Source: an uncultured Bacteroidales bacterium
Lineage (GTDB): Bacteria > Bacteroidota > Bacteroidia > Bacteroidales > Paludibacteraceae
Assembly: GCA_946187695.1 (NCBI GenBank)
Contig: CAMHSB010000006.1
Location: 4,675-68,674 of the forward strand
Direction of reading: 5' to 3'
DNA: 64,000 bases
The notes under the pieces were generated by a model that saw nothing but the letters and a program-made list of their open reading frames with translations, was not told the origin of the DNA and ran no database searches. Both the position numbers and the translations under genes were made by a program. Shown here piece by piece: positions 1-64,000 of the stretch. Positions within the stretch are counted from its first letter, which is position 1. Every line of letters starts with the position of its first letter.

Positions 1-340
1 GATAATGATCAAGAATTTCTGCCTCTTTAGCTGCATTTAATACAGAATGATGCTCTATGCTAGATACCAGTACTTCTCTACCACTAAAAATAATATTACG
101 TAATACCCAGTTGTTACTTTCAGTTCCTCCAGAAGTAAAATAGATTTCTTCTGGTAACGCCCCTATACATTTAGCAATTGTTTCACGCGCCTTTGCAAGA
201 GCGGCTTTAGGAGCACGGGCAAAAGAGTATGGTTGTGACGCATTGCCATACTCAGATTGCATATAAGGCAGCATAGCTTGCAGGGCAGCATCACTTAACC
301 TTGTAGTAGCAGCATTATCAGCATATATCATCTTATTCAT
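1..340 (-). CDS. Cysteine desulfurase (class V aminotransferase, NifS/IscS/DndA-like), N-terminal ~113 codons; continues past the window edge
   Basis: Own translation from ATG at 340-338: MNKMIYADNAATTRLSDAALQAMLPYMQSEYGNASQPYSFARAPKAALAKARETIAKCIGALPEEIYFTSGGTESNNWVLRN...VSSIEHHSVLNA. FTSGGTESNN and IEHxSV are hallmark NifS/IscS motifs. Its ATG overlaps the TGA of the upstream ORF (TGATG). Confidence 0.8.
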   Translation of the reverse strand, partial: MNKMIYADNAATTRLSDAALQAMLPYMQSEYGNASQPYSFARAPKAALAKARETIAKCIGALPEEIYFTSGGTESNNWVLRNIIFSGREVLVSSIEHHSVLNAAKEAEILDHY

Positions 341-543
341 CAAATGAATAATTTACATCCTTCTGACTTAAATTCTTCTATCTTAGCGTAGATATCTTCA
401 ACATCACAACCTAAATATGAAGCCAAGCAATCTATGCAGTAGTAGTTTTCTATATCTTCCCCAAGCAGTTTTTTATTAATACCGATGGTATTCTTGTCGA
501 GATTCTTCTTCCCGCAAGATATGCATTCTTTAGAGTTCTTCAT
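340..543 (-). CDS. Small Cys-rich zinc-ribbon-like protein (67 aa from internal Met MKNSKE; the ORF track gives 85 aa from 597)
   Basis: CISCGKK...YCIDCLASYLGC...EGC pattern (CxxC...CxxC). The internal start leaves only a 14-nt overlap with the brxL-like stop; the stop codon is coupled to the cysteine desulfurase ATG. Confidence 0.5.
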   Translation of the reverse strand: MKNSKECISCGKKNLDKNTIGINKKLLGEDIENYYCIDCLASYLGCDVEDIYAKIEEFKSEGCKLFI

Positions 544-1972
544 GAATATCTCGAATTGAAAACGCCGGCATATTTTTGCCTCGATATTGTTCATCAATTA
601 TTCCCATCTGGCGCAGGATGATTTGACGCATCTTAACCGCTGGACGCAGACAATATTGTTGGAATTCGCGCACGTTGATATCTTCCTCAGAACGTACGTG
701 GGGGAACAGAAGTTTTAAATATGCTGTGGCTATACGTTTAACCGCCTCTGTATTACGTGTGTCTGCATCTGATGGATACTCTACAATCCTATCTACAATA
801 GCACGATAAGAAGCATCATCACGAAGCAAGTGAAGGATAGTTGTAAAGTACTCCGAATTAAGTGCCCAGCCGGAGATTTTGAGACCTTCATTCATACGAG
901 GAATATCCCATCCCTTGATGAAACCGTGAATACGATCCATTAAAGCACTCGTTCTAAAGATAAGAGGTAGTGAGTCAAACATATTTTGGAATTCATCCAT
1001 CTTATCTTGATCGATATTACCAAGCATTACAAAACCAGCATCAGCAACATCATTTTTGTCTCCTATTTTGACAGTACCTTGCTCCATATAACCTTGTAAT
1101 GTTTGAGTCATTTCGGCAGGATTGTCAAATTCAACCTTTTGAATTTCATCAAAAGCAATATAGTCATGGAAGAAGACAAGACCATCTTCTCTACGTCCTA
1201 AGTCGTAGAACAATTTAGCACGTGTCATCTTTCCTGCTGATAGATATCCATATCGACTGATATTTCCGAATATATAAGATTTACCAGTTCCTTTAGGAGC
1301 CAATTCAATTAAATTGAGACGTTTTTCTACGAAAGGTAGAACTCGTTGAATCATGGATAGTTTCTCGTGCTCGTCTTTATAGCCGGAGGCGTTATAGTCC
1401 ATGGCGCCAAGAATAACATCAATCCATTCATGAATATCAAATTCCTTTCGAATGTTTTTGTAATAGTCCAAGTCTATTTCGTAAGGGCAGAAATTTTGGA
1501 AACTGAGTAGTTTTATTTTTCCTTTCTGTTTCAAAACATCATCAGGATATCGATAGCCGAGTTCTACTATACCCCATGTCTCTTTTGCTTTAATCAATTC
1601 ATCTTGACACATATCCCATACCCTTGACTCAATGATGGTATCTTTATTTGACAACCCAAAATCAGGTAAAGAGAAGGTCACTTCTTGATTCTTAATGTCA
1701 ATATCTACAGAGATACGAGTAAGAATCTTTACATGTTCATTTTCTACTACTATACGGTTCTTTACCGCTGTCCACTCTGCTTTTGAGGGTATATATGTGT
1801 GGACAAAATCGGTAATCTCTTTAATATCGAATTTACCATCTTCATCTTCAAACATTTTTAATAGCCAATCACGTAAAAATGATGGTAAACTTAGTGACTT
1901 AAAAAAGTTACTTTCTTTGAGGTCTTTATAAACTACCATCTCCTCAAAGCAATTTCTCAATTTCTTCTCCAT
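530..1972 (-). CDS. brxL: BrxL-like AAA+ ATPase (BREX Lon-like protein family, short 480-aa form)
   Basis: The N-terminus (VVYKDL...LPSFLRDWLLKMF) resembles the BrxL N-domain. Walker A LAPKGTGKSY and Walker B YIAFDEIQ are present. Lies directly downstream of pglZ. Confidence 0.65.
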   Translation of the reverse strand: MEKKLRNCFEEMVVYKDLKESNFFKSLSLPSFLRDWLLKMFEDEDGKFDIKEITDFVHTYIPSKAEWTAVKNRIVVENEHVKILTRISVDIDIKNQEVTFSLPDFGLSNKDTIIESRVWDMCQDELIKAKETWGIVELGYRYPDDVLKQKGKIKLLSFQNFCPYEIDLDYYKNIRKEFDIHEWIDVILGAMDYNASGYKDEHEKLSMIQRVLPFVEKRLNLIELAPKGTGKSYIFGNISRYGYLSAGKMTRAKLFYDLGRREDGLVFFHDYIAFDEIQKVEFDNPAEMTQTLQGYMEQGTVKIGDKNDVADAGFVMLGNIDQDKMDEFQNMFDSLPLIFRTSALMDRIHGFIKGWDIPRMNEGLKISGWALNSEYFTTILHLLRDDASYRAIVDRIVEYPSDADTRNTEAVKRIATAYLKLLFPHVRSEEDINVREFQQYCLRPAVKMRQIILRQMGIIDEQYRGKNMPAFSIRDIHEEL

Positions 1973-1978
1973 ATATGA

Positions 1979-4261
1979 CTAAAAGAATTTACGTTCGTTA
2001 ATACCTTCCTTCTTGACTTCAAATGTCAAATTTTGGGCGATAATACTATTATTTACATAGACATCCATCGTGTGCATTCCTGCTTTTTTAACATCAGGCA
2101 TTTCAACTGTATAGTAATACTTATTCTCAGTTTTGTGAGCTTCGTAGTACTTGCCTTCTACTAAAACTTTAACATCTTCGAAATCTTCCGATATATAAAT
2201 GCGTACTACCGCATTTTTCTTAAAGCTTGCTGTTACAATCGTGGATTGAGAATCAATCATGCATTTTAGGGATGCAGACTGACGAGTAATCTCAATAATT
2301 GGAACAATAACTTCCTCTAATGTTGCTCCTCCGTGAACCTCGACATTAGCTTTGCGACCACCACGGAATCGATCGTAGTTTGCTAAACACCAGAAATCAT
2401 TTTCTTCTGTTGCCTGTTCCGGTTTTTCTGAAATGTCGGATTTGGGGCAGCAACGACCGGAGTGTTGTCCCTTTTCGCTAACTTCCCACTTGTTTTCGTG
2501 CTCATTTATCACAGCAAGGCGACTAGCACCATGATCCGAGATTAGGTATATTCTTCTATATTGACCCGACAGTAAATCGCTTTCCACGTGTTTGAGTAAC
2601 GTTTGTATCTCGGATAGTTCAGAATATAAATGGATAGGAAGCTTTTCTGTCTCGTAATTGTATGACATCACGCCATTATGCTTTATCTCATCTATAGCCT
2701 TTATATCACGTACCGGAGTGTTTGATAAATTAAATTCGCCAACAAATTCCTTATTCTTACTTGTAATAGATGGTAAATTACATAGACCATACTTGATATT
2801 ACCAACAAGTCCTAATTCATATAGTTTCTCTTGAATATACCCGAGATATTCAACGCCCATAGCGTCAGTAAAATATACAAGAGCATTTTCTTTTGATAAC
2901 TTAGATACAATCGAGGCGCGAGGAACTAAATATTTATTGTATTCTCGTTTTATAGCCTGTTCGCTCACAATCTCCTTCATTTCATCTGAGATATAATTTG
3001 CAATCTTACAATATTTATACATCTCAAAATAATGAGTAAAGATATCCTCTTTGAATCTAAACTTTTTAAGGTATGCCAATAGATCTGGTGAAACATCAGT
3101 TAATAGAGCCTGTACTTTATCTATTGTATAAATATCTCTGTATTTTGCAATAACCGAAAGCAACATGCGTTTCTCGCTCCAAGTGTAATCTGTTAAGTAA
3201 CCTAATGCCTTTTCGTTCTTCCCACTGACAATTTTACAAAATTCACTCGCAGCACCTTCCTCAGCTACATTCTTGAGAATATTTCTTCGTTCTAAATATA
3301 AGTTCCTAAAATGCTTATTAGTCGTATCAAAGTCTAATATAAAATTGTAGAAATTTTGAATAAAATTCTCATATCTGTCTGTTTTGCCGAGAACGTACGA
3401 TAGATATTCGTTATTCTTGACTCCACATACCTTTAACGAGACGAAATGTGCCCACTTTTTATTTGGAGAGTAGGAAGAGTATTGATGGAAACAATTAGCT
3501 AAATTAGGTATTCCGGCATATTCGGACACAAGAAAATCATCCCAGTTAGAGCGCTTAATGAGCGTATTAGCTAAATATTCCCATTGTTCAGATGTTCCCC
3601 ATTGTTCTTCTATACCACTAAGTGCAGAATATATTCCAACTATACTATCAAAACTAGAGTTAAGTTCTCTAATAGGGATGAGGGATAATGGGAAATCTTT
3701 TTTTGTTTTAGAAGTTACAACATTACATTCCATATCAGCAGATTGATCGTAGTATTCCACCATCTTATCAAGACCATCAGAATATACGGTACAGGTGTTT
3801 TTTAGTTTTTTTGATATGAATAATAATGTTGTTATGGGATGATTTGTGTCGGAAGAAACGATTAACACCCTGTTGGCGGCTGATATACGCGGGTCGCTAA
3901 ACTTGAGATAATCTGCACATTGTACTGTTACTAATATCAATTTCCCTTGAGCTTCCAAGGAGATAAAATTCTTTAAAAAGCGTTTAGTCTCTTTGGCACC
4001 CTTTAGTTTAAGAGCCACACTAATCCCGGTCAAGAACGTTGTTCCCGATAATAATGACACGTCATTGAGCAACTTTGGTATGTCGGGAAGGTTATCCTTG
4101 ATGGCATATTTGTGGCTGCCAACAAAACGATTCTTTCCAACATGATAGTGGGTCTTAAACTCAGATAAATCTTTCGCCGAAGGTAAGTCCACTATTATTG
4201 GACTTTGAAATTCGGACGATAGGTATTTATCGACTTTTTTATATGCTTCTGCTATTGTCAT
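1979..4261 (-). CDS. pglZ: PglZ-domain (alkaline-phosphatase fold) protein of BREX
   Basis: 760 aa. YFTDAMGVEYLGY and RIYLISDHGASRL motifs are typical of the PglZ domain. Sits between brxC-like and brxL-like genes. Confidence 0.8.
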   Translation of the reverse strand: MTIAEAYKKVDKYLSSEFQSPIIVDLPSAKDLSEFKTHYHVGKNRFVGSHKYAIKDNLPDIPKLLNDVSLLSGTTFLTGISVALKLKGAKETKRFLKNFISLEAQGKLILVTVQCADYLKFSDPRISAANRVLIVSSDTNHPITTLLFISKKLKNTCTVYSDGLDKMVEYYDQSADMECNVVTSKTKKDFPLSLIPIRELNSSFDSIVGIYSALSGIEEQWGTSEQWEYLANTLIKRSNWDDFLVSEYAGIPNLANCFHQYSSYSPNKKWAHFVSLKVCGVKNNEYLSYVLGKTDRYENFIQNFYNFILDFDTTNKHFRNLYLERRNILKNVAEEGAASEFCKIVSGKNEKALGYLTDYTWSEKRMLLSVIAKYRDIYTIDKVQALLTDVSPDLLAYLKKFRFKEDIFTHYFEMYKYCKIANYISDEMKEIVSEQAIKREYNKYLVPRASIVSKLSKENALVYFTDAMGVEYLGYIQEKLYELGLVGNIKYGLCNLPSITSKNKEFVGEFNLSNTPVRDIKAIDEIKHNGVMSYNYETEKLPIHLYSELSEIQTLLKHVESDLLSGQYRRIYLISDHGASRLAVINEHENKWEVSEKGQHSGRCCPKSDISEKPEQATEENDFWCLANYDRFRGGRKANVEVHGGATLEEVIVPIIEITRQSASLKCMIDSQSTIVTASFKKNAVVRIYISEDFEDVKVLVEGKYYEAHKTENKYYYTVEMPDVKKAGMHTMDVYVNNSIIAQNLTFEVKKEGINERKFF

Positions 4262-4262
4262 A

Positions 4263-7200
4263 TTACTTTGAACGTATTATTTCAACACCTACTCGGGCAT
4301 TGGTTTTGATGAGTTTTTTCAAATATTGTTTAGCCTCATCCGGATTCATAGTATCAATCTTGGCGAAAGCTTTATTGTAGCCGTCTTTCATATACTTATC
4401 TCTGAATAACTCGTCTAACTTATTCGAGAGTGAAGTTGACTGACACCAGTCATATACTTCTGCATACAAATGCTCAGCTAAATAATTCTTAATCAAGTCT
4501 ATGTCATCCAGTAGAACGATTCGATCTCTAATAATATATTTTTTGAACGCTTCATCCCGAGCATTCGCATCTTTTAGTACATTCCAGAATGCAAAAGCTT
4601 TGAAGTAAGAGAGAGCCTTCTTGGTTGTAGAACTATCCGGATTAGATGCGTTTATGCACGCGAAATATTGCTTGTTATCGCTCCATTCTTCTTCTGGCAG
4701 CATTATTTGTAAAGGGACTTTATATTTCTCAGACCATGCAGAAGGTGTATCTGTACCTGTATTTTCTTTCCATAGGTTTCGTAGCAAGATAGAATCAAGC
4801 TGTTGAAGATATTCTTTGATAATGGCAGAAACGCAATTCCTGTAATCCGATTCATCCATCGTGAAACAGTTGGTCGGAATCTTTCCAAATATACTATCTT
4901 GGTCGTTATCAGACAAACCTGATAATAAATCTGCACATGATTTCTTGAAGTATTCTGATTGATTCGCATACAATCTAAGGAATTCGTAGCCTTGATTTTG
5001 AATCTCTTGTAAGAATGCTTCATTTTGGAGCGTCGTGAGTGCGGTAGATAACTTAGATAGGTAATATAAGCGCTCTAATAAACTATCTATTTGACTTGTA
5101 TAATTTTTGATTACTTGATAAGCCAAATGCATATTACTGCAACGAGATGCCCACAAATTCAATGCGTCTTTATAAGATTTACATGGACTATGGAGAACTT
5201 CAGAGGTGGCTTTTGCTATTTTGTACTCACATATCAACTCCTTTATTTTACTCTCTGCTGTATCTTGCTTCCACACCCAATTGGCTGCATCTGCATCAAA
5301 CTTCTCCCTAAGTACATTGATATATTGACCTCCGTCATTTATATCTGCTGCGATAGATAGAAGTTCCGAATAATAAGCCTTTATGAATAATTCCATGCCT
5401 CGTGTGCAATTTTCTTTCGTTAGCACAAGTGACAATTGATCCATAAGGTCATCATCTGATATGATGATTCTTCCTATTTCCATCGCAATGTCGTTATCAG
5501 ATTTACCGGAGTTATCCTTAACATTATTTGCTAAATTGCAATAATGCTCTAATAACGTACACAATTCTTCCCCTTTAGTTACTCCATCTATCACTTCTAA
5601 TGCATACTTAAGAGTCCACAAAGGAAATGCGAATTCTTTCATCTTGTTACGAATGTATGTGCGTGTATGCTCTACAGACGTACAATATTGGTGCGATATG
5701 TCAAACGCCTTAGATGATGCGTTGAAAAATGCTTTCTCTTCGGGAGTGACTGCGACTATGTATTTCTGACGGTAACGGGAATTTGGCGTGTTATCGAGTT
5801 TGATAACCTCGTCAACCATTTCTTCAAATTTCGTTTCCGTTAATTCTTCGCTTGATATATCATCACTATAAGAGAATGAGCCACTTTTAACGTACTCCTT
5901 CATCAAAAAACCTATCATGAATGCGGAGAAGTTACATGGCATAAATCCATAAGGTTCTGCTTTTAAGAATTCATATATCTCTTGGATTGCTATACGACCA
6001 TTTTTCTCTAAATGCTCATCAACAAAGCGATTGAGTGCTATCTTAATTTTCGAAATATTATAAGATGGTATAGATTCCCAATAAGCGGGCTTCTTCCATA
6101 CAGAGTCTAAAACCACATTCAGCCTGTTGGTGGCATTTCCAGAATTGTACACTCCCTTCAATTCTTCTTGTAACGCACTTTCTACTCCTTGTTTTAATGT
6201 CGTGCATATCCATAAGTTATTATTAACCGAGAATTGATCAAGGCATAGATGGTAGCGTTTAACTGTTATTGTGCGTAGCGCATCAATTATAGACGCAAGG
6301 TTAGGATGATATTCTGTATTTGCTAATTCCTTGCAGGACAGTTCGAATTGACCTTTAGTTATAGCAAGTTTCCAGTCCTTTAGAATGTTATTCGCATAGT
6401 TCGAATAATATTGAGCCTGTTGATTGTCCTTGCCGGTAAATATTGCGGCTTTGGCTTTATATCCGACCCATTCGTCGAATTTAAGCTTTCCTAACACGGT
6501 CTTAGATGTATTGACAAATACAACTATGCTATCTGGATTTTTAGAACGAAATTCAGATATTTTTTGTGTTAACATAGCTGCCTCTTGCTCATCCTTTGCA
6601 AATAATAGAATAAAAGGTATTTTCCCATAAGTTGAATTATCATTATTTGCTTTGGAAGTGATCAACTCAAAATTATCCAAACATGCTTCATATGGTTTGA
6701 ATCTCAATTTGATAGCATCCGTCAACTCGATAAATTCACGCAGGGCACCCTCCGAGATAAGCGAGTTGGTAGTTGTAGATTCAAACTTCTTTTTGGAATC
6801 GTTGATTTTTGTGCTATCTAATTCTGAAGTAAGAATACTATAGACAAACTTATCAGAACCCATTGGTTTTTTATATACGATATTATCTCGAACCAATTTT
6901 TCGGCACATGAAATAGCCTCATTTTCTAAATCAGAGCCTTCAAACGCATTAGAAAGATTCCTTTCGGTCGCCAGGAATATATCTACTGCGTCATTAACCT
7001 CAAGAGACATAGCCTGCATGAGAAGAATCGTTTTTAACACTCTCTCTTCTTCGGATGTCAATTTTTTCGTTGTGCTCAGGCGAGGATAGTTGTCTAGAAT
7101 CATGCGAATATTCTGGGCTAAACTATCTTTTCCTAAGTCATAGAAGAAGCCCCATAGCATATCGATTGTCAAAAGAGGATTCTCGTCATAAGGTCCAAAG

Positions 7201-8450
7201 TTATCAATAAACCAACAGAATCCTTTGTTTTCTCCTCCATTTTCATTTTTAATAAAGTCAAACATACTGCGTTGGTTTGACTCAAAGGAAGTAGAAATGT
7301 GCTTTAACAAACAAGCTGTGTATGGATGTATAGGAAGAACTCCTTGTAGAATATCATCATCTATTTGAGCTATGTTTTTAACTATCTTGCGAGATTCTAC
7401 TGTTCGTTCACATAAATCGGCAATTATTTTTCCCCATTCTTTTTGTAGCACCTCGTCCTTATTTTTTTGCATAGCGGCTCCCATAAGTTTGAATGCCATA
7501 TTCTCAGGAAGTTCGATTCTGCGAGTTGGGCGATTAAAACGTCCTAAAATCTTACTCTTTTGCGTAGGATCTGCTAACAACGCCTCGCTCTTATGGGTGA
7601 CAAGGATGAAACTAAACGGCGTAGTCTCGCTCAGTTCAAGTATCGTTTGGAATCCGGTCTGAGTGTCCAAATTGTTCTTAAAGTATTCTGTGAACTCATC
7701 CCATATAAACACAATAGAATTAAGATTGTTTACATTGATAACTTCTTTTATCCATCCACATAAGGCTTTGTCATCAAGCGTAAACGCTTTAATTTGTTTT
7801 TCATGCGCTACACGGAACACCTTACTCATTAACTCTAATAAAGGAACTCCGGTAAAAGTAGAGAGATTGTGTATGATATCATCAACAGACGCTCCTGCAA
7901 AAAGATTTTTGTAACTACCATTTACATAGACAGCAAAGCTATTTTTGTTTTCTTCGTCTGAAAGATACTTAATGACAGAGTCCTTCATAGAAGAAGAAGC
8001 CATGTTTGTAATTCCTGCCTCTTTAAGCGCATCTTCTATACTCTCTTGTATCGCCAAGAATAAATCGTTATCGCCATGAATTGCTGACGAACCATAGCGA
8101 TGAATGGTAATTACTTTCCCTTGATTCTTTGCACTAAGAAACTTATTAAGAAGGTCGTTATCTAAGCTAAAATTATGAAAATATTCTTTGGTCTCCGCTT
8201 CCGACGCATCCAATAATCGTTTAAGGGTGAGTACAGCATGGGACTTTCCTGTTCCATATGCTCCTTCTACCCAAATGTTTAATTTTTTAGTACGTGTGAT
8301 AACTCCTATAGTATCTTTAAGCAAATCAACAAATGTAGAGTGTGGATAGAATTTCTTCCACAAATCTTCGTCATGCTTAATAACATCAGCGTTTACTGCA
8401 GGAAAGTAATCAGGATCTATTTCAAAAAAATGACGATAACTATTAGCCAT
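4263..8450 (-). CDS. brxC: BrxC/PglY-like large P-loop NTPase (1395 aa)
   Basis: N-terminal Walker A WVEGAYGTGKSHAV, Walker B-like IVFIWDEFTEY, very long helical C-terminal part. Position between the PAPS-reductase gene and pglZ matches BREX type 4 order. Confidence 0.7.
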   Translation of the reverse strand: MANSYRHFFEIDPDYFPAVNADVIKHDEDLWKKFYPHSTFVDLLKDTIGVITRTKKLNIWVEGAYGTGKSHAVLTLKRLLDASEAETKEYFHNFSLDNDLLNKFLSAKNQGKVITIHRYGSSAIHGDNDLFLAIQESIEDALKEAGITNMASSSMKDSVIKYLSDEENKNSFAVYVNGSYKNLFAGASVDDIIHNLSTFTGVPLLELMSKVFRVAHEKQIKAFTLDDKALCGWIKEVINVNNLNSIVFIWDEFTEYFKNNLDTQTGFQTILELSETTPFSFILVTHKSEALLADPTQKSKILGRFNRPTRRIELPENMAFKLMGAAMQKNKDEVLQKEWGKIIADLCERTVESRKIVKNIAQIDDDILQGVLPIHPYTACLLKHISTSFESNQRSMFDFIKNENGGENKGFCWFIDNFGPYDENPLLTIDMLWGFFYDLGKDSLAQNIRMILDNYPRLSTTKKLTSEEERVLKTILLMQAMSLEVNDAVDIFLATERNLSNAFEGSDLENEAISCAEKLVRDNIVYKKPMGSDKFVYSILTSELDSTKINDSKKKFESTTTNSLISEGALREFIELTDAIKLRFKPYEACLDNFELITSKANNDNSTYGKIPFILLFAKDEQEAAMLTQKISEFRSKNPDSIVVFVNTSKTVLGKLKFDEWVGYKAKAAIFTGKDNQQAQYYSNYANNILKDWKLAITKGQFELSCKELANTEYHPNLASIIDALRTITVKRYHLCLDQFSVNNNLWICTTLKQGVESALQEELKGVYNSGNATNRLNVVLDSVWKKPAYWESIPSYNISKIKIALNRFVDEHLEKNGRIAIQEIYEFLKAEPYGFMPCNFSAFMIGFLMKEYVKSGSFSYSDDISSEELTETKFEEMVDEVIKLDNTPNSRYRQKYIVAVTPEEKAFFNASSKAFDISHQYCTSVEHTRTYIRNKMKEFAFPLWTLKYALEVIDGVTKGEELCTLLEHYCNLANNVKDNSGKSDNDIAMEIGRIIISDDDLMDQLSLVLTKENCTRGMELFIKAYYSELLSIAADINDGGQYINVLREKFDADAANWVWKQDTAESKIKELICEYKIAKATSEVLHSPCKSYKDALNLWASRCSNMHLAYQVIKNYTSQIDSLLERLYYLSKLSTALTTLQNEAFLQEIQNQGYEFLRLYANQSEYFKKSCADLLSGLSDNDQDSIFGKIPTNCFTMDESDYRNCVSAIIKEYLQQLDSILLRNLWKENTGTDTPSAWSEKYKVPLQIMLPEEEWSDNKQYFACINASNPDSSTTKKALSYFKAFAFWNVLKDANARDEAFKKYIIRDRIVLLDDIDLIKNYLAEHLYAEVYDWCQSTSLSNKLDELFRDKYMKDGYNKAFAKIDTMNPDEAKQYLKKLIKTNARVGVEIIRSK

Positions 8451-8464
8451 GATTATAACAAGAT

Positions 8465-10801
8465 TTAAAAGAGGTTAAGTACATCTGTTGAGAATTTATC
8501 ATCTCGTAAGGAAATGTTATCAAGATCGAGAGTAAATGATGACGAAATGAAGTCTGGATATTTAGCGCTGAGGCCATTAATAACGCGCTTCATTATTTCT
8601 GAATCTACGCCAAACATTTGTACCGGGCTAATTCCTTCACTATCAACAGATGTATCCATTAAACGACTTAAAGTGAATTGATAATAGCCACCACAAGCTT
8701 CTGCAAAGCGGTACAAGCTATATAATATAACGAGATCGTCAGGATTCCCCCACGGCATTCTCTGAATCTTATAGTTATTGCGCTCTGCATCTACTATTAA
8801 GCCGAACCCAAGTTCGCCTAAAGGAAGAGCCGATATGCGTTTAATAGAATTCGGAACCGATTTTACAGCACTTGCGCTAACTCCTTCTGTGTTGCCGAGA
8901 ATTTCAGATATATACTGCTGTGATATAGGTTCTCCAAAGTCAAAGTTGCGCACAAACCAACCTACTTGAGCAGAATAACAAAGATTGACATACATAGCAG
9001 CCCATATCTGCTTGTCATCTAGTCCACGCTCACGTAGTAGAGAGGCTAAGATTGTCTCTGTATTGTTACTCAAAAGACCTGCATCTCGCAAGAACTTTTT
9101 GAACGCAGGAAATTCATTATTTCCTAACGTGTACTCCGTGTAGAATCTGCTCTCTAATTTGATAAATTGACTAAACCAATCTAATTTAGGAGCGTGTGTT
9201 GCATAACTGTCAAGTGATGATTTCATATTTCCATTTCCTTTTGATAACCATAATGATTTATAAACGAGACAACCTGTGTCTATGTCAAAACATTGTCCAC
9301 AGCGTATGCAAGAGTCGCTAATATGAAGATGTCCCGCCTCGTCAAATTTCAGATTGCCATGATTGCAATTAGCTTCGCATACTTTACATCCAACGCAATA
9401 ATGACTTTTGCGGAAGACTCGCCTAATCATTTTGACGAATTCTATTCCTAATTTTGATTTATCGTTTTTTACAATAACTTTTAAATATCCATTTTCCATT
9501 GGTAAAACTTCCAAATCAAACTCTGTACCTCTAAACAGAATTTTGTATTTGTCGTCATAATCTGTGACAAGTAGTTTCCCAATTGGCTTTATCCATTGTT
9601 TCCAATTGTTATCGTGATTGTAGAAGGTAATGATCAACTTTCCGTCGTTGGTAGTGGCTTCGTCATAATCTTTTTTCGCTATTGTTAAGTCTCGTCCATT
9701 TTTACGAGCTTTCCATCCTGTATTTTCAAGATAGCTCCTCAGTTTAGCTTCATTACCTTTATCTACCGCATTAAATTCACGAATAATATCATAGTACGGA
9801 TCCGCTTCTGATTTATAACATTGTTGATTCATGTAATCGCTCTTGCGTGCCGACATAGGACACACTAAACAACCGGCACGGCTATTCCCTCTTTTGTATG
9901 CCTTGTTAATAGGAAGACGATTAGAGTATAGATATAAATAAACTTCAGCAGAGTTCCATTCTAGTATAGGGTTGCAACTATACTGACCTCTGTGTTTTGT
10001 GCCGTAAGACACGAAATCATAACCGCTACGACGGAGACTTTCATCGCCTCTAACTCCCACAAATGCCATTTCTCGGAAATTTTCCTTTCCTACAATTTCC
10101 CTTATAGTCAACAACTGTGGAGTTGTCTTATGCACACTACAACACCAGCGAATTGCGGAGGCTGGAGGACCGAATAGTTTCCATGAGTCTGATGGTTTCA
10201 AATGAGATTTCGCCACATAAAATTTAATATTGTAGTCTTCACATCTTTTCTTTGCCATCTCTACTGCTTCATATGTATCGGAGAACTCCATACCTGTATC
10301 TCCAAAGATCACTACAAATTCGTTATGCGGGAGAGCTCTCTGTACTAAATCTAAAGCCACCTCACTATCTTTACCTCCGCTAAAAGATACGTGGAATATA
10401 TCAACTTTATCTTTGTAGGCAAGGAATGTGTTGTATATAAATTTGATGGTATCTTGTACTAATCCATTGAGGACTTCTTTATTTTTATATACCATCATAT
10501 CAATATCCACGAAACGGAGAGGCGCATTATTTTCTTCGGGAGTATCAATAATATTTACTTCTGGAGCTGTATAAAGCGAACCGCCTTTAAGAGAGGCCAC
10601 TAATTTGCCACGATAGTAATATTCATTAGCTTCTGCCCACATATACGGGGCAGAGTCATCTTTAGCATATGACCAATGCTGATTAAAACCAAGAGTGTCC
10701 ATCTCTTGATAATATACTGGACGTGGCTCTTTGCTAAATGCCAACGGAGTAGTATTCAGCAATAACCCTCCTGATTCTTTGTCGTAGGTATATGAGTACA
10801 T
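8465..10801 (-). CDS. brxP: BrxP-like PAPS-reductase/DndC-like PP-loop ATP pyrophosphatase with ferredoxin-type Fe-S Cys motifs
   Basis: PP-loop HVSFSGGKDSEVALD (nt ~10364-10381). RWCCSVHKT and RAGCLVCPM Cys motifs as in the DndC/IbrA family. CVGCKVCEANC...CIRCGQCFDIDTGC (nt ~9257-9394) resembles a 2x[4Fe-4S] ferredoxin signature. Confidence 0.75.
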   Translation of the reverse strand: MYSYTYDKESGGLLLNTTPLAFSKEPRPVYYQEMDTLGFNQHWSYAKDDSAPYMWAEANEYYYRGKLVASLKGGSLYTAPEVNIIDTPEENNAPLRFVDIDMMVYKNKEVLNGLVQDTIKFIYNTFLAYKDKVDIFHVSFSGGKDSEVALDLVQRALPHNEFVVIFGDTGMEFSDTYEAVEMAKKRCEDYNIKFYVAKSHLKPSDSWKLFGPPASAIRWCCSVHKTTPQLLTIREIVGKENFREMAFVGVRGDESLRRSGYDFVSYGTKHRGQYSCNPILEWNSAEVYLYLYSNRLPINKAYKRGNSRAGCLVCPMSARKSDYMNQQCYKSEADPYYDIIREFNAVDKGNEAKLRSYLENTGWKARKNGRDLTIAKKDYDEATTNDGKLIITFYNHDNNWKQWIKPIGKLLVTDYDDKYKILFRGTEFDLEVLPMENGYLKVIVKNDKSKLGIEFVKMIRRVFRKSHYCVGCKVCEANCNHGNLKFDEAGHLHISDSCIRCGQCFDIDTGCLVYKSLWLSKGNGNMKSSLDSYATHAPKLDWFSQFIKLESRFYTEYTLGNNEFPAFKKFLRDAGLLSNNTETILASLLRERGLDDKQIWAAMYVNLCYSAQVGWFVRNFDFGEPISQQYISEILGNTEGVSASAVKSVPNSIKRISALPLGELGFGLIVDAERNNYKIQRMPWGNPDDLVILYSLYRFAEACGGYYQFTLSRLMDTSVDSEGISPVQMFGVDSEIMKRVINGLSAKYPDFISSSFTLDLDNISLRDDKFSTDVLNLF

Positions 10802-10803
10802 AA

Positions 10804-12639
10804 TTATTTTTTATTCATCTTATTTCTTAATTCCTGCGCTTTAACTAATATTTTCTCTATGTTTTTAAAAGTGCGGAATGCTATATATTTTTTATCGACT
10901 AAAAATTCCAAAGCTTCAGTTTTATTTAGATCGATATCGGACTCTGCAAGAATTTGTGTAATAACACTACTATAGTCATCATAGTGGGATGTTCTTTTTA
11001 TTATTGCTCCGACTACTTTATCTTGATTATATCTTTCATGTGCTAAAGTGAACTTTGCACTACAACTAACGAGATAGGATTCAAGCAGATAAATATTCCA
11101 AGGGTATTGACTGGGAGGGAATGATGTTAGTACCACATCTGAAAAGCTTACATATGAACTTTGTGTAAACTTTTCTATAGTTTCATCTATTGCATTAACA
11201 TCAAACTCTATGGTGTTTTTGTGTACAAATGTATCATAATTAATGCGAAGATAATAGTTGTACGCTATTTCATAACGAATAGAATCAGAACCACATTCTA
11301 AACAGAACGCTTTCAGCTCTGCTAGAGACGTTGTGTCGTGAGTCTTACAAAATGAATCTATTGCTGAATTCGAATCTACAGGATGCTCTATACTGCTAAT
11401 GATATTTCTAATGAAAGAGAATTTATCTTGTAATAAAACATACAAAGAATTTCTAATACCCAACTCTCGAAGAGATATGTTATTGTCCCATACATTGGGA
11501 GTAGTGGCTTTGATAATATCTATTAAATCTGATTTTGTTGCATAACCATACGATAGAATAGTAGAACTTAATTTATTTTCTACCCTCTGCAAGTCCGACT
11601 TGTTTATATCGAAATTGTCTATGTGAAAACATAATTCTCTGCCCCCAGAGATTATTTTATTCGGCTTTTGTTCTATGCTCCGCATGATCACTTCGCGTGG
11701 TAAGTGATGAAGTTCATTACATAATTCTGTAAAAGAAATAATTGTGCCATACTCCTTAATGAAAGTTTCTACTGTCTCAGCAATATTTACGGAACACTCT
11801 GCTGAGTTCGTTATCATATTGTCTTTATAGAACCATCCACTATCGCCATACTTTTTCAAGTATTCACGTAACATTTCTGCATCAAACATCTTTTGATTAG
11901 AGAACATTTGGTTGAAATGTTCGTATAGTACAGAGTAATAGATAAAGGTATTGCCAGACTCGAAACATTCGGCAATATAGCTCAGCAATTCTATTTTACT
12001 ATCTTCGTCTAAAATTTGAGAAGGTAGATACAGCATGTCTTTATATATCACTCCATAGGCAGACAGTTCGTCATCACTAATTTCTCCCAAAGGTTCTCCA
12101 ATAATATCAAGATACAAATGTGATAAACGCTTTCTTTCATTATGTGAAGAAAAACGGAAACCGTGTCTAAATTTTGTAGTAAGTACTTCCTGAAGATGCG
12201 GATTAATCTTGAACTCCGTTTTTATTCCATCATTTTCCATATCTTGTTTTGTGGGGAATAAGACAGGAGTGCCTTCTCGGTCTAATGATGGCGCATAGGG
12301 ATACATTACTTCCGCTTCTGCAAGAATTGTTTCATATTCCTCGGGACTATCTAAACTCATATTCGCAACATCTGCTATAACCTTACTTGGACTATGTAAT
12401 CCATGAAGTCCGTCAGTTAACGTATATTTAACAGAAGCAAGTTGCATTGAAATGCCATTTGTGTTTCGATATGTCGGATCTATTGTTAAACCTTTTGATA
12501 TTGCAGCTTGACGCAATCGATTAGACACTTCGATTGTTGCATCATTTTTTGAGATCTTTCCATTACGAATGCGCCAATAAGCATCCACAAGAAGGGATGC
12601 TTCGTACTGATTCCAATTTGCGTTTATGTTTTGTGTCAT
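10804..12639 (-). CDS. Hypothetical 611-aa protein, first gene of the BREX-like operon (start taken at MTQNINANW, downstream of the promoter box)
   Basis: Long ORF with a 2-nt gap to brxP. The N-terminal ~100 aa (WNQYEASLLVDAYWRIRNGKISKNDATIEVSNRLRQAAISKGLTIDPTYRNTNGISMQ) looks like a module I have seen at N-termini of restriction/defence-associated proteins. I recognise no catalytic motif. Confidence 0.5.
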   Translation of the reverse strand: MTQNINANWNQYEASLLVDAYWRIRNGKISKNDATIEVSNRLRQAAISKGLTIDPTYRNTNGISMQLASVKYTLTDGLHGLHSPSKVIADVANMSLDSPEEYETILAEAEVMYPYAPSLDREGTPVLFPTKQDMENDGIKTEFKINPHLQEVLTTKFRHGFRFSSHNERKRLSHLYLDIIGEPLGEISDDELSAYGVIYKDMLYLPSQILDEDSKIELLSYIAECFESGNTFIYYSVLYEHFNQMFSNQKMFDAEMLREYLKKYGDSGWFYKDNMITNSAECSVNIAETVETFIKEYGTIISFTELCNELHHLPREVIMRSIEQKPNKIISGGRELCFHIDNFDINKSDLQRVENKLSSTILSYGYATKSDLIDIIKATTPNVWDNNISLRELGIRNSLYVLLQDKFSFIRNIISSIEHPVDSNSAIDSFCKTHDTTSLAELKAFCLECGSDSIRYEIAYNYYLRINYDTFVHKNTIEFDVNAIDETIEKFTQSSYVSFSDVVLTSFPPSQYPWNIYLLESYLVSCSAKFTLAHERYNQDKVVGAIIKRTSHYDDYSSVITQILAESDIDLNKTEALEFLVDKKYIAFRTFKNIEKILVKAQELRNKMNKK

Positions 12640-12663
12640 TTTGCCAAGTGTCGTGCGTACATA

Positions 12664-12684
12664 GCACGCATGCATCTGCGTGCA
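12664..12684 (-). promoter_or_regulatory. Palindrome (GCACGCA-N6-TGCGTGC) in the 5' UTR of the BREX-like operon; candidate operator or RNA hairpin
   Basis: Perfect 7-bp arms between the -7 box (12700-12707) and the start codon (12639). A second small hairpin (CGTGC-N7-GCACG) follows. The element is GC-rich relative to the island. Confidence 0.35.
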
Positions 12685-12699
12685 CAAAAAAACTGGCTG

Positions 12700-12707
12700 C
12701 AAAGGTA
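12700..12707 (-). promoter_or_regulatory. Bacteroidota -7 promoter box (TACCTTTG) for the BREX-like operon
   Basis: Minus strand reads TCGTACCTTTGCAGCC, matching the TAnnTTTG consensus, ~60 nt upstream of the ATG at 12639. Confidence 0.55.
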
Positions 12708-12812
12708 CGAAAAATTTTTGATATGTGCAAGACATTTTGCCATATTATGTTTATTTTAGGCTAAAAGCAATTGTTTTTTTACTAAAAACTTGTATATCTG
12801 ATTAAAATTTGC

Positions 12813-12820
12813 TAATTTTG
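12813..12820 (+). promoter_or_regulatory. Bacteroidota -7 promoter box (TAATTTTG) for the divergent GIY-YIG/DGQHR genes
   Basis: GCTAATTTTGCG lies 29 nt upstream of the ATG at 12849. Confidence 0.5.
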
Positions 12821-12848
12821 CGAATAATTTTACAATTATATATACAAT

Positions 12849-13384
12849 ATGACACCAGAAAGGTTTCTAAATGCATTTGAGGAAAACAAAATGTTTGAGA
12901 AGTCATATTACATGACTCCTTCACGATGGAGTCATGCTATTGGTTCCATACCTGAAGTTCAAGATGAGGCGAAATGGATGCCGCCCGTAAAATATATGAA
13001 TAGTACTAATGATGATATTTCTGACGACATCCGTAATTTACCAAATGATGTTGGCGGAATCTATGTTTTCTTCATCAAGGTCCATCTCTTCCATTTTTGG
13101 AACGATACATAGCATATATAGGAAGAGCTCAATTGACTGATTCACAAACTATACGTAAAAGAGCTAAAGAGTATTATCCAGAAAGTCAGAAAGTTGATGG
13201 CCGAATTAAAATTGTTAAATTATTTGAACATTGGAAAGAGTATTTGTACTTTCAATATTTTCCATGTACGGACAACTCGGTTATCCAAAGATGTGAGGCA
13301 AATCTGATACATGCGATTTTCCCTCCATTTAATGACGATATCGCAGAAAAAATCATATTTCACACCCCAATAAATGCATTTTAA
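12849..13384 (+). pseudogene. GIY-YIG-like nuclease gene split by a -1 frameshift near 13079 (ORFs 12849-13112 and 13097-13384)
   Basis: Frame 1 ends ...NDVGGIYVFFIK. Shifting -1 at ~13079 continues GPSLPFLERYIAYIGRAQ...IRKRAKEYY...CEANLIHAIFPPFN, which restores GIY...YIG...R...E...N order. No slippery heptamer at the junction. Confidence 0.5.
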
Positions 13385-13386
13385 TT

Positions 13387-14658
13387 ATGGCAACTGCTAT
13401 TAACATACCAGCCATACGTGGTCATGTAGGTGAGATTGTTTATTACACATCTGTTTTTACTTTTCAACAAATTGTTGAGAGAGTCAAAAAAATAGATGAT
13501 GAGTTGCACACGTCTAAATCTTTGCGCGACCAATTGCAACGAAACCTAACGGAAAATTATAAGAGCATCAAAGACTACATTCTGAGTCACGATGATAGGT
13601 TCTTCAATGCGTTAGTTTTAGCTGTTTATGATGGGGAGCCTACGTGGAATCCCATTGAGATATTTTTTAAAGAAAATCCGTATCATTCGATGGGTTTTCT
13701 TCAACTGAATGGAGAAGAAAAGATATTTCCCGTAGATGGGCAGCATCGTGTTGAAGGAATAAAAGCGGCTCTGAAAATTAATCCAGAACTAAAAGATGAG
13801 ACCATTGCTGTTATATTCATTGGTCACCAGAAGTCTGAGCAAGGCATGGAGAAAACAAGACGCATTTTTACCACCTTGAACCGCTATGCTAAACCTGTCA
13901 AATTAGGTGATATCATTGCATTGGATGAAGATGATATAGTTGCCATTACGACACGTGAACTTTTGGAGTCATATCCTTTGTTTATGGGGAAAAAGATTAG
14001 CAATGCAAAAAATAGTAAAGCTATACCAGATTCAGATACCAATGCGTTTACTACTTTAATGTCGTTATACGAAAGTCATTTGACGTTATACAAATATTTC
14101 AAACAGCACCATGACAGAAAGAGTAAACCATATTCATCTACAGAGATAAAAGAGTCTCTAAAATTACGTCCAAATCAGAGTTCACTAAATGCCTTTAAAT
14201 CTTTCGTAATAGATTTTTGGAACATATTCTGCGCGAATTATGATGGCATGCGTGAATTTAAGGATAGTCAAGCAGATAATGCTGCCAGTCCGTATCGAAA
14301 CAAACAAGGAGGATTGATATATTTCCGTCCAATTGGAATAGAGTCACTGATTCACGCACTGCTACTGACGGCTCAACGCACACCAGAAAAACCATTGGCA
14401 AATATAGTGACTGAATATGCTACTTTAAAATACAACTTGGCTGAGACACCATGGAAGGGCGTGTTTTGGAGACAAAATAATCAGACAATGATTATGGGAA
14501 ACAATCCCCTTGCTGTTTTGTTGCTGATGTATATGTATAATCCAGATCTCCTCACAGAAAAAGAAATGGAGCGTTTGAAGAAAAGATATGCGGATGCTCT
14601 ACAACTTGAGAACATAGAAGATGTGGATGCCAAACTAGAAGAGTTAAGAATGGCATAG
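13387..14658 (+). CDS. DGQHR-domain protein (DndB-like, ParB/Srx superfamily)
   Basis: 423 aa with the literal FPVDGQHRVEGIKAAL motif, ALVLAVYDG upstream and IFTTLNRYAKPV downstream, as in the DndB/DGQHR family. Confidence 0.8.
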   Translation: MATAINIPAIRGHVGEIVYYTSVFTFQQIVERVKKIDDELHTSKSLRDQLQRNLTENYKSIKDYILSHDDRFFNALVLAVYDGEPTWNPIEIFFKENPYHSMGFLQLNGEEKIFPVDGQHRVEGIKAALKINPELKDETIAVIFIGHQKSEQGMEKTRRIFTTLNRYAKPVKLGDIIALDEDDIVAITTRELLESYPLFMGKKISNAKNSKAIPDSDTNAFTTLMSLYESHLTLYKYFKQHHDRKSKPYSSTEIKESLKLRPNQSSLNAFKSFVIDFWNIFCANYDGMREFKDSQADNAASPYRNKQGGLIYFRPIGIESLIHALLLTAQRTPEKPLANIVTEYATLKYNLAETPWKGVFWRQNNQTMIMGNNPLAVLLLMYMYNPDLLTEKEMERLKKRYADALQLENIEDVDAKLEELRMA

Positions 14659-14673
14659 AGATACAAACAGAAA

Positions 14674-14690
14674 AGTCGGAAACTCCGACT
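14674..14690 (+). terminator. Hairpin after the DGQHR gene (AGTCGGA-AAC-TCCGACT), possible terminator
   Basis: 7-bp stem 16 nt after the stop codon. The downstream T-tract is weak. Confidence 0.35.
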
Positions 14691-14745
14691 GTCTTATACT
14701 GAAATAGGTTTACTCATAAAACTGATAAAAAGTGTCAAATTTTAA

Positions 14746-14910
14746 GATTTTAGTTTTATAAAGCGAACACTAAATCGTTATTCTCAATCGTTCAAACAAC
14801 AAGTTTTGGATGATTATTTTCAGTCTAATGCTGACCAACGCGAGTGTGCCAGGAAATGGAAAATTCCGCAATCAACATTATTTACATGGCTTTGTGCTTG
14901 CAAGATCGTA
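14746..14910 (+). pseudogene. Remnant of a transposase/IS helix-turn-helix N-terminus
   Basis: In-frame translation KRTLNRYSQSFKQQVLDDYFQSNADQRECARKWKIPQSTLFTWL resembles IS orfA HTH regions, but no catalytic part follows. Confidence 0.35.
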
Positions 14911-14919
14911 AAAAAAGTG

Positions 14920-14927
14920 TATCTTTG
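14920..14927 (+). promoter_or_regulatory. Orphan -7-like box (TATCTTTG) with no ORF downstream
   Basis: GTGTATCTTTGCATTG; followed only by the direct-repeat region at 14944-15039. Confidence 0.3.
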
Positions 14928-14943
14928 CATTGTCTTTCAAATG

Positions 14944-15039
14944 GTAAACCTTTTTCGCACTCCGGTCAACCTTTTTAGGTATCGAGTCAATAGTTTACGA
15001 TTTTTAAGATTCTATCTCAGTTATCGAGTCAACCTTTTT
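14944..15039 (+). repeat. Direct repeats GT(A/C)AACCTTTTT x3 and TATCGAGTCAA x2; possible recombinase arm sites or an element end
   Basis: Copies at 14944-14955, 14966-14977 and 15028-15039; TATCGAGTCAA at 14980-14990 and 15022-15032. Confidence 0.5.
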
Positions 15040-15540
15040 CAGTTTTAGTCACCTTGACTGTCCACCGGACACTCTGCGGTGCGCCTGTTTCGCTTCTCGG
15101 TCTTGTCCCGCTCATCGCTTGGTGAGAGAGGGATGCTATTACAAGGATTATTGAAAGTAACTCTTTCAATTTCTCCTCGTCCGGAAGCGCCTTGCGGAGT
15201 TCTTCTGGCATATCTGCTGCCATTTTTCTTGATCCGCCATTTCGGCAGCCGCTGGCTGCCAAATTAACAGATTGCTCCATGTTTCATAAAGTGTTGGCTG
15301 CAAACTGCAAAAATCTATATCAATAAGCTTTTGTATAACTACGTTTTACAAAAGTGCGTGCAAAGATACAAAAAAATTCTGACATATGCAAATTTATGTT
15401 ATAAGTTGCATAATTTTGTGTTTAAAAGCAGGTGTTTGAGATCAAAAGTTATACTTATAGGCTTCAGCTCTCATAGCTTCGAACTCAGCCAGTGCCTTTG
15501 CCGCCTTGCGCTCGTGAGCCATTTCATTGCGCAGGCAACT

Positions 15541-15840
15541 GAGAAGGGTGAAACCATTTTGACGAGGTTACCTGAGCCCGTTAGTACTACATACGCCCCT
15601 TTTAAGGGGGTATGTGTACGTACTAAGGGCGTCGAGCGGTATCCTGTCAAGGGCTCCGGATGGCATCCGGAATAACAGACGACGTAAAACCGGAAAAGGA
15701 CCGGACTATGACGTCCGTAATGCGAATGAGATGCGAATGAGACTTAGGTCAAAGTCTCAGAAAAGAGGCATGAAAAGGGACTTGCTTGGGTTCTCCTTAG
15801 GTCGTTCTCGGGACGTGGTCCCGTGATGGTCGCGTTATTG
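15541..15840. other. ORF-free, GC-rich, hairpin-dense segment of unknown nature (candidate structured RNA or element remnant)
   Basis: Long hairpin CGTTAGTACTACATACGCCCC-TTTTAA-GGGGGTATGTGTACGTACTAAGG. Further hairpins CTCCGGATGGCATCCGGA, GACGT..CCGG-AAAAGGA-CCGG..ACGTC, GAGACT-N8-AGTCTC and GGGAC-GTG-GTCCC. Tandem TGCGAATGAGA x2. Confidence 0.3.
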
Positions 15841-15934
15841 ACCCGACATAACCCCGTAAGTATAGCGATTTAATAAACAGCAAACAACAATCTTTTTAGC
15901 AAACTCAAGTACGCTTAAGCGAGCTTAGACAAAG

Positions 15935-15987
15935 TCTTTTTGCAAGCAAATCGAAGACAAGAAATCTTTTTTTTGCAAGCAAATCGA
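15935..15987 (+). repeat. Direct repeat TCTTTTT(TTT)GCAAGCAAATCGA x2
   Basis: Copies at 15935-15954 and 15965-15987, just upstream of the tRNA/rnpB promoter. Confidence 0.6.
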
Positions 15988-16002
15988 TTATTTTTTGCTA
16001 AA

Positions 16003-16037
16003 AATCTTGCAAATTTGAAAAATTTGTAGTAATTTTG
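16003..16037 (+). promoter_or_regulatory. Strong Bacteroidota-type promoter (TCTTGC...TAATTTTG) for the tRNA-Gly/rnpB transcript
   Basis: AAATCTTGCAAATTTGAAAAATTTGTAGTAATTTTGCAG with the -7 box at 16030-16037. Near-identical architecture at 38978-39013. Confidence 0.55.
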
Positions 16038-16167
16038 CAGCCGATTTTGGTTGGAGTCGTTATTCTCCCTCGGGAGGACTTCGTGAGTCCGACCGAAAAG
16101 CGTAGCATAGAACGTAGGCGTAATTGAGCGACGGGGTCGCGAGTCACGCGAGTTCTAATGCAAGCGC

Positions 16168-16238
16168 GCGGTGTTAGCACATCGGTAGTGCATCGGCTTC
16201 CCAAGCCGAGGAGGCGGGTTCGATTCCCGTACACCGCT
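16168..16238 (+). tRNA. tRNA-Gly (anticodon CCC), 71 nt, CCA not encoded
   Basis: Hand-folded cloverleaf. Acceptor GCGGTGT/ACACCGC, D stem GCAC/GTGC, anticodon stem TCGGC/GCCGA with loop TTCCCAA, T stem GCGGG/CCCGT with loop TTCGATT. Confidence 0.85.
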
Positions 16239-16240
16239 CT

Positions 16241-16537
16241 CAGAGTAGGCCGGTCTATCGCGCATGCGAGTGCGAGGAAAGTCCGGGCAGCATAGAGCAC
16301 CGTAACGGTTAACGGCCGTCAGGCAGTGATGTTTGGTCCCTGCAACAGAGACGAGACGCTATGCTCTCCCCGAAAGAAAGGGGAAAAGGGCAAAGCGGGT
16401 GAAACGGGCACACTACGGGCTGCAATTCCAAGTAAACCGATGTCTGAGCGTTGCTCGCGCGAGTCGGAGGGTAGGAAGCGTTAGATTAATGATAGACGCC
16501 CGCAAGGGTACAGAACCCGGCTTACAGGCTTGCTCTT
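16241..16537 (+). ncRNA. rnpB: RNase P RNA, bacterial type A, compact (~295 nt)
   Basis: Universal P4 strands GAGGAAAGTCCGGGC (16275-16289) and ACAGAACCCGGCTTA (16510-16524). P1 GAGTAGGCC/GGCTTGCTC and P2 GTCTATC/GATAGAC pair. GCAACAGAGA, GGGTGAAACGGG and GTAAAC elements are present. Confidence 0.85.
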
Positions 16538-16546
16538 TAATTGACC

Positions 16547-17830
16547 ATGAAGAATTTCTCCCAAATAGGTAAATTTGTGCGCTACGATATGTGGCGGAGG
16601 ACGACGACGGAGCTCGATACCTGGTACAAACGATTAGGGTATCAGGTGATCCGTACGATCGTGCTGGTGGTGCGCGGTTTCGGAAGCAAGAACCTGAACG
16701 ACACCGCCAAATCCCTCACCTTCTCGCTCATCTTTGCCGTGGTGCCTATCCTCGCGATGATCGTTGCGGTAGCCAAGGGTTTCGGCGTGGTAGATATCAT
16801 CGAGCAACAACTGAACGCCTCTTTCCTGGGAGAGACCGGCATGGTGCCGACCATCATGGAGATGGTAGAGCGGTACTTGGAGACCACGCAAGGCGGGTTG
16901 TTCATCGGTATCGGTATCCTGATCTTACTCTGGGCGGTATATACCTTCTTCCAATCGGTCGAGACCGCCTTCAATCGTATATGGTACGTCAAGAAACCGC
17001 GTTCGATCGTCCGTCAGGCAACGACCTATATCGCGATCGTGGTGCTGATTCCGGTGCTCATCGTCTGCAGTGCCGGTATCACGATCTTCATCCACTCGAT
17101 GGTAGGCGACTTAAATGGCGTGAGGTTTATGCAATTCGTGATCGTTTGGATGCTCTTCACCGTGATGTATCTGACCGTTCCGAACACGAAAGTTAAGTTA
17201 TGGAGCGCCCTGATACCGGGTATCCTCATGGGTACGTTGTTCCAACTGCTGCAGATGCTGTCGGTCTATCTGATCACGTTCCTGAGTCGCACGAGCATCG
17301 TCTATGGTGCGTTTGCGACCATCCCAATTCTGATGATCTGGTTGCAATACACGAGCCTGCTCATTTTGATCGGCGCGCAGATGTCGTACGCCATCCAGAA
17401 CAACGAGGAATACGAGTACGAACAGGACCTCAACCAGATGTCGCGGCGGTACAAAGACTATATCATGCTCTACCTGCTATCGACTATTATTGCGCGCTTC
17501 GAGAACGACGAAGCCCCGTTAACGGCACACGATTTAGCCGTTCGCGACAACCTGCCTATCCGATTAGTCAATCAGTTGTTAGGCCGATTGGTGGAGACAG
17601 GCATCCTGCGAGAGGTCTATGTAGAGGATGAAGGTGAGGAGAAGACCTACCAGCCGGCGCTCGATACACATAAGATAAGCGTGGGCTTGGTGCTCGACCG
17701 TACGGACGCGCAGGGCACGGAGCAGTTCCTGCAGGCGCCGACCGAAGAGATGGAAGCGTTCTGGCACAAGTACATGGACGCGAAAGTGAACCACACGACC
17801 TTGAACCAAATATTAGTAAACGAATTATAA
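16547..17830 (+). CDS. YihY/BrkB family membrane protein
   Basis: TFSLIFAVVPILAMIVAVAKGFG and multiple TM segments. ATG at 16547 preferred over TTG at 16541. Confidence 0.7.
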   Translation: MKNFSQIGKFVRYDMWRRTTTELDTWYKRLGYQVIRTIVLVVRGFGSKNLNDTAKSLTFSLIFAVVPILAMIVAVAKGFGVVDIIEQQLNASFLGETGMVPTIMEMVERYLETTQGGLFIGIGILILLWAVYTFFQSVETAFNRIWYVKKPRSIVRQATTYIAIVVLIPVLIVCSAGITIFIHSMVGDLNGVRFMQFVIVWMLFTVMYLTVPNTKVKLWSALIPGILMGTLFQLLQMLSVYLITFLSRTSIVYGAFATIPILMIWLQYTSLLILIGAQMSYAIQNNEEYEYEQDLNQMSRRYKDYIMLYLLSTIIARFENDEAPLTAHDLAVRDNLPIRLVNQLLGRLVETGILREVYVEDEGEEKTYQPALDTHKISVGLVLDRTDAQGTEQFLQAPTEEMEAFWHKYMDAKVNHTTLNQILVNEL

Positions 17831-17832
17831 GT

Positions 17833-19683
17833 ATGAAAAAGAGTTTCTTTTTGGCAGTCGTGCTGTTGCTGAGTCAGTTCAGTATGGCAGCACCGAAGAT
17901 TGAGCAAGTGGAGCCGCTGAGTTGGTGGACGGACATGAAGATGCCGCTGACCGTTCTCTTCCACGGCGAGGACCTGAAGGACGCCCAAGTGAGCGTACAG
18001 CAAGTAGTGAACGGCAAGGTAGCGAAAGGTGATTGCACGGGCTTGGTGCCCCGCAATCAGCATAACGCCGAGAGCCCGAACTACCTGTTTGTGGATTTCG
18101 GTGTGTTCCGTCCGGGTTTGTACCGTATCACCTTGAAGAAAGGTAACAAGAAAGCGAGCTACGACTACCTGATCTCGGAGCGCCGCAAGGACAGCCGCAA
18201 CCGTACGAGTTTCGATGCCTCGGACGTGATCTACCTCATCATGAGTGACCGTTTTGTGGACGGCGACCCGTCGAACAACACCACCAAGGACACCAAAGAG
18301 CGTGGCGACAAGAAGAACGTACACGGTCGCTGGGGTGGCGATATCCAAGGTATCATCAACAGCTTCGATCATATTCAGAAATTAGGCTGTACCGCTATCT
18401 GGCCGACCCCGATGTTGGGCGACAACGAGGCCGAATGGAGTTACCACGGTTATGCTTGCTCGGACTACTACCATATCGACCCGCGTTACGGTTCTAACTC
18501 CAAGTACGCCGAGATGGTGCAGCTGGCGCATCAGAAGGGTTTGAAGATCCTGATGGATATGGTGCCGAACCACTGCGGTGCCGCGCACTGGTGGATGCAG
18601 GATCTGCCTTATAAGGATTGGATCAATCAATTCCCGAAATTCACCAACACCAATAACTGCTTTACCGCGAACTATGACATCAATGCTTCGGAGTACGACC
18701 GGCTGTTGAGCAACCGCGGTTGGTTCGATCATCCGATGCCGGACATGAACCTGGAGAACCCCGATCTGCTTAAGTATTTCCAGCAGTGGGCAATCTGGTG
18801 GGTGGAATACGCCGACCTGGACGGTCTGCGCGTGGATACCTATCCGTATATCGAGAAGAAACCGGGCAGCGAGTGGCTCAAGGCTATCCGCGAGGAGTAC
18901 CCGAAGCTCAATATCGTAGGTGAGTGCTGGACCCGTCCGGCTCCGGCGGTAGCGTACTGGCAGAGCGGCACGAAGAACTTCGACGGCTTTGACTCCAACC
19001 TACCCTGCGTGATGGATTTTCCGCTGGAGGAAGCGATCCGTCAAGCGCTGGAGAACGACGGCAGCGGTTGGGGCAACGGTCTGACGAAGGTCTATGACGC
19101 CCTGACGATGGACTATCTCTATGGCGACATCAATAACGTGATGACACTGCTCGGCAACCACGATATGGCACGTATCACCGATGTCGTGAAGGACAAAGAC
19201 CCGCGTCGCGTCAAGTTAGCGTACGTGCTGCTGGCTACCATGCGCGGTATTCCGCAAGTGCTGTACGGCGATGAGTACGCCATGACATCGAAGAACAAAG
19301 AGGACGTGAACCACCACAGCTATCTCCGTGCACCGCTGCCGCAGGGTAAGGAAGTGACGAGTGAGATGCAGGATATGTTTGATTTCCAGAGCGCATTGTT
19401 CAATTGGCGTAAGCACGAGAAAGTGCTGCACTACGGCAAGACCATGCATTTCATGGCACGTAACAACACCTACGCTTATTTCCGTTATAACGACGATGAG
19501 GCAGTCTTTGTCTTCGCCAATGCAGCCGACGACGCACGCGAGGTGCCGGTTGAGACCTACCAGGAGATCCTGAGTCTGTATAACCCTGTAGGTGTTGATC
19601 CGCTGACAGGAAAAGAAATCGACCTGAGCCAAGCGCTGAAGGTCGATGGACTGAGTACGATCATCGTGAAGTTAAAACGATGA
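17833..19683 (+). CDS. Secreted GH13 alpha-amylase family enzyme (cyclomaltodextrinase/neopullulanase-like)
   Basis: Signal peptide. GH13 regions DMVPNH, DGLRVDTYPY, VGECW and LGNHDM. Confidence 0.8.
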   Translation: MKKSFFLAVVLLLSQFSMAAPKIEQVEPLSWWTDMKMPLTVLFHGEDLKDAQVSVQQVVNGKVAKGDCTGLVPRNQHNAESPNYLFVDFGVFRPGLYRITLKKGNKKASYDYLISERRKDSRNRTSFDASDVIYLIMSDRFVDGDPSNNTTKDTKERGDKKNVHGRWGGDIQGIINSFDHIQKLGCTAIWPTPMLGDNEAEWSYHGYACSDYYHIDPRYGSNSKYAEMVQLAHQKGLKILMDMVPNHCGAAHWWMQDLPYKDWINQFPKFTNTNNCFTANYDINASEYDRLLSNRGWFDHPMPDMNLENPDLLKYFQQWAIWWVEYADLDGLRVDTYPYIEKKPGSEWLKAIREEYPKLNIVGECWTRPAPAVAYWQSGTKNFDGFDSNLPCVMDFPLEEAIRQALENDGSGWGNGLTKVYDALTMDYLYGDINNVMTLLGNHDMARITDVVKDKDPRRVKLAYVLLATMRGIPQVLYGDEYAMTSKNKEDVNHHSYLRAPLPQGKEVTSEMQDMFDFQSALFNWRKHEKVLHYGKTMHFMARNNTYAYFRYNDDEAVFVFANAADDAREVPVETYQEILSLYNPVGVDPLTGKEIDLSQALKVDGLSTIIVKLKR

Positions 19684-19708
19684 ACGATTAAGGATTATCG
19701 ATTATCGG

Positions 19709-20785
19709 TTAGTATAATCGCTCCGCAAAATGGAGCAGTGAATCGGGGGCGTTATTCAGGACATGAATAACGTCCTCGAGCATTTCTTCGGGGTGTACGA
19801 CACCACGCTCCCAGAAATTATTCGCGCCGGACGGCAGCCTTTGCTTACGCCAATTATATACACGTCCGTCTTGATACGCCTTGAACCAGGTATGCTTCTC
19901 GTCTAACTCCGCCAACTCAGCAAGCGAGGTACCGTTTGCTCCTACCCATACATCCGCCTCATGGAAATAGCGCAGCGTCTCCTCAATCGTCAGCGGGATC
20001 GAGGTCTCTCGCTCATCGTCGTAGAAAGGATAATCCGCACCGGCATCCTTGAAGAGATAGGCCAGATAGTTCTTACCGGAAGGGACGTACCAGGTGCCTC
20101 TAAAATTATTGCCGGACATAATAGAGCGCTTTGCGCTCTGACCGCCTTCGGCTGTAGGATCGCTGCCGCTATAAGACCGTTTCACTGTAAGACTTTTGTA
20201 TTTCGTCTCCACCTCTGCAAAGACAGAATCGGCTTCGTGCAGACGGCCGGTGAGGGCACCTAGCACGCGGATCCATTCAGCTCGCGCTAAAGGAGAGTGT
20301 TCTTGCCATTCGTTGATATAGATCGTGCGCACGCCGAGTTTCTCCAAGCGCACCGCCTCGAGATTATCATACTGGCCGTAATTGACCGCCAAGAGGGCAT
20401 CCAGTCCGGCTTGGAGCGTCCGTTCCGCCGAGGGTTTCATCGAGTCCCCCAGGTCTATCTCATCGCCTTTGACGGGCGTGTAGATCAGTTCGGGATTGCA
20501 GACCGCCACGAGGCAGTCCATCGCATTCAGCGCATAGAGAAAGCCTACCTGCACGGTGGACATCGTACCGAGCCGACGCATCGGTTCGCGCACACAAAGA
20601 CGCGTGTACGGCTGGAAGACCTCCACGATCGTACCGGTGTCGGTAGGGGTGATCTGAAAACCTACCGCGTACTTATTCCCCGGGGGAATACTACCCTGCT
20701 CTGCGGACTGTTTGGTACAGCCCGCAAAGCAAAGCAGCAGTACATTAAAGCTCAGCGCCCAGAATATTGAATGCCTTGTTGCCAC
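19709..20785 (-). CDS. Periplasmic-binding-protein family lipoprotein (BtuF/FecB-like), last gene of the B12-regulated operon
   Basis: Lipobox LLCFAGC; general resemblance to type III ABC substrate-binding proteins; operon context behind a cobalamin riboswitch. GTG start. Confidence 0.55.
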   Translation of the reverse strand: MATRHSIFWALSFNVLLLCFAGCTKQSAEQGSIPPGNKYAVGFQITPTDTGTIVEVFQPYTRLCVREPMRRLGTMSTVQVGFLYALNAMDCLVAVCNPELIYTPVKGDEIDLGDSMKPSAERTLQAGLDALLAVNYGQYDNLEAVRLEKLGVRTIYINEWQEHSPLARAEWIRVLGALTGRLHEADSVFAEVETKYKSLTVKRSYSGSDPTAEGGQSAKRSIMSGNNFRGTWYVPSGKNYLAYLFKDAGADYPFYDDERETSIPLTIEETLRYFHEADVWVGANGTSLAELAELDEKHTWFKAYQDGRVYNWRKQRLPSGANNFWERGVVHPEEMLEDVIHVLNNAPDSLLHFAERLY

Positions 20786-21542
20786 GAACGATAACTACTT
20801 GACCGTTACGCATCATTTTGGTTGCCTTCACCTCAGCCTTTGTATTGACTACAGCCTCCTTCGGAGCCTCTGCACCCAGGTTGTCGATACAGAAATACGA
20901 CGGGGTATTCAGACCATACTGACCCGTACGGCTACCACTCATTTCAAAATACAGCTCATCGATCTCACCCAGCGAGCTGAGGTCTACCCAGGTCCATTTG
21001 TCCATAATGTTGGTGCCTTCTGCCAAATCAACAAACACTCTTGCGTTCACGCCTACACCATTCAGCTTTGCGTAAACAATCAGCGAGAGATAATCGTCCT
21101 TCGTAAACGGCTCACCTGCATACGCATCACCTTTAGTCATCGAGTTGTACGCATAGACGTTGTTGCATACAAACATACCCGGAACAACAGCTGCTTCCTT
21201 CAGTGTGATTTTGTCCGGATCGCCCCATGCATTTACATAAAATACAACATAGTTCTGTCCTTCGTAGGCACCACCTGCAATCGACTTGTTAGCATCCTGA
21301 AGACCACCGAAAACCGTGTCAGAGTGGCTGGAGATAACAGCACCGGCAACAGAGCTACCGCTGTAAGAAACGGTCTCTTGGAGACTGAAACTACCGCTCT
21401 CGAAAAAACCGGTCGTGTCATTAGCGAACTTCAACTCCTGCTCCGGTGCGAGGTTAATGTTCTCGAAGTCTGCTACTTGCAGATCTGCAAACATAGCGGT
21501 GCTCATCAAGGCAGCCGCTGCAAAAAAGAAAATCTTTTTCAT
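20745..21542 (-). CDS. DUF4465-like secreted protein with T9SS-type C-terminal tail
   Basis: Signal peptide. FESGSFSL...YFCIDNL pattern as in DUF4465 proteins of Bacteroides B12 loci. C-terminus MMRNGQVVIVRGNKAFNILGAEL resembles the tails of the C10 proteases in this window. Confidence 0.55.
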   Translation of the reverse strand: MKKIFFFAAAALMSTAMFADLQVADFENINLAPEQELKFANDTTGFFESGSFSLQETVSYSGSSVAGAVISSHSDTVFGGLQDANKSIAGGAYEGQNYVVFYVNAWGDPDKITLKEAAVVPGMFVCNNVYAYNSMTKGDAYAGEPFTKDDYLSLIVYAKLNGVGVNARVFVDLAEGTNIMDKWTWVDLSSLGEIDELYFEMSGSRTGQYGLNTPSYFCIDNLGAEAPKEAVVNTKAEVKATKMMRNGQVVIVRGNKAFNILGAEL

Positions 21543-21597
21543 TTGTTTTTTGTTTTTAAATTGTTAATAAATAAGTTAATATAAAGTGTTGTTAGCA

Positions 21598-23469
21598 CTA
21601 TTGTACATGTAAATCGATGGCGCCTGTTATCTCGGTACTAAGCTCACCGGTTGCCCCCAGCACCTCGTCGGAGGCATTATAGACGCGCACGAAATCAATG
21701 GCGGAGAGCGTCACCGCATTTCCATCCGCGTCTACAGCCCAAGATATATCAAAACTCGTACCCTCTACGTCCTTATTGGGTTTGTTATCCACGTATCCGT
21801 ATTCCAAGATCCGCTGCACGTTCTGCCCGCTGATGGTCACCGTCTGCGGGGTGATCTTGGCACCCTTAAGCGTGTACGCATCGGCCGTCAACCACTGCGG
21901 ATAGTAAGGCTGCGAATGGAATTCATTTTGTAGCGTATCCCCTGCCCGCGTATAGGTGCGGGAGAAGGCATGGTCGGTCTTCGGATCATCGTATAGACTG
22001 CCCTTCAGCTCGTACCATGTATCATCGGGTTGTCCGTTCTTATTGGCATCCACGCTCACGAGCACGATACCCGGTTCGGAAGAGCCGTACTCAGTAGAAC
22101 CGGTCATGTAGAACGCATTGCCGAGAATCTGTGTATCGCGTCCTTCTTTGTTCTCCACCGGATGATCAAAACCGAAGGTGATATAGCCACCCCACCCGCC
22201 TAAAGTTACCATGCCTCCGGCGTTGTTGGCGAGCGCCTTTTCGCACTTCCTGCACATGGCCGCCGCATCGTCTCCCTCCTCGTATGCAGGCAGTACGTTG
22301 ACGAACTGGCCCATCGCCGGCAGGTACTCATAGACTTTGTAGAGGTAAGCGGAGTTATGGGCCACCGGTGTCGTGTCCTGTTTCTGCTCGTAGGTGCCTG
22401 TCACGCGGCACAGATGTCCGGGAATGTCACCGGTCATAGCCGTCCATCGTTCAGTTCCGTCGTAGCCGTAACAATGCAGCACGCCGGACGAGACGTAGTT
22501 CTTCGCATCCGTGATATAAAGCGCCTCATCGGTGGCCAGCATGCCGTAGGGGTTCTCATAGGACGATAGCGGATAGACCTTCGAATATTGATAATCCGCC
22601 GTGGAGATGCCCCGCACTTGCTTATTCGCATGATCGAGTACATAGACGGTAGAGCCGAGCACGGAAAGGTTATTGGCATGGATCGGCAGGACGGTCTTGA
22701 CCTGCTTGTTAGCGAGCACGTAGAGTCCGTTATCGGTAGCCACCCAGAGCTGTTGGCGGTCATCAACACGGATACGTTGCGGGTTCTTACCGACGATGAT
22801 CTTCTGTTTCTCGGTTAGGGACGCAAGATCGATGACGGACACCGTGGAGTCATGGCGGTTGGTGATGTACCCGCCGGAGTTGACGACAAACAGCTCGTCC
22901 CCTACTACGCATAGCTCGTCCGGCTGATGGCCGACCTTCACTTCCCGCGTGATCTTCAGGCTGGCGGTGTCGATCTCGAAGACCGAACCAAGCATGTCCG
23001 GATCAGCGATCGAGCCCACGTACGCACTCACGTATGCCTTGCCGCCGTAGAAAGCCACGTACCGGCAGTTCGGTATATCGACGCTTCCGATATGGCGCGC
23101 CTGCAGGTCCATGATCTCCACGCGATGGGAGCAGTTGATGACGGCATAGAGCCGCGATCCGTACTGCTGAATATCGTTGCCCACATCGCCGAGTTCCTTC
23201 ACCTGCGTAGGGTTCTGCGCCCCATACCAGTTGGCGTAATAGGTACCGGTCTCGAGGTTCATATAATCGAGCCGCGCTTTGTTCGAACCCATATTTCCCT
23301 CGCAGAGCACGTACAGTCCACCCTTCTGCACTTCCGTCGTCACCTCCGTCGGAATCGTCGGATAGATGACCTCGTCATGCCTGCAGGACCATAGGAGTAC
23401 ACATACCAAAATGGTAAATGGTAAATGGTAAATGGTAAATGGTTTTAGTATCGGAAAGCGAGCGTGCAT
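21598..23469 (-). CDS. Surface lipoprotein with YncE-like beta-propeller (BtuG-like candidate) plus C-terminal extension
   Basis: Lipobox LLWSC. Repeated propeller-like segments (GNDIQQYGSRLYAVINCSHRVEIMDL, GHQPDELCVVGDELFVVNSGG). Lies immediately after the TonB receptor in a riboswitch-led operon. Confidence 0.5.
   Translation of the reverse strand: MHARFPILKPFTIYHLPFTILVCVLLWSCRHDEVIYPTIPTEVTTEVQKGGLYVLCEGNMGSNKARLDYMNLETGTYYANWYGAQNPTQVKELGDVGNDIQQYGSRLYAVINCSHRVEIMDLQARHIGSVDIPNCRYVAFYGGKAYVSAYVGSIADPDMLGSVFEIDTASLKITREVKVGHQPDELCVVGDELFVVNSGGYITNRHDSTVSVIDLASLTEKQKIIVGKNPQRIRVDDRQQLWVATDNGLYVLANKQVKTVLPIHANNLSVLGSTVYVLDHANKQVRGISTADYQYSKVYPLSSYENPYGMLATDEALYITDAKNYVSSGVLHCYGYDGTERWTAMTGDIPGHLCRVTGTYEQKQDTTPVAHNSAYLYKVYEYLPAMGQFVNVLPAYEEGDDAAAMCRKCEKALANNAGGMVTLGGWGGYITFGFDHPVENKEGRDTQILGNAFYMTGSTEYGSSEPGIVLVSVDANKNGQPDDTWYELKGSLYDDPKTDHAFSRTYTRAGDTLQNEFHSQPYYPQWLTADAYTLKGAKITPQTVTISGQNVQRILEYGYVDNKPNKDVEGTSFDISWAVDADGNAVTLSAIDFVRVYNASDEVLGATGELSTEITGAIDLHVQ
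23409..23443 (-). repeat. (AAATGGT)x5 heptanucleotide tandem repeat inside the signal-peptide region of the BtuG-like gene
   Basis: Five perfect units read directly. Encodes KPFTIYHLPFTIL on the minus strand and abuts the btuB-like stop codon (23445-23447). Confidence 0.9.
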
Positions 23470-25463
23470 CGTACGTTTTGTTTGGGCATCGGGTAGTTCT
23501 GGATTACCTCGTAATCCTGCCCGAGCAGGTTGTTAATCTCTATGTTGGCTTTGAGCCAGTACCGCTTGATCGACCACTCTCCGTAGATGGTCATATCGTG
23601 CGTGTACCAAGGCTGTACATAATTATAGATCGTGTTTTCTTGCTGACCGTAGCGCTCCCCGACGTAGATGAAGGAGTACGTCAAGCCATAATGGTCGCCG
23701 CGCTTGCTGGACCAGTCCAGACTTGCCACCACACTCCCGCTGTGCCATGGGATATAAGGGATCTGATGCCCGTAATAGGTGTCGGTGGGGTTGGTCACAT
23801 CGATCGCTTTGTTGTAGGTATAGTTGAGTCGCGTGCGGAGCACAAAGCGCAGCGGCAGATAGAACGACATATCACCGTGTGCATCGACACCGTGGATCTT
23901 GACTGTCCCCAAGTTGAGCATCGTCCAGCGGAATTGCTGTCCCTTCGGGTACGCGATGATTTTATCCGTCACACGGTTGTAGTAATACGAAGCCGAGAAA
24001 GACAGCTCATACGCCTGCGCCTTCTTGCGGTACGCCAGTTCGATACTATGTTGCCGCGCCAGCTCCGGACGGAGGTTCGCATTGCCCAGATCCGTGTAAT
24101 AAAGGTCGTTGAAGGTCGGATAGCGGTAACTCTGCTTGTAGAACGCATTGAGACTGAGGTCGATCTTGGGGTACGGACGGAAGGAAGCGAACACGCCTGG
24201 CGTGAATTTAGGATTGGTGATTGGTGATTTTTGATTTTCGATTTGGGTCATCAGTACCGAAGCCTGCAAGCGTACGTACTCCTTAAAGTTGAATGCCGTG
24301 GCGGCAGAGAGCCAATGCGAATGGCGGTCAAAGAACTCCTTTCCATCGTCCAGCAGCAGGTTCGCACGATCGAGGGCGTTATACTGGTAGTCATACGCCA
24401 GGGACAGGTCCCACCAGTTGAACAGCTGCACCTTATTGGCAAAGGAAAGGTAGGCTTCCTGCTGCGTATATTCGTTGTTGGAAGGCAGGAGCTTGACATC
24501 GAAATTGTGATAATGCGTGTAGTCGTTCGCGTACTTGAGCAGCAGCCGCGTGCTCCACCGATCCCACCATTCGTCCTGCCATTGAGCCTGCACGAAGGTG
24601 TTGCGGTCCTGGAGTCGTTCTCCGTTGCGCCAGACGTTATTGACAATAGCGCCGGGTATTCCTCTGTCGGACCAGTAGTTATAGGCATGCACGCGCCAGA
24701 AACCGGTCGTGCGGTAGTAATGATGCAGCCCCAGCTCTGCCCGCACGGCATTGATATCGCCGTTCTGACGGATGGCTGTGGTATCATAGGCCGTCGTGCC
24801 GTCCGGAAAGACGCGCTTGTAGCGGAAAGGATACTTACCGTTCGAATAGACATACTCCGCGTCCATGGTTAACGACAGCCCTTCCGTCAGCTTCACATCC
24901 ACGCCCACGCAGGGGTTCGCCAAAGCAAACGAACCGAAGCGCATCTGCGCGCGTACGTGTACGCGCTCGCCCGTTTTAAAATAAGGTTTACGCGTGGTAA
25001 GATAGACGTTCCCTGCCGCACCGAACTCGCGGGCAGACTGAAAGATATCGGATTTCTGACCCTTGTACAGGTCTATCTGCTCCATGTTATCCAGCGAAAA
25101 ACGTCCCAGGTCCACCTGTCCGTTCTGGGCATTGCCTAACTGCACGCCGTTGTAATAGACCGCCGTATGCTGGCTACCCATCGAGCGGACGTTGATCGTC
25201 TTGATACCGCCTACCCCGCCGTAATCCTTGAGTTGGATACCCGAGAAATAACGCAACGCGTCGGCCACCGTAAGCGCACAGAGCCGTTTGAGCTCCGCCC
25301 CTTTGAGCGTCTGCGGCACGATGACATCTTTCGTTAACGCACGCGCCGTCACCTCGACCTCCTCGATGCGGAAGTCGTTGTAGAGTGTGTCCGGCTCGTT
25401 TTGAGCAAGCACAGACATTGCACTCAGTGCGGCAATAACTATGAGAATGTTGCGTCTTATCAT
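23445..25463 (-). CDS. TonB-dependent outer-membrane receptor (BtuB-like)
   Basis: 672 aa, signal peptide, plug region (VTARALTKD...TLKGAELKRL), C-terminal beta-barrel ending ...CTLAFRY. Preceded by a cobalamin riboswitch. Confidence 0.8.
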   Translation of the reverse strand: MIRRNILIVIAALSAMSVLAQNEPDTLYNDFRIEEVEVTARALTKDVIVPQTLKGAELKRLCALTVADALRYFSGIQLKDYGGVGGIKTINVRSMGSQHTAVYYNGVQLGNAQNGQVDLGRFSLDNMEQIDLYKGQKSDIFQSAREFGAAGNVYLTTRKPYFKTGERVHVRAQMRFGSFALANPCVGVDVKLTEGLSLTMDAEYVYSNGKYPFRYKRVFPDGTTAYDTTAIRQNGDINAVRAELGLHHYYRTTGFWRVHAYNYWSDRGIPGAIVNNVWRNGERLQDRNTFVQAQWQDEWWDRWSTRLLLKYANDYTHYHNFDVKLLPSNNEYTQQEAYLSFANKVQLFNWWDLSLAYDYQYNALDRANLLLDDGKEFFDRHSHWLSAATAFNFKEYVRLQASVLMTQIENQKSPITNPKFTPGVFASFRPYPKIDLSLNAFYKQSYRYPTFNDLYYTDLGNANLRPELARQHSIELAYRKKAQAYELSFSASYYYNRVTDKIIAYPKGQQFRWTMLNLGTVKIHGVDAHGDMSFYLPLRFVLRTRLNYTYNKAIDVTNPTDTYYGHQIPYIPWHSGSVVASLDWSSKRGDHYGLTYSFIYVGERYGQQENTIYNYVQPWYTHDMTIYGEWSIKRYWLKANIEINNLLGQDYEVIQNYPMPKQNVRCTLAFRY

Positions 25464-25474
25464 CGTTTCGTCCT

Positions 25475-25590
25475 ATTCCAGGAGGACTACTCCTTTGCGC
25501 AAAGAGGGAAGCGATCTGACTTAGGTCGTACGACCATCACAGTTGCCGGTCAGTCCGGGATTTGCACCCGTGTTCTCTTCCTTTCCTTGC
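25475..25590 (-). promoter_or_regulatory. Cobalamin (B12) riboswitch in the 5' leader of the TonB receptor operon
   Basis: Minus strand reads GGAAGAGAACACGGGTGCAAATCCCGGACTGACCGGCAACTGTGATGG...CTAAGTCAGATCGCTTCC. GGTGCAAATCC, CCGGCAACTGT and AAGTCAGA correspond to conserved aptamer and B12-box-like elements. Confidence 0.7.
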
Positions 25591-25591
25591 T

Positions 25592-27070
25592 TTATTTTTT
25601 AGCGGGGTCGGTTGTTAAATCGATACCTAATTTCTTAAATGTCTTCCAATCCACCTCTTTGAGCATGACGGTCGAGTGCGCCTGACAGCCCTTCATGAGC
25701 GGCAGCGTGGCGAGTGCCTTGCGGCAGTTCTCATCCTGCAGCGAGAGGACGGACAGTGCCACTAATACCTCGTCCGTGTGCAGACGCGGGTTCTGACCAT
25801 GCAGGTAGCTGATCTTCGTGCGCTGGATCGGTTCGATAATATTCTGCGGGATGAGCCGTATGCTGTGGTCGATACCCGCCAGCTCTTTCATCGCGTTGAG
25901 CAGCAACGCAGCGGACGAGCCCAAGAGTTCACCTGCCTCGGCGGTGATGATCTTACCGTCCGGCAGTTCGATCGCCGCGGCATGGGCAAACGCCCCGTCG
26001 TGCATTGCACCGGCGAGTGCACGCCTTTCGCGGGCGGCTACCGTCGTAGGACGGATGGCTGTGGTGATACCCATCTGTTGCTGCAGCAGCGCCAGTTTCT
26101 TGATCTCCGCTTCGTTTCCCTTGCCGTTCGCCAGATGGCAGAGGGCTTGGAAATAACGACGGATGATCTCCTGCTTGCACGCTTCGCGTACCGCCTCGTC
26201 GTCGCTGATGCAAAACCCGACCATGTTGACGCCCATCTCCGTCGGCGAATGGTACGGACTCTTACCGTAGATCGAGGTGAAGAGCGCATCCAGCACCGGA
26301 TAGATCTCGATATCGCGGTTGTAGTTCACCGCCGTCTTACCGGTGGCTTCCAGATGGAAGGGATCGATCATATTCACATCATTGAGGTCCGCTGTGGCAG
26401 CCTCATAGGCGATGTTAAGCGGGTGCTTGAGCGGCAGGTTCCATACCGGGAACGTCTCGAACTTGGCGTATCCCGCTTCGCGGCCATGCTGCTGCTCGTT
26501 GTAGAGTTGACTCAGGCAAACCGCCATCTTTCCGCTACCCGGTCCCGGTGCCGTGACGACCACTAAGGGACGCGTGGTCTCGATATAATCGTTCTTACCG
26601 AAACCGTCCTGCGAGGCGATGAGCTCCACGTTATGCGGATAGCCCTCGATGACATAGTGGTAATAGACGCGGATACCCTTGCGCTCCAGGCGCTGCCGGT
26701 ACGCATCCGCCGAACGTTGACCCGAATAGTGCGTGATGACCACCGAGCTGACCATGAACCCGCGGTGCATGAACTCGTCGCGCAGACGCAGCACGTCCTC
26801 GTCATAGGTGATACCCAGATCCTGACGTATCTTATTTCGTTCGATATCCTGCGCCGAGAGCACGATCACGATCTCCAGCGAGTCCTGCAGTTGCGTGAGC
26901 ATCTGCAGTTTACTGTCCGGCATGAAACCCGGCAATACCCTACTCGCGTGCAGGTCGTCGAAGAGCTTACCGCCTAACTCCAGATACAGCTTGTTGCCGA
27001 ACTGGGCGATACGCTCGCGGATATGCTCCGACTGAATCTTGATGTATTTATCGTTATCAAAAGCTTTCAT
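25592..27070 (-). CDS. DUF1846 (UPF0371) family protein
   Basis: N-terminus MKAFDNDKYIKIQSEHIRERI...LYLELGGKLFDDLHASRVLPGF is characteristic of this family. Confidence 0.7.
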   Translation of the reverse strand: MKAFDNDKYIKIQSEHIRERIAQFGNKLYLELGGKLFDDLHASRVLPGFMPDSKLQMLTQLQDSLEIVIVLSAQDIERNKIRQDLGITYDEDVLRLRDEFMHRGFMVSSVVITHYSGQRSADAYRQRLERKGIRVYYHYVIEGYPHNVELIASQDGFGKNDYIETTRPLVVVTAPGPGSGKMAVCLSQLYNEQQHGREAGYAKFETFPVWNLPLKHPLNIAYEAATADLNDVNMIDPFHLEATGKTAVNYNRDIEIYPVLDALFTSIYGKSPYHSPTEMGVNMVGFCISDDEAVREACKQEIIRRYFQALCHLANGKGNEAEIKKLALLQQQMGITTAIRPTTVAARERRALAGAMHDGAFAHAAAIELPDGKIITAEAGELLGSSAALLLNAMKELAGIDHSIRLIPQNIIEPIQRTKISYLHGQNPRLHTDEVLVALSVLSLQDENCRKALATLPLMKGCQAHSTVMLKEVDWKTFKKLGIDLTTDPAKK

Positions 27071-27077
27071 TCACTTT

Positions 27078-29723
27078 TCACTTTTTATCCGTATTGTTCT
27101 GAGCATCCTCGTCGTCCTCGTCGTGGTGGTAGTAATAATACGAGCGGTAGGCCTTATCGTCCTTCACGAGGCGACCGTAGATCTTTCCATAGATCTTTCC
27201 GTACCGTTTGGACTTGGAGTTGTTACCGCCGTAGCCGTAACCGTAGCCGCCGTAACCACCGTAACCGAAGTGACCGTAACCGTAACCACCGTAACCGCCG
27301 TAGCCGTAGCCATAACCCGAACCGTACGAGTGACGACCCTCGGTCGGGATATCGGACAGCACGATCTGGATCTGCTCGGGGTTCTCAACGACCTCCGACA
27401 TCTGCTCCAGTGTCTGCTTGCAGAACGACTTATTGGTCTGCATACAACGGATGACGAACAAGCACATATCGCAGTTCTCGATGATGGCATACGCATCGGG
27501 CACCAGACCGATCGGAGAGGTATCGATCACGATATAATCGTACTCCTCGCGCAAGTCCTTGAGGGTCTGGCTCAGTTTGTCGGTGTGTACCAACTCACCC
27601 GGGTTAGGCGGAATCGTACCGGCACGCATGAAATCGAAGCCGTACGGAGTGTTGCGTACCATTGCCTCCTCCATCTCGCAGTCGCCGATCAGGTAGTTCG
27701 ATATACCTTCACCGTTCTCCAGACCTAACTTGGTGTGGATATTCGGTTTACGGAGGTCGAGGTCGATGAGCAGCACCTTACGGCCGGTCATGGCATAGAG
27801 CGCCGCGAGGTTGGTGGAGAGGAAGGTCTTACCGTCACCGGACTCCGTGGAGGTCACACAGATGACCATCTTCTCTTTGCGCTTGAGCACGAACTCAATA
27901 CGCGTACGGATGGCACGGAGCATCTCCGCATAACTCGATCGCGGCGATGCACGGACGAGCGTCGGGTTCTGGCTCTTGGCGTGACGCAGCGTACCGATGA
28001 GACGGAAATATTTGAGTTTGACTACATCCTTCGGCGAGCGGATCTTGTTATTGAGCAGCTCACTGAGGATGATGAGGATCATCGGAATCAGGAAACCGAT
28101 AATGAGGTAAGTCGAGGTCGTCTTGGATTTGGCCTTGGCGTTCATGACAGCCGTCGTACGGGCCTTATCCATGATCGAGTTATCCGGCGTGTTGGACGCT
28201 TTCTGGATCTCGGCTTCGGCACGTTTCTGCAGGAAGAAGGTGTAGTAGTTGTCATCGATACGATAGTTACGCTCGATGGCTACCATCTGCAGCTCTTTCT
28301 CGGGCAGTTGCTTGATCGAGTGCTCCACCTCGTCCATACGGCGTTTGAGGTCCGCTTTCTCGATCTCCAGGCTCGCCCGCATGGAGGTGACAACCTCTTC
28401 GATGGCAGTCTTGACGTTCTCGATGTCCTTGGTGTATTTAGCGTAGTACACGTTCTTCTCCGTCAACTCGCCGCGCTGGATACGCAGGTCGTTGAGTTGT
28501 TGTACGAGGCCCATGAGCATCGGTTCGTTGATACCCATCGTGGTCGGAGCAATGACCGCACCGGTCTCGATGTTCTGCTTGATATACCCGATCAGGTAAT
28601 CGAAGTAGGTCTCACGCAGACGCAGCGCCATCGCCTGTTGGTCGTAACCTGCTACGAGGCCCATCAACTGACCGGCATAGGAGTTGACATCAACGAACTT
28701 GTTCTCCTGACGGAAATTGGTCATCGCACCTTCGCTCACCTGCAAAGACGACTGGAGGTTATCCAGCTGCTCGTTGATGAAGCGGATTGAGTTCTCCGCC
28801 ACCTCGTTCTTCTGCTCCAGGTTCTGCAGCAGGTAGATCTTCGCCAGCTTGTCGATGAACTCGCAGTCACGTTGCGGGGTCTCACTCACGAGCGAGAGGG
28901 CCAGCACGGTTGATCCTTCGGTGACGAAGGAGAGCTGCAGACGGCTCATGAACTCATCCACCAGCGACTCGTGCTTGCGGAAACGGAAGTAGATCTTTCC
29001 GCTGTTAACCATCAGCTCGGTCGGCCAGATGACGATATCAAACAGTTGACAATGAATCGGTTCGCCGTAATGTGCCTCCAGCTCCAGGGGAAGGTCCTCA
29101 TCCGTGGAGGAGATACGCAGCGAACCGTCGTTGCGGAACGCCACCTGATACATCGGACCGTAGGCACGCTCATCCACCCGCGTGTACTCCACGAGGATAG
29201 GCGTCTGGCGATAGAGCATACGGGTCTTGAAACGTCCCTGGGTGATATACTCCACGTTCATGAACGGAAGGCTGTCCACTACCCTGCTCATCAGGTCGTA
29301 CGACCCGAGCATGATCATCTGGTTGTTCACGTTCTTGTACCCGGCATCGACACCGAAACCGCTCATCAGGGCAGATGCCGAACCACCGTACGTGCCGCTC
29401 TCCTTAATGACGATCGTGCCCTGCGAGAAGTACGTAGGGATCCAACGACGGTTCTTGAGCATCGCCATACCTAACGCGATCGCGAGTGCAATCACGAACA
29501 GGTACCAGTAATGAAGGAAAGTGAATAACCACTCCAGCGGGTTAAAATTGAGACCGCTGTCCTCATCGTCGCCGCCTTGCTGCGGATCCGCCTGATAATA
29601 GTTCTGATTTCCTCCGGCCTGGTAATAATACTGACTGTTGCCACCGGGCTGATAATACGCATTTTGCCCGGGCTGACCATACGGGTTCGCTCCACCGGGA
29701 TTGTAATATTGATTATTTGCCAT
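27078..29723 (-). CDS. Polysaccharide co-polymerase/tyrosine autokinase (Wzc-like) with low-complexity termini
   Basis: Chain-length-determinant region with coiled coil. Kinase Walker A TSTESGDGKTF, LLIDLDLRKP and VIDTSP. C-terminal GYGYGYGGYGGYGYG Tyr cluster. Confidence 0.8.
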   Translation of the reverse strand: MANNQYYNPGGANPYGQPGQNAYYQPGGNSQYYYQAGGNQNYYQADPQQGGDDEDSGLNFNPLEWLFTFLHYWYLFVIALAIALGMAMLKNRRWIPTYFSQGTIVIKESGTYGGSASALMSGFGVDAGYKNVNNQMIMLGSYDLMSRVVDSLPFMNVEYITQGRFKTRMLYRQTPILVEYTRVDERAYGPMYQVAFRNDGSLRISSTDEDLPLELEAHYGEPIHCQLFDIVIWPTELMVNSGKIYFRFRKHESLVDEFMSRLQLSFVTEGSTVLALSLVSETPQRDCEFIDKLAKIYLLQNLEQKNEVAENSIRFINEQLDNLQSSLQVSEGAMTNFRQENKFVDVNSYAGQLMGLVAGYDQQAMALRLRETYFDYLIGYIKQNIETGAVIAPTTMGINEPMLMGLVQQLNDLRIQRGELTEKNVYYAKYTKDIENVKTAIEEVVTSMRASLEIEKADLKRRMDEVEHSIKQLPEKELQMVAIERNYRIDDNYYTFFLQKRAEAEIQKASNTPDNSIMDKARTTAVMNAKAKSKTTSTYLIIGFLIPMILIILSELLNNKIRSPKDVVKLKYFRLIGTLRHAKSQNPTLVRASPRSSYAEMLRAIRTRIEFVLKRKEKMVICVTSTESGDGKTFLSTNLAALYAMTGRKVLLIDLDLRKPNIHTKLGLENGEGISNYLIGDCEMEEAMVRNTPYGFDFMRAGTIPPNPGELVHTDKLSQTLKDLREEYDYIVIDTSPIGLVPDAYAIIENCDMCLFVIRCMQTNKSFCKQTLEQMSEVVENPEQIQIVLSDIPTEGRHSYGSGYGYGYGGYGGYGYGHFGYGGYGGYGYGYGGNNSKSKRYGKIYGKIYGRLVKDDKAYRSYYYYHHDEDDEDAQNNTDKK

Positions 29724-29728
29724 AATTC

Positions 29729-30499
29729 TTATTTATAGATATAAGCCACATAATTCAACACCGTCGTGAGTAATGCCACCGAGCTAGTGATCAGGCTGAT
29801 GAAGCCTGAGTAGGACGGCACGGTATAGAAGCTGTTCTTCGTACGTGCCACGTAGATCACATCGTTCGGATAGACATAGTAGTACTTGGAGTCGATGATC
29901 GAGTTGGTACGCATATCGAACTCCAGTACCTCCGGTTCCTCGCCGTTGTCGCGCGGACGGATGATACGGATATGACGGCGGTCACCGCTGTTCATCACAT
30001 CGCCTGTCATCGCCAGGGCCTGGAAGATGTTCATCTTCTCCTTATAGATATAGAACTGTCCCGCGTGCGCGTCACCGACCACGGAGAAGTACTTGTTGTA
30101 CAGCGCCACCTTCACGTCCGCATCGGGGATGATCTCGCGGAACGCTGCCCGCAGGGTATCCTGCGCCTCGATCTCCGTGAGGCCCTGCACCTTCACCGGA
30201 TGGAGGAAGGGCAGGTCTATTGTTCCGTCCTCGTGCACACGGTACGAGTTAGCGTACTGACCGGAGGTCGCGGTGTTGTTCGTACCTAACATCTTACTCA
30301 TCGTCTCGTCCATGGTGATCAGACGGTAGATGATCTCGTCGTTGATACGGATACGGTACGGCTCGTAACTCACCGAGTCATAGACCGGTAACTTATTGCA
30401 TTTGGTCGGCTCTTGCAGGTAACCGATCACGCGATGGCTGTAACAACTGCTCATCAATACGGCAACGAGGCCGAGCATCAAAAGATAGACCTTTTTCAT
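29729..30499 (-). CDS. Polysaccharide export outer-membrane protein (Wza-like), copy 2
   Basis: Lipoprotein signal (LMSSC). YRIRINDEI and SGDRRHIRIIR motifs typical of the Poly_export/SLBB architecture. Confidence 0.7.
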   Translation of the reverse strand: MKKVYLLMLGLVAVLMSSCYSHRVIGYLQEPTKCNKLPVYDSVSYEPYRIRINDEIIYRLITMDETMSKMLGTNNTATSGQYANSYRVHEDGTIDLPFLHPVKVQGLTEIEAQDTLRAAFREIIPDADVKVALYNKYFSVVGDAHAGQFYIYKEKMNIFQALAMTGDVMNSGDRRHIRIIRPRDNGEEPEVLEFDMRTNSIIDSKYYYVYPNDVIYVARTKNSFYTVPSYSGFISLITSSVALLTTVLNYVAYIYK

Positions 30500-31353
30500 T
30501 TGCTACCTCCGTTTCCGTAATATTTGTTCACGTGGTTGATACCCGTCTGCACGATCGTGTAGATGAAGACACCGAACGAAATTGTGGCTGCGGTCACGCC
30601 GATGACGGTCGTCACGTGGTTGATACCGAAGCTGTAACCCGGGATCTGACGAATATAGATGATATCGTTCGGCTCGATGTAGTAATACTCCGAGTTGATG
30701 ATATCTTTCGAGCGGGCATCAAAAGTCTTGATGGTCGTCACACCGTTCTTCTCGCGCACGAGCTTGATCTCCTTACGGCTGTTGAACTCACTCAAGTCTC
30801 CTGCCATGGCCAGGGCCTCGAAGATGGTCATCTTCTCTTTGTTGATCATGTACCGACCACTCTGGGCACCGATCACCGAGAAAGAGCGGTTCACGATATT
30901 GACCTCCACCGAGACGGTGCTGTAACCCGGGATCTCCGCCAGCAATTTGCCCAACTCCTCTTCGAGTTGGAACTTCACCTCACGCGTCGTCTTCCCTTCC
31001 ACATACTGCTTACCGATGGTCGGGAAGTCGATATTACCTTCCTCGTCAATCAGATAGGTGTACAGATCATAACTGCCGTAGGAGCTCCGCTGATTCATCT
31101 GCTGCCGCATCTGGGATGCATTCGATCCACCGGCATTGTACATCTTCATGATCTTCTCGTCTAACGAATAGACATAGACATACAATCGGTCACCGATTCG
31201 CAGTTGGTAATCCTCAAAACTAAGCGTATCCGCATAGTGCGGGATATACTTGTCCGGTTCCTGCATGTAGTTCACTTTCCGCGCCGTCACACAAGAGGAC
31301 AAAGCGATAGCGACTACTGCCAGAAAGAATAAATATTTAAATTTTAAAATCAT
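30496..31353 (-). CDS. Polysaccharide export outer-membrane protein (Wza-like), copy 1
   Basis: Lipobox ALSSC. YQLRIGDRLYV and IFEALAMAGD motifs; paralogous to the downstream gene. Confidence 0.7.
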   Translation of the reverse strand: MILKFKYLFFLAVVAIALSSCVTARKVNYMQEPDKYIPHYADTLSFEDYQLRIGDRLYVYVYSLDEKIMKMYNAGGSNASQMRQQMNQRSSYGSYDLYTYLIDEEGNIDFPTIGKQYVEGKTTREVKFQLEEELGKLLAEIPGYSTVSVEVNIVNRSFSVIGAQSGRYMINKEKMTIFEALAMAGDLSEFNSRKEIKLVREKNGVTTIKTFDARSKDIINSEYYYIEPNDIIYIRQIPGYSFGINHVTTVIGVTAATISFGVFIYTIVQTGINHVNKYYGNGGSK

Positions 31354-31376
31354 AAATCTTAAATCTTAAATTCGCG

Positions 31377-33150
<1,774 letters not shown>

Positions 33151-33151
<1 letters not shown>

Positions 33152-34095
33152 TAACGTTCTGCCCGCATGGGGTTCTCCAAAAAGTCTTTGTACGCGAGGC
33201 GGATGCCGTCCTCGAGTTCGGTCTTGTAGGTCCAGCCGAGTGCCGTGGCTTTGCTCACATCGAGCAGCTTACGCGGCGTGCCGTCCGGACGCGTCGTATC
33301 CCAAAGGATCTCGCCTTCGTAACCAACGACTTTTGCCACGAGCTCGGTCAAGGCCTTGATCGTCAACTCCTTGCCCGTGCCGGCGTTCACCGTCTCGTTG
33401 CCCGAGTAGTTATTCATCAGGAACACGCAGAGGTTCGCCAGGTCGTCCACATACAGGAACTCGCGCAGCGGGCTGCCCGTACCCCAGCAGGTCACAGATT
33501 GCTTGCCCTCTATTTTCGCTTCATGGAAGCGGCGGATGAGTGCCGGCAGTACATGACTGTGCTCCGGGTGGTAGTTATCGTTCGGTCCGTAGAGGTTAGT
33601 CGGCATGACAGAGATATAATCGGTGCCGTACTGGCGGTTTAGGAACTCGCAGTATTTGAGTCCGCTTATCTTCGCGAGCGCGTACGCTTCGTTCGTCTTC
33701 TCCAACTCACCGGTCAGCAGACACGATTCTTGCATCGGTTGGGGCGCCATACGCGGGTAGATACACGACGAGCCCAAGAACTCGAGCTTCTTGCAGCCGT
33801 TCTTCCACGCCGCATGGATGACGTTCATCTCCAGAATCATGTTATCGTACATGAAGTCCGCGAGGGCGTTCTGGTTCGCCACGATACCACCTACCTTGGC
33901 TGCAGCCAGGAAGACGTATTCCGGTTTCTCCGCAGCAAAGAACGCTTCTACCGCCTCTTGGCGACACAAATCTAACTCCTTATGCGTGCGGGTGATAATA
34001 TTCGTATATCCCTGACGTTGCAACTCGCGCACGATCGCACTTCCCACCATTCCGCGGTGGCCGGCAACGTATATCTTTGAATTCTTCTCCATCAT
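33151..34095 (-). CDS. fcl: GDP-L-fucose synthase
   Basis: [21 protein letters not shown] and YALAK motifs; adjacent to gmd. Confidence 0.85.
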
Positions 34096-35165
34096 TTTAC
34101 AATTCCTTTCTCGAGGTACTCGGCGAGGTTAAAGTGCTCGCGCGTCACTTTATGCATATCGTGCTTTACCATCAGTTCGACGAGTTGCTCAAAGCTCGTG
34201 CTCTGCGGGTTCCACCCCAACTCACGCTTGGCTTTACTCGGATCGCCTAAGAGGTTCACCACGTCCGTCGGACGGTAGAAGTCCGGGCTCACGGCTACTA
34301 CCACCTTACCGGTCTTGACGTCAATACCTTTCTCGTCAATACCCTTTCCTTCCCAGCGCAGCTCGATGCCGGCATGGTGGAAAGCCAGGGTGGCGAACTC
34401 CCGTACGCTATGCTGCACACCGGTAGCGATCACGAAATCTTCCGGCGTCGGGTGCTGCAGAATGAGCCACATGCACTCTACGTAATCCTTGGCGTATCCC
34501 CAATCTCGGAGCGAATCCAGGTTACCCAAGTACAGGCAATCCTGCATGCCATGCGCGATACGAGCGGCAGCCAGCGTGATCTTACGGGTCACAAAAGTCT
34601 CACCGCGACGCTCGGACTCGTGGTTGAAGAGGATACCCGAGCAGCAGAACATATCGTACGCCTCGCGGTACTCCTTGATGATCCAGTAACCGTACAGTTT
34701 GGCTACAGCGTAGGGCGAGTACGGATGGAAAGGCGTGGTCTCGCTTTGCGGCACTTCCTCCACCTTACCGTAGAGCTCCGACGTTGAAGCCTGGTAGATC
34801 TTGCATTTCTTTTCCAAGTGGTTCGTACGCACGGCCTCCAAGATACGCAGTACACCGACGGCATCCACGTCCGCCGTGAACTCCGGGGCATCGAAGCTCA
34901 CCTGCACATGGCTCTGCGCGGCGAGGTTGTAGATCTCGTCCGGCTGCACCTTACCCACCAATTTCACGAGCGACATCGAGTCACTCATATCGGCATAGTG
35001 CAAATGAAAATGCGGCGTACCCTCCAGGTGGGCGATACGCTCGCGATAATCGACCGAGCTACGACGGATGATACCGTGTACCTCATATCCCTTCTCCAAT
35101 AAAAACTCCGACAGATAACTGCCATCCTGCCCGGTCACACCGGTGATCAATGCTATTTTTGCCAT
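34092..35165 (-). CDS. gmd: GDP-mannose 4,6-dehydratase
   Basis: [33 protein letters not shown]..., STSELYG and YAVAKLY motifs. Confidence 0.9.
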
Positions 35166-35287
35166 AATAAATTACAAATCGGGCGCAAAGGTACTACTTT
35201 TTTTTGACATACGCAAGCCCGCGCGCGATTTTCCTTCTTTTTTTGTAAAAAAAATCACTCCCCCTTGCATATATCAAATTTTTTGTG

Positions 35288-35295
35288 TAATTTTG
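35288..35295 (+). promoter_or_regulatory. -7 promoter box (TAATTTTG) upstream of the DUF2442-like gene
   Basis: TGTGTAATTTTGCAGCG lies 17 nt before the ATG at 35312. Confidence 0.5.
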
Positions 35296-35311
35296 CAGCG
35301 CAAAATGCATT

Positions 35312-35566
35312 ATGAGCAGAATATACATTAAAGAAGCAAAAGACGCGGGTAATTTGTCAGTGGACTTGTTGTTCAGCGATCAAACAACCCGTAGAGTGGA
35401 TATAGGTGACTTCATCCGTCGTCATCCTCATCCGCAGTATAATAAATATCTTGACCCTCAGAAATTCCGTCGTTTTGAAATCGAAAACGGCAACATTGTT
35501 TGGGGCAAGAATTGGGATCTTATTTTCCCGGTTGAGCAACTGTACGCAGGTGTAATTGCCGACTAA
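35312..35566 (+). CDS. DUF2442-like small protein
   Basis: 84 aa. IKEAKDAGNLSVDLLFSDQTTRRVDIGDFI...FRRFEIENGNIVWGKNWDL resembles the DUF2442 pattern. Confidence 0.5.
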   Translation: MSRIYIKEAKDAGNLSVDLLFSDQTTRRVDIGDFIRRHPHPQYNKYLDPQKFRRFEIENGNIVWGKNWDLIFPVEQLYAGVIAD

Positions 35567-35661
35567 CCCCTCGCTGCCACCGACAGCGTAAAAAAGCGGT
35601 GACATATTGAATTTCGCGTTTGCGATTTATTGGACATCTTGAAATGTGAGAAGTTTTATAG

Positions 35662-35719
35662 ATACACCAATAATAAGTCAGCTAGCGTCCATAATATTGG
35701 ACGTGACTTATCGGTGTAT
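35662..35719 (+). other. Long imperfect hairpin (ATACACC..AATAAGTCA..CGTCCA-TAATAT-TGGACG..TGACTTAT..GGTGTAT)
   Basis: Nested complementary arms read directly, between the DUF2442-like and lipoprotein genes. Confidence 0.5.
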
Positions 35720-35796
35720 GGGCATTTCTCACAGCCTCAAGATGGATAAGGAACGTCCATTTTTTTGTATATTATTAAGTTTAAAAATAATCTTTT

Positions 35797-36756
35797 ATGA
35801 AAGCAAAGTATTTATTTCTAATTGCATTGAATTGCATAGTAATGATTTCATGTCAAGGCAATATCCCAGACAGTGTCCAAGACATTAACAATGGTAAAGA
35901 CGATAAACAGAGTTCAGGGGTTGTCGAACGATTAGATGGACTAGTCGACAGCATTGGCTCTATTGTTAGCTCCGTAACACAGGAAGATGGATCTATTGTC
36001 ATGACAGACGACCAAGGCAATACTATTACCAAAGATACGGAAGGAAATATTACCATTCTCACAAAAAATGGAGTGGTTATTCTTGTAGATTATTCTGTAA
36101 ACGAAGATTCTTCAGCTGCGAAAGATAAATGGTATGACTCAAAATGGAGTGGTACAAGGAACAAGAAAAGCTCTTATGGCGTAGATGAATTTCATGAATT
36201 CTTGCAGCGCTTAAAAATGTATGGCTTTCAAATGGAAACGCAGACTTTTATGAAAGATTCCATTGTAACCTATATCGTTAATGGTAATTTGTATAATATG
36301 AGTCTAAAATCAACAACTTGCGCAATCCAAAAAACTGAAACGCAAACGAACTATACTGGTAGTAGAAGATATCATCTTGTCCAATATGTAGTTTCCCCCG
36401 ATATTGTCGAGAAACAAGGAACTACATATAGATATGCGGTATTAACAGAAGATACACATTTGTATTCCCATGTGGTATATAGGAATGAAAAAATGTATGA
36501 CAGGTATTTATCCGTGGATAGTGTATTAACAGATGTAATAAATTTTGGGGAAATAAATATGCAAGAAAAAATCCTATCAAGAAGCGACACTACAACGCTA
36601 TATAATTATCGTCGTTTAGATGACTCTCAATTTGCGGTATACAATAATTCTGAATCATATATATTCAAAGAAATCACAGATAGATCAAAACCATATTTAT
36701 CCATGCTAGACATGAATGGAAATGAAATAATGGTATTTGAATTAATATCTTTTTAA
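35797..36756 (+). CDS. Hypothetical lipoprotein
   Basis: Signal peptide with lipobox (VMISCQG); I recognise no domain. Confidence 0.55.
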   Translation: MKAKYLFLIALNCIVMISCQGNIPDSVQDINNGKDDKQSSGVVERLDGLVDSIGSIVSSVTQEDGSIVMTDDQGNTITKDTEGNITILTKNGVVILVDYSVNEDSSAAKDKWYDSKWSGTRNKKSSYGVDEFHEFLQRLKMYGFQMETQTFMKDSIVTYIVNGNLYNMSLKSTTCAIQKTETQTNYTGSRRYHLVQYVVSPDIVEKQGTTYRYAVLTEDTHLYSHVVYRNEKMYDRYLSVDSVLTDVINFGEINMQEKILSRSDTTTLYNYRRLDDSQFAVYNNSESYIFKEITDRSKPYLSMLDMNGNEIMVFELISF

Positions 36757-36801
36757 CGTTTAATCAATATAGCGAGCAGGAGCGCTAATCCAAAACTAAT
36801 T

Positions 36802-38025
36802 ATGACAATAGAATCAATTATTGGAATAACCAGTGGTATAATTGGTATAGGAGGTTTTCTATTTGCAGTAGGGCAAACTTATAAAGAGCTTTCATTAGCA
36901 AAGTCTTTGGAAAGACTTACGAATAAAAACTTTTCTACAAAAAGGCATCGTCGTATCCTTAAATGGATGAATTTTCGACTGTTAGGACATCCAATAAGCC
37001 AAAAATACATTCAAGATTTTGTGTTGAGCGATAGAGGCAAAGAGGCTGTGTTTATGGATATTTGTGAGAAAAACAACATAGAACCGACCAAGGAGATGTG
37101 TGTGAAATTTCTAAAAGCAGATATGCCAAAGTTCAGAAAGGAATATCAAAGCAAAAAGAAAATGCTTACACCTTCATTAAATACCAAAGGGGAGCAAATC
37201 GTGTATATGTCAGAACTTTTGAAAGAACGTTATCCGGAAACATGCACTCGACTTCTCCAAATTCTCGACAAATACCATGTGCAATACGATTGGATTAAAG
37301 GCACCAAAGATATTTGGTGTCGCGATTACATGCCTGTACAAACGGAATCGGGTAAATTCTTTCAATTCAGGTATGAGCCAAGCTACTTGAAAGGCAAGAA
37401 AGAATGGGAAGACTCTCGCTCTGATGTAAAAGATATTTGCCAAATAAATAAAATAGATGCCATATTCTCTGATATTAATCTAGACGGAGGAAATGTGCTG
37501 ATTTGTGATGGCAGAGCTATTATCTCGGATAGATTGTTCTCGGAAAACTCGGAGCGCGATAAAGATTCTTTGATTAAAGAATTGGCAAAACTTCTTGAAT
37601 GTGAGATCATTATTATTCCGGCTTTAAAATCACAGGAAGAAGACATGACGGGACATGCAGATGGCATGGTCAGATTCGTAGATAGAAATACTATTATCGG
37701 TAATGAGCGTCGTCCGAATGAATATAAATATATGAAGGACGGTTTGCAAGCAGCGATAGATAAATTCAACCTAACATATATTGATATTCCGTACTTTGAG
37801 GATAAAGATGCCAAACATCCGTATAGCGCAATAGGAATATATGTGAATTATTTGGAGTTAAACGATTTGATCATAGTGCCTATATTTAATAGTAAGGAAG
37901 ATAATGCTGCTGTAGAAATTATAAAGAAGGCATTTCCTAACAAGCATATAGAAACCATCAATTACAATGATGTTGCTAAAGAAGGAGGCCTTTTGAATTG
38001 CACAACTTGGGTCGTGAATAAGTGA
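36802..38025 (+). CDS. Membrane-anchored agmatine deiminase/PAD_porph-fold (guanidino-group-modifying) enzyme with a novel ~140-aa N-terminal region
   Basis: N-terminal TM helix (IIGITSGIIGIGGFLFAVG). C-terminal ~270 aa carry DIWCRDYMP, NLDGGN, TGHADGMVRF and EGGLLNCTTWV, the conserved Asp/His/Cys blocks of the agmatine deiminase family. Confidence 0.6.
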   Translation: MTIESIIGITSGIIGIGGFLFAVGQTYKELSLAKSLERLTNKNFSTKRHRRILKWMNFRLLGHPISQKYIQDFVLSDRGKEAVFMDICEKNNIEPTKEMCVKFLKADMPKFRKEYQSKKKMLTPSLNTKGEQIVYMSELLKERYPETCTRLLQILDKYHVQYDWIKGTKDIWCRDYMPVQTESGKFFQFRYEPSYLKGKKEWEDSRSDVKDICQINKIDAIFSDINLDGGNVLICDGRAIISDRLFSENSERDKDSLIKELAKLLECEIIIIPALKSQEEDMTGHADGMVRFVDRNTIIGNERRPNEYKYMKDGLQAAIDKFNLTYIDIPYFEDKDAKHPYSAIGIYVNYLELNDLIIVPIFNSKEDNAAVEIIKKAFPNKHIETINYNDVAKEGGLLNCTTWVVNK

Positions 38026-38107
38026 TACTGAATACCTACACCCTCATCGGCGCCGAACTAAAATAGGCAACGTCCATTTCGCCCAAATATTATTCGGACA
38101 TCAGAGT

Positions 38108-38139
38108 TCCCCTGTTCTCATGAGCAGGGGATTTTCTTT
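38108..38139 (+). terminator. Rho-independent terminator after the deiminase-like gene
   Basis: TCCCCTG-N10-CAGGGGA stem followed by TTTTCTTT. Confidence 0.6.
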
Positions 38140-38385
38140 AGCCTGTATTATTTTTCGGCTTTTCTTCCTCAGCCTGTATTATTTTTCTTGTTTATACTTC
38201 TTTAGCTTGTATCTTTTTCTGAATTTATCATACTTAGCCTGTATTATTTTTTCGGATTGTTTTATCTTAGCCTATATTATTTTTCGGCTTCTCCTCCTCA
38301 GCCTGTATTATTTTTCTTGTTTATACTTCTTTAGCCTGTATTATTTTTTCGGATTGTTTCATCTTAGCTTGTATTATTTTTAGCC
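38138..38385 (+). repeat. Eight-copy iteron-like array: (T)TAGCCTGTATTATTTTT core every 31-33 bp with higher-order duplication
   Basis: Core copies start at 38140, 38171, 38204, 38236, 38269, 38300, 38333 and 38366. Units 1-2 resemble units 5-6, and unit 4 resembles unit 7. Confidence 0.85.
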
Positions 38386-38435
38386 ATTTTTGATAAAATT
38401 CTCTCAAGATATTTGTATATGTGGGATTTTTTGTG

Positions 38436-38443
38436 TACCTTTG
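38436..38443 (+). promoter_or_regulatory. -7 promoter box (TACCTTTG) preceding the 11-nt repeat tract
   Basis: TGTGTACCTTTGCACCCG. Confidence 0.45.
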
Positions 38444-38463
38444 CACCCGAATTTAAGTGGCGG

Positions 38464-38531
38464 AACGACGGTCAAACGACAGTCAAGCGACGGTGAAGCG
38501 ACAGTCAAAGCCAATGTGAAGCCAATGTCGA
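38464..38531 (+). repeat. Six tandem 11-12-nt repeats (AACGACGGTCA / AACGACAGTCA / AGCGACGGTGA / AGCGACAGTCA / AAGCCAATGTGA / AGCCAATGTCGA)
   Basis: Read directly. Located ~20 nt downstream of a promoter box and ~80 nt upstream of the ATG at 38611. Confidence 0.8.
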
Positions 38532-38563
38532 CCCGAAAACAAGCCCAAAATAATGTACAATGC

Positions 38564-38589
38564 TATATTATATATAAATATATAATATA
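38564..38589. repeat. Perfect AT palindrome TATATTATATAT-AA-ATATATAATATA
   Basis: 12-bp arms read directly, 22 nt upstream of the ATG at 38611. Confidence 0.85.
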
Positions 38590-38610
38590 CTTTTTAAAAC
38601 CATCTTTTTT

Positions 38611-38958
38611 ATGTCAAAAGTAACAACATCCTCAGGTATCGAACAAATCCACGGAAAGACCTACGGCCTCGACCGAGGTTATTTTTACATGCGTAATGGC
38701 AAACAATTCTATCGCGAACGCGACGAAGATTATCAGCAACATCAGTCTCCCCGCCAAAAATGGAATTCTGCCGCTTTCAAGTACGCCAATTCTCAACTTA
38801 AACTTCTGACCTCTCCCGAAGCCAAAACTCAATTGGCTTCTGACTTCGAGGCTGCTAAACACATTGCTTCCAACGGCAAAACCTACACTACCGTTCGTGC
38901 GTGGAAGTTCAATTCCCTCATTCACGAGTACAAACAATCGCACCCTTTTGGACAATAA
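38611..38958 (+). CDS. Hypothetical 115-aa basic protein
   Basis: Clean ORF with no recognisable motif; last AT-rich gene of island 2. Confidence 0.45.
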   Translation: MSKVTTSSGIEQIHGKTYGLDRGYFYMRNGKQFYRERDEDYQQHQSPRQKWNSAAFKYANSQLKLLTSPEAKTQLASDFEAAKHIASNGKTYTTVRAWKFNSLIHEYKQSHPFGQ

Positions 38959-38977
38959 ATTGTGATTTTTTGCGGTT

Positions 38978-39013
38978 AAATCTTGCAAATTTAAAAAATT
39001 TGTAGTACCTTTG
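38978..39013 (+). promoter_or_regulatory. Bacteroidota promoter (TCTTGC...TACCTTTG) for queH
   Basis: AAATCTTGCAAATTTAAAAAATTTGTAGTACCTTTGCAG with the -7 box at 39006-39013. Confidence 0.55.
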
Positions 39014-39034
39014 CAGGCGCAAAGGTTTGGACAA

Positions 39035-39607
39035 ATGAGTAAACAAGCGGCGATAGTGATTCCGGAGGGGTGCAAGCGGGTGCTGCTGCATGCATGTTGT
39101 GCGCCGTGCTCGAGTGCGATCGTGGAGTGGTTGCTGGCGCACGAGGTGGAGCCGGTGATCTACTACTATAATCCTAATATATACCCGCGCGAGGAATACG
39201 AGATCCGCAAGAACGAGAGTAAACGCCATGCGGAGTCACTCGGCATCCAGTGGATCGATGAAGACTATAGCCATGAAGCCTGGCGGAAGGGTGTTTGCGG
39301 ACTTGAGCAGGAACCGGAGCGAGGTAAGCGCTGTGCGCGCTGTTTCGCTATCCGGCTACGCAAGACGGCCGAGAAGGCGCAGGAGTTGGGGATAAATTAT
39401 TTTGCGACTACCCTCGCCTCTTCCCGCTGGAAAAGCTTGGAACAGATAGAAGCCGCCGGCAAAGCCGCCGAGTTACCGGGCGTACATTTCTGGGCACAGA
39501 ACTGGCGGAAGGACGGCTTGCAAGAACGGCGGAACGAATTACTGAAAGAATATCAATTTTACAACCAACAATACTGCGGCTGTGAGTTTAGCCGACGCGA
39601 CGTATGA
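39035..39607 (+). CDS. queH: Epoxyqueuosine reductase QueH (DUF208)
   Basis: LLHACCAPCS, RCARCFAIRL and YCGCEFS cysteine motifs. ATG at 39035, downstream of the promoter box. Confidence 0.8.
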   Translation: MSKQAAIVIPEGCKRVLLHACCAPCSSAIVEWLLAHEVEPVIYYYNPNIYPREEYEIRKNESKRHAESLGIQWIDEDYSHEAWRKGVCGLEQEPERGKRCARCFAIRLRKTAEKAQELGINYFATTLASSRWKSLEQIEAAGKAAELPGVHFWAQNWRKDGLQERRNELLKEYQFYNQQYCGCEFSRRDV

Positions 39608-41475
39608 TTACCTATCCTCTTGCCATTATTGCGATTGTATTAGCGACCATCCTCTTTGTGCCGATGGTGTGTCGCAAGATCCGTATCCCGAGTATCGTGG
39701 GATTCATCTTGGTCGGCATCGTTGTCGGCCCTTACGGTCTGGACCTTATCAGCGGTGGTTCCGCGATCCAGACCCTTGGCAAGATCGGTATGTTGTACAT
39801 CATGCTGCAGGCAGGTATTGAGGTAGATATCAACGACTTCAGGCAACAGCGAAGGCATGCTATTGCGTACGGTTTCTATTCCTTCGTATTTCCATTTGTG
39901 CTCGGATTGGTGACGAGTAAGTTGATGGGATTCGGTTGGGTGACGAGTACGCTGATGGGTGCGATGTACGGTTCGCACACGCTGATGACCTACCCGATTG
40001 TGAGTCGTTACGGCGTGCAGAAGAACGCGGCGGCGAACATCGCGATCGGCGGTACGATGCTGACGATCTCGCTCTCGCTGTTGGTGCTGGCGATACTGAA
40101 ATCGAATTTCGTGTATGAAGATGCGATCACGACGAGCGGTCTGATTGCCCGCGTGGTAGTGACGATCTTAGTGATCACGCTGCTGTTCCCGTGGTTGGCG
40201 CAACGCTATTTCAAACGCTGGACGGACCCGACGAGCGGTTTTCTGGTGGTGATGACGATGATGGTGGTGTCGGCGCTGCTGGCTGACTGGTCGGGGTTGG
40301 AAGGTATCTTAGGCGCCTTCATCTGCGGCGTGTCGCTGAACCGGTTGGTGCCGAACCTGAGTCCGGTGATGATGCGCATCAATTTTGTGGGAAACAACAT
40401 CTTCGTACCTTTGTTCCTGATCGGCGTGGGTATGATGATCGACGTGAGTCTGTTGTGGGAAGGTTGGGCAACGATCACCATCGCCGTGGTGATGATCGGT
40501 ACGAAATTGGCCGGCAAATGGATCGCCGCCTGGGTGGCGCAGAAACGATTTGGCTTACAAGCGGCAGAGCGGCAGTTGATGTTCGGTCTGACACACGCGA
40601 CGGCTGCCGGTACGTTGGCGATTGTGACGATCGGTTACGATACGGGTATCTTCAATGCCGAGATCTTGAATGCATCGGTGCTGATGATTTTAGTGCTCTG
40701 CACGAGTGCCTCGTTCATCACGGAGTACGCCGCCAAGCAGCTGGCGCTGCAGGAAGAGGCGCGTATCGAAGCGGATAAGATGGACGACAGTTGGCAGGTG
40801 ATGACCATCGGCGAGAACCGGCACTATGAGCTCAAGGAGTTGAGTGAGTTGGCGGAGTTGCACGAAGCGGATCTGGCATCGGAAGGCGATTGGTCGGAAG
40901 CGCTGTCGCTGATCAATAAACAGCGCAAAGCCGCCATCATCTATCATCCGAATCAGCCGATCAACACAATCAACCGGCTGTTAGTGGCCGTTCCGCGGTA
41001 CGCGGAGAAAGAGCACGATTTCATCAGCTGTTTCGGTCTGGTGCGTCGTCTGAGCAGTCAGATCGGTGCACGCGTGGTGTTCTTCACGAACGAAGATACG
41101 CAGAAAGTGCTGCAGGTTTTCTGTCGCCGTAAGGGCAAGTACCTGCGGGCTTCGTACCGCGAGATGGAGAACTGGGAAGATGTGCTGATGATCGCCAAGC
41201 AGATGGGTCCGGACGACATGATCGTGCTGATCAATGCGCGTCCCTCTACCCCATCCTACAACCCGCTGTTCGAGCAGGTACCGACGACCTTAGAGCGGTT
41301 CTTCAGAAACCACAGTTATATCGTCGTTTATCCGGAACAGGAGACCGGCGCTGCGATCCCGGATATCTTAAGCGGCGATACCCCGCAGGCGTCGAAGACG
41401 TGGAAAATGATCAGTTGGTTGAAGCAGAAAGTCTTAGCTTTTCAACAAACCACACCCAAAGACCAAAAAGCATAG
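39604..41475 (+). CDS. Cation:proton antiporter (CPA family) with C-terminal cytoplasmic domain
   Basis: ~12 TM N-terminal Na+/H+ exchanger-like region (GFILVGIVVGPYGL) followed by a soluble ~230-aa tail. Confidence 0.7.
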   Translation: MITYPLAIIAIVLATILFVPMVCRKIRIPSIVGFILVGIVVGPYGLDLISGGSAIQTLGKIGMLYIMLQAGIEVDINDFRQQRRHAIAYGFYSFVFPFVLGLVTSKLMGFGWVTSTLMGAMYGSHTLMTYPIVSRYGVQKNAAANIAIGGTMLTISLSLLVLAILKSNFVYEDAITTSGLIARVVVTILVITLLFPWLAQRYFKRWTDPTSGFLVVMTMMVVSALLADWSGLEGILGAFICGVSLNRLVPNLSPVMMRINFVGNNIFVPLFLIGVGMMIDVSLLWEGWATITIAVVMIGTKLAGKWIAAWVAQKRFGLQAAERQLMFGLTHATAAGTLAIVTIGYDTGIFNAEILNASVLMILVLCTSASFITEYAAKQLALQEEARIEADKMDDSWQVMTIGENRHYELKELSELAELHEADLASEGDWSEALSLINKQRKAAIIYHPNQPINTINRLLVAVPRYAEKEHDFISCFGLVRRLSSQIGARVVFFTNEDTQKVLQVFCRRKGKYLRASYREMENWEDVLMIAKQMGPDDMIVLINARPSTPSYNPLFEQVPTTLERFFRNHSYIVVYPEQETGAAIPDILSGDTPQASKTWKMISWLKQKVLAFQQTTPKDQKA

Positions 41476-42004
41476 CGTAGAACGCATACTTGAAGATGTA
41501 ATCGTGGAGGACGTGGAACCAGTCGGGATGGAACTCCACGAAGAGCGTGATGGCGGCAATGCGTAAGATATTGAAAATATAGCAGCAGAGCCAGCCGAAG
41601 GGAATAAACCACAGTTTCTGCAACCATGTTTTGTAGGCCGGTTCGGTACTACGTACCGTGAGGATAAGACAGAGCCAGATAAAGCTCTGTTTGAGTCCGG
41701 TGCATCCCCAGATGATGGTGGATCCGGAGCCGGTAACAAAGCGGATGGTATGTTCGTCGGGCATGTAAGCGGTGTCGCGGACGAGGGAGACGAGCCAAAA
41801 GACCGCTTGCGCGATATGACAGGCCATGATCTCGAACGGCGCCGTGACATCCATGCCGAGCCAAGTGACGACATCGCCGTATTCATCGCCGGTGAAGGTC
41901 CATTTCCAGGCATAGTTCGCCACCAGCAGCGTGATCATGAAAATCAGAACATCTTCATAGGGCTTGAGCCACTCAAATCGTTGTTTTAGCGAAAGGCACT
42001 TCAT
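41411..42004 (-). CDS. Exosortase/archaeosortase-family membrane protein (197 aa from MKCLSLKQ)
   Basis: Polytopic. IIWGCTGLKQS (Cys), FNILRIAAIT (Arg) and EFHPDWFHVLHDY (His) match the order of the exosortase catalytic triad. The upstream part of the 246-aa ORF looks non-coding. Confidence 0.55.
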   Translation of the reverse strand: MKCLSLKQRFEWLKPYEDVLIFMITLLVANYAWKWTFTGDEYGDVVTWLGMDVTAPFEIMACHIAQAVFWLVSLVRDTAYMPDEHTIRFVTGSGSTIIWGCTGLKQSFIWLCLILTVRSTEPAYKTWLQKLWFIPFGWLCCYIFNILRIAAITLFVEFHPDWFHVLHDYIFKYAFYAMLFGLWVWFVEKLRLSASTN

Positions 42005-43019
42005 CGATAGCACAAAAATCGTTGTCGAGGTATTTGAAATAGCCGGCCTGGCAGACCATAGCGGCATTGTCAGTCGTGAAAGAGAAAGGCGGGATAAAGA
42101 CCTTCCAGCGGTACTTGCGGCCGTAGTCGATGAAAGCCTGACGCAGCGCACTATTGGCGGAAACGCCTCCGGCTACCGCGACCTGATTGATATGCAGATC
42201 GGCTGCCGCTTTCTTGAGTTTGCGCATGAGGATATCGACCACCGTAGCCTGCAAAGAAGCACACATATCCTCCCGGAGATTTGGAACATTCTGCGCCAAG
42301 TCGTCGATGGTCTCTACGCCCTGCGCTTTGAGCATGTCGCGCAAGGTATAAAGGAAGGAGGTCTTGAGGCCGGAGAAGGAGTAATCGTACCCGGGAATAT
42401 TGGGTTTGGCAAAGGGGTATTTGGCGGGGTCGCCGAGCTTGGCGAGTTTGTCTATCCACGGGCCTCCCGGGTAAGGCAAGCCGAGCACTTTGGCGCACTT
42501 ATCGAAGGCCTCGCCGGCAGCATCGTCGATGGTCTGACCGATGATCTGCATGTCGTTGTAGGCACGGACGAGAACGATCTGGGAGTTACCACCGCTAACC
42601 AACAAACACAAGAACGGAAAAGTAGGATGTTCGAGGCCCGTACCGTCTTCGACAAAATGCGCGAGCACATGGCCCTGCAGATGGTTCACATCGATGAGGG
42701 GGACGTTAAGGGCAAGCGCCAGCCCTTTGGCAAAAGAGGTACCGACGAGCAGGGAGCCCAGGAGTCCGGGTCCGCGGGTGAAGGCGATGGCGGAAATGTC
42801 GTTTTTCGTCACGCCGGCACGCTTTAGAGCGGTGTCCACGACAGGCAGGATATTCTGCTGATGGGCCCGGCTGGCGAGTTCAGGAACGACCCCTCCGTAT
42901 TCCTCATGCACTTTTTGACTCGCGATGACATTGCTACGCAACACCCCATCCACGATGACAGCCGAAGAGGTATCATCACAGCTGGATTCGATTGCCAATA
43001 TTACGGTTCTTTTTTCCAT
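41973..43019 (-). CDS. tsaD: tRNA N6-adenosine threonylcarbamoyltransferase
   Basis: ILAIESSCDDTSSAV, HLQGH and VSGGNSQ motifs of the Kae1/TsaD family. Confidence 0.9.
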   Translation of the reverse strand: MEKRTVILAIESSCDDTSSAVIVDGVLRSNVIASQKVHEEYGGVVPELASRAHQQNILPVVDTALKRAGVTKNDISAIAFTRGPGLLGSLLVGTSFAKGLALALNVPLIDVNHLQGHVLAHFVEDGTGLEHPTFPFLCLLVSGGNSQIVLVRAYNDMQIIGQTIDDAAGEAFDKCAKVLGLPYPGGPWIDKLAKLGDPAKYPFAKPNIPGYDYSFSGLKTSFLYTLRDMLKAQGVETIDDLAQNVPNLREDMCASLQATVVDILMRKLKKAAADLHINQVAVAGGVSANSALRQAFIDYGRKYRWKVFIPPFSFTTDNAAMVCQAGYFKYLDNDFCAIDEVPFAKTTI

Positions 43020-43097
43020 TATTTTCAAAATCGGCCGCAAAGGTACGATTTTTTTTTTAATTATGCAAATTTATTTGCGCATGTCGATTATTTTTTG

Positions 43098-43105
43098 TAT
43101 CTTTG
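43098..43105 (+). promoter_or_regulatory. -7 promoter box (TATCTTTG) for waaA
   Basis: TTGTATCTTTGCACGC lies 23 nt before the ATG at 43128. Confidence 0.5.
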
Positions 43106-43127
43106 CACGCTTTTTGAAATTATAAAG

Positions 43128-44333
43128 ATGTTTTTGTATTTTTTGATTATACGGATAGCTGCTTTTTTCGGGCACGCGAAAGCCCGCGCGATGGTGCGTG
43201 GGCAGAAGGCCACGTGGAGCGATGCACGTCTTCAGGAGAAGGGTGCGATCTGGATCCATGCAGCGTCCGTAGGTGAGTTTGAGCAGGCGCGTCCGCTGAT
43301 TGAGCGTCTGCGTCGTGAGCAACCGAGCCGTCGTATCGTGCTGACGTTCTTCAGTCCGTCGGGTTACGAGATGCGCAAGCAGTACGACAAGGTGGATGCC
43401 GTAGCGTACCTGCCTTTTGCCACGCGCCGTAACGCACGTCGGTTCATCGAGATGCTGCAGCCGGCGATGGCTATCTTCGTGAAGTACGAGTTCTGGCCGC
43501 CGTATCTGAAAGAGTTGAAGCGCCGCGGTATTGCGACCTACAGCATCTCCGCCATCTTCCGCCCCACCCAACGGTTCTTCCATTGGTACGGTAAGGCGTC
43601 GTTAGGCTTGCTGCATTGCTTCACGCATATCTTTGTGCAGGACGAAGCCTCGCGTGCGTTGTTAGAAGCGCACGGAGTGAAAGACTGCTCGGTAGCGGGA
43701 GACACCCGTTTTGACCGCGTAGAGCAGATCATGGAGGCTGCGCCGAAGAACGACGATCCGCGTCTGACGCCGATCCGTCAATTCATAGAGGGTTGCGAGC
43801 GGGTGATCATAGCCGGCAGCACATGGCCGAAAGACGAGAAGCTGCTGATGCGCTATATCGAGGAACACGAGGACACGAAGCTCCTGCTCGTGCCGCACGA
43901 GATCGGATGGAAACGGCAACATTATATCTTCAACTTGTTCCAAGGTCGGTTGGTGCGTTACAGTCGTGCCAAACAGAAGAGCATGATGCATATGCGGGTG
44001 ATGGTGATCGATACGATGGGTCTGCTGTCATCGGTGTACCGTTTCGGACAGGTGGCGTATGTAGGCGGCGGATTCGGCGTCGGTATCCACAATACGATCG
44101 AGGCAGCGGTGTACGGTGTACCGGTGGTGTTCGGTCCGAACTACCACCATTTCCGCGAGGCACAGGGCTTGATTGATGCCGGTGCGGCACGGAGTATCAC
44201 GGACTACCCGAGTTTTGAGGCTGCGATGGACACCGCGCTCACCGATTATCAGGCGATCGGCGCCAAGGCTGCGGAGTACGTTGCCAGTGAGATTGGAGCA
44301 ACGGATAAAATCTTTGAAAAGATTTTTAGTTGA
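43128..44333 (+). CDS. waaA: 3-deoxy-D-manno-octulosonic acid (Kdo) transferase
   Basis: IWIHAASVGEFEQARPLIERL and the C-terminal GGSF-like block VGGGFGVGIHNTIEAAVYGVPVVFGP. Confidence 0.8.
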   Translation: MFLYFLIIRIAAFFGHAKARAMVRGQKATWSDARLQEKGAIWIHAASVGEFEQARPLIERLRREQPSRRIVLTFFSPSGYEMRKQYDKVDAVAYLPFATRRNARRFIEMLQPAMAIFVKYEFWPPYLKELKRRGIATYSISAIFRPTQRFFHWYGKASLGLLHCFTHIFVQDEASRALLEAHGVKDCSVAGDTRFDRVEQIMEAAPKNDDPRLTPIRQFIEGCERVIIAGSTWPKDEKLLMRYIEEHEDTKLLLVPHEIGWKRQHYIFNLFQGRLVRYSRAKQKSMMHMRVMVIDTMGLLSSVYRFGQVAYVGGGFGVGIHNTIEAAVYGVPVVFGPNYHHFREAQGLIDAGAARSITDYPSFEAAMDTALTDYQAIGAKAAEYVASEIGATDKIFEKIFS

Positions 44334-44353
44334 AAGTTTAAAGTTTAAAGAAA

Positions 44354-45664
44354 ATGGCACAGAAACCAAGTATACCAAAGGGCACGCGTGATTTCGGACA
44401 GATGGAGATGGCGCGTCGCAATTATATCTTCAACACGATTAAGGGTGTGTTCACCTTGTACGGCTTCCAGCAGATTGAGACGCCGGCGATGGAGAACATA
44501 GGGACCTTGATGGGTAAGTACGGCGAGGAAGGCGATAAGTTGCTCTTCCGCGTTCAGAACAGCGGTGAGAAAGCCGCCTTAGCGCCGGAGAAGGGTCTGC
44601 GTTATGACCTGACCGTTCCTTTTGCGCGTTACGTGGTGCAACACCGCGAGGAGATTGCTTTCCCGTTTAAGCGTTTCCAGATCCAGCCTGTATGGCGTGC
44701 GGACCGTCCGCAGAAAGGACGTTATCGTGAGTTCTACCAGTGCGATGTGGACGTGATCGGAAGTGACAGTCTGATCGGTGAGTTGGAGTTGATTCAGATT
44801 GTGGAGGAAGTGTATAAGCGCTTGGGCATCAACGTGTGCCTGCATATCAACAACCGTAAGATCCTCGCCGGTATCGCGGAAGTGATCGGTGCGCCGGATA
44901 AGATGGTGGACATTACCGTAGCGATCGACAAGCTGGACAAGATCGGCGTGGAGGCAGTGAATGCAGAGCTGGTGGAGCGCGGTTTGAATGACGAGCAGGT
45001 AGCTAAATTGCAACCGATCCTAAATCTCAGCGGAACGACCGCAGAGAAACTCGCGGCACTGAAGACCATTCTGGCGAACAGCGAGACCGGGTTGAAGGGT
45101 GTGGAGGAGATGGAGATCGTCTTTGATGAATTGAAGAATGTAGATTGTAGATTGAATATTGAGTTGGATCTGTGTCTGGCTCGCGGACTGAACTACTATA
45201 CGGGTGCGATCTTTGAGGTGAAGGCCTTGGACGCGCAGATCGGTTCGATCACGGGTGGTGGCCGGTACGATAACCTGACAGGTATCTTTGGTCTGCCGGG
45301 TGTATCGGGCGTCGGTATCTCGTTCGGTGCAGACCGCATCTACGACGTACTAACGGAGTTGGATTTATTCCCGAAGGAGTTGCTAAGTGCTACGCAAGTA
45401 CTCTTCGCAACTTTTGGCCAAGACGAATTGAAATATGCATTGAAGTGGGCCAAGGCGCTGCGCGAGAAAGGTATTGCGGTGGAAGTGTACCCGGAGGCGA
45501 CGAAGATGAAGAAGCAGATGGGCTACGCAGACAGCAAGCAGATCCCGTATGTAGCGATTGTCGGCGGCGACGAGATGGCAAACAACACGGTGATGCTCAA
45601 GAAGATGCTCACCGGAGAACAGAAACAAGTAACGCTCGAAGAGCTATGCAACACGATACAGTAA
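44354..45664 (+). CDS. hisS: Histidine--tRNA ligase
   Basis: PKGTRDF, class II motifs ([32 protein letters not shown]) and a C-terminal anticodon-binding domain. Confidence 0.9.
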
Positions 45665-46185
45665 AAGAGTTTGATGCCGTAACGGCAAAATGCCGGGCGA
45701 TTTTTGTGGACAAGATGCAGGATTACGGTCCGTCGTGGCGTATCTTCCGCCTGCACGGCATCACCGACCAGTTGTACATCAAGGTATGTAACATCCGTCA
45801 GCGTCAGACGACGGGTGTGAGTCTGGTAGGCGATGATATAGAGGGTAACCTGCGGGCGATCGTGAATTATGGTATCACGGCGATTATTCAGTCGCGGCAC
45901 GGGTACGCAGATTCGATTGATATGTCGCGCGAGCAGGCGGTAGAATTGTACGACAAGGTGCTGAACGAAGCCAAGGAGTTGATGGTACGCAAGAACCACG
46001 ATTACGGTGAGGCATGGCGCGAGATGAGTAAGGAAGGGATCGTGGATATGATTCTGGCCAAGATCATCCGCATCAAGACCATCCTCGAGAATGATGGTAA
46101 GACCATCGCGTCGGAAGGCGTTGAGGGTAACTATTTCGACATTATCAATTATGCCATTTTTGATTTGATACATTATGAAGGATAA
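45646..46185 (+). CDS. DUF1599-like protein
   Basis: [52 protein letters not shown]... The internal Met is chosen; the upstream part of the ORF overlaps hisS. Confidence 0.55.
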
Positions 46186-47284
46186 AGTACAACACATCAT
46201 TGGTAGCGTAGCGCGGACACTGCTGGCGATCACGTTTCTGTTCTCGGGCTTTGTGAAAGCCGTGGATCCGTTAGGAACGGTGTATAAGATAGAAGATTAT
46301 CTAAAGGCCTTTGGCGGGTGGATGACGGACCTGCTGCCGTTGGCAGGTGTGGCGGCGGTGTGCCTTATACTGGTAGAATGGTTGCTCGGTTGGGCGATGT
46401 TGTGTAACGTGCGCACGAGATGGACGAGTTGGCTGTCGCTGGTGTTCTATCTGGTGATGACCCCGCTGACGTTGTGGATCGCGCTGACGAACCCGGTGAG
46501 CGACTGCGGTTGTTTCGGTGACGCACTGGTGCTGACGAACTGGGAGACGTTCTGGAAGAATGTGGTGCTGCTGAGTCTGGTAGTGGTGCTGTTGGTATGC
46601 CAAAAAGCGATCCAGCCGCTGTGGCGCGCCGGCGTCGAGTACGTCATCCTGCTGTTGGCCTTGCTGTCCGGTATCGGAATCATGGGATACAGCTATAATC
46701 ACCTTCCCCCGCTTGATTTCCGTCCGTACAAGATCGGCAATAACATCCCCGAGTTGATGGAGATTCCGGAAGATGCGGAGCCGGACGTGTATGCGGTGAC
46801 CTTGATTTACGCCAAGGACGACGGCGAAGAACAGGAGTTCACGCTGGAGAACTACCCGAAGAACGATCCGGAGTGGTTCTTTGTGGACCAGAAATCGGTG
46901 CTGGTGAAGAAAGGTTACGAAGCGCCGATCCATGATTTTGAGATCCTGACGATGGATTTCGAGGATATCACGTACGATGTACTGGAGTCGGAAGCACCGG
47001 TGACTTTGGTGACGATGTACGATCTGAAGAAGACCGACCTCAAGCAGATCGATAAAGTACGCGATTTGTACAGTGCATGCTGGGAAAATGGTACGTTGTG
47101 CTATTTCCTGACGGGATCGGGCGAGGCAGATATCGAAGCCTTCTGCGATGAGCATGAGTTACCGATGGATGCGTTCTGCACGATGGATCCGGTGACCTTA
47201 AAGACGATTGTGCGTGCCAACCCGGGTGTGTTTGTGGTGGAAAACGGTACGATTATCGATAAATACAATTTGAAACAGAAATAA
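46175..47284 (+). CDS. Membrane protein with DoxX/MauE-like N-terminal TM domain and soluble C-terminal domain
   Basis: Four or five TM helices (LLAITFLFSGFVKAVDP), a CGCFG motif, then a ~180-aa soluble region. Confidence 0.45.
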   Translation: MKDKVQHIIGSVARTLLAITFLFSGFVKAVDPLGTVYKIEDYLKAFGGWMTDLLPLAGVAAVCLILVEWLLGWAMLCNVRTRWTSWLSLVFYLVMTPLTLWIALTNPVSDCGCFGDALVLTNWETFWKNVVLLSLVVVLLVCQKAIQPLWRAGVEYVILLLALLSGIGIMGYSYNHLPPLDFRPYKIGNNIPELMEIPEDAEPDVYAVTLIYAKDDGEEQEFTLENYPKNDPEWFFVDQKSVLVKKGYEAPIHDFEILTMDFEDITYDVLESEAPVTLVTMYDLKKTDLKQIDKVRDLYSACWENGTLCYFLTGSGEADIEAFCDEHELPMDAFCTMDPVTLKTIVRANPGVFVVENGTIIDKYNLKQK

Positions 47285-47287
47285 GGG

Positions 47288-48646
47288 ATGAGAAAACTTT
47301 TATTAGGACTTTTCCTACTGCCGTTGATCGCCGTGATGGCGGGTCAACGGAGCGCAGACCAAGCTGCTGAGATAGCCGCTCGGTTCTGCCATCAACAGCC
47401 GCGGGTAAGGCAGCTCCCTCAAGCATCGCGCGAGGTAGCGTCCGTTCGTCTGGTGCATGAGATGAAGAAGCGCAACAAAGACGAAGCGGCTTTCTATGTG
47501 TTCAATCAAACGGACGAGAAGGGTTTTGTGATCGTGTCGGCGGATGACCGCACGACGGACGAAGTGCTGGCGTACAGCAACGAGGGTACGTTCGATGCCG
47601 AGAAGATCAATCCGGCTTTTGCATGGTGGCTCAGTCGTTTCGCCAACGAGATCTCGTCGATCGAGGATGCTGCCGAACCGTATAACGCTCCGGCAGCGGA
47701 TTCGGTAGAGCCTATTGCGCCCTTGCTGGTGAATCAGGACGGTGTTGAGATCACCTGGTACCAACAGAAACCGTACAATAACCTCTGTCCGATGGACAAG
47801 TTGGACAACACACGGAGTTATACAGGCTGTGTAGCGACCGCCGCGGCGATGATCATGTACAAATGGCGCTGGCCGAAGACAGGTGTCGGTCGCAGCAGTT
47901 ATACGTGGCAGGACTGTCTGAAATACAATAATTATTCGGGGGATTGCACGAAGAGTGTGGATACGATTCTTACCGCGAATTATGCAGCCACGACCTACGA
48001 TTGGAACAATATGCTGCCCGCCTACAAAGGCCAGCCGTACACCACGGCGCAGGCCAAAGCGGTAGCGACTCTGATGTATCATGCCGGTGTGGCGAGTGAG
48101 ATGGGATACGGCGGCAATAAGGCCGGCGGTTCCGGTACGATGACGGATAATATGGCGTTTGGTCTGGCGGCTTATTTTGACTACAAGTACGATAAATATA
48201 TCACGATGTACGGTCAGTCGGATTGGGATGTGCATGACAATGTGCCGACCGATTACAATGTCGATCGTAAAAAGTTCATCGAGTATTTCAATGCGGATCT
48301 GGAGGCAGGTCGTCCGATCATCATGGGCGGAGAGAGCGGTAGCAGCGGTGGTCATGAGTTTGTTTGTGACGGCCGGGATAAAGATGGTAAGTTCCACATC
48401 AACTGGGGCTGGGAAGGAGAAGGCAACTGTTACACCACCCTCTATACTATGCAGCCGAGCGGTGAGACGGATAAGTTCAAAGACGGTTTGGATGCGATCA
48501 TCGGACTGCGTCCGAACGCTCCTTATGCGGTAGCGCAGACCGAGGCGGCTTCAGAAAAGCGTGCCCGGAAGGTGCTGCAGAACGGGCAAGTGCTCATCGT
48601 GCGCGAGAACGTGCGATATAATGTATTAGGACAGACGATCCAATAA
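47288..48646 (+). CDS. C10 family cysteine peptidase (streptopain-like) with T9SS-type C-terminal tail, paralog 1
   Basis: [16 protein letters not shown] (Cys), GGHEFVCDG (His), HINWGWEG. Tail KVLQNGQVLIVRENVRYNVLGQTIQ. Confidence 0.8.
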   Translation: MRKLLLGLFLLPLIAVMAGQRSADQAAEIAARFCHQQPRVRQLPQASREVASVRLVHEMKKRNKDEAAFYVFNQTDEKGFVIVSADDRTTDEVLAYSNEGTFDAEKINPAFAWWLSRFANEISSIEDAAEPYNAPAADSVEPIAPLLVNQDGVEITWYQQKPYNNLCPMDKLDNTRSYTGCVATAAAMIMYKWRWPKTGVGRSSYTWQDCLKYNNYSGDCTKSVDTILTANYAATTYDWNNMLPAYKGQPYTTAQAKAVATLMYHAGVASEMGYGGNKAGGSGTMTDNMAFGLAAYFDYKYDKYITMYGQSDWDVHDNVPTDYNVDRKKFIEYFNADLEAGRPIIMGGESGSSGGHEFVCDGRDKDGKFHINWGWEGEGNCYTTLYTMQPSGETDKFKDGLDAIIGLRPNAPYAVAQTEAASEKRARKVLQNGQVLIVRENVRYNVLGQTIQ

Positions 48647-48667
48647 ACACAAGAAATATAATCTATC

Positions 48668-50788
48668 ATGAAGAAATTTTGGGTAGGCCTTTTGGCCCTG
48701 ACAGTGTCGATGACACTATTCGCAGAGCGCGTGAGTGTAGATGATGCAGCGCTCGTAGCAAATCATTTTATGAATGCGGCATCCGCAAACACGAATGTAA
48801 AGAAAGCCGTTCCGGCAAAGAAAATGGTGCGCAAAGCCACCGCAACGGAGGACTTATATTACCTGTATGAGAACGAGAACGGTGAGGGATGGGTGCTTGT
48901 GTCGGCCAACGACGCGATGACGCCGATCTTAGCGTACTCGGAGACGGGTCATTTCCGTACGGACAACATGCCGTCAAACCTGAAGAAATGGCTGAGTAAG
49001 TACAACGACTTCACCCGTAAGATCGAGGCGGACGGTGTCGTAGCCGGTGAGGAAGCACAGAACGAATGGAAAGCGCTGCGCAAGGGTGCACGTAAAGCGA
49101 CGGCCGCTGTGGTGGTAGGTCCGCTCGTGAAGACGACCTGGGATCAGGACGCTCCGTACTGGAACCTCTGCCCCGGACAGGAAAGCCAAAACACCAAAGC
49201 CTACACGGGCTGTGTGGCTACGGCGATGGCACAGGTGATGAACTACTGGCAGTGGCCGGAGCAAGGAACAGGCAGCCGTACGTATCAACCGCAGGACCCG
49301 AACAGTAACACGGGTGCCAAATCCAAACGGTACGGTCAACAAACGGCTAATTTCGGTGCGACGACCTACGACTGGGCACACATGAAGAATAGTTATAGCG
49401 GCAGTTATACGGAGACCGAGGCTACGGCGGTAGCAACCCTGATGTATCACTGCGGAGTAGCGACGGATATGATGTACGGTAATGACGCGGACGGCGGTTC
49501 GGGTACGTACACGGTGAATTATGGCGACTGGGATTGGTCTGACAGCGAAGGCGAGTGCGCCCAGAATGCGCTTTATAAGTTCTTCGGTTATAAGAAACCG
49601 ACCGGTTATATGCGTGACGGTTACACCTACAACCGAACGAAATACTACGACGCTTGGTCGGATGCCGACTGGACGGCGATGATCAAGGCTGAGTTGGATC
49701 TGCAACACCCGATCATGTATGCCGGTGCCGGTGACGGTGGTGGTCACAGTTTCATCTGCGACGGCTACAGAACGGATAACTATTTCCACTTCAACTGGGG
49801 ATGGTCCGGCAGCAACGACGGCTACTATAAACTGTCGAACCTGGCTCCGGGTAGCGGTGGTGCCGGTGGTGGCGACTACTCTTTCTCGGAGAATCAGGAT
49901 GTGATCATCGGTATCGTACCGGATCGTGAGGAGCCGGAGGTGCTGCCTACGGTGCATATCACCTGGGCAGTGAACGGCGTAGCGGGAACACCGGTGGAGA
50001 TGAATGCAGGCGACCTGATCACGCTGCCGGCTGATCCGACGTGTGACTGCGGTAAGGTGTTCGTAGGCTGGACCGAGCAGATCAGTATCATCAACGGCGA
50101 GCGTCCGTCCGATCTGTTCACGAGCAATGAGGGCAAGAAAGCGACATCCGATAAGACGTATTACGCTGTATTCGCTGATCAAGAAGGCGAAGGCGGTGCG
50201 CCGGTGAACGATGTACTGACCCGCGAGACGACAGGTGTGACCAGCACGAGTTACACAGAATGGAGCGGCAAGACCTGTGCTTCGAGTGCCGTTTATGCCG
50301 GTATGAGTGCAGGTGGTCATGAGTCTATTCAGTTGCGTACAAAGAACAAGAACGAGGGTATCATCATGACCCAATCCGGTGGTAACGTAACGAAGATCAC
50401 GATCGATTGGAACGAGAACACGAGTGCCGACCGTAAGTTGGATATCTACGGAAAGAACACCGCCTACTCTTCCGTATCGGATCTGTACGGCGACAAGCAA
50501 GGAACCAAACTCGGTCAGTTAGCATGCGGCGAGACAGAGTTGAACTTAAACGGCGATTATCAGTTTATCGGTATCCGCTCCAACACCAGTGCGTTATATC
50601 TGACCTCGATCGTTATTTCGTGGGGTGGCGGTATAGTACACAGTAACTTCAGTATGAACTGTTGCGCCACGGAGGGTATCTCCAACACGAAAGTAGCCGA
50701 CAAGGCTGTAAAAATGATGGAGAACGGACAGATTGTGATCCTCCGCGACAATAAGAAATATTCCATTTTCGGACAACGTATACAATAA
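48668..50788 (+). CDS. C10 family cysteine peptidase with extended C-terminal region and T9SS-type tail, paralog 2
   Basis: [34 protein letters not shown]. Tail [24 protein letters not shown]. Confidence 0.8.
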   Translation: MKKFWVGLLALTVSMTLFAERVSVDDAALVANHFMNAASANTNVKKAVPAKKMVRKATATEDLYYLYENENGEGWVLVSANDAMTPILAYSETGHFRTDNMPSNLKKWLSKYNDFTRKIEADGVVAGEEAQNEWKALRKGARKATAAVVVGPLVKTTWDQDAPYWNLCPGQESQNTKAYTGCVATAMAQVMNYWQWPEQGTGSRTYQPQDPNSNTGAKSKRYGQQTANFGATTYDWAHMKNSYSGSYTETEATAVATLMYHCGVATDMMYGNDADGGSGTYTVNYGDWDWSDSEGECAQNALYKFFGYKKPTGYMRDGYTYNRTKYYDAWSDADWTAMIKAELDLQHPIMYAGAGDGGGHSFICDGYRTDNYFHFNWGWSGSNDGYYKLSNLAPGSGGAGGGDYSFSENQDVIIGIVPDREEPEVLPTVHITWAVNGVAGTPVEMNAGDLITLPADPTCDCGKVFVGWTEQISIINGERPSDLFTSNEGKKATSDKTYYAVFADQEGEGGAPVNDVLTRETTGVTSTSYTEWSGKTCASSAVYAGMSAGGHESIQLRTKNKNEGIIMTQSGGNVTKITIDWNENTSADRKLDIYGKNTAYSSVSDLYGDKQGTKLGQLACGETELNLNGDYQFIGIRSNTSALYLTSIVISWGGGIVHSNFSMNCCATEGISNTKVADKAVKMMENGQIVILRDNKKYSIFGQRIQ

Positions 50789-50797
50789 AGAAATATC

Positions 50798-52999
50798 ATG
50801 AAGAAATTTTGGTTAGGCCTTGCGGCCTTGATGGTGTCGGTGACACTTTTTGCTGAGCGCGTGAGCTTGGATGATGCAGCGCTCGTAGCAAATCATTTTA
50901 TGAATGCGGCATCCGCAAACACGAATGCAAAGAAAGCCGTTCCGGCAAAGAAGATGGTTCGCAAAGCGTCGGCGCCCGAGGACCTGTTTTACCTCTACGA
51001 GAACGAGAACGGTGAGGGTTGGGTGATCGTATCTGCCAACGATGCGATGCGGCCTATTCTGGCGTACTCGGAGACGGGTCATTTCCGCACGGATAACATG
51101 CCCTCGAACATCAAAAACTGGCTCGGTAAGTACAACACCTTCACCCGTCGCATCGAGGCGGACGGTGTAGAAGCAAGTGAAGAGGCACAGAATCAGTGGA
51201 AAGCGCTGCGCAAGGGTGCACGCACTGCAACCGCTTCCGTAGTAGTGGGTCCGCTGATTCAGACCACTTGGGATCAGGACGCTCCGTACTGGAACCTCTG
51301 CCCGGGAAGCGGAAACAGCAAAGCTTATACAGGCTGTGTAGCGACAGCGATGGCGCAGGTGATGAAATACTGGGAGTGGCCGGTACAGGGAACGGGTAGC
51401 CACAGCTATCGTCCCTTGGATCCGAACGAACCGTATCAAACGGATGAAGATGGAAATTATGTTGTCGATCAGTATAATCAGCTTATCCCGAATTACTCCT
51501 CGTACAGTCAGCAAACGGTTAATTTCGCCAATACCACCTACGACTGGGATAATATGCTGAATAGTTATTCCGGTTCTGCTACGACCGCTCAGAAGAACGC
51601 CGTAGCGACTTTGATGTACCATGCCGGTGTGGGCGTGGAGATGATGTACGGCGATGCCAATGCAGGCGGTTCGGGTGCTCAAACGGCTAATTATGGCATC
51701 TACGAGACGGCAGAGTGGCCTTGTGCCCAGAATGCGCTGCACGAGTTCTTCGGCTATAAGATGGACAGTATCGTCAGCTATATGCGCGCGGGTTATGAAG
51801 AGAACGGGTACACGTATTATGACGCTTGGTCAGATGCCGATTGGAAAGCCATGCTGAAGGCAGAGTTGAATAAAAACCGCCCGATCATGTATGCCGGCGC
51901 AGGTCCGACTATTTACGACGGCGGTCACAGCTTTATCTGCGACGGATACCGCTCGGATGACTATTTCCACTTCAACTGGGGATGGTCCGGTAGCGGCGAC
52001 GGCTATTATCTGCTGGACAACCTGTGTCCTCCGAAAGGCGGCATCGGTGGCGGTAGTTATGACTTCAATTATGATCAGGACGTGATCATCGGTATCGTGC
52101 CGGATCGCGCTGACCTGCCACCGGTAACGATTACTTGGTCGGTGAATGGTGAAACTTCGACCACAGAAGTAGTACCGGGTAAGACGGCAGTACCGGCTGT
52201 TACCCCGGAGAGTTGCCAGAATGGTAAAGTATTCGTAGGTTGGACGGAACAGAGCAACGTAAGCGGCACAGCACCCGCTGACCTCTTTACCACCGGTAAG
52301 GTGATTAACGAGGCGACTACTTTCTACGCTGTGTTTGCTACAACAGAGGAAGGTGGTAGCGCTCCGACGAACGATTATCAGAAGATTACTTCGACCACAG
52401 AGTTGGAGGACGGCAATTATATTGTAGTTGGATACTATAACTCGAATTATTTCGCCATGAAGAATCAATTGACGAGTAATGGCTTCTACATTGACCAACA
52501 ACAAGTATCGCCGGCTTCTTCAGGGATGATTACCACGACAGACGGTAATATAATCTGGCAAATCGCCCTCAATAACAACACGCTTTCTTTCTACAATATA
52601 TCCGAAGGTAAATACGTACATATTTATAAAAACGGCAACTATACAAATGCCGGTTTTACGACCAGTGCCAGCGATAACATCCATTTCTCTTATACTGTAA
52701 ATAATGGTTCATGGGATTTCGTGAACATGGCGATAACCGGTAAGAATCACTTGGAGTACTACGGTTCCAAGAGCGATTTCACCGCTTACACAAGTGCCGG
52801 TGATCCGATCTATCTGTATAAGCAGCAAGTAGGACCTTCTATCACTTATAGCGATTATACCACCGTTCTTAATTGCGGAACAACGGCTATCGTGAACCAA
52901 GTGGTAGCAGTGAAGGCAGTGAAAGTGCTGGAGAACGGACAGATCGTGATCCTCCGCGACAATAAGAAATACTCGATTATCGGACAACAAATACAATAA
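50798..52999 (+). CDS. C10 family cysteine peptidase with extended C-terminal region and T9SS-type tail, paralog 3
   Basis: [34 protein letters not shown]. Tail [24 protein letters not shown]. Confidence 0.8.
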
Positions 53000-53019
53000 A
53001 CAATAAAACAGATACACTT

Positions 53020-53769
53020 ATGAGAACAAAAATGGTTGCAGGCAACTGGAAAATGAACAAGAACCTGCAGGAAGGAATCGCTTTGGCATCGGAGCTCAAA
53101 GCCGCAGTAAAAGACCCCAAATGTGCCGTGGTTATCGGTACACCGTTTATTCATCTGGCATCGGTAGCAGAGCTGCTGAAGGGTAGCCCGATCAAGGTGG
53201 CTGCAGAAAACTGCGCAGATCACGAGAAGGGTGCCTACACGGGCGAGGTTAGCGCAGAGATGGTAAAGTCCACCGGTGCTGAGTACGTGATCCTCGGTCA
53301 CTCGGAGCGTCGTCAGTACTATGCCGAGAGCTATGAGATGCTGGCAGAGAAAGTACGTCTCGCTTTGGCAAACGGTCTAAAGGTGATCTTCTGCATCGGT
53401 GAGGTGAAAGAAGAGCGTGAGGCCGGCAAGCAGAACGAGGTAGTAAAAGCTCAACTCGAGGGTTCGGTCTTCGGTCTGAGCGCAGAGGAGTGGAAGCACA
53501 TCACGTTGGCTTACGAGCCGGTATGGGCGATCGGTACGGGTCTGACGGCTACGCCCGCACAGGCACAGGAGATCCACGCTTACATCCGTGGTCTGATAGC
53601 AGACAAATACGGTAAAGCAGCGGCAGAAGACACCACGATCCTCTACGGCGGTAGCTGCAATGAGAAGAACGCTGCTGAGCTCTTCGCTTGCCCGGATATC
53701 GACGGCGGTTTGATCGGTGGTGCTGCCCTCGTAGCAGAGAAATTCCTCGCTATTATCGCTGCCAGATAA
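53020..53769 (+). CDS. tpiA: Triose-phosphate isomerase
   Basis: [16 protein letters not shown] and [11 protein letters not shown] motifs. Confidence 0.95.
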
Positions 53770-53801
53770 CTAGAAATCTAGAATTCTAGAAATCTAGAAA
53801 A
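53770..53801 (+). repeat. (CTAGAAWT)x4 octamer tandem repeat filling the tpiA-downstream spacer
   Basis: CTAGAAAT CTAGAATT CTAGAAAT CTAGAAAA, read directly between the TAA (53767-69) and the ATG (53804). Confidence 0.9.
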
Positions 53802-53803
53802 CT

Positions 53804-54328
53804 ATGGCTCTAATCAAATCGATTAATCGAAACGGCGAAATCCTGACACCGCATATCGCTGACGACGTTTTCATGGCGGAGAACGCCACGGTCGTCGGCG
53901 ATGTGACGGTAGGGGAAGGCAGCAGTCTGTGGTTCAACAGTGTGCTCCGCGGCGATGTGAACACTATCGTGGTGGGGAAGCATTGTAATATTCAGGACGG
54001 CGCCGTGCTGCATACGCTCTATCAGAAATCGACCATCCGTCTGGGTGACTTCGTGTCCGTAGGGCACAACGTGACTATCCACGGTGCAGACGTCGATGAC
54101 TTCGCGCTGATCGGTATGGGTGCTACCCTACTCGACGGTGCGCATGTAGGCGAAGGAGCGATCGTAGCAGCAGGCGCACTCGTGCTCTCCAACACGCAGA
54201 TCGGACCGCACGAGATCTGGGGCGGCGTGCCGGCGAAATTCATTAAGAAAGCCGATCCGGTGCAGACTGCAGAGATTAACAAAAAAATTGCCAATAACTA
54301 CGCGATGTATGCATCGTGGTACCGTTAA
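53804..54328 (+). CDS. Gamma carbonic anhydrase-family / hexapeptide-repeat protein
   Basis: VVGDVTVGEGSSLWFNSVLRGDVN...IQDGAVLH, a left-handed beta-helix pattern. Confidence 0.75.
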   Translation: MALIKSINRNGEILTPHIADDVFMAENATVVGDVTVGEGSSLWFNSVLRGDVNTIVVGKHCNIQDGAVLHTLYQKSTIRLGDFVSVGHNVTIHGADVDDFALIGMGATLLDGAHVGEGAIVAAGALVLSNTQIGPHEIWGGVPAKFIKKADPVQTAEINKKIANNYAMYASWYR

Positions 54329-54353
54329 ATTGATAAAACGTTAAATCGTTATT

Positions 54354-55058
54354 ATGTATAAACGCATTCTTTTAAAACTATCCGGTGAGAGCCTTGCCGG
54401 AGAAAACAAGCAAGGCATTGACACCGAGCGTCTGAACCAGTATGCCGAGCAGGTGAAAGCCATTGCACAAAAAGGCGTGCAGGTCGGTATCGTCATAGGC
54501 GGCGGAAACATCTTCCGTGGCCTAAGCGGTGCACAACGCGGTTTTGACCGTGTCAAAGGCGACCAGATGGGTATGTTAGCTACCGTCATCAATGCGCTGG
54601 CATTGCAGAGCGCCCTCGAAGCGATCGGTCAGCCGGTACGTGTACTGACCTCTATCCGCATGGAGCCGATCGGTGATTTCTACAGTCCCGCTAAGGCGCA
54701 ACGTCTGCTGGAGAAAGGCAATGTAGTCATCTTGGCAGGCGGTACGGGTGCACCCTACTTCACCACCGATACGGGCTCGAGTCTCCGCGCACTGGAGATC
54801 AAAGCCGAGGTGATGCTCAAAGGTACGCGTGTGGACGGAATCTACACCGCCGACCCGGAGAAAGACCCGACGGCTACCAAGTTCTCAGAAATCACTTATG
54901 ATGAAGTGATTCGCCGCGGACTGAAAGTGATGGACCAGACGGCCACCGTCATGTGCAAAGAGAACGGCATGCCGATCTATGTATTCTGCATGGATCAGGT
55001 AGGCAACCTTGAGAAAGTTATTAATGGAGAGGCTATCGGCACTCTCGTAAAACCCTAA
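54354..55058 (+). CDS. pyrH: UMP kinase
   Basis: [25 protein letters not shown] and [11 protein letters not shown] motifs. Confidence 0.95.
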
Positions 55059-55062
55059 TAGT

Positions 55063-55626
55063 ATGAACGACGAATTAGAATTATTTGAGTCTGCAGCAGA
55101 AGAGCAGATGCAAAACGCTGTCACTCACTTAGACGACACCCTCCAGCACATCCGTGCCGGTAAAGCCAACCCGCGTATCCTTGAACCGATCAAGATCGAT
55201 TATTACGGTACGATGTCTCCGCTTAGCAGCTGCGCTACGATCGTAACACCGGATGCCCGGACGATTGCCATCACGCCGTGGGAGAAGAAACTGATCAGCG
55301 ACATCGAGCGCGCGATCATCAACTCGAATATCGGTCTGGCACCGTCCAATAACGGCGAGACCATCCGTCTGGTGCTGCCGCCGCTGACCGAGGAGCGCCG
55401 TCGTGAGCTCTGTAAGCAGTGCAAGGGCGAGGCAGAACAAGCCAAGATGTCCATCCGTAACGCCCGCCGTGACGCGATTGAAGAGTTTAAGAAACTCGTG
55501 AAGAACGGCTTGAGCGAAGACATCGAGAAAGATGCCGAAGAGGACATGCAGAAGACCCACGATAAATATATCGCCAAAGTCGATGCCCTCTACGCAGCTA
55601 AAGAGAAAGAGATCATGACGGTTTAA
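55063..55626 (+). CDS. frr: Ribosome recycling factor
   Basis: 187 aa. [21 protein letters not shown] and [12 protein letters not shown] motifs. Confidence 0.95.
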
Positions 55627-56528
55627 TGCGCGGTTTAGTCATTAAATCTACGGGTAGTAGTTACATCGTTCGCATGGACGATGGTACGAGTGCGGAGTGC
55701 CGGATCAAAGGCAACTTCCGCATTCGTGGTATCCGTAGCACCAATCCGGTAGCGGTAGGCGATTTTGTACAAGTCGAAGAGGGATGGATCATGGAGGTGG
55801 AGGATCGTCGGAACTATATCATCCGGCGATCGACCAATCTGAGCAAAGAGAGTCATATCCTCGCTGCCAACATCGACCAGGTGGCGCTCATCGTGACCGT
55901 CAACCACCCTGTCACTTCCACCACTTTCATTGACCGCTTCCTGGCTACATGCGAGGCCTATCGCGTGCGCGCGATCCTTATTTTTAATAAGATAGACCTG
56001 TTGACGGAAGAGGAGTTGGCGCAACTTGCAGAGCTGCGTGCCCTCTACGAGTCCATCGGCTATCAGACGATGGAGATCTCTGCCATCCGTTGTCAGCCTT
56101 CTGACGTCATCCCCTTCCTTCAAGGCAAGACCACTCTACTCTCCGGTAACTCCGGTGTTGGTAAGAGCACCCTGCTCAATGCCCTGTTCGGACAAGAGAT
56201 GACACGTACCGGTAAGATCTCCGATGCCCACGATAAGGGCATGCATACCACCACCTTCTCGGAGATGTATTTCCTGGAGGACGGCGCGATCATTGACACC
56301 CCGGGTATCAAGGGTTTTGGCACGATTGATTTTCAGAAAGAAGAAGTCAGTCATTACTTCCGGGAGATCTTCGAAGCCGGTCATGACTGCCGTTTCGGTA
56401 ACTGTACGCACACCAACGAACCCGGCTGCGCCGTGCAGGACAAAATAATAACGGGAGACATCGCTATCTCCCGTTACGAATCGTACTTATCGATGCTCGG
56501 TGACTGCACCGAGTCCAAGTACCGTTAA
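55626..56528 (+). CDS. rsgA: Ribosome small-subunit-dependent GTPase A
   Basis: [19 protein letters not shown] and the zinc motif [16 protein letters not shown]. Confidence 0.9.
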
Positions 56529-57533
56529 TCACATTTCCCAACTTTCCAAAGTAGCGGTCAGTTCATCGAAGGTCTTAGCTTTCGATGAAGCACGTACGTC
56601 GGCTATCTGCTTGTTGACGGCCTGATCGTAGGTCTCAGCCTCCACTTCACGGATGACTCCTAACGCGATCGGCAGCTCATGATCTTCCTGTCCCATAAGT
56701 GCCAGCATACGGTGCAAGGTCGTGTCCGCCTGATGCGCATCGTGCACGAGCACACGCGGATCGTCTGCCGGCACGACGATGATCTTCGGCACAAAAGTGA
56801 CCGGATCGATCTCTACTGCCAAGCCCTTGTCATTCTCCTTGCCAAAAAGCATCTTCTGTCCATGCTTGAGGATGATACTATGCTCTGCGCGTTGCTCGCG
56901 GTCGGCTATCCAGGCATGCGTGCCGTTATTAAAGATCACACAATTGACCAGACACTCCACGATCGAGCAGCCCTTGTGCTGCTGCGCTGCCACCATACAA
57001 TCGACCGTCGTCGGCATATCGACATCAAGCGTGCGGGCAAAGAACGTACCACGGGCTCCTAACACCAGTTGTGCAGGGATGAACGGACGCTCTACCGTAC
57101 CGAACGGACTCGACTTGGACACAAAGCCCTTCGGGCTCGTCGGACTGTACTGGCCCTTGGTTAGACCATAGATGCGGTTGTTGAACACGCAGACGTTGAG
57201 GTCCACATTACGGCGTATCTCATGGATAAAATGGTTACCACCGATGGCAAAGCAATCGCCGTCACCACTCATCTGCCAAACGGTCAACTCCGGATGACTC
57301 GTCTTCACACCGGTAGCCACAGCACCGCCACGACCGTGGATCGTGTTGAAGCCGTAGGTGTTCAGGTAATGCGGCATACGACTCGAGCAACCGATACCGG
57401 AAATGACTGCCACTTCATGCGTCGGGATACCTATCTGCGCCATCGCTTTCTGCAAGGCCATACATATCGCATGATCACCGCAGCCCGGGCAGAAACGTAC
57501 ATATTGATCTGATTTGAAATCACTTGCTTGCAT
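56529..57533 (-). CDS. korB: 2-oxoacid:ferredoxin oxidoreductase, beta subunit
   Basis: FCPGCGDH and GDGDCFAIGGNH TPP-binding motifs. Confidence 0.85.
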   Translation of the reverse strand: MQASDFKSDQYVRFCPGCGDHAICMALQKAMAQIGIPTHEVAVISGIGCSSRMPHYLNTYGFNTIHGRGGAVATGVKTSHPELTVWQMSGDGDCFAIGGNHFIHEIRRNVDLNVCVFNNRIYGLTKGQYSPTSPKGFVSKSSPFGTVERPFIPAQLVLGARGTFFARTLDVDMPTTVDCMVAAQQHKGCSIVECLVNCVIFNNGTHAWIADREQRAEHSIILKHGQKMLFGKENDKGLAVEIDPVTFVPKIIVVPADDPRVLVHDAHQADTTLHRMLALMGQEDHELPIALGVIREVEAETYDQAVNKQIADVRASSKAKTFDELTATLESWEM

Positions 57534-59325
57534 ACTCTACTATCCTTTCTACAGCGAACGGCTGTCCCATTATTTCATTATATTGTTCCATTTGAATGTC
57601 GGGAAATTGCGCACGAAGATACGCAGCAAATTGTCCCGTATTGAGTTCGCACACAATAATGCGCTTGTATTGACGCAGTACCTCGCGGGTATTCTTCGGA
57701 AGCGGGCAGATATAATTAAACTGTGCGAGCGCACAACAAAGCTCGTTGGCTGCTGCATGGAGATGCCCCTCCGTACTACCCCAGCCGACCAACAGGGTAT
57801 CGCTTTCCGTATTCCCCTGCACCTTGAGATCGGGAATGCGATCAGCAATCTGTTCGATCTTATGCTTGCGCGCCAGAACCATCACTTCGTGGTTCTCGGG
57901 GTTGGTGGAGATGGTGCCGCGTTGGGCATCGCGCTCCAGACCGATGTTACGGTGCTCAAAGCCTTCCATACCCGGGTACGCCCAATAACGTACGCCACGT
58001 TCGTCCCGCAGCGCCGGATTATACTTGCCCTTCAAGTCCTCCGGCACACTCTGGGGCTGGATCGTCGGCAGTTCACTTAAGGACGGGATACGCCACAACG
58101 CCGTTCCGTTCGCCAGATAGGTATCGGTCATCAGAATCACCGGCGTCATATTTTCCAAGGCGATCTTACACGCCTCGTAGGCAAAATCGAAGCAGTTGGC
58201 GCTACTCGATGCCGCCAGCACCACCGCAGGACACTCACCGTTGCGACCGTAGAGCGCTTGCAGCAGGTCCGTCTGCTCGGTTTTAGTCGGCAGACCTGTA
58301 CTCGGACCGCCACGCTGCACATCGACTACCACCAAGGGCAGTTCGGCCATGACCGCCAGACCGATGGCTTCGGACTTGAGGCTCAGGCCCGGACCGGAAG
58401 TGCTTGTACAAGCCAAGTCACCGGCAAAAGCCGCACCGATCGCCGTACATACACCGGCTATCTCGTCCTCTGCCTGGATAGCCATCACGTTCATATCCTT
58501 ACGCGCAGCCAACTCATGCAGGATATCCGTCGCCGGCGTGATCGGGTACGAACCCAGAAAGAGATGCTTGCCTGCTTTCTGAGCCGCTGCTATCAGTCCC
58601 CATGCTGTTGCCTTATTACCTGCGATAGACGTATAACGACCGTGTGCTTGCGGTTTGTTACCGGCTTCCAAGCGAATCTGATGCACTGAGAGCGCCAGAT
58701 TCTGTCCATAATTGTATCCATCCACCATCACCTTCGTGTTCGGGGCGATGAGGGCGGGTTTCTTCTTGAACTTATCCTCCAGCAAACGGATTGCCTTGTC
58801 CATCGGTTCGTCAAAAAGCCAGTAGATAAGGCCTAAAGCGAACATATTCCGGCATTTGAGCACGGATTTATTGTCCATCTCGCTATCCTTGAGCGCCTCT
58901 TTGGTGAGCGTTGTCAAAGCCATCGGCACGATCTGCACCGTCTCAGGGATGCCTAACTCCGTAAACGGGTTATCCGTCTTATACAGCGCTTTCTCCAAGT
59001 CCTTATCCGTCAGGCTATCCGTATCCACGATGATAATCGCATGCTCATGGAAATGCTTGCTCTGCGCACTCACTTTCAAGGCCGCCGCATTCATCGCCAC
59101 GATCACATCCGCTTTGTCGCCCGGCGTATAGACACCACTACCTATCTGCACCTGAAAACCGCTCACACCGCCGATTGTACCCTGCGGTGCACGGATCTCC
59201 GCCGGGAAATCGGGAAGCGTAGAAATCTCGTGACCCAACTCGGCTCCTAACTGGGCAAACATATTACCAGTCAGCTGCATGCCGTCACCGGAGTCACCAC
59301 AAAATCGAACTACAATACTCTTCAC
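57520..59325 (-). CDS. korA: 2-oxoacid:ferredoxin oxidoreductase, alpha subunit
   Basis: [15 protein letters not shown]-terminus; 601 aa; overlaps the korB start. Confidence 0.85.
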
Positions 59326-59391
59326 GTTATAAATATTTGTTAAATTTTGTGCAAAATTACAAAAAAATTTTTATATATGCAAAAAAAGTTG

Positions 59392-59399
59392 TAACTTTG
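59392..59399 (+). promoter_or_regulatory. -7 promoter box (TAACTTTG) for lepA
   Basis: GTTGTAACTTTGTGCCC lies 10 nt before the ATG at 59409. Confidence 0.5.
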
Positions 59400-59408
59400 T
59401 GCCCGATT

Positions 59409-61184
59409 ATGGATAAGATACGTAATTTTTGTATTATTGCGCATATAGACCACGGAAAAAGTACGCTGGCCGATCGTATGTTGGAGCTCACCGGCACGGT
59501 GGACGTTCGGCAGATGGAGAACCAGGTGCTAGACGACATGGACCTCGAAAAAGAGCGCGGTATCACCATCAAAAGTCACGCCATCCAGATGCAGCATAAG
59601 GGTTATACCCTTAACCTCATCGACACGCCGGGGCACGTGGACTTTTCCTACGAGGTGAGCCGTTCTATAGCAGCATGCGAGGGAGCGGTGCTGGTGGTAG
59701 ATGCCACGCAGGGCGTCCAGGCGCAGACGATATCCAATCTCTACATGGCGATTGAGCACGACCTGGAGATCATTCCCGTGCTCAACAAATGCGATATGGA
59801 CAACGCCATGCCCGAACGGGTAGAGGATGAGATAGTGGATTTGTTGGGTTGCAAACGAGAGGAGATTCTGCGTTGCTCTGCCAAAACCGGCGAGGGCGTA
59901 CCGGAGATTCTGGATGCCATCATTGACCGTATTCCTGCGCCAAATGGGGATCCGAACGCTCCGCTGCAGTGTCTGGTATTCGATAGTGTCTTCAATAGTT
60001 TTAGAGGTATCATCGCCTACTTCAAGGTGGTCAACGGTACGATGAAGACCGGTGACCAAGTGCGCTTTGTTAATACAGGCAAGGAGTACGATGCGGACGA
60101 GATCGGTGTGCTTAAACTTGACTTGAGTCCGCGCAAAGAGATCAGCGCCGGGAATGTAGGATATATCATCTCGGGTATCAAGACGAGTACGGAGGTAAAG
60201 GTGGGTGATACGATCACGCATGTAGCCCGCCCGTGCGACAAGGCGATAGATGGTTTCGAAGAAGCGATGCCGATGGTCTTTGCCGGCGTTTATCCGATTG
60301 AGAGTGAGGATTACGAGGATCTGCGGGCATCCCTTGAGAAACTGCAATTGAATGATGCATCCCTCACTTTCCAGCCGGAGAGCTCGATGGCGCTCGGCTT
60401 TGGTTTCCGCTGCGGATTCCTGGGATTGCTCCATATGGAGATTGTACAGGAACGTCTGGATCGCGAGTTCGACATGGACGTGATCACAACGGTACCGAAC
60501 GTATCCTATAACGTCTATACGAAAGACGGCAACCTGGTCGAGGTGCACAACCCTGCCGGCATGCCGGACCTCACGGAGATAGACCGCATTGAAGAACCAT
60601 ACATACGCGCGAGCGTAATCACGACTGCGGAATTTATCGGACCGATCATGACGCTTTGTCTCGGTAAACGCGGCGAGCTTGTTAAGCAGGAGTATATCTC
60701 CGGCAACCGTATGGAGATCCTGTTCGACATGCCACTCGGCGAGATCGTGATCGATTTCTACGACAAACTTAAATCCATCAGTAAAGGCTACGCGTCTTTC
60801 GAATGGCACATGAATGGTTTCAGACCCTCTAACCTCGTGAAACTCGATATCCTGCTCAACGGAGAACAGGTCGATGCGCTCTCTACCCTCACCCACCGTG
60901 ACAATGCCGTGGATTTCGGACGTCGTATGTGCGAGAAACTCAAAGAACTCCTGCCGCGTCAGCAGTTTGATATTGCTATCCAGGCGGCTATCGGTGCAAA
61001 GATCATCGCCCGCGAGACGGTCAAGCAGGTGCGTAAAGATGTCCTTGCCAAGTGCTACGGCGGTGATGTGAGCCGTAAACGCAAACTGCTCGAGAAGCAG
61101 AAACGCGGTAAGAAACGGATGAAGCAGATCGGTAACGTCGAAGTGCCGCAAAAAGCCTTCCTTGCCGTCCTCAAGTTAGATTAA
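59409..61184 (+). CDS. lepA: Elongation factor 4
   Basis: [28 protein letters not shown] and NKCD motifs. Internal Met (MDKIRNF) chosen as the start. Confidence 0.95.
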
Positions 61185-61224
61185 GCAAAGCAATATAATA
61201 TTCATTTTCATTAATTCAAATGCT

Positions 61225-62571
61225 ATGGAACAATTTGTACATTCGGCATGGTCTTTGATTCCGTTCGGACTCATGCTTCTGATGATTGCTATCGGTCCGC
61301 TGGTAGCAGAACACTGGTGGGAGAAGAACACCAACAAACTCATTGTTTCCCTCTTCCTCGGCGTGCCCGTAGCGGTATGCCTGATCATGGGAGGAATGAT
61401 GCACGAGTTGGAGCACCAGATTTTCTTCGACTACGTGCCGTTCATCATCCTTCTGTTGGCGCTGTTTGTCATCACCGGCGGTATTCATTTCTCGGGTGAC
61501 CTGAAAGCCAAGCCTTGGGTCAACACCGGTTTCTTGGGCTTGGGCTGGATCTTAGCCTCTATCATGGGTACGACGGGCGCAGCCATGCTACTTATCCGTC
61601 CGCTCATCGAGACCAACAAACAGCGTGAATACAAGGTTCACACCATCCTTTTCTTCATCGCTCTGGTAGCCAACTGCGGCGGTCTGCTGACTCCGCTGGG
61701 AGACCCACCCTTGTTCATGCTCTTCCTCCGCGGCGCGCATTTCTCATGGTTCATGCACCTTGCGCCCGAATGGGCGGTTACGGGACTGCTGCTCCTCGGT
61801 ATCTATTTCGCGATGGATACCTATTATTACAAGAAAGAGCACTGGACCTCTCTCTCCGCAGACTCGCGTGAGGCGACTCCGATGGTAATGAAAGGTACTA
61901 TCAATTTCGTATATCTGTTAGGCGTAGTGCTGGCAGTGGCTTTTGTGAACGAAGGAACCATCAAGCAGATGGGTGAAGCAGACGCTCCGCTGTGGCTCAA
62001 ATACCTGCGTGAGATAGTGCTGCTCTCGCTCACAGGTCTCTCGCTCTACACCACCAAGAAAGAGGTGCGTTATGACGACAACAAGTTCAGCTGGACGCCG
62101 ATAGTAGAGGTAGCGGTTCTGTTCCTCGGTATCTTCACGACGATGACCCCTGCCCTCGCCTATCTGAAGGCGCACGCAGCCGACCTCGGTTTCACCCACG
62201 CATGGCAGTTCTATTACTCGACCGGTGCGCTCTCTGCGTTCCTCGATAACACGCCGACAGCGGTTGCCTTCCACGGCGTAGCTTCCGGCCTGCCGGAGTC
62301 GCTTGCTGCCGCTGAAGCCGGTGTCGTAACAGGTATGTTCAACGGCACACCTTTCGTAGCCGGTGTTCCGGAGATACTGCTCAAAGCTATCTCCATCGCG
62401 GCTGTGATGTTCGGCTCACTGACCTATATCGGCAACGGACCTAACTTTATGGTGAAAGCCATCGCAGAGGAGAGCGGAATCAAGATGCCGTCGTTCTTCG
62501 GCTACATGATTAAGTTCAGCTTGATCATCCTGTTGCCGGTTTATATCATCGTTCAACTCCTCTTTATCTAA
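61225..62571 (+). CDS. Polytopic permease of the ArsB/NhaD (Na+/H+ antiporter-like) superfamily
   Basis: 448 aa, ~11-12 TM helices; resembles sodium:proton antiporter genes commonly found after lepA in Bacteroidales. Confidence 0.55.
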   Translation: MEQFVHSAWSLIPFGLMLLMIAIGPLVAEHWWEKNTNKLIVSLFLGVPVAVCLIMGGMMHELEHQIFFDYVPFIILLLALFVITGGIHFSGDLKAKPWVNTGFLGLGWILASIMGTTGAAMLLIRPLIETNKQREYKVHTILFFIALVANCGGLLTPLGDPPLFMLFLRGAHFSWFMHLAPEWAVTGLLLLGIYFAMDTYYYKKEHWTSLSADSREATPMVMKGTINFVYLLGVVLAVAFVNEGTIKQMGEADAPLWLKYLREIVLLSLTGLSLYTTKKEVRYDDNKFSWTPIVEVAVLFLGIFTTMTPALAYLKAHAADLGFTHAWQFYYSTGALSAFLDNTPTAVAFHGVASGLPESLAAAEAGVVTGMFNGTPFVAGVPEILLKAISIAAVMFGSLTYIGNGPNFMVKAIAEESGIKMPSFFGYMIKFSLIILLPVYIIVQLLFI

Positions 62572-63222
62572 ATGAGTCTGGTTGACAATATCATTACGTG
62601 GTACTCGGCGCATATGAACTATGCGTCGATTACCGCGTTGATGGCGGTGGAGAGTTCTTTCATCCCCTTCCCCAGCGAGGTCGTTATCCCGCCAGCCGCT
62701 TTCGTGGCAGGCCAGCCGGACAGTGTCCTTTGCGCAACGGGCAATTATCTGGTAGATGTCCTTCTCATCGTGCTCTTCGGCACGCTCGGGGCCATGATAG
62801 GAGCCATCATTAATTATGGCCTCTCCGTTTGGCTTGGACGTATCATCATCTATAAGTTCGCCGACAGCAAACTCGGGCATCTGTGTCTGCTCTCGAGCGA
62901 GAAGATACAGAAAGCGGAGGAGTACTTCCGCGAGAAAGGCAATGTATCGACCTTCATCGGTCGTTTTATCCCGGGTATCCGTCAGCTTATCTCCATCCCG
63001 GCAGGTCTGAGCCGCATGCATTTTGGTGCGTTCCTCTGGTGGACCTTTTTAGGTGCATTCATCTGGAACTGCATTCTGGCAGCTTTAGGTTATATCGCCG
63101 CCGGACAGATGGACCTTATAAAAGAATACAGCCACGAAATCTCCGTGGCCATACTCATTCTCTGCGGCATTGCTGTCGCCTATTGGGGAATCAAAAAACT
63201 TATTGCTTTAACCAAGCACTAA
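62572..63222 (+). CDS. DedA family membrane protein
   Basis: ALMAVESSFIPFPSEVVIPPAA and FIGRFIPGIRQLISIPAG motifs. Confidence 0.8.
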   Translation: MSLVDNIITWYSAHMNYASITALMAVESSFIPFPSEVVIPPAAFVAGQPDSVLCATGNYLVDVLLIVLFGTLGAMIGAIINYGLSVWLGRIIIYKFADSKLGHLCLLSSEKIQKAEEYFREKGNVSTFIGRFIPGIRQLISIPAGLSRMHFGAFLWWTFLGAFIWNCILAALGYIAAGQMDLIKEYSHEISVAILILCGIAVAYWGIKKLIALTKH

Positions 63223-64000
63223 GCGCTTTGCGCTTCGCTATCATCTGGGACAGTACATAACTGATCACAAAACTGATTATAAAAGCCCAGCACATGGCTT
63301 TCTTGCGGCCCTCCACTTGAACAGGTTCCAAATAGAAATGGTTCTCAAGTACAACAGGAGCGGTCGCAAATTGTATGCGGTTTGCGATGTGCATCAAATG
63401 TTGTTGATGCTTATAGATCTCATTCAGGAACAACTGTACCTTATAATCGCCGTTAATGTTCACCACACCATTCTCACTGACGTGATTTTTTAGCGGATTG
63501 GATACTCCGTTAAAATAATAACAGGAAGTCAAACTATCCAACTTCTTCGCTTGTGCATGATTGAATGCAACTTCTTCCTGCAGCAGTTCAGAATAAGGCT
63601 GATAGGACTTACGCAACGACTCATTACTGTTAAGCGTTTGCATCAGGGCCTCTTCTATCTCAGGTAATTGCTTTATGTCGCTGGCCTTGATATCAAATTG
63701 CAAGCAATAACGGTCGTGCATGCGTACATACAAGGTATCTGCCGGTCTGGAAACCCTTAAATAATCGACATAGTCCTCTCGCTCATCCCCCAACGCATCT
63801 ACCACGTAGTAAGTAGTGAACTGACTAGCTACACCACTTTTCAAATAAGGTTTTATCGCTGCGTCTTCGGGGAGCAAATCAGGCGTATTCAGTACGGCTA
63901 TGGTTTGCTCAAACTGCAAAAGAGAGGATCCGTTAAGAAATGCAATCGCACGAGCATTGTAGATCGGAGTGGTGCATTGGGTGTGGTAATACATCGCGGT
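63200..64000 (-). CDS. Hypothetical membrane-anchored protein, possibly Wzz-like chain-length determinant; may extend beyond the window
   Basis: Open to the window edge. C-terminal TM helix AMCWAFIISFVISYVLSQMI followed by basic residues. No firm motif. Confidence 0.3.
   Translation of the reverse strand, partial: TAMYYHTQCTTPIYNARAIAFLNGSSLLQFEQTIAVLNTPDLLPEDAAIKPYLKSGVASQFTTYYVVDALGDEREDYVDYLRVSRPADTLYVRMHDRYCLQFDIKASDIKQLPEIEEALMQTLNSNESLRKSYQPYSELLQEEVAFNHAQAKKLDSLTSCYYFNGVSNPLKNHVSENGVVNINGDYKVQLFLNEIYKHQQHLMHIANRIQFATAPVVLENHFYLEPVQVEGRKKAMCWAFIISFVISYVLSQMIAKRKALSAWLKQ

What the first reader, a model, noticed from the sequence alone, without database searches (positions are those of the whole stretch)
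1..12707. Seven-gene AT-rich operon: BREX type 4-like core extended at both ends
Seven minus-strand genes appear to be driven by one TACCTTTG promoter (12700-12707). Gaps between them are -14 to +14 nt, and the last junction is a TGATG stop/start overlap. The order is: unknown 611 aa, PAPS-reductase/DndC-like PP-loop enzyme, 1395-aa BrxC-like P-loop NTPase, PglZ, BrxL-like AAA+, Zn-ribbon, cysteine desulfurase. The middle four match the content and order described for BREX type 4 (brxP-brxC-pglZ-brxL), the methyltransferase-less BREX subtype. To my knowledge that subtype has no experimentally defined modification or mechanism. The three flanking genes are not part of the published core, so this may be a fuller or variant version of the system.
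Basis: partly seen in the sequence, partly recalled or inferred. Interest (0 to 1): 0.85.

Follow-up and report, generated by a model that had tools for sequence, protein, structure and literature searches.

The report
Phosphorothioate-type BREX (type 4) defence operon
This is an intact seven-gene type 4 BREX island, a defence system recently shown in a related gut bacterium to put sulfur into the DNA backbone; its only undescribed part is the first gene, a fast-evolving DNA-binding-like protein found next to brxP in nearly every relative I checked.

Summary
Window 1-12707 carries seven tightly packed minus-strand genes in a 36% GC island within a ~53% GC, probably Bacteroidales, chromosome.

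- **Core genes:** the middle four are full-length BrxP, BrxC, PglZ (NCBIfam "BREX-4") and short BrxL.
- **Outdated novelty claim:** Yuan et al. (preprint 2024, Nat Commun 2026) showed that type 4 BREX makes phosphorothioate (PT) DNA. brxP plus brxC, with a host cysteine desulfurase, were sufficient.
- **Downstream genes already described:** Rakesh & Krishnan (NAR 2026) reported the cysteine desulfurase (56% of type-4 taxa) and an accompanying small zinc-finger protein.
- **What is left:** the first gene (611 aa). It matches no Pfam or NCBIfam family, and I found no mention of it in the text I could read of either paper.
  - A homologue lies directly upstream of brxP in 76/76 testable genome loci.
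  - Searching from this gene instead, brxP follows it in 76/77 metagenome loci.
  - It is the most divergent component (median 29% identity, against 50% for BrxP and 63% for BrxL).
  - The model shows an N-terminal five-helix domain, a variable insert and about six winged-helix modules. No enzyme domain was found.

Verdict: an ordinary member of a known, recently characterised system, with one conserved, uncharacterised subunit.

The parts
12700..12707 (-). TACCTTTG, candidate Bacteroidetes-type -7 promoter element about 60 nt upstream of the first gene
   Evidence: Read directly. It matches TAnnTTTG (consensus from my own knowledge), but ten further copies lie on the minus strand inside the operon. 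Plausible, not proven.
10804..12639 (-). First gene, 611 aa: uncharacterised multi-winged-helix protein. It has an N-terminal five-helix domain, a short linker where relatives carry large inserts, and about six winged-helix modules.
   Evidence: No Pfam or NCBIfam hit. The family has 2704 representative clusters. AF2 pLDDT is 80, and Foldseek hits are tandem winged-helix proteins. A homologue is directly upstream of brxP in 76/76 loci, and brxP follows it in 76/77 loci found through this gene. It is the most divergent component.
8465..10801 (-). BrxP, 778 aa: PAPS-reductase/PP-loop domain (138-315, SGGKDS), two CxxCxxCxxxC ferredoxin-like motifs (469-511), and a C-terminal region (532-741) that I take to be the SspB/DUF4007-like part
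   Evidence: PADLOC BrxP 1.4e-247 over the full length, and a second BrxP model over 532-741. Pfam PAPS_reduct 5e-29 and weak Fer4 hits. The cysteines are invariant in alignment A2. PF13182 is recorded for homologues P0121 and P0124.
4263..8450 (-). BrxC, 1395 aa P-loop ATPase (Walker A GAYGTGKSH), SspC-related
   Evidence: PADLOC BrxC 3.7e-256 over the full length; weaker SspC hits down to 7.5e-19. Sequence.
1979..4261 (-). PglZ (BrxZ), 760 aa, type-4 form
   Evidence: NCBIfam BREX_PglZ_4 at 400 bits against a cut-off of 140. Pfam DUF7864, DUF7863 and DUF7862. PADLOC PglZ 2.5e-95.
530..1972 (-). Short BrxL, 480 aa: BrxL_N plus an AAA+ ATPase domain, with no room for the C-terminal Lon-like domain
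   Evidence: Pfam BrxL_ATPase 7e-105 and BrxL_N 1e-30. TIGR02688 at 405 bits against 329. PADLOC BrxL (482-aa model) 2e-206.
340..543 (-). Zn-ribbon protein, 67 aa. Its start overlaps the brxL stop by 14 nt. It has four invariant Zn-site cysteines and a fifth invariant Cys63 in KIEEFKxxGCxLF.
   Evidence: Sequence. Present after brxL in 68/68 testable loci. Conservation across 66 distinct homologues. It is the most conserved protein of the set (median 68% identity).
1..340 (-). N-terminal 113 codons of a NifS/DndA/SspA-like cysteine desulfurase. The start overlaps the Zn-ribbon stop (TGATG), and the rest lies beyond the window edge.
   Evidence: Pfam Aminotran_5 1.7e-22. PADLOC DndA 1.3e-30 and SspA 1.8e-30. 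Present in 63/68 related loci.
13387..14658 (+). Divergently transcribed DndB/DGQHR-family gene (423 aa) in the same AT-rich island. Possible accessory or separate module; not a conserved part of the system.
   Evidence: Pfam DndB 2.5e-31. TIGR03187 DGQHR at 104 bits against 59, but TIGR03233 DndB at 86 bits against a cut-off of 328. It recurs in only one of the other 184 loci: L088, directly upstream of the first gene on the same strand.
16168..16239 (+). tRNA-Gly(CCC) at the right-hand border of the low-GC island, followed by RNase P RNA (16242-16540)
   Evidence: ARAGORN, Rfam, GC profile.

Best explanation
This is a horizontally acquired, intact type 4 BREX system. It is a modification-based defence island that marks host DNA with phosphorothioate (PT) instead of methyl groups.

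Modification arm (inferred from homology and published genetics):
- The NifS/DndA-like desulfurase takes sulfur from cysteine.
- BrxP (PP-loop/PAPS-reductase domain, Fe-S motifs, SspB-like DNA-binding tail) works with the BrxC ATPase to insert sulfur at short sequence motifs.

Restriction arm (inferred by analogy with type 1 BREX only):
- PglZ and the short BrxL AAA+ protein act with BrxC on DNA that lacks the mark.

The first gene:
- It encodes a non-enzymatic protein built from an N-terminal helical domain and about six winged-helix modules.
- It is an obligatory companion of brxP in this clade and the fastest-evolving subunit.
- My best reading is a DNA-binding sensor or adaptor that couples target or invader recognition to the BrxC/PglZ/BrxL machinery, rather than a simple repressor.

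The 67-aa Zn-ribbon is a highly conserved small partner, translationally coupled to brxL and the desulfurase. Its role is unknown.
For: **Family assignments.** BrxP, BrxC, PglZ-4 and BrxL all match at full length and above curated cut-offs. Catalytic motifs are visible in the sequence: SGGKDS, GAYGTGKSH and GTGKSY.

**Published function of homologous systems.**
- B. salyersiae type 4 BREX makes PT dinucleotides.
- Deleting brxC abolishes PT.
- brxP+mcrA+brxC reconstitute PT in B. thetaiotaomicron, which has its own SufS.
- mcrA, brxZ, brxL and a further unknown operon gene (HMPREF1532_02796) are not needed for PT.
- A brxP deletion could not be obtained (PMC12914056).
- The desulfurase and the zinc-finger protein are described as type-4 components (PMC12839542).

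**Conservation of the full seven-gene order** in 80 species-representative genomes from Bacteroidales, Clostridia, Negativicutes, Fibrobacter and Melainabacteria:
- first gene 76/76
- core genes 68/69
- Zn-ribbon 68/68
- desulfurase 63/68
- reciprocal search from the first gene: brxP next in 76/77

**First-gene anatomy.**
- AF2 pLDDT is 80, and Foldseek hits are tandem winged-helix proteins such as UFL1, SelB and Dcc1.
- Long relatives carry RNA_pol_A_CTD and Sigma70_r4 domains; single examples carry Sel1 or Phage_int_SAM_1. No enzyme domain appears.
- Its N-terminal domain was detected in 137/148 representatives.
- It has the lowest identity of all components: median 29%, and 60% where BrxL is 93%.

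**Horizontal acquisition.** The island is low-GC and ends next to a tRNA gene.
Against: - No PT chemistry, target motif or phage restriction can be tested here.
- Anti-phage activity of these gut type-4 variants is itself still unshown (PMC12914056 Discussion).
- The published reconstitution construct held only brxP, mcrA and brxC, so the first gene is not needed for modification there, and its role is pure inference.
- I could not check whether the B. salyersiae operon contains a homologue of it.
- A regulatory role is not excluded: it is DNA-binding-like and first in the operon.
- The desulfurase is truncated by the window, so its PLP lysine and catalytic cysteine are unseen.
- The loci sampled are the best-scoring 80 of 288 (genomes) and 80 of 421 (metagenomes). 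The 'universal' statement therefore applies to this clade, not to all type 4 BREX.
Confidence: 0.85

Rival explanations
1. The first gene is only a transcriptional regulator of the operon, BrxR- or C-protein-like. It would bind the promoter region and set expression, with no part in recognition or restriction.
For: It is built of winged-helix modules, and relatives carry sigma-70 region 4 and alpha-CTD-like DNA-binding domains. It is the promoter-proximal gene. The published PT reconstitution construct held only brxP, mcrA and brxC.
Against: At 611 to about 2000 aa with about six winged-helix modules, it is far larger than typical defence-operon regulators. Some loci carry an additional small Xre-type HTH_3 gene just upstream, a more ordinary regulator candidate. 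It is the fastest-evolving subunit, which in my judgement fits an interface under conflict better than an autoregulator. Its linkage to brxP is strict across phyla (76/76 and 76/77).
Confidence: 0.25
2. The locus is better filed as an Ssp- or Dnd-type PT system that happens to sit beside PglZ and BrxL, not as BREX.
For: BrxP gives weaker hits to SspD (1e-10) and DndC (3e-6), BrxC to SspC (7.5e-19), and the desulfurase to DndA and SspA (1e-30). A DndB-family gene lies divergently next door. The literature treats BrxP as an SspD-SspB fusion and BrxC as an SspC homologue.
Against: The Brx models win by more than 200 orders of magnitude and cover the full lengths. PglZ passes the BREX-4-specific NCBIfam cut-off. 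PglZ and BrxL lie inside the same tightly coupled operon in 68/69 loci. No family hit to DndD, DndE, SspE or DndFGH was found among the ORFs of at least 60 aa that I scanned in the island. The DndB-like protein fails the DndB equivalog cut-off and is not conserved with the system.
Confidence: 0.05
3. The flanking genes are unrelated neighbours, and the operon is really the published four-gene core.
For: None beyond the fact that the original type 4 definition listed four genes.
Against: There is near-universal co-occurrence in fixed order across phyla, with overlapping or 1-14 nt junctions. A genuinely non-conserved gene after the desulfurase in some relatives (100-197 aa) found no homologues in the 80 genome loci. 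So the approach can distinguish conserved from incidental neighbours.
Confidence: 0.02

Closest known systems
BREX type 4 (brxP-brxC-pglZ-brxL) as characterised in Bacteroides salyersiae DSM 18765 (Yuan et al., Nat Commun 2026; PMC12914056)
   Same: Same four core families in the same order, with no PglX methyltransferase, in a probable Bacteroidales host. The expected product is PT-modified DNA made by BrxP plus BrxC with a cysteine desulfurase.
   Different: The B. salyersiae operon has an mcrA gene between brxP and brxC and relies on a host SufS, as described in the paper. Here there is no mcrA, and a dedicated desulfurase and Zn-ribbon follow brxL. Whether B. salyersiae has the first-gene family could not be checked. 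The PT motif of this system is unknown.
Type-4 BREX as catalogued by Rakesh & Krishnan (NAR 2026; PMC12839542): BrxC, BrxP+DUF4007, PglZ with N-terminal inactive STAND, short BrxL, cysteine desulfurase (56% of taxa) and a small zinc-finger protein
   Same: All of these components are present here in one operon.
   Different: I found no mention of the 611-aa multi-winged-helix first gene in that paper's main text or in the supplementary indices I could read. In my sample the Zn-ribbon follows brxL even in the 5 loci without a desulfurase, so it is not simply a companion of the desulfurase.
SspABCD PT modification module
   Same: Homologous chemistry and parts: SspA corresponds to the desulfurase, SspD plus SspB to BrxP, and SspC to BrxC (weak PADLOC hits; homology stated in PMC12914056).
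   Different: Ssp systems pair with SspE or SspFGH for restriction and lack PglZ and BrxL. The best-scoring models here are the Brx ones by a wide margin.
Type 1 BREX (BrxA, BrxB, BrxC, PglX, PglZ, BrxL)
   Same: A BrxC/PglZ/BrxL chassis and a modification-based self/non-self logic.
   Different: PT replaces N6-adenine methylation, and BrxL lacks the Lon-like domain. PglX both modifies and recognises the site in type 1. No equivalent recognition subunit is established in type 4, which is why the fast-evolving first gene is of interest.

Membership tests
BREX type 4 | BrxP: PAPS-reductase-domain protein in place of the PglX methyltransferase | tested here: met
   PADLOC BrxP 1.4e-247 over residues 1-777 of a 779-position model. 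Pfam PAPS_reduct at 102 bits against a cut-off of 22.5.
BREX type 4 | BrxC/PglY P-loop ATPase | tested here: met
   PADLOC BrxC 3.7e-256 over residues 1-1394. Walker A GAYGTGKSH is visible in the sequence.
BREX type 4 | PglZ of the type-4 subfamily | tested here: met
   NCBIfam NF033445 BREX_PglZ_4 at 400 bits against a cut-off of 140.
BREX type 4 | BrxL | tested here: met
   TIGR02688 at 405 bits against a cut-off of 329. Pfam BrxL_N and BrxL_ATPase.
BREX type 4 | No PglX-type DNA methyltransferase in the operon | tested here: met
   No methyltransferase family was hit among the seven operon proteins or among the ORFs scanned in 12.8-16.3 kb. DNA to the left of the window is unseen.
BREX type 4 | Phosphorothioate modification of host DNA dependent on brxP and brxC | not testable with these tools
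   Shown for B. salyersiae (PMC12914056). Here it is inferred from homology only.
BREX type 4 | Exclusion of phage or foreign DNA | not testable with these tools
   Stated as still awaiting investigation for these gut variants in the published work.
Dnd (DndABCDE) PT system | DndC equivalog, DndD SMC-like ATPase and DndE | tested here: not met
   TIGR03183 DndC scores 24 bits against a cut-off of 290. No DndD or DndE hit was found. The neighbouring DndB-like protein scores 86 bits against a cut-off of 328.
SspABCD PT system | Separate SspB, SspC and SspD proteins that score best to the Ssp models | tested here: not met
   SspD 1.3e-10 and SspC 7.5e-19, against 1e-247 and 4e-256 for the Brx models. 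The homology is real, but family membership lies with Brx.

The most novel reading that the evidence does not exclude
The conserved first gene (N-terminal five-helix domain, variable insert, six winged-helix modules) is the missing recognition or sensor subunit of PT-based BREX. It would read DNA (motif or PT status) or phage cues and license the BrxC/PglZ/BrxL restriction arm. That would take over the DNA-recognition role that PglX plays in methylation-based BREX, and its rapid divergence and swapped-in DNA-binding inserts would reflect an arms race. A secondary, more speculative point: the invariant fifth cysteine of the Zn-ribbon could make it a sulfur-relay or Fe-S partner between the desulfurase and BrxP.
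Probability: 0.3. Interest if true: 0.6.

Novelty: new member of a known kind. Interest (0 to 1): 0.35.

Why it matters
Type 4 BREX is now a recognised PT-modification system enriched in gut bacteria, but how it restricts invaders and how it chooses target sites is unknown. Neither main paper on type 4 BREX mentions, in the text I could read, a large, fast-evolving, non-enzymatic winged-helix protein encoded directly ahead of brxP in every relative sampled. It is an obvious candidate for deletion and binding studies. The window itself adds no new chemistry or new system type.

Tried and rejected
- **Promoter and terminator scans:** sigma-70 promoter and intrinsic-terminator counts equal the chance expectation and do not apply to Bacteroidetes promoters. 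The TAnnTTTG count shows the motif is too frequent in the AT-rich operon to be diagnostic.
- **First gene against BrxP:** profile-profile comparison, looking for a DUF4007/BrxA relationship, found none (probability 0.1%).
- **First gene against PDB sequences:** nothing (E = 0.14).
- **N-terminal domain alone:** the separate AF2 model is confident (pLDDT 87), but Foldseek found no PDB match with E < 1.
- **GIY-YIG idea:** the two short overlapping ORFs at 12849-13384 contain 'GIY' and 'YIG' strings either side of a frame change. A repaired translation hit no Pfam family even at E <= 10, so I dropped this.
- **DNA to the left of the window:** exact-sequence look-ups with BrxL and PglZ, meant to recover this DNA and the organism name, returned nothing, although both sequences are in the protein collection.
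- **Supplements:** those of Yuan et al. are not held, so the first gene of the B. salyersiae operon could not be identified.
- **Word-index search:** the first search found only 11 relatives of the first gene and briefly suggested a rare family. The exhaustive profile search (2704 clusters) and the locus scans corrected this.
Full report
**1. What is in the sequence**

Window 1-16000 is a low-GC block (35-40% GC) set against about 53% GC in the rest of the window. On its minus strand lie seven consecutive genes:

| Gene | Coordinates | Size |
|---|---|---|
| unknown first gene | 10804-12639 | 611 aa |
| BrxP | 8465-10801 | 778 aa |
| BrxC | 4263-8450 | 1395 aa |
| PglZ | 1979-4261 | 760 aa |
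| BrxL | 530-1972 | 480 aa |
| Zn-ribbon | 340-543 | 67 aa |
| cysteine desulfurase | starts at 340, runs off the window | 113 codons visible |

- The mechanical ORF for the first gene is 643 aa.
- TACCTTTG sits at 12700-12707 (minus strand), about 60 nt upstream of the start codon, in the only real intergenic gap.
- TAnnTTTG, which I recall as the Bacteroidetes -7 promoter element, is over-represented in the window (56 copies against 36 expected). It also occurs ten more times on the minus strand inside the operon. The promoter call is reasonable but unproven, and internal promoters cannot be excluded.
- The generic sigma-70 and terminator scan was uninformative.

**2. Family assignments**

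- BrxP, BrxC and BrxL match PADLOC models over their full lengths, with E-values of 1e-247, 4e-256 and 2e-206.
- PglZ passes the NCBIfam model named 'BREX-4 system phosphatase PglZ' (400 bits against a cut-off of 140). BrxL passes TIGR02688 (405 against 329).
- In BrxP, Pfam sees a PAPS_reduct domain and weak 4Fe-4S ferredoxin motifs. In PglZ it sees DUF7864, DUF7863 and DUF7862. In BrxL it sees BrxL_N and BrxL_ATPase.
- BrxL is the short form. At 480 aa it has no room for the Lon-like C-terminal domain.
- The truncated seventh protein is a class-V aminotransferase of the NifS/DndA/SspA type.
- Motifs needed for activity are visible in the sequence: SGGKDS in BrxP, GAYGTGKSH in BrxC and GTGKSY in BrxL. 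The eight ferredoxin-type cysteines of BrxP are invariant among homologues.
- Weaker hits to SspD, DndC and SspC reflect real homology, but family membership lies with the Brx models.
- No methyltransferase was found.

This is a bona fide, apparently intact type 4 BREX locus.

**3. What is already known**

That is out of date.

Yuan et al. (bioRxiv June 2024; Nat Commun 2026; PMC12914056) reported the following:
- Bacteroides salyersiae, which carries a 7-gene brx operon and no dnd or ssp genes, contains PT dinucleotides.
- Deleting brxC abolishes them.
- brxP+mcrA+brxC confer the same PT pattern on B. thetaiotaomicron, which supplies its own SufS.
- mcrA, brxZ, brxL and one further unknown operon gene are dispensable for PT.
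- brxP could not be deleted.
- They note that anti-phage activity of these variant systems still awaits investigation.

Rakesh & Krishnan (NAR 2026; PMC12839542) surveyed 457 type-4 taxa:
- They describe BrxP as PAPS-reductase plus an alpha+beta domain, a Fe-S-like region and DUF4007 (BrxA/SspB-like).
- They describe type-4 PglZ as carrying an N-terminal inactive STAND module.
- They report a cysteine desulfurase in 56% of taxa as a 'sixth core component'. It is 'often' accompanied by a small zinc-finger protein.

Equating their zinc-finger protein with this Zn-ribbon is my inference from its position.

**4. The first gene**

*No curated family.* It matches nothing in Pfam or NCBIfam, and only a sub-threshold PADLOC candidate.

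*Family size.* A word-indexed search found just 11 relatives. That was a sensitivity artefact. An exhaustive profile search over 1.84 billion representatives found 2704 clusters at E <= 1e-3 and 1109 at E <= 1e-30.

*Linkage to brxP.*
- Every metagenome context inspected in which the downstream gene could be identified has the gene immediately upstream of a 773-782-aa PAPS-reductase gene.
- For a systematic test I scanned one genome per GTDB species with a BrxP alignment. This found 288 genomes with relatives, and the best 80 were kept (45-62% identity). They come from Bacteroidales, Clostridia, Negativicutes, Fibrobacter, Melainabacteria and others.
- In those loci a family member lies directly upstream of brxP in 76 of 76 loci with enough upstream DNA. 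BrxC, PglZ and BrxL are all present in 68/69, the Zn-ribbon follows brxL in 68/68, and the desulfurase is present in 63/68.
- The reciprocal test started from the first-gene alignment in metagenome contigs: 421 relatives, the best 80 kept, 24-99% identity. brxP is the next gene in 76/77. The single exception is a system with an internal deletion.
- As a control, the small genes that follow the desulfurase in a few relatives found no homologues across the 80 genome loci.

The seven-gene layout is the normal architecture of this clade, and the first gene is dedicated to it.

*Structure.*
- AlphaFold2 gives a confident multi-domain model (mean pLDDT 80).
- Residues 41-145 form a five-helix domain. 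Residues 149-174 form a disordered linker. About six helix-helix-helix-hairpin modules follow.
- Foldseek against the PDB returns proteins built of tandem winged-helix domains: UFL1/DDRGK1, SelB, Dcc1, Egalitarian, RPC62, cullins and ScpB. No enzyme appears.
- The N-terminal domain modelled alone (pLDDT 87) has no PDB match.
- I found no relationship to BrxP/DUF4007 or to any PDB sequence.

*Variation across the family.*
- The N-terminal domain was detected in 137/148 representatives, and all 148 contain the C-terminal ~470-aa module.
- Protein length ranges from about 440 to about 2000 aa. In most members the N-terminal domain starts within the first ten residues and the C-terminal module ends at the protein's C-terminus. 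The extra length therefore lies mainly between the two.
- Where Pfam recognises anything in these inserts, it is mainly DNA-binding: RNA polymerase alpha-CTD and sigma-70 region 4, recurrently. Single examples carry Phage_int_SAM_1 or Sel1 repeats.

*Divergence.* Against the window proteins, median identities in the same loci are:

| Protein | Median identity |
|---|---|
| first gene | 29% |
| PglZ | 36% |
| BrxC | 43% |
| BrxP | 50% |
| BrxL | 63% |
| Zn-ribbon | 68% |

In the closest distinct systems (L001, L005) the values are 60%, 65-66%, 71-76%, 87% and 93-94% in the same order, first gene to BrxL.

**5. The Zn-ribbon**

- Across 66 distinct homologues, Cys7, Cys10, Cys36 and Cys39 are invariant. 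So is a fifth cysteine, Cys63, within KIEEFKxxGCxLF.
- The gene overlaps the end of brxL, and it persists in the five loci that lack a desulfurase. It is not merely a companion of the desulfurase.
- Its function is unknown. A sulfur-relay or Fe-S role is speculation.

**6. How it most likely works**

*Shown elsewhere and inferred here by homology.* The desulfurase supplies persulfide sulfur, and BrxP with BrxC installs PT at short motifs.

*Inferred by analogy with type 1 BREX only.*
- BrxC, PglZ and BrxL act on unmarked DNA.
- The published failure to delete brxP, while brxC can be deleted, fits a restriction activity that needs BrxC and is held in check by PT.

*Inferred from anatomy and evolution.*
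- The first gene is a non-catalytic, DNA-binding-type scaffold under diversifying pressure.
- I favour a sensor or adaptor role in the restriction arm over plain autoregulation. My reasons are its size, its strict linkage to brxP, its rapid divergence, and the separate small Xre-type HTH gene upstream of it in some loci.
- Because the published PT reconstitution construct held only brxP, mcrA and brxC, I do not propose it as part of the modification chemistry.

**7. Surroundings**

- The island ends near tRNA-Gly(CCC) at 16168-16239, which is followed directly by RNase P RNA. No integrase is visible on this side, and the left border lies outside the window.
- Divergent from the operon is a DndB/DGQHR-family gene at 13387-14658. 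It fails the DndB equivalog cut-off.
- That gene recurs in only one other locus (L088), where it sits directly upstream of the first gene on the same strand. Loci with a 99% identical first-gene protein carry a different neighbour. I treat it as an occasional accessory or a separate module.
- The flanking chromosome encodes a TonB-dependent receptor behind a cobalamin riboswitch, cyclomaltodextrinase-type amylase, C10 peptidases and a capsule-type tyrosine kinase. In my judgement this fits a Bacteroidales host. I could not obtain the organism name.

**8. Verdict**

- The system is not a new variant. It is a typical member of a clade whose modification chemistry was published in 2024-2026, and whose desulfurase and zinc-finger genes were catalogued in 2026.
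- The residual novelty is the conserved, fast-evolving multi-winged-helix first gene. I found no mention of it in the text I could read of either paper. I could not see their figures or full neighbourhood tables.

**Limits**

- My co-occurrence counts cover only the best-scoring 80 loci of each scan. They do not cover distant type 4 systems, such as the archaeal and cyanobacterial ones or the mcrA-containing B. salyersiae operon.

Noticed in passing
window 13387-14658 (+): A 423-aa DndB/DGQHR-family protein is transcribed divergently from the BREX-4 operon within the same low-GC island. It passes the generic DGQHR domain model but not the DndB equivalog cut-off. Its only other co-occurrence in 184 loci is L088:6910-8163, directly upstream of the first gene on the same strand.
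   Followed up: partly
window 12849-13384 (+): Two short ORFs (87 and 95 aa) overlap in different frames directly upstream of the DndB-like gene. They contain 'GIY' and 'YIG' strings either side of the frame change, but a repaired translation hit no Pfam family.
   Followed up: partly
window 16168-16540 (+): tRNA-Gly(CCC) is followed three bases later by a class A RNase P RNA (156 bits), right at the GC-content step that ends the island. This is a possible integration site. The other island end lies outside the window.
   Followed up: partly
window 25462-25603 (-): An AdoCbl (cobalamin) riboswitch, exactly at the gathering score, lies upstream of a 672-aa TonB-dependent receptor gene (23445-25463).
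   Followed up: no
window 35797-38025 (+): A second low-GC patch (34.5% GC at 36-38 kb) holds a 319-aa ORF with no Pfam match and a 407-aa Porphyromonas-type peptidyl-arginine/agmatine deiminase family protein.
   Followed up: no
window 48668-52999 (+): Two tandem paralogous C10-family cysteine peptidases (706 and 733 aa), each with an N-terminal Spi inhibitor-like propeptide domain.
   Followed up: no
L166:2895-9773: A metagenome relative in which the first gene is followed directly by a truncated PglZ, then BrxL, the Zn-ribbon and the desulfurase. BrxP, BrxC and the PglZ N-terminus appear to be deleted, which would leave a system without its modification genes.
   Followed up: no
L007:2795-3442, L008:1305-1985, L009:580-1227: In one sub-lineage (35% identical first gene) an ArdA anti-restriction gene lies just upstream. 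L007 also has a transposase nearby. This hints that some of these systems ride on conjugative elements.
   Followed up: no
L039:20504-21040: In a Bacillota MAG the position of the desulfurase after the Zn-ribbon is taken by an ORF matching only the N-terminal five-helix domain of the first-gene family.
   Followed up: no

What the first reader, a model, noticed from the sequence alone, without database searches (positions are those of the whole stretch)
1..597. Cysteine desulfurase and Zn-ribbon translationally coupled to the BREX-like operon: a sulfur donor for BrxP?
The last two genes are a small CxxC...CxxC protein and a NifS/IscS-type cysteine desulfurase (FTSGGTESNN, IEHHSV). The desulfurase ATG shares a base with the preceding stop codon. 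Both genes have the AT-rich composition of the island, not of the backbone. In Dnd and Ssp systems a dedicated cysteine desulfurase (DndA/SspA) feeds sulfur to a PAPS-reductase-fold Fe-S protein (DndC/SspD) to make phosphorothioate DNA. The same pairing appears here, which points to a sulfur-based DNA modification as the self-mark of this BREX-like system instead of methylation.
Basis: inference. Interest (0 to 1): 0.85.

Follow-up and report, generated by a model that had tools for sequence, protein, structure and literature searches.

The report
BREX type 4 operon's own cysteine desulfurase
The last two genes of this phage-defence island are a small cysteine-rich protein and a cysteine desulfurase that most likely supplies sulfur for phosphorothioate marking of the host DNA. 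This arrangement and this reading were both published in 2026, so the finding is correct but not new.

Summary
On the minus strand, a 67-aa protein with two CxxC pairs (543..340) overlaps the end of brxL. Its TGA shares one base with the ATG of a class-I (NifS/IscS-type) cysteine desulfurase (340..1), of which the window holds only the first 113 codons. Both genes have the GC content of the island (33-39%), not of the backbone (53%).

They close a canonical BREX type 4 operon: a 643-aa unknown protein, then brxP, brxC, pglZ and a short brxL. I checked 74 species-representative genomes from many phyla. The small protein follows brxL in 72 of them. The desulfurase follows the small protein in 56, and never occurs without it. 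The PLP lysine and the catalytic cysteine are invariant in all 57 full-length relatives.

Yuan et al. (Nat Commun 2026; bioRxiv 2024) showed experimentally that BREX-4 makes phosphorothioate DNA in Bacteroidales. [quoted passage not shown]

One nuance comes from my counts. The small protein is the more constant part, and it persists where the desulfurase is absent. It is therefore probably not just a helper of the desulfurase.

The parts
1..340 (-). N-terminal 113 codons of a class-I (NifS/IscS/DndA/SspA-type) cysteine desulfurase, cut by the window edge. The ATG is at 340..338.
   Evidence: Translation. Aminotran_5 at 1.7e-22, PADLOC DndA/SspA at about 1e-30, NCBIfam NifS at 1e-30. It is 82% identical to the full-length 368-aa homolog in L002.
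340..543 (-). Small 67-aa cysteine-rich protein with two CxxC pairs and a conserved C-terminal EGCKLF. It overlaps the end of brxL by 14 nt and the desulfurase ATG by 1 nt.
   Evidence: It has 547 database homologs, none with a Pfam domain. Conserved cysteines are shown. It is present after brxL in 72 of 74 loci. AF2 model has pLDDT 82.
530..1972 (-). brxL, short form (480 aa), with BrxL_N and an ATPase domain but no Lon-protease domain.
   Evidence: Pfam BrxL_N at 1.3e-30 and BrxL_ATPase at 7.3e-105. TIGR02688 scores 405 bits against a cutoff of 329. PADLOC BrxL at 2e-206.
1979..4261 (-). pglZ (brxZ), BREX type 4 variant (760 aa).
   Evidence: NF033445 'BREX-4 PglZ' scores 400 bits against a cutoff of 140. 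PADLOC PglZ at 2.5e-95.
4263..8450 (-). brxC/pglY ATPase (1395 aa), an SspC-like protein.
   Evidence: PADLOC BrxC at 3.7e-256, and also SspC at 7.5e-19.
8465..10801 (-). brxP (778 aa), with a PAPS-reductase domain, a ferredoxin-like Cys cluster and a C-terminal DUF4007-like region.
   Evidence: PAPS_reduct at 5.3e-29 and weak Fer4 hits. PADLOC BrxP at 1.4e-247 and SspD at 1.3e-10. DUF4007 at E=0.005, below threshold.
10804..12735 (-). First gene of the operon, a 643-aa protein of unknown family.
   Evidence: No Pfam or NCBIfam hit. Its C-terminal half is conserved directly upstream of brxP in most related loci.
13387..14658 (+). Divergently transcribed DGQHR-domain (DndB-like) protein. It is a neighbour of the operon, and its membership in the system is uncertain.
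   Evidence: Pfam DndB at 2.5e-31. TIGR03187 DGQHR scores 104.5 bits against a cutoff of 58.85. The DndB equivalog scores 85.9 against a cutoff of 328, so that threshold is not met.
16168..16239 (+). tRNA-Gly(CCC) at the jump from island GC to backbone GC. It is a probable integration site (inference).

Best explanation
The window begins inside the last gene of a horizontally acquired BREX type 4 operon. The gene order is: unknown 643-aa protein, brxP, brxC, pglZ, short brxL, small Cys-rich protein, cysteine desulfurase.

The desulfurase is a PLP-dependent class-I enzyme. It takes sulfur from L-cysteine as an enzyme-bound persulfide. It then passes that sulfur to BrxP, or uses it to build BrxP's Fe-S cluster, or both. 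BrxP is a PAPS-reductase-fold protein that equals SspD fused to SspB. [quoted passage not shown] This phosphorothioate is the self-mark of the system. PglZ and BrxL form the exclusion arm.

Carrying its own desulfurase makes the island self-sufficient for sulfur supply after transfer. The gene is an optional last cistron, because a host desulfurase can substitute.

What is shown here: the gene identities, the overlapping start and stop codons, island-type composition, wide synteny, and conserved catalytic residues in relatives. What is shown by others: BREX-4 makes phosphorothioate DNA in related Bacteroidales. What is inferred: sulfur flows from this desulfurase to BrxP, the genes are translationally coupled, and the host of this window carries phosphorothioate DNA.
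For: - Gene identities are established.
- Overlaps: 14-nt and 1-nt overlaps link brxL, the small gene and the desulfurase. The same overlapped layout occurs in relatives.
- Close relatives: in 11 Bacteroidales loci the block runs brxP to desulfurase unchanged, while the genes after the desulfurase differ (NACHT/SLFN, Nmad3/HNH, TetR/DUF6714). The desulfurase is therefore the 3' end of the module.
- Distant relatives: in 74 species-representative loci from Bacillota, Bacteroidota, Planctomycetota, Riflebacteria, Anaeroplasma and others, the desulfurase lies on the same strand right after the small gene in 56 (76%).
- Active enzymes: the 57 full-length module desulfurases keep the PLP lysine (SASAHK) and the catalytic cysteine (STGSAC) without exception.
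- Co-inheritance: their divergence tracks that of BrxL. Mantel r=0.235 with 3 of 999 permutations reaching it. Identity to the reference correlates with that of BrxL and BrxC at rho 0.50-0.58.
- Ssp-like machinery: BrxP hits SspD and BrxC hits SspC.
- Literature: BREX-4 produces PT dinucleotides, and brxC is required for this. brxP plus brxC with a host desulfurase suffice (PMC12914056). [quoted passage not shown]
Against: - Only 113 codons are in the window, so an intact catalytic half is assumed from an 82%-identical relative.
- The dedicated desulfurase is not needed in principle. PT synthesis was reconstituted with BrxP and BrxC using the host SufS. 18 of 74 related loci lack the gene.
- Full-length relatives score below the curated equivalog cutoffs for DndA (305 vs 480 bits) and NifS (410 vs 531). 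Among solved structures they match generic NifS/IscS enzymes better than SspA (6m4j) or DndA (3vax). Sequence alone therefore does not tie the enzyme to PT systems.
- No experiment has deleted or assayed a BREX-4 desulfurase.
Confidence: 0.8

Rival explanations
1. The desulfurase serves only to assemble or repair the Fe-S cluster(s) of BrxP (the PAPS-reductase cluster and the ferredoxin-like Cys region). It is not the direct donor of the sulfur atom that ends up in DNA. This overlaps with the main explanation and differs only in the route of the sulfur.
For: BrxP carries a ferredoxin-type Cys cluster, with weak Fer4 hits at residues 463-507. DndA was first characterised as the enzyme that assembles the Fe-S cluster of DndC (You et al. 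2007, cited). NifS-type models give the best scores.
Against: In the Dnd and Ssp systems the same desulfurase is regarded as the sulfur source for the modification (text of PMC12914056 and PMC12839542). Nothing here separates the two roles.
Confidence: 0.3
2. The desulfurase is a housekeeping or unrelated gene that merely lies next to the BREX island in this genome.
For: By HMM score it looks like a generic NifS-type enzyme and fails the DndA equivalog cutoff.
Against: It has island-type GC (39% against 53%). Its ATG overlaps the preceding stop codon. The same gene sits in the same position in 56 of 74 species from several phyla and in all close relatives, whatever lies downstream. It co-diverges with BrxL.
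Confidence: 0.03
3. The small Cys-rich protein is a partner of the desulfurase, for example a persulfide or Fe-S relay between it and BrxP. This is what the first reader implied by pairing the two genes.
For: The two genes are always adjacent when both are present, and the desulfurase never occurs without the small gene. A cysteine in the C-terminal EGC.LF motif is at least 90% conserved in addition to the four CxxC cysteines.
Against: The small protein is present in 16 loci that have no desulfurase. There it is followed by unrelated genes: AAA_21/OLD ATPases, an Mrr-like nuclease, a resolvase, IS200 and a nucleoside hydrolase. Its gene overlaps brxL, not brxP. The AF2 model is a three-helix bundle, and its only (non-significant) structural neighbours are HTH DNA-binding domains. 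More likely it is a BrxL-associated or DNA-binding core component, or a regulator as suggested in PMC12839542.
Confidence: 0.15
4. The sulfur mobilised here goes into a modification other than DNA phosphorothioate, such as a thiolated base or an RNA target.
For: PAPS-reductase/ATP-pyrophosphatase-fold enzymes also make thiolated nucleosides (general knowledge of the fold). The modification was not measured in this organism.
Against: Homologous brxPCZL systems in four Bacteroidales genera yield PT dinucleotides. brxC deletion abolishes them. BrxP and BrxC are homologous to SspD/SspB and SspC.
Confidence: 0.04

Closest known systems
BREX type 4 (brxPCZL) phosphorothioation systems of gut Bacteroidales (Yuan et al., Nat Commun 2026, PMC12914056), and the BREX-4 'sixth component' desulfurase with its small zinc-finger protein (NAR 2026, PMC12839542)
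   Same: The core genes and their order are the same, and BrxL is 78-94% identical to Bacteroidales homologs. A short BrxL is followed by a small Cys protein and a roughly 370-aa desulfurase. The proposed role is also the same: a sulfur donor for BrxP.
   Different: Nothing substantive differs. This is one more instance, in a Paludibacteraceae-like MAG. In my sample of the 80 closest species, the small protein is more constant (97%) than the desulfurase (76%). The paper describes the small protein only as often co-occurring with the desulfurase.
SspABCD phosphorothioation module (SspA desulfurase, SspB DUF4007, SspC ATPase, SspD PAPS-reductase)
   Same: The desulfurase hits PADLOC SspA (1e-119 for full-length relatives). 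BrxC hits SspC at 7.5e-19 and BrxP hits SspD at 1.3e-10. The BrxP C-terminus weakly matches DUF4007. The published HHpred analysis agrees.
   Different: SspD and SspB are fused into one protein, BrxP. The partner genes are PglZ and BrxL rather than SspE or SspFGH. The reported PT motifs differ from the Ssp CCA motif. An extra small Cys protein and a 643-aa protein are present.
DndA-DndC pair of the Dnd system
   Same: A class-I NifS-like desulfurase is encoded next to a PAPS-reductase-fold Fe-S protein. PADLOC DndA matches at 1e-119 to 1e-122.
   Different: TIGR03235 (the DndA equivalog) scores 283-305 bits against a cutoff of 480. BrxP matches DndC only at 2.6e-06. According to PMC12839542 it lacks the DndC-specific Cys dyad. 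There is no DndD or DndE.
Housekeeping NifS/IscS class-I cysteine desulfurases (e.g. Thermotoga maritima NifS-like, PDB 1ecx; E. coli IscS, PDB 1p3w)
   Same: These give the best HMM and PDB scores: NifS TIGR03402 at 382-410 bits, PDB 9wep at 2.5e-83 and 1ecx at 3.6e-78. The PLP-Lys and SxGSAC catalytic loop are the same.
   Different: The score is below the NifS equivalog cutoff of 531 bits. The protein is short (about 370 aa), against about 400 aa for the solved IscS chains. The gene is embedded in a mobile defence operon and has island composition.

Membership tests
BREX type 4 | BrxP: a PAPS-reductase-domain protein in place of the PglX methyltransferase | tested here: met
   PAPS_reduct at 5.3e-29. 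PADLOC BrxP at 1.4e-247 over the full length. None of the ten island ORFs scanned gave a methyltransferase hit.
BREX type 4 | BrxC/PglY ATPase, type-4 PglZ and BrxL adjacent on one strand | tested here: met
   PADLOC BrxC at 3.7e-256. NF033445 'BREX-4 PglZ' scores 400 bits (cutoff 140). TIGR02688 BrxL scores 405 bits (cutoff 329). The genes are contiguous on the minus strand.
BREX type 4 | Phosphorothioate modification of host DNA, and phage exclusion | not testable with these tools
   PT was shown for homologous systems in PMC12914056. It has not been measured for this organism.
Class-I (NifS/IscS-type) cysteine desulfurase | Aminotransferase class-V fold | tested here: met
   Aminotran_5 at 1.7e-22 on the 113-aa fragment, covering profile positions 1-109 of 371.
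Class-I (NifS/IscS-type) cysteine desulfurase | PLP-binding lysine and catalytic cysteine in an SxGSAC loop | tested here: inconclusive
   Both lie outside the window. They are invariant in 57 of 57 syntenic full-length relatives, including one 82% identical over the shared 113 aa.
DndA (NCBIfam TIGR03235 equivalog) | Score at or above the curated equivalog cutoff (480 bits) | tested here: not met
   Full-length relatives score 283-305 bits. The window fragment scores 80 bits.
NifS (NCBIfam TIGR03402 equivalog) | Score at or above the curated equivalog cutoff (530.75 bits) | tested here: not met
   Full-length relatives score 382-410 bits. This is the best-scoring model but it is below the cutoff.
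SspABCD-like PT modification module | SspA-type desulfurase, SspC-type ATPase and SspD-type PAPS-reductase encoded together | tested here: met
   PADLOC SspA at 1.8e-30 for the fragment and about 1e-119 for relatives. SspC at 7.5e-19 on BrxC. SspD at 1.3e-10 on BrxP.
SspABCD-like PT modification module | SspB (DUF4007) domain | tested here: inconclusive
   Pfam DUF4007 at E=0.005 and 16.4 bits (cutoff 27) on BrxP residues 660-775. HHpred support is reported in PMC12914056.
Zinc-ribbon / zinc-finger protein (the small ORF) | Four conserved metal-ligand cysteines in two CxxC knuckles | tested here: met
   C7, C10, C36 and C39 are invariant in 30 close homologs and at least 90% conserved in 76 species.
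Zinc-ribbon / zinc-finger protein (the small ORF) | Match to a described zinc-finger or zinc-ribbon family or fold, and actual metal binding | tested here: not met
   There is no Pfam, NCBIfam or PADLOC hit. The best is zf-4CXXC_R1 at E=0.01, below its cutoff. Foldseek against PDB gives no hit with E<0.6, and the weak hits are HTH domains. The metal (Zn or Fe-S) cannot be determined here.
DndB (the neighbouring gene at 13387-14658) | DGQHR domain, and the DndB equivalog score | tested here: not met
   The DGQHR domain is met (TIGR03187 at 104.5 bits, cutoff 58.85). The DndB equivalog TIGR03233 scores 85.9 bits against a cutoff of 328. It is therefore a DGQHR protein but not DndB proper.

The most novel reading that the evidence does not exclude
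The 63-73-aa cysteine-rich protein, whose gene overlaps the end of short brxL, may be a nearly universal core subunit of this BREX-4 lineage. It is present in 97% of sampled species, including those without a desulfurase. It may work with BrxL or on DNA, as a metal- or Fe-S-containing helix-turn-helix-like factor. In that case the published description of it as an accessory of the desulfurase would be too narrow. The short BrxL plus this protein could be the functional counterpart of the long BrxL that carries a Lon-like domain.
Probability: 0.35. Interest if true: 0.4.

Novelty: already known. Interest (0 to 1): 0.2.

Why it matters
A defence island that carries its own sulfur donor can make phosphorothioate DNA in any host it enters. 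This is relevant because BREX-4 is enriched in gut Bacteroidales and Bacillota, and PT-DNA is sensitive to oxidation. Both points have been published, so this locus adds only one more instance. It also gives a cleaner statistic: the small Cys protein is the constant element and the desulfurase is the optional one. What remains open is biochemical. No one has shown that the BREX-4 desulfurase hands sulfur to BrxP, and the function of the small protein is unknown.

Tried and rejected
- Exact-sequence look-ups of the window's BrxL, PglZ and 643-aa protein found no record. The parent contig is an 82,226-bp NCBI record. It could not be fetched, so the rest of the desulfurase gene was not seen. The small protein matched only a 1.2-kb read assembly that ends at the same place.
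- The search for related loci with BrxP alone found nothing. A 40-sequence BrxL alignment was too diverse to yield search patterns. A 12-sequence alignment worked.
It was repeated with database homologs only.
- Foldseek on the small-protein model gave no significant match. I therefore do not claim it is an HTH or a zinc ribbon.
- A proper phylogeny against DndA, SspA, IscS and NifS reference sequences was not possible, because no reference set was available in the sandbox. HMM and PDB score rankings were used instead. They do not place the enzyme specifically with DndA or SspA.
- No supplementary files of PMC12914056 are held. I could not check whether the '7-gene brx operon' of B. salyersiae includes the desulfurase.
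- I considered that the 16 'small protein only' loci might hide divergent desulfurases. I rejected this, because the ten next-gene ORFs scanned from ten of them are unrelated.
Full report
**What is in the sequence**

The first 15.5 kb of the window is an AT-rich island (36.4% GC). The backbone is 52-54% GC, and a tRNA-Gly(CCC) gene sits at the junction. All the relevant genes run on the minus strand towards coordinate 1:
- a 643-aa protein with no family match (12735..10804)
- BrxP (10801..8465)
- BrxC (8450..4263)
- PglZ (4261..1979)
- a short BrxL of 480 aa (1972..530)
- a 67-aa cysteine-rich protein (543..340)
- an ORF that starts at ATG 340..338 and is still open when the window ends, 113 codons later

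It matches Pfam Aminotran_5 at 1.7e-22, PADLOC DndA and SspA at about 1e-30, and NCBIfam NifS at 1e-30.

The stop codon of the small gene and the ATG of the desulfurase share one base (TGATG). The small gene's ATG lies inside the last codons of brxL, giving a 14-nt overlap. GC content is 39.4% for the desulfurase fragment and 33.3% for the small gene, which are island-like values.

The real start of the small gene is the ATG at 543, not the TTG at 597. 'Zn-ribbon' is a guess, because no family model matches the protein.

**What the operon is**

The upstream genes are a textbook BREX type 4 set:
- BrxP matches PADLOC at 1.4e-247 and has a PAPS-reductase domain and a ferredoxin-like Cys cluster.
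- BrxC matches at 3.7e-256.
- PglZ matches NCBIfam 'BREX-4 system phosphatase PglZ' at 400 bits (cutoff 140).
- BrxL matches TIGR02688 at 405 bits (cutoff 329).

BrxC also hits SspC (7.5e-19) and BrxP hits SspD (1.3e-10). The C-terminus of BrxP matches DUF4007, the SspB domain, at a sub-threshold E of 0.005. The host is probably a Paludibacteraceae-like Bacteroidales MAG.

**Is the desulfurase part of the system?**

BrxL homologs that are 78-94% identical are abundant in Bacteroidales metagenomes. In all eleven neighbourhoods fetched, the block runs 643-aa-like protein, BrxP, BrxC, PglZ, BrxL, a 66-69-aa protein, and an Aminotran_5 protein of 368-372 aa.

The genes after the desulfurase differ between loci: NACHT/SLFN, Nmad3/HNH, or TetR/DUF6714. 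The desulfurase is therefore the last gene of the conserved module.

I then collected 80 species-representative loci through a BrxL alignment. They come from Bacillota, Bacteroidota, Planctomycetota, Desulfobacterota, Synergistota, Cloacimonadota, Riflebacteria, Abditibacteriota and Anaeroplasma. I scored them by tblastn. Of the 74 loci with at least 1.5 kb of sequence after brxL:
- 72 have the small protein directly after brxL.
- 56 have the desulfurase directly after the small protein, on the same strand.
- None has the desulfurase without the small protein.
- 16 have the small protein alone.
- 2 have neither.

I scanned the next gene in ten of the 16 small-protein-only loci. It is unrelated in each: AAA_21/OLD ATPases, an Mrr-like nuclease, a resolvase, IS200, a nucleoside hydrolase and others.

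The 57 full-length module desulfurases all keep the PLP lysine (SASAHK) and the catalytic cysteine (STGSAC). Their divergence tracks that of BrxL: Mantel r=0.235, with 3 of 999 permutations as high, and identity correlations of rho 0.5-0.58 with BrxL and BrxC.

The sample is the best-scoring 80 of at least 579 hits, so it is biased towards relatives of this system.

**What kind of desulfurase it is**

Full-length relatives include one that is 82% identical to the window fragment. They score best against NifS (382-410 bits, cutoff 531), then DndA (283-305, cutoff 480), then IscS (260-287). None reaches an equivalog cutoff.

PADLOC's DndA and SspA models both match at about 1e-119. Among solved structures, generic NifS/IscS enzymes (2.5e-83 to 1e-56) rank above SspA 6m4j (1.6e-53) and DndA 3vax (6e-47).

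The enzyme is thus a short class-I NifS-like desulfurase. Its link to phosphorothioation rests on genomic context, not on sequence signature. I could not build a proper tree against reference DndA, SspA, IscS and NifS sequences.

**The small protein**

It has 547 database homologs, all without a Pfam domain. Across 76 species, C7, C10, C36, C39 and the cysteine in the C-terminal EGC.LF motif are at least 90% conserved. C46 is conserved only among close relatives.

An AlphaFold model (pLDDT 82) has a short hairpin carrying the first CxxC, followed by three helices. The second CxxC sits at the start of helix 2.

Foldseek finds nothing significant. The weak hits (E of 0.66 or higher) are almost all helix-turn-helix DNA-binding domains. 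This fits the published remark that the protein resembles HTH regulators, but it proves nothing.

Because the protein persists without the desulfurase and its gene overlaps brxL, I consider it a core component in its own right rather than a desulfurase helper.

**Comparison with what is known**

Yuan et al. (Nat Commun 2026; bioRxiv June 2024; PMC12914056) reported the following:
- BrxP is effectively an SspD-SspB fusion and BrxC is an SspC homolog.
- Bacteroides salyersiae and other Bacteroidales with brxPCZL carry PT dinucleotides.
- Deleting brxC abolishes the PT dinucleotides.
- brxP plus brxC reconstitute PT in B. thetaiotaomicron using the host SufS.
- brxZ and brxL are not needed for the modification.

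The NAR 2026 survey (PMC12839542) reports a cysteine desulfurase 'not previously associated with BREX' in 255 of 457 type-4 taxa. [quoted passage not shown] It explains the patchy distribution by substitution with housekeeping IscS, NifS or SufS.

My counts agree with this. They add that, within this lineage, the small protein is the more constant element.

**Mechanism and confidence**

The most likely mechanism (confidence 0.8) has three steps:
1. The desulfurase forms a persulfide from cysteine.
2. It delivers the sulfur to BrxP, directly or through Fe-S cluster assembly or both.
3. BrxP, with BrxC, installs phosphorothioate as the self-mark.

The gene is optional because a host enzyme can substitute. 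The steps of sulfur transfer and translational coupling are inferred. PT synthesis by homologous systems has been shown by others. PT in this particular organism is untested.

The adjacency-by-chance rival is effectively excluded by the synteny. A role limited to Fe-S assembly cannot be separated from the main model with the data here.

**Verdict**

The feature is real and was correctly interpreted, but it is already known. Interest is low (0.2). The remaining open questions are the biochemical role of the dedicated desulfurase and the function of the small cysteine-rich protein.

Noticed in passing
window 13387-14658 (+); L026:13617-14837; L037:13384-14556: A DGQHR-domain (DndB-like) protein is transcribed divergently from the BREX-4 operon (TIGR03187 met, DndB equivalog not met). 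Homologs 38-40% identical lie just downstream of the BREX-4 desulfurase in two distant loci (an uncultured Bacteroides and a Lachnospiraceae). This may be a recurrent DndB-like regulator or partner of BREX-4.
   Followed up: partly
window 10804-12735 (-): The first gene of the operon encodes a 643-aa protein with no Pfam, NCBIfam or meaningful PADLOC hit. Its C-terminal half (roughly 300-400 aa) is conserved (20-33% identity) directly upstream of brxP in most of the 80 related loci. It looks like a further conserved component of unknown function.
   Followed up: partly
window 12849-13384 (+): Two short overlapping ORFs (87 and 95 aa) contain 'GGIYVFF' and 'YIAYIGRA'. They look like a frameshifted GIY-YIG-type gene upstream of the DGQHR gene. 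The same split is present in an independent metagenome contig (L013).
   Followed up: no
L014-L093 (region just after brxL in each locus): The small Cys-rich protein follows short brxL in 72 of 74 species, including 16 with no desulfurase. It is therefore more constant than the desulfurase. Five cysteines are at least 90% conserved, and the C-terminal motif is EGC.LF.
   Followed up: yes
window 35200-39000: A second AT-rich islet (33-38% GC) sits in the 53% GC backbone. It encodes a lipoprotein-like 319-aa protein and a 407-aa protein with an N-terminal membrane segment. The C-terminus of the 407-aa protein has motifs that look agmatine-deiminase/PAD-like (GGLLNCTTW).
   Followed up: no
window 16168-16239 (+): tRNA-Gly(CCC) lies exactly where GC jumps from island to backbone values. 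It is a probable integration site for the BREX-4 island.
   Followed up: no
L031:11648-12769 (minus strand of the locus): In one related locus, a more distant desulfurase (36% identity) lies convergently after the small gene, instead of the usual co-directional module desulfurase. This may be an independent capture or a replacement.
   Followed up: no

What the first reader, a model, noticed from the sequence alone, without database searches (positions are those of the whole stretch)
8465..10801. BrxP-like protein combines a PP-loop, DndC-like Cys motifs and a ferredoxin-type double Cys cluster
It carries the PP-loop SFSGGKDS (nt ~10364-10381), plus RWCCSVHKT and RAGCLVCPM motifs reminiscent of DndC/IbrA. 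CVGCKVCEANC...CIRCGQCFDIDTGC (nt ~9257-9394) looks like a 2x[4Fe-4S] ferredoxin signature. These are flanked by a ~130-aa N-terminal and a ~260-aa C-terminal region with no motif I recognise. The architecture suits adenylation plus Fe-S dependent sulfur or redox chemistry on nucleic acid. It is much larger than a plain PAPS reductase.
Basis: partly seen in the sequence, partly recalled or inferred. Interest (0 to 1): 0.6.

Follow-up and report, generated by a model that had tools for sequence, protein, structure and literature searches.

The report
BrxP, BREX type 4 DNA-sulfur enzyme
This gene encodes an intact BrxP, the multi-domain iron-sulfur ATP-pyrophosphatase that type 4 BREX phage-defence systems use to put sulfur into the DNA backbone. 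Its architecture and function were published in 2026, so the finding is correct but ordinary.

Summary

All 12 motif cysteines and the SGGKDS PP-loop are invariant or nearly so: in 129 cluster representatives, and 81/81 in the query plus 80 named genomes from many phyla.

The protein matches the PADLOC BrxP model end to end (E 1e-247). It sits in an intact leader-brxP-brxC-pglZ-brxL-Zn-ribbon-cysteine desulfurase operon, on a 37% GC island in a 52% GC genome.

An AlphaFold model (pLDDT 94.7) resolves five parts:
- an N-module (1-98) with no fold match;
- a PAPS-reductase-fold PP-loop domain;
- a variable alpha+beta domain;
- a 2x[4Fe-4S] ferredoxin-type region;
- a C-terminal SspB/DUF4007-like DNA-binding domain (Z 18 to SspB).

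This architecture (NAR 2026) and BrxP+BrxC phosphorothioation (Nat Commun 2026) are published. This scan also reached the same verdict on BrxP in other genomes.

Two things remain open: the conserved N-module, and a family-less gene found directly upstream of brxP in 74/74 loci.

The parts
8465..10801 (-). brxP, 778 aa, intact
   Evidence: Open frame. PADLOC BrxP PDLC02510 E 1.4e-247, residues 1-777 on model positions 1-774/779. M1 is 98% conserved among homologues.
10508..10801 (-). N-terminal module, residues 1-98. Beta-rich and as conserved as the catalytic domain. No known family or fold.
   Evidence: Mean top-residue frequency 0.50, against 0.53 for the PP-loop domain. R27, P28, V29, E33, P52, W55, Y61 and G65 are invariant or nearly so. 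Domain model pLDDT 91.2. Foldseek found no hit at E<=0.001. Best VIA Z was 3.8, to N-domains of PUA proteins. Pfam gave only a chance-level hit (DUF5894, E 0.1) and NCBIfam gave none.
9818..10507 (-). PAPS-reductase-fold PP-loop ATP-pyrophosphatase domain, residues 99-328
   Evidence: Pfam PF01507 E 5.3e-29, residues 138-315. VIA Z 15-16 to CysH and APS reductases, residues 116-328.
10364..10387 (-). Canonical PP-loop SFSGGKDS (residues 139-146)
   Evidence: It aligns with the degenerate SSSFGIQA of PAPS reductase and SFSGAEDV of APS reductase.
10139..10144 (-). Tandem Cys220-Cys221, first half of the CC-X89-CxxC cluster motif
   Evidence: Aligns with C139/C140 of 2goy APS reductase. Conservation.
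9860..9871 (-). Cys311-x-x-Cys314, second half of the cluster motif
   Evidence: Aligns with C228/C231 of 2goy. Invariant.
9416..9817 (-). Variable alpha+beta middle domain, residues 329-462
   Evidence: DSSP. Lowest conservation of the five parts, 0.30. No Pfam hit. Only a weak VIA match, KA1 domain Z 7.0. The literature calls it Mog1p/PsbP-like (PMC12839542); not tested here.
9239..9415 (-). Ferredoxin-type region with 8 Cys, residues 463-521: CxxCxxCxxxC-18 residues-CxxCxxCx6C
   Evidence: Family profile hits MvhB polyferredoxin at 3.4e-14 and 55-aa clostridial 2[4Fe-4S] ferredoxins 1clf at 2.9e-7, 1fdn at 2e-6 and 1fca at 6.7e-6. Single-sequence Pfam Fer4_7 scores 19.1 bits, below the 27-bit cut-off.
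8468..9223 (-). C-terminal SspB/DUF4007-like (BrxA-like) DNA-binding domain, residues 527-778
   Evidence: VIA Z 18.0, rmsd 3.6, 243 residues aligned to SspB 6juf_B. BrxA 7zge Z 8.0; FokI 2fok Z 7.3. Foldseek SspB E 2.1e-5. Pfam DUF4007 E 0.005, below cut-off; homologues P0111 and P0114 score 26-29 bits.
10804..12735 (-). Upstream leader gene (643 aa from the first ATG), unknown family, 2 nt from brxP
   Evidence: No Pfam or NCBIfam family. A homologue lies directly upstream of brxP on the same strand in 74/74 loci with room.
4263..8450 (-). brxC (SspC-like ATPase), 1395 aa
   Evidence: PADLOC BrxC PDLC02485 E 3.7e-256.
1979..4261 (-). pglZ, BREX-4 type, 760 aa
   Evidence: NCBIfam NF033445 BREX_PglZ_4, 400 bits against a 140-bit cut-off. 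PADLOC PglZ.
530..1972 (-). brxL, short form, 480 aa
   Evidence: PADLOC BrxL PDLC02505 E 2.1e-206. Pfam BrxL_ATPase and BrxL_N.
340..597 (-). Small protein (the 'Zn-ribbon' of an earlier scan note)
   Evidence: ORF. Homologue present in 60/61 loci with room.
2..343 (-). Start of the operon's cysteine desulfurase (371 aa; runs off the window)
   Evidence: Full gene read from the genome as L009:1103-2218. Pfam Aminotran_5 E 5.6e-80.

Best explanation
The gene encodes BrxP, the modification enzyme of a complete type 4 BREX operon. Together with the BrxC ATPase it replaces a non-bridging phosphate oxygen in host DNA with sulfur (phosphorothioate), marking self DNA. PglZ and BrxL then serve the exclusion side.

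Shown here:
- family membership and an intact operon;
- the five-domain anatomy;
- conservation of the PP-loop and of 12 cysteines;
- residue-for-residue correspondence of CC...CxxC with the APS-reductase [4Fe-4S] ligands;
- profile-level homology of the 8-Cys region to 2x[4Fe-4S] ferredoxins;
- an SspB-like C-terminal domain.

Shown by others: BrxP+BrxC, with a host SufS, suffice for phosphorothioate synthesis in Bacteroides.

Inferred mechanism:
1. The operon's own cysteine desulfurase makes a persulfide and hands the sulfur to BrxP.
2. The canonical SGGKDS PP-loop uses ATP (releasing PPi) to activate the target.
3. The APS-reductase-type cluster next to the nucleotide site holds or activates the sulfur.
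4. The two ferredoxin-type clusters relay the two electrons needed to reduce persulfide sulfur to the sulfide level.
5. The SspB-like triple HTH/wHTH domain places the enzyme on the DNA motif, together with BrxC.
For: - PADLOC BrxP, full length, E 1.4e-247. Pfam PAPS_reduct E 5e-29.
- Neighbours are BrxC, BREX-4 PglZ, BrxL and a class-V aminotransferase.
- The same gene order holds in 80 loci from many phyla: BrxC 75/75, PglZ 63/64, BrxL 61/62.
- AlphaFold model pLDDT 94.7. VIA Z 18.0 to SspB and Z 15-16 to APS/PAPS reductases.
- The 2goy alignment places C220/221/311/314 on C139/140/228/231. PMC1175818 defines CC-X~80-CXXC as the APS-reductase [4Fe-4S] motif.
- The ferredoxin region hits solved 2[4Fe-4S] proteins, E 3e-14 to 7e-6.
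- All 12 Cys are 81/81.
- BrxP is the only PF01507 protein in the 2.2-Mb genome, so it is not part of a sulfate-assimilation pathway.
- Literature: BrxP+BrxC make phosphorothioate (PMC12914056). The domain architecture is described in PMC12839542. SspA desulfurase binds SspD (PMC7188994).
Against: - No biochemistry exists for this orthologue. It is at most about 64% identical to anything outside its own 86-98% clade. I could not place the characterised B. salyersiae protein among the hits.
- That operon differs: mcrA lies between brxP and brxC, and no upstream leader gene is mentioned.
- Fe-S binding, the electron-relay role and the nature of the activated intermediate are inference. No BrxP or long SspD has published spectroscopy that I could find.
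- SspB is reported to be a nickase. The C-domain here has no polar residue above 87% conservation (N606 87%, E701 85%). Whether it nicks DNA or only binds it is open.
Confidence: 0.88

Rival explanations
1. The eight-Cys region is a structural metal (zinc) or disulfide knot that only stabilises the protein. BrxP would then carry at most one Fe-S cluster and no internal electron relay.
For: Single-sequence Pfam Fer4 scores are all below gathering cut-offs (17-19 bits against 25-27). The second half-motif has an unusual CxxCxxCx6C spacing. In this orthologue the first half-motif is followed by Asn, where the family consensus has Pro.
Against: The family profile matches solved 2[4Fe-4S] ferredoxins over both half-motifs: profile 463-503 on residues 6-46 of 55-aa ferredoxins, and E 3.4e-14 to MvhB. 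The 18 residues between the two half-motifs are about what I recall for clostridial ferredoxins. All eight Cys are invariant across phyla.
Confidence: 0.1
2. It is an RNA (tRNA) thiolation enzyme, like TtuA/NcsA or the archaeal PUA-fused PAPS-reductase-ferredoxin proteins, and only happens to sit beside BREX genes.
For: Residues 92-507 align with the archaeal PRK13795 models (E 4.5e-44 and 1e-40). VIA gives Z 10-12 to NcsA and TtuA with their Fe-S clusters. The weak best matches of the N-module are N-domains of PUA proteins, at Z 3.8 or lower.
Against: Scores lie far below the PRK13795 cut-offs (151 against 456 bits). The C-terminus is an SspB-like dsDNA-binding domain (Z 18). The gene is locked into the brxC-pglZ-brxL order in 75/75 loci. 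It lies on a low-GC island that was not found in the two other genomes of its genus. Phosphorothioate synthesis has been shown for BrxP+BrxC.
Confidence: 0.03
3. It is an assimilatory APS/PAPS (sulfonucleotide) reductase, as public annotation labels it.
For: PF01507 hit and the best fold matches. It has the APS-reductase CC...CxxC motif. The one source-given name seen for this family, from two sources, is 'phosphoadenosine phosphosulfate reductase'.
Against: The essential C-terminal catalytic Cys of all sulfonucleotide reductases (PMC1175818) has no conserved counterpart. There is no conserved Cys between 314 and 469, and C328 is Cys in only 15/129 and 16/81 sequences. The PP-loop is the canonical ATP-pyrophosphatase SGGKDS, not the degenerate reductase form. 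NCBIfam cysH and APS-reductase models score 47-65 bits against cut-offs of 154-235. The protein carries 450 extra residues and sits in a defence operon.
Confidence: 0.01

Closest known systems
BrxP of BREX type 4 (PADLOC PDLC02510). Described as an SspD-SspB fusion in Yuan et al., Nat Commun 2026 (PMC12914056). Described as PAPS reductase + alpha+beta domain + Cys-rich ferredoxin-type region + DUF4007 in NAR 2026 (PMC12839542).
   Same: Full-length model match, the same domain order, and the same brxC-pglZ-brxL context with a cysteine desulfurase and a small Zn-finger-type gene at the operon end.
   Different: It is a diverged lineage: 98% and 86% to two metagenomic clusters, then at most 64%. 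The passages of both papers that I read do not mention the conserved N-terminal 98-aa module, the APS-reductase correspondence of CC...CxxC, or the gene always found upstream of brxP. The validated B. salyersiae operon has mcrA between brxP and brxC.
SspD + SspB of the SspABCD phosphorothioation system (SspB structure 6juf/6lb9)
   Same: PP-loop core (PADLOC SspD E 1.3e-10, residues 138-316). C-domain fold Z 18.0 to SspB. The partner ATPase BrxC is an SspC homologue. The sulfur donor is a desulfurase.
   Different: Here the two are fused in one chain. The 277-position SspD model covers only the PP-loop core, with no N-module, middle domain or ferredoxin region. The literature says only a subset of SspD proteins carries those. 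About two dozen homologues of 500-575 aa end right after the ferredoxin region, as an unfused form would.
Assimilatory APS reductase (P. aeruginosa 2goy, M. tuberculosis 7lhr)
   Same: Fold (Z 15.4-15.6) and the CC-X~80-CXXC [4Fe-4S] ligand motif, aligned residue for residue.
   Different: No C-terminal catalytic Cys. The PP-loop is canonical rather than degenerate. BrxP has four extra domains and a defence-island context.
DndC (Dnd phosphorothioation)
   Same: Same superfamily and the same presumed role: an Fe-S, ATP-pyrophosphatase sulfur inserter working with a desulfurase.
   Different: TIGR03183 scores 23.7 bits against a 290-bit cut-off. The alignment covers only residues ~137-300, which contain the CC pair but not the CxxC motif. 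The literature states that BrxP lacks the Cys dyad unique to DndC. No dndD or dndE is present.
Archaeal PRK13795/PRK08557-type 'PAPS reductase' proteins (PUA/Zn-ribbon + PP-loop + ferredoxin)
   Same: Co-linear homology over residues 92-507, that is PP-loop domain + middle region + ferredoxin region (E 4.5e-44 and 1e-40).
   Different: Far below family cut-offs. The N-terminal module is different, there is no SspB-like domain, and the genomic context differs.

Membership tests
BrxP (BREX type 4) | Full-length match to the BrxP family model | tested here: met
   PADLOC PDLC02510 E 1.4e-247, 821.8 bits, residues 1-777 on model positions 1-774/779.
BrxP (BREX type 4) | PAPS-reductase / PP-loop domain in place of a PglX methyltransferase | tested here: met
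   PF01507 E 5.3e-29. No methyltransferase among the seven operon genes.
BrxP (BREX type 4) | Operon with brxC, pglZ and brxL | tested here: met
   BrxC E 3.7e-256, PglZ_4 NF033445 at 400 bits, BrxL E 2.1e-206, all on the same strand with gaps of 15 nt or less. The order is conserved in 61-75 other loci.
BrxP (BREX type 4) | DUF4007 / SspB-like DNA-binding domain, fused or adjacent | tested here: met
   Residues 526-778 against SspB 6juf_B: Z 18.0, rmsd 3.6, 243 aligned. By sequence only weak: PF13182 E 0.005, 16.4 bits against a 27-bit cut-off.
BrxP (BREX type 4) | Phosphorothioate synthesis together with BrxC | not testable with these tools
   Shown for B. salyersiae BrxP+BrxC in PMC12914056, not for this orthologue.
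2x[4Fe-4S] ferredoxin-type domain | Two CxxCxxCxxxC-type motifs about 17-19 residues apart, conserved | tested here: met
   C469/472/475/479 and C498/501/504/511, with the last spacing x6 instead of x3. 81/81 conserved.
2x[4Fe-4S] ferredoxin-type domain | Significant sequence match to ferredoxin families or solved ferredoxins | tested here: met
   Profile A1 against PDB: MvhB 3.4e-14, 1clf 2.9e-7, 1fdn 2e-6. The single sequence stays below Pfam cut-offs.
2x[4Fe-4S] ferredoxin-type domain | Binds two [4Fe-4S] clusters | not testable with these tools
   Needs anaerobic purification with UV-vis and EPR.
Assimilatory APS/PAPS reductase (CysH) | [quoted passage not shown] | tested here: not met
   No conserved Cys after C314 until C469. 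C328 is Cys in 15/129 and 16/81 sequences. The feature is defined in PMC1175818.
Assimilatory APS/PAPS reductase (CysH) | Score above the curated family cut-offs | tested here: not met
   PRK02090 65.4 against 154; TIGR00434 58 against 165; TIGR02055 46.6 against 235.
Assimilatory APS/PAPS reductase (CysH) | CC-X~80-CXXC [4Fe-4S] motif (APS-reductase subclass) | tested here: met
   Aligned to 2goy C139/C140/C228/C231.
DndC | Score above the DndC equivalog cut-off | tested here: not met
   TIGR03183 23.7 bits against 290.4. PADLOC DndC E 2.6e-6, over residues 130-298 only.
SspD (SspABCD) | Stand-alone PP-loop protein beside a separate sspB | tested here: not met
   The PP-loop and SspB-like parts are one chain. 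The SspD model scores 39.5 bits against 821.8 for BrxP.
Archaeal PRK13795 family | Score above the curated cut-off | tested here: not met
   NF010367 150.9 against 456; NF010369 139.6 against 1086. Homologous but not a member.

The most novel reading that the evidence does not exclude
BrxP may be a three-cluster enzyme. An APS-reductase-type [4Fe-4S] at the PP-loop active site would be wired through a 2x[4Fe-4S] ferredoxin domain to an external low-potential donor. DNA phosphorothioation by BREX-4 would then be a reductive, oxygen-sensitive reaction, which might explain why most of the 80 named hosts look like anaerobes (my impression from record titles). It may also depend on two undescribed parts: the invariant N-terminal 98-aa module with no known fold, and the family-less, fast-evolving gene found immediately upstream of brxP in 74/74 loci.
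Probability: 0.35. Interest if true: 0.5.

Novelty: already known. Interest (0 to 1): 0.17.

Why it matters
For annotation: public sources label this family 'phosphoadenosine phosphosulfate reductase'. It is in fact the DNA-phosphorothioating enzyme of a phage-defence system, and it is the only PAPS-reductase-fold protein in this genome.

For mechanism: no BrxP or long-form SspD has been characterised spectroscopically, as far as I could find. Twelve invariant cysteines arranged as one APS-reductase-type site plus one dicluster ferredoxin give a concrete, testable picture of where the sulfur and the electrons go.

The N-module and the ever-present upstream gene are the remaining unknown parts of an otherwise published system.

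Tried and rejected
I could not check whether the 500-575-aa unfused homologues sit next to a separate DUF4007 gene.
- The protein-atlas search could not read the N-module.
- The first genome-contig scan, with the single protein, found nothing. Alignment A1 was too diverse for that tool and too large for a Pfam scan. A closer alignment, A3, worked.

N-module (residues 1-98):
- Pfam gave only a chance-level hit (DUF5894, E 0.1) and NCBIfam gave nothing, even at E up to 10.
- Foldseek best E was 2.2.
- VIA over 48,161 chains gave a best Z of 3.8. Seven of the weak rows are N- or PUA-type domains of PUA proteins. At this Z that is a lead, not a match.
- A search for shorter proteins carrying the module returned only BrxP fragments.

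Middle domain (residues 329-462):
- The published Mog1p/PsbP-like assignment is therefore untested here. I saw only a KA1-domain match at Z 7.0.

Leader gene:
- Ten homologues gave nothing significant in Pfam, only a sub-threshold VMAP-M9 hit for one (E 0.0056, 17.3 against 27 bits).
- Its profile gave nothing against PDB sequences.

Other points:
- The DndB-like gene at 13387-14658 is not a conserved neighbour of brxP. It appears in 1 of 80 loci.
- Model coordinates are not exposed to scripts, so Cys-Cys and cluster-cluster distances could not be measured.
- The listing of cluster members gave no organism or product names beyond 'PAPS reductase'.
Full report
**Observation**

The minus-strand ORF 8465-10801 is open for 778 codons.
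- SFSGGKDS at residues 139-146 (nt 10364-10387);
- RWCCSVHKT at residues 218-226;
- RAGCLVCPM at residues 308-316;
- CVGCKVCEANC at residues 469-479;
- CIRCGQCFDIDTGC at residues 498-511 (nt 9269-9397 for the pair).

That test fails to refute. I searched 1.84 billion cluster representatives (2,726 hits at E<=1e-3) and aligned the 129 best of at least 495 aa. C220, C311 and C314 are Cys wherever a residue is present. C221 is Cys in 116 of 122. The eight ferredoxin-region Cys are Cys in 118-122 sequences. The PP-loop is invariant or nearly so. In the query plus 80 full-length homologues taken from named genomes of many phyla, all twelve Cys are 81/81. The protein's five other cysteines are not conserved.

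**Identity and setting**

The protein matches the PADLOC BrxP model end to end (E 1.4e-247) and carries Pfam PAPS_reduct at residues 138-315.

Downstream on the same strand lie five genes:
- BrxC (E 3.7e-256);
- a BREX-4-type PglZ (NF033445, 400 bits against a 140-bit cut-off);
- a short BrxL (E 2.1e-206);
- a small ORF;
- a class-V aminotransferase of cysteine-desulfurase type. Its body lies just outside the window, and I read it from the genome (Aminotran_5 E 5.6e-80).

Upstream, 2 nt away, is a 643-aa ORF with no family.

The block has 36.6% GC against 51.7% for the rest of the window. BrxP is the only PAPS-reductase-fold protein in the 2.2-Mb genome. It was found in 2 of 201 sampled genomes of the order and 3 of 401 of the phylum, counting this genome itself. 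It was not found in the two other genomes of the genus. This is therefore a horizontally acquired, complete type 4 BREX island. The rest of the window looks like a small anaerobic Bacteroidota genome, with a TonB-dependent receptor, C10 peptidases and a 2-oxoacid:ferredoxin oxidoreductase.

**Anatomy**

An AlphaFold model built on 103 homologues has mean pLDDT 94.7. Its only disordered stretch is residues 522-526. Structure searches and conservation divide the protein into five parts.

1. Residues 1-98 form a beta-rich N-module that is as conserved as the catalytic domain (0.50 against 0.53). R27, P28, V29, E33, P52, W55, Y61 and G65 are essentially invariant.
2. Residues 99-328 have the PAPS-reductase fold (Z 15-16 to CysH and APS reductases).
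3. Residues 329-462 form an alpha+beta domain, the most variable part (0.30).
4. Residues 463-521 hold the eight-Cys region.
5. Residues 527-778 superpose on the SspB crystal structure (6juf_B: Z 18.0, rmsd 3.6 Å, 243 residues). They also match BrxA (Z 8.0) and the FokI recognition domain (Z 7.3).

About two dozen homologues of 500-575 aa end just after part 4. That is what an unfused SspD-type form would look like.

**The cysteines**

The HMMER alignment to P. aeruginosa APS reductase (2goy) puts BrxP C220/C221 on C139/C140 and C311/C314 on C228/C231. Carroll et al. define this CC-X~80-CXXC motif as the [4Fe-4S] ligand set of APS reductases. They also note that every sulfonucleotide reductase has an essential C-terminal Cys (PMC1175818). 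BrxP has the cluster motif but no conserved counterpart of that catalytic Cys.

The same alignment shows that BrxP keeps a canonical SGGKDS PP-loop where the reductases have degenerate versions. DndC models align only residues ~130-300 and score far below cut-off.

For the eight-Cys region, the single sequence stays below the Pfam Fer4 cut-offs. The family profile, however, hits solved 2x[4Fe-4S] proteins over both half-motifs: MvhB polyferredoxin at 3.4e-14, and 55-aa clostridial ferredoxins at 2.9e-7 to 6.7e-6. The 'double cluster' reading is therefore supported by homology. Metal binding itself remains untested.

**How it most likely works**

Published genetics show that BrxP plus BrxC, with a host SufS, suffice for phosphorothioate (PT) formation in Bacteroides. 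They also show that PglZ and BrxL are not needed for modification (PMC12914056). SspA desulfurase binds SspD (PMC7188994).

From the anatomy I infer five steps:
1. The operon's desulfurase delivers persulfide sulfur.
2. The PP-loop spends ATP to activate the target.
3. The APS-reductase-type cluster beside the nucleotide site handles the sulfur.
4. The dicluster ferredoxin region supplies the two electrons needed to take persulfide sulfur to the sulfide level.
5. The SspB-like domain, with BrxC, selects the DNA site.

These five steps are inference. The C-domain has no polar residue above 87% conservation (N606 87%, E701 85%). I therefore cannot say whether it nicks DNA, as reported for SspB, or only binds it.

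**Comparison with what is known**

Both halves of the finding are in print. Yuan et al. (Nat Commun, January 2026) describe BrxP as an SspD-SspB fusion that makes PT. The 2026 NAR survey of BREX describes BrxP as PAPS reductase plus a Mog1p/PsbP-like alpha+beta domain plus a conserved Cys-rich [4Fe-4S] ferredoxin-type region, fused to DUF4007 with a BrxA-like HTH/wHTH triad. Residues 92-507 are also co-linear with the archaeal PRK13795-type proteins (E 4.5e-44 and 1e-40, far below their cut-offs). Earlier follow-ups in this scan reached the same verdict on BrxP genes of two other genomes. The finding is real and correctly read, but already known.

**What is left over**

Two things remain open.

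The first is the N-module. Folded alone (pLDDT 91.2), it has no structural match: Foldseek best E is 2.2, and VIA best Z is 3.8 over 48,161 chains. Pfam gave only a chance-level hit and NCBIfam none. Seven of the weak VIA rows are N-terminal or PUA-type domains of PUA proteins. That is intriguing because archaeal relatives carry PUA modules at this position, but it is far below significance.

The second is the upstream gene. A homologue of its C-terminal ~460 residues lies directly upstream of brxP, on the same strand, in 74 of 74 loci with enough sequence (19-34% identity). The gap was 1-15 nt in the 17 loci I checked. It has no significant Pfam family or PDB sequence match. It is not mentioned in the passages of either 2026 paper that I read. 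It belongs to another first-stage finding, so I record it only in passing.

**Limits**
- The look-up of encoding contigs and the protein Atlas were closed.
- The middle domain could not be folded on its own.

Noticed in passing
window 10804-12735 (-); L010-L089: The family-less gene upstream of brxP is conserved. A homologue of its residues ~180-639 lies immediately upstream of brxP, on the same strand, in 74/74 loci with at least 1.5 kb of upstream sequence, from many bacterial phyla and Methanoregula (19-34% identity). The gap was 1-15 nt in the 17 loci checked. It has no significant Pfam family and no PDB sequence match, and it is not mentioned in the passages of the two 2026 BREX-4 papers that I read. 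It may be a seventh, fast-evolving component of this BREX-4 operon type.
   Followed up: partly
L010-L089 (record titles): By their record titles, most hosts of close BrxP homologues are anaerobes: gut and rumen Bacillota and Bacteroidales, Selenomonas, sulfate reducers, Spirochaetota, Synergistales, Methanoregula. That would fit an oxygen-sensitive multi-cluster enzyme. This is an impression from titles, not a test.
   Followed up: no
window 13387-14658 (+): The DndB/DGQHR-like gene (Pfam DndB E 2.5e-31; TIGR03187 104 bits) is transcribed divergently from the BREX-4 operon. It is not a regular neighbour of brxP: a homologue appears in only 1 of 80 loci (L024).
   Followed up: partly
L009:2-484 (-), just left of the window (G000:C6:2801-3283): A Schlafen/AlbA_2-domain ORF (PF04326 E 4.4e-17) and a 198-aa ORF without a family lie directly beyond the cysteine desulfurase. 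They may be further defence-island cargo.
   Followed up: no
window 48668-52999 (+): Two tandem paralogous C10 cysteine peptidases, each with an N-terminal Spi-type inhibitor prodomain (PF01640 E ~1e-55; PF13734).
   Followed up: no
window 57520-59325 (-): A 2-oxoacid:ferredoxin oxidoreductase subunit (POR_N and POR domains), which suggests the host makes reduced low-potential ferredoxin. This could be an electron source for BrxP's ferredoxin-type region.
   Followed up: no
P0001 residue 221 across homologues: The second Cys of the tandem pair is the only one of the four cluster-motif cysteines that varies (5 His and 1 Arg in 122 representatives). In APS reductase, mutating the second Cys of the pair is likewise reported to be the milder change (PMC1175818).
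   Followed up: no

Follow-up and report, generated by a model that had tools for sequence, protein, structure and literature searches.

The question raised by this locus is what a gene of the DndB family, with a small nuclease-like gene directly in front of it, does beside a type 4 BREX operon. The window (the whole stretch of DNA analysed, 64,000 nucleotides of contig CAMHSB010000006.1 from an uncultured Bacteroidales bacterium of the Paludibacteraceae) carries such a pair divergently from the operon: a GIY-YIG-like gene, followed by one whose product contains the motif DGQHR. A sequence-only reading of the same DNA took the pair either for a DndB-type control of the BREX operon or for a separate two-gene nuclease module. 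No description of the pair was found in the literature that we searched, nor among the PADLOC models. The features of the region are collected in Table 1.

Table 1. Features of the BREX operon and the adjoining gene pair (coordinates are those of the window)
Feature	Coordinates	Strand	Evidence
Cysteine desulfurase (DndA/SspA/IscS-like), 5′ part, cut by the left window edge	1..340	-	tblastn
CxxC...CxxC zinc-finger-like small ORF, 67 aa	340..543	-	
BrxL, short form: N-terminal domain + ATPase domain	530..1972	-	TIGR02688 405 bits; PADLOC BrxL 685 bits
BREX-4 PglZ	1979..4261	-	NF033445 BREX_PglZ_4 400 bits vs cut-off 140; PADLOC PglZ 318 bits
BrxC/PglY ATPase (SspC homologue)	4263..8450	-	PADLOC BrxC 851 bits; weaker SspC matches
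BrxP, PAPS-reductase/SspD-like sulfur-inserting enzyme	8465..10801	-	PADLOC BrxP 822 bits; Pfam PAPS_reduct 102 bits
First gene of brx operon, 611 aa from M33 or 643 aa from ATG at 12735	10804..12639	-	Homologues in L089, L118
Divergent intergenic/promoter region of cassette	12640..12848	.	Sequence reading
5′ fragment of GIY-YIG-like gene, 87-aa ORF, N-terminal helical region + GGIYVFF strand	12849..13112	+	
1-nt deletion between GIY and YIG motifs, one T missing vs L089–L092	13075..13076	+	blastn
3′ fragment of GIY-YIG-like gene, 95-aa ORF, TTG start, contains YIAYIGRAQ	13097..13384	+	
DGQHR-domain gene, DndB family, ParB/Srx superfamily, intact, 423 aa	13387..14658	+	Pfam, NCBIfam, motifs

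By its gene content the window operon is a complete, canonical type 4 BREX, with brxP, brxC, pglZ and brxL all present, and together with the pair it lies within an island of 36% G+C. Its BrxP has a 4Fe-4S-like region and an SspB-like C-terminal part. The truncated cysteine desulfurase is 36% identical to the SspA of locus L034 (tblastn, E 2.4e-15), and the 67-aa ORF fits the "small zinc-finger protein" reported to adjoin the BREX-4 cysteine desulfurase (PMC12839542). The earlier observation that DndA-, DndB- and DndC-type functions surround the BREX effectors is borne out by the cysteine desulfurase at the edge, the DGQHR protein and BrxP, respectively. The first gene of the operon gave no Pfam or NCBIfam match and only weakly matched PADLOC PDC-M49B (E 0.005). 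Comparison with the type 4 BREX of Bacteroides salyersiae, whose seven-gene operon order is that of loci L003–L013, which end in the pair, shows that the window operon lacks the small gene mcrA (that study's authors' name) and has the 611-aa first gene. The window's BREX-4 proteins are 22–40% identical to those of the Bacteroides-type loci, and its pair 41–57%.

The 423-aa protein with a literal DGQHR, as first described, is encoded by an intact ORF. It scores 109.4 bits with the Pfam DndB model PF14072 (cut-off 29.1) and 104.5 bits with the TIGR03187 DGQHR model (cut-off 58.85), and so is a member of that family. With the DndB equivalog TIGR03233 it reaches only 85.9 bits against a cut-off of 328, in an alignment limited to residues 5–235 (E 2.8e-24); the PADLOC DndB model matched as well. 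The label DndB-like thus stands at the level of the family models and not at that of the equivalog, and neither DndD nor DndE was identified in the pair neighbourhoods of 80 related loci. The DGQHR domain model spans residues 9–324 and is followed by a helical tail of ~100 aa. Motifs invariant in the family are QR (residues 51–52), FPVDGQHRVEGI (residues 114–125, in which DGQHR itself is 117–121), RRxFxTLNRYxKPV, DxIALDEDD and RN..GG..FRP. The AlphaFold (AF2) model, built with close homologues alone as input, is poor (pLDDT 63) and we draw no structural inference from it; its Foldseek comparison with the PDB returned noise (TM 0.05–0.2), uninformative either way, and a profile search of PDB sequences with the family (A1, A7) gave no relatives. 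Pfam and PADLOC profile searches found no DUF262 or DUF1524 domain in the cassette proteins. A HEPN domain has reportedly been assigned to DndB by Makarova et al.; when the C-terminal half of our protein was inspected for the corresponding Rx4-6H motif, no conserved His was present. The PADLOC DpdB model did not match at the window. DpdB, of the 7-deazaguanine Dpd system, is similarly a DndB-like ParB-fold protein (a ParB-like ATPase) on a DNA-modification machine, but it powers base exchange by DpdA and has no nuclease partner.

The reading frame in front of the DGQHR gene stops 2 nt (not 3, as first given) before its ATG. What had been read there as one GIY-YIG-like gene (12849–13384) is two ORFs of 87 and 95 aa in different frames, the frameshift having been missed. 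The window has TTCATCAAGG where four contigs, 94–96% identical in DNA, have TTCATTCAAGG, and so has lost one T; those contigs encode an intact, 98% identical protein of 178 aa (P0121), and one base inserted anywhere in 13060–13099 restores a 178-aa ORF. The 5′ fragment matches the beginning of P0121 at 98% identity. In the frame of the 3′ fragment homology starts at ~13077, and the fragment contains YIGR, R105, E150 and N162 (P0121 numbering). All the catalytic-type residues of the family are therefore encoded in the window, but split over two frames. Programmed frameshifting was rejected: the site has no slippery run, and every relative reads through in a single frame. Recurrence of the split allele on contig L093, and the record of its 87-aa product (P0266) from three contigs, which may share reads, make a one-off sequencing error less likely. 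Loci L090 and L091 carry a frameshift in the DGQHR gene; the BREX-4 ORFs remain intact. Judged from its reading frames, then, the nuclease gene of the window is a pseudogene, inactivated by the 1-nt deletion, and only the DGQHR half of the pair can still act.

Is the broken gene truly of the GIY-YIG kind? Pfam GIY-YIG gave no match with the 87-aa or 95-aa fragment, with the repaired 178-aa protein (even at E<=10) or with P0121. Across the family, 100 of 119 members weakly match PF20815 (best 1.8e-4) and 84 weakly match PF01541 (best 3e-5) at E<=1, and some public sources call homologues GIY-YIG proteins. An alignment of 83 homologues (mean column identity 39%) has G69, G70, Y72, Y90, G92, R93, R105, Y109, E150 and N162 invariant, which is the GIY...YIG...R...E...N pattern of the superfamily. 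The AF2 model (pLDDT 87) has a beta-beta-alpha-alpha-beta-alpha core. When it was compared with predicted structures of viral proteins, a phage GIY-YIG protein ranked first (E 1.5e-4, probability 1.0, TM 0.67 on the target) and intron and homing endonucleases came next, in agreement with a GIY-YIG fold. Foldseek against the PDB again gave noise (TM 0.05–0.2, uninformative either way), and a PDB-sequence profile search with the family (A3) found no relatives. The assignment is thus made for the family, from residues and a predicted fold, rather than by a profile match of the window's own protein. That the active site never varies in the alignment makes DNA cutting a predicted part of the function.

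Of 80 species-representative loci, drawn from at least eight phyla, 78 have a GIY-YIG homologue of ~175 aa immediately 5′ of the DGQHR gene. The intergenic gaps are mostly −17 to +16 nt, suggesting translational coupling, and the two families co-evolve with r = 0.85; the corresponding values for the pair families against other genes are 0.64 and 0.59 with SspC, 0.52 and 0.48 with SspD, and 0.74 and 0.73 with PbeA. In a search for GIY-YIG::DGQHR fusions, the best 150 of 514 family clusters (50% identity) held only stand-alone proteins of 54–216 aa and no fusion, so a physical interaction between the partners is something that we only infer. SspB, SspC or SspD, or BrxP/BrxC, lie within 10 kb of the pair in 71 of the 80 loci; at the other nine, contig ends intervene or BrxL, SspA, Pbe-like or C9 genes are present, and none of the fetched loci offers a phosphorothioation-free context. 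SspBCD, accompanied by Pbe-like or SspFGH genes, is the usual neighbour; in about ten species loci the neighbour is a type 4 BREX. Tannerella forsythia ATCC 43037 and Alloprevotella tannerae (L026, L027) exemplify the order SspBCD-pair-Pbe. The pair directly follows sspD in many loci, the stop/start codons of sspD or of Pbe-side genes are often overlapped, and by operon order it is transcribed either with the modification genes or with restriction-side genes (SspA-PbeA-PbeC-C7-pair, C9-pair). Gene content and order across these loci show a conserved two-gene cassette, a divergent stand-alone GIY-YIG gene of ~175 aa and a DGQHR gene of ~420 aa with their own upstream region, which accompanies Ssp-type phosphorothioation machinery, whether SspBCD or the fused BREX-4 form BrxP + BrxC. 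The earlier alternative, an unnamed DGQHR + GIY-YIG module, is therefore the better description, given this adjacency and co-evolution, except that the module is not "separate" from phosphorothioation genes.

Its tie to BREX is looser. Synteny with BrxP systems elsewhere, which had been anticipated, is found at L001–L013, L015–L018, L056, L089, L098, L119, L139 and L173, but the pair is not BREX-specific, most copies flanking SspBCD with Pbe-like or SspFGH genes. In a census of metagenomic BREX-4 loci with enough flank it follows brxL in 3 of 61, and additionally at L098, and it lies upstream of brxP in none of the 38 BREX-4 loci with at least 2.2 kb of upstream sequence. At about 5% of the sampled loci, it is an accessory and not a regular component of BREX-4.

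In SspE and DndI, effectors that sense phosphorothioate and occur together with SspFGH or DndFGH, a ParB-like NTPase is coupled to a nuclease (PMC8092258, PMC11662687). By analogy, it seems to us quite possible, though we stop short of calling it probable, that the pair is a split counterpart of these proteins, with a ParB-fold, NTP-binding sensor and the nuclease on separate chains. In this scheme the DGQHR subunit would bind DNA as well as ATP or GTP, and sense whether the DNA carries phosphorothioate; a DndB-like protein is reported to bind both nucleotides (bioRxiv 10.1101/2025.10.10.680097). The DGQHR subunit would next allow its GIY-YIG partner to nick or cut the DNA of invaders, and the pair would act as a second nuclease arm alongside PglZ/BrxL, Pbe-like or SspFGH modules. 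In the window strain this arm would be off and phosphorothioation by BrxP + BrxC should continue, and the surviving DGQHR protein may retain just a DNA- or NTP-binding, possibly regulatory, role. The likeness to SspE/DndI lies in the joining of a ParB-superfamily NTP-binding module to a nuclease (both predicted for the pair), in attachment to a phosphorothioation module and in the ability to coexist with a second restriction module. In contrast, SspE/DndI unite DUF262 with a DUF1524 HNH nickase, whereas the pair consists of two polypeptides, and has GIY-YIG in place of HNH and DGQHR in place of DUF262/DGQQR. An SspE-like DGQQR protein accompanies the pair in only 2 of the 80 loci; a third locus, L061, has a shorter DGQQR ORF of 344 aa.

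Studies of B. salyersiae bear on this split-effector reading. Its type 4 BREX (brxP-brxC-pglZ-brxL) makes phosphorothioate DNA, cloned brxP + mcrA + brxC produce phosphorothioate in B. thetaiotaomicron, and a brxC deletion mutant is viable and has no phosphorothioate (PMC12914056). If the strain carries the pair, the viability of that mutant excludes a mode in which all unmodified DNA is cut, and only an SspE-like, phosphorothioate-stimulated mode would fit. Deletion of the gene directly after brxL gave a phosphorothioate level not significantly different from wild type (PMC12914056). By gene order alone that gene (Bs02796, HMPREF1532_02796) is the GIY-YIG homologue, with HMPREF1532_02797 as the putative DGQHR gene, and the deletion result weakens a regulatory role, at least for the nuclease partner.

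What speaks for a split effector is thus the tight linkage of the pair, the GIY-YIG residues and fold, the phosphorothioation context, the SspE/DndI precedent, modification that proceeds without the pair, and the pattern of decay. It is weakened by the membership of the DGQHR protein in the DndB family rather than DUF262, the sole characterised DndB being a transcriptional repressor; by the co-occurrence of the pair with complete restriction modules, so that an extra effector is not required; and by the lack of a fusion among the best 150 clusters or of a PDB Foldseek match, the poor DGQHR model and the identification of Bs02796 by gene order.

The strongest competitor is a DndB-type governor, in which the DGQHR protein would bind the brx/ssp promoter or its own, or limit ATP, and so restrain phosphorothioation; the GIY-YIG protein would be auxiliary, and might, for example, act on over-modified or stalled sites by nicking or processing the DNA there. 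The best family matches of the DGQHR protein are indeed to DndB (Pfam, TIGR03233, PADLOC), and like DndB of the dndBCDE clusters of Salmonella enterica Cerro 87 and Streptomyces lividans it has PF14072, the DGQHR, QR and FxxxN-type motifs and the ParB/Srx fold class, and is encoded beside phosphorothioation genes. The pair also tracks the modification module irrespective of the restriction module (Pbe-like, SspFGH, C9 or BREX), and the window keeps the DGQHR gene intact and has lost the nuclease gene. We know of no DndB-type regulator for the Ssp or BREX-4 systems, a vacancy that such a protein would suit. The upstream region is compatible with an operator as well: ~80% identical to its L001 equivalent over ~130 bp of ~200 bp, despite a different gene on the far side. 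The region of ~210 bp first described as shared with the brxP operon is divergent as stated, and the gene adjoining it is the 611/643-aa ORF and not brxP. Its length is 209 bp with M33 as the start of that gene and 113 bp otherwise; the M33 start is supported by the N-terminus of a homologue and by the conservation of the spacer DNA with L001. At 12813–12820 lies TAATTTTG, on a reading of the sequence a Bacteroides −7-like element.

Against a governor, no operator-like palindrome or repeat is common to the window and L001 intergenic regions, which have only promoter-like TTTG-type elements in common; an inverted repeat in the window (12790–12803/12834–12847) is not conserved in L001. The protein falls far below the DndB equivalog cut-off and its last third differs. 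The partners of the DGQHR gene are SspBCD or BrxPC rather than DndC/D/E, so that it is not part of a dndBCDE cluster. It stands at the 3′ end of an operon in most loci, or is divergent, whereas dndB is the first gene, and, unlike canonical dndB, it follows a GIY-YIG gene. A repressor role would not account for the obligatory presence of a partner whose nuclease active site is invariant, and the lack of a significant change in phosphorothioate after deletion of the post-brxL gene (PMC12914056) also speaks against restraint. We consider a governor rather unlikely.

It is improbable that the pair just travels in defence islands and works independently of phosphorothioate, either as a generic effector (backup or suicide) or as an unrelated cassette for type IV-like restriction. 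Precedents exist: in an Aravind-lab survey, stand-alone GIY-YIG (URI) nucleases at the borders of Dnd neighbourhoods have been proposed as backup effectors (PMC10853773), and many restriction systems, GmrSD among them, pair a ParB-like domain with a nuclease (PMC4619093, PMC3632139). The evolution of the cassette is semi-independent of the Ssp genes, and its rarity among BREX-4 loci would also suit a passenger. Still, random co-location in islands would not yield near-complete linkage across eight phyla, no phosphorothioation-free context was met among the fetched loci, and the pair often overlaps stop/start codons of sspD or Pbe-side genes in the same operon. The URI nucleases of that survey resemble ours in being stand-alone GIY-YIG proteins at phosphorothioation loci, but they are DndDE-centred, loosely linked backups for which no obligate DGQHR partner or Ssp/BREX-4 link is described (PMC10853773). 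GmrSD and BrxU similarly couple a ParB-like NTPase to a nuclease, and BrxU-type enzymes are likewise BREX accessories; unlike the pair they target modified phage DNA, have no tie to phosphorothioation genes, use another nuclease fold and are single-chain, or GmrS + GmrD.

That the pair helps modification, with a GIY-YIG nickase and a ParB-like NTPase nicking or opening the strand so that SspD or BrxP can insert sulfur, is highly improbable. Its position immediately 3′ of sspD in many loci would suit such a role, and so would the modelling of SspB DUF4007 as DNA-binding (BrxA-like) and not a nuclease (PMC12839542), which leaves the nicking step without an assigned enzyme. But brxP + mcrA + brxC suffice for phosphorothioate in a naive Bacteroides host and the post-brxL gene is dispensable for it (PMC12914056), the pair is missing from ~95% of sampled BREX-4 loci, and the BREX-4 of the window is intact though the nuclease is broken.

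Phosphorothioate-based immunity, type 4 BREX especially, has only just been tied to DNA modification. The pair follows the Ssp-type modification genes across phyla, whatever the restriction module, which makes it a strong candidate for one of two missing components, the reader-effector or the regulator. By analogy with SspE/DndI, there is some possibility, well short of a probability, that the pair represents a reader-nuclease of phosphorothioate DNA that is built from two subunits and has so far gone unrecognised, an exchangeable effector cassette for Ssp-type systems, some BREX-4 included, in Bacteroidota and at least seven other phyla. This is directly testable in B. salyersiae DSM 18765, where genetic tools and assays for phosphorothioate are available and, judging by gene order, a mutant deleted for the nuclease gene already exists. 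If true, it would mean a new nuclease class in phosphorothioate-dependent immunity, and an effector rather than a repressor role for DGQHR (DndB-family) proteins.

The real finding is that the GIY-YIG-like gene and the DGQHR gene form an accessory cassette of two genes, conserved but unnamed, that belongs to Ssp-type phosphorothioation systems. A scan that took one genome per species gave 80 loci, mostly from Bacteroidota and also from Bacillota, Spirochaetota, Cyanobacteria, Acidobacteriota, Planctomycetota, Campylobacterota, a Paceibacterota MAG and others. A GIY-YIG homologue of ~175 aa lies directly upstream of the DGQHR gene in 78 of them, and in most loci its stop codon and the DGQHR start codon overlap or nearly abut; the nuclease and the ParB-fold DGQHR protein are obligately paired. 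The pairwise distances of one family track those of the other with r = 0.85 (for comparison, SspC and SspB give 0.95), while their correlations are 0.64 and 0.59 with SspC, 0.52 and 0.48 with SspD, and 0.74 and 0.73 with PbeA. The two families thus correlate more tightly with each other than with SspC, SspD or PbeA, and therefore the cassette moves whole, swapped between host systems. In the best 150 of the family's 514 clusters, no GIY-YIG::DGQHR fusion occurs.

Neighbouring ORFs were clustered and the cluster representatives annotated. SspB/C/D genes or their BREX-4 counterparts BrxP/C lie within 10 kb of the pair in 71 of the 80 loci; in the remaining nine either a contig end truncates the locus or BrxL, SspA, Pbe-like or C9 genes are present, and no phosphorothioation-free context was found in the 80. 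Genetically, the pair depends on Ssp-type phosphorothioation but not on the kind of restriction module beside it. The sequence-only reading had offered as its alternative a separate, unnamed DGQHR plus GIY-YIG module; adjacency and correlation uphold the module, and its constant company removes the word "separate". Gene orders are SspB-SspC-SspD-pair-PbeA-small-PbeC-like-C7 (PbeA in 40 loci); SspA-PbeA-...-C7-pair, convergent with SspD-SspC-SspB; C9-pair, convergent with SspBCD (C9 in 17 loci); SspBCD-pair-SspFGH (2 loci); and BrxP-small-BrxC-PglZ-BrxL-pair (9 loci, plus L016, cut inside BrxL). C9, a ~818-aa gene with a weak HATPase_c_3 (MORC-like) match and no PADLOC model, adjoins the pair in its 17 loci, mostly directly upstream (L024:7012-9468, L014:14210-16732 and 15 others), and may be a further uncharacterised partner of Ssp-type systems. 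SspE-like DGQQR proteins (760 aa) adjoin the pair in only two of the 80 loci (L036:7172-9454, L040:7368-9653), with a shorter DGQQR ORF in a third; pair and SspE occur together rarely, not never.

Synteny of the pair with BrxP, which the sequence-only reading wanted surveyed, exists but is sparse: among metagenomic BREX-4 loci, 61 have enough flank and 3 of these carry the pair after brxL (as does L098, with a shorter flank), and a divergent copy is absent from all 38 in which at least 2.2 kb precedes brxP. The window's divergent arrangement is shared by the loci L001, L002 and L089, and probably by L090 and L091, both truncated within the upstream gene. Over ~130 bp, the DNA ahead of the cassette (12640-12848) is ~80% identical to L001:9252-9461, although the two GIY-YIG proteins share only 67% identity and the far-side gene differs; it contains TAATTTTG at 12813-12820, which we take to resemble the Bacteroides -7 promoter element. 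Between the window and Bacteroides-type loci, BREX-4 proteins are 22-40% identical and the pair 41-57%. In the latter loci the next gene after DGQHR is a conserved 192/193-aa ORF that matches neither a Pfam nor a PADLOC family (L003:11279-11860; also L004-L008); the window lacks it.

The DGQHR protein scores 104.5 bits against the DGQHR-domain model (cut-off 58.85) and 109 bits against Pfam DndB. The DndB equivalog gives only 85.9 bits of the 328 needed, aligned over residues 5-235 alone, so the protein belongs to the DndB family but is not DndB itself. Across 80 relatives with 38-56% identity, QR (51-52), FPVDGQHRVEGI (residues 114-125), RRxFxTLNRYxKPV, DxIALDEDD and RN..GG..FRP are at least 97% conserved. 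No sequence relative of the family was found in the PDB, and the structure model (pLDDT 63) is too weak for use.

The GIY-YIG assignment is good at the level of the family, as judged from invariant residues, profiles and a predicted fold. The repaired window protein has no Pfam match even at E<=10, while members of its family weakly match PF20815 (100 of 119) and PF01541 (84 of 119), the model by which the assignment was to be checked; some databases already give some members the name. W27, G69, G70, Y72, Y90, G92, R93, R105, Y109, R119, N143, E150 and N162 are invariant in 83 homologues (39% mean column identity) and include the canonical GIY-YIG set of Tyr, Tyr, Arg, Glu and Asn. In the AlphaFold model (pLDDT 87) a helical extension at the N-terminus precedes a beta-beta-alpha-alpha-beta-alpha core. 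Compared with predicted viral structures, the model matches a phage GIY-YIG protein best (E 1.5e-4, probability 1.0) and homing endonucleases next; Foldseek found no match in the PDB.

Features of the window around the cassette
Feature	Coordinates	Strand	Match or remark
Cysteine desulfurase		-	After 67-aa ORF; first ~113 codons, runs past window edge
67-aa CxxC...CxxC ORF	340-543	-	Downstream of BrxL
BrxL	530-1972	-	TIGR02688, 405 bits
PglZ	1979-4261	-	NF033445 BREX-4 PglZ, 400 bits
BrxC	4263-8450	-	PADLOC, 851 bits
BrxP	8465-10801	-	PADLOC, 822 bits
Uncharacterised first brx-operon ORF	10804-12735	-	Upstream of brxP; start probably M33 at 12639 (611 aa)
GIY-YIG-like gene, two ORFs	12849-13112, 13097-13384	+	Different frames
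DGQHR gene	13387-14658	+	423 aa
tRNA-Gly(CCC)	16168-16238		Beyond island's right end
Class A RNase P RNA gene	16242-16540		Rfam, 156 bits; 3 nt after tRNA-Gly(CCC)

The window's minus-strand operon is a textbook type 4 BREX. The DndA-like and DndC-like genes noticed earlier are both real, being the cysteine desulfurase and BrxP; the former and the 67-aa ORF agree with the extra type 4 BREX parts reported in PMC12839542, a "sixth component plus small zinc-finger protein". The first ORF falls in no family of Pfam or NCBIfam and fits one PADLOC model only weakly; a homologue, with its ~100-aa N-terminal domain duplicated, occurs in one of 80 metagenomic BREX-4 loci (L118). The operon and cassette lie in an island (1 to ~15,050; 36% G+C against 53% for the genome) with no integrase in the window's part of it; the tRNA and RNase P RNA genes stand at its right border. 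The ~1.5 kb from the DGQHR gene to the tRNA (14659-16167) has no convincing ORF or Rfam match, and G+C climbs from ~15,050. A second low-G+C patch (36001-38000, 34.5%), at the cumulative GC skew minimum, could mark a further island or a switch in skew.

The window's copy of the cassette is half-decayed. What had been taken for a single gene at 12849-13384 is broken by a frameshift: one base inserted anywhere in 13060-13099 restores a 178-aa ORF, and four contigs 94-96% identical to the window carry the intact gene (protein P0121, 98% identical to the repaired one), with TTCATTCAAGG where the window has TTCATCAAGG. Since the GIY strand lies on one side of the lesion and YIG, R, E and N on the other, neither of the two fragments can act as an enzyme. 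Contig L093 has the split allele too, and its 87-aa product is recorded from three contigs; intact 178-aa versions are commoner (P0265, 11 contigs). Decay has struck the opposite half in L090:2468-3741 and L091:2480-3753, on contigs that share 96% identity with the window: two extra nucleotides in a G-run (GGGG to GGGGGG) split the DGQHR gene (224 + 199 aa) there, and the GIY-YIG gene is intact. With different halves broken and BREX-4 ORFs open, the lineage is thus losing the cassette piecemeal.

The pair is described neither in the type 4 BREX study PMC12914056, the 2026 BREX survey (PMC12839542) or the 2024 Dnd reappraisal (PMC10853773), nor in the SspFGH, SspE and DndI papers, and the GIY-YIG protein is missing from the PADLOC models. 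Bacteroides salyersiae DSM 18765 makes phosphorothioate DNA by a type 4 BREX, its "7-gene brx operon"; brxP, mcrA and brxC cloned in B. thetaiotaomicron give phosphorothioate, brxC alone gives none, and a B. salyersiae brxC deletion mutant lacking phosphorothioate is viable (PMC12914056). Deleting mcrA (02792), brxZ (02794), brxL (02795) or "Bs02796" did not abolish phosphorothioate, with no significant difference from wild type according to the figure legend (PMC12914056). From the order in L003-L013 (BrxP, ~146-aa gene, BrxC, PglZ, BrxL, GIY-YIG, DGQHR) we infer that Bs02796 encodes the GIY-YIG protein and that DGQHR is the seventh gene. Phosphorothioate synthesis apparently does not require the pair.

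SspE and DndI offer the nearest functional precedents: in both, a ParB-like NTPase sensing phosphorothioate is joined to a nickase, and both occur alongside SspFGH or DndFGH (PMC8092258, PMC11662687). On this precedent we tentatively favour a split, GIY-YIG-based phosphorothioate reader-nuclease, in which the ParB-fold DGQHR subunit would read and the GIY-YIG subunit, a separate polypeptide, would cut. Stimulation by phosphorothioate, as in SspE, would fit better than attack on unmodified DNA; simple attack is argued against by the viable brxC mutant, if B. salyersiae carries the pair. The main rival, that the pair is a DndB-like governor of modification, is somewhat less likely: DndB-family membership, constant attachment to modification genes and the conserved upstream region would suit a governor, but not the invariant nuclease partner, the position at the 3' end of operons or the Bs02796 mutant's phosphorothioate level, not significantly changed. 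The sequence-only reading was partly right in both observation and interpretation. As lesser rivals, a phosphorothioate-independent backup effector conflicts with the absolute linkage to phosphorothioation, and a nicking helper for sulfur insertion with the sufficiency of brxP, mcrA and brxC and the pair's absence from ~95% of BREX-4 loci. The cassette adds a new variant to the known "ParB-like module plus nuclease" theme.
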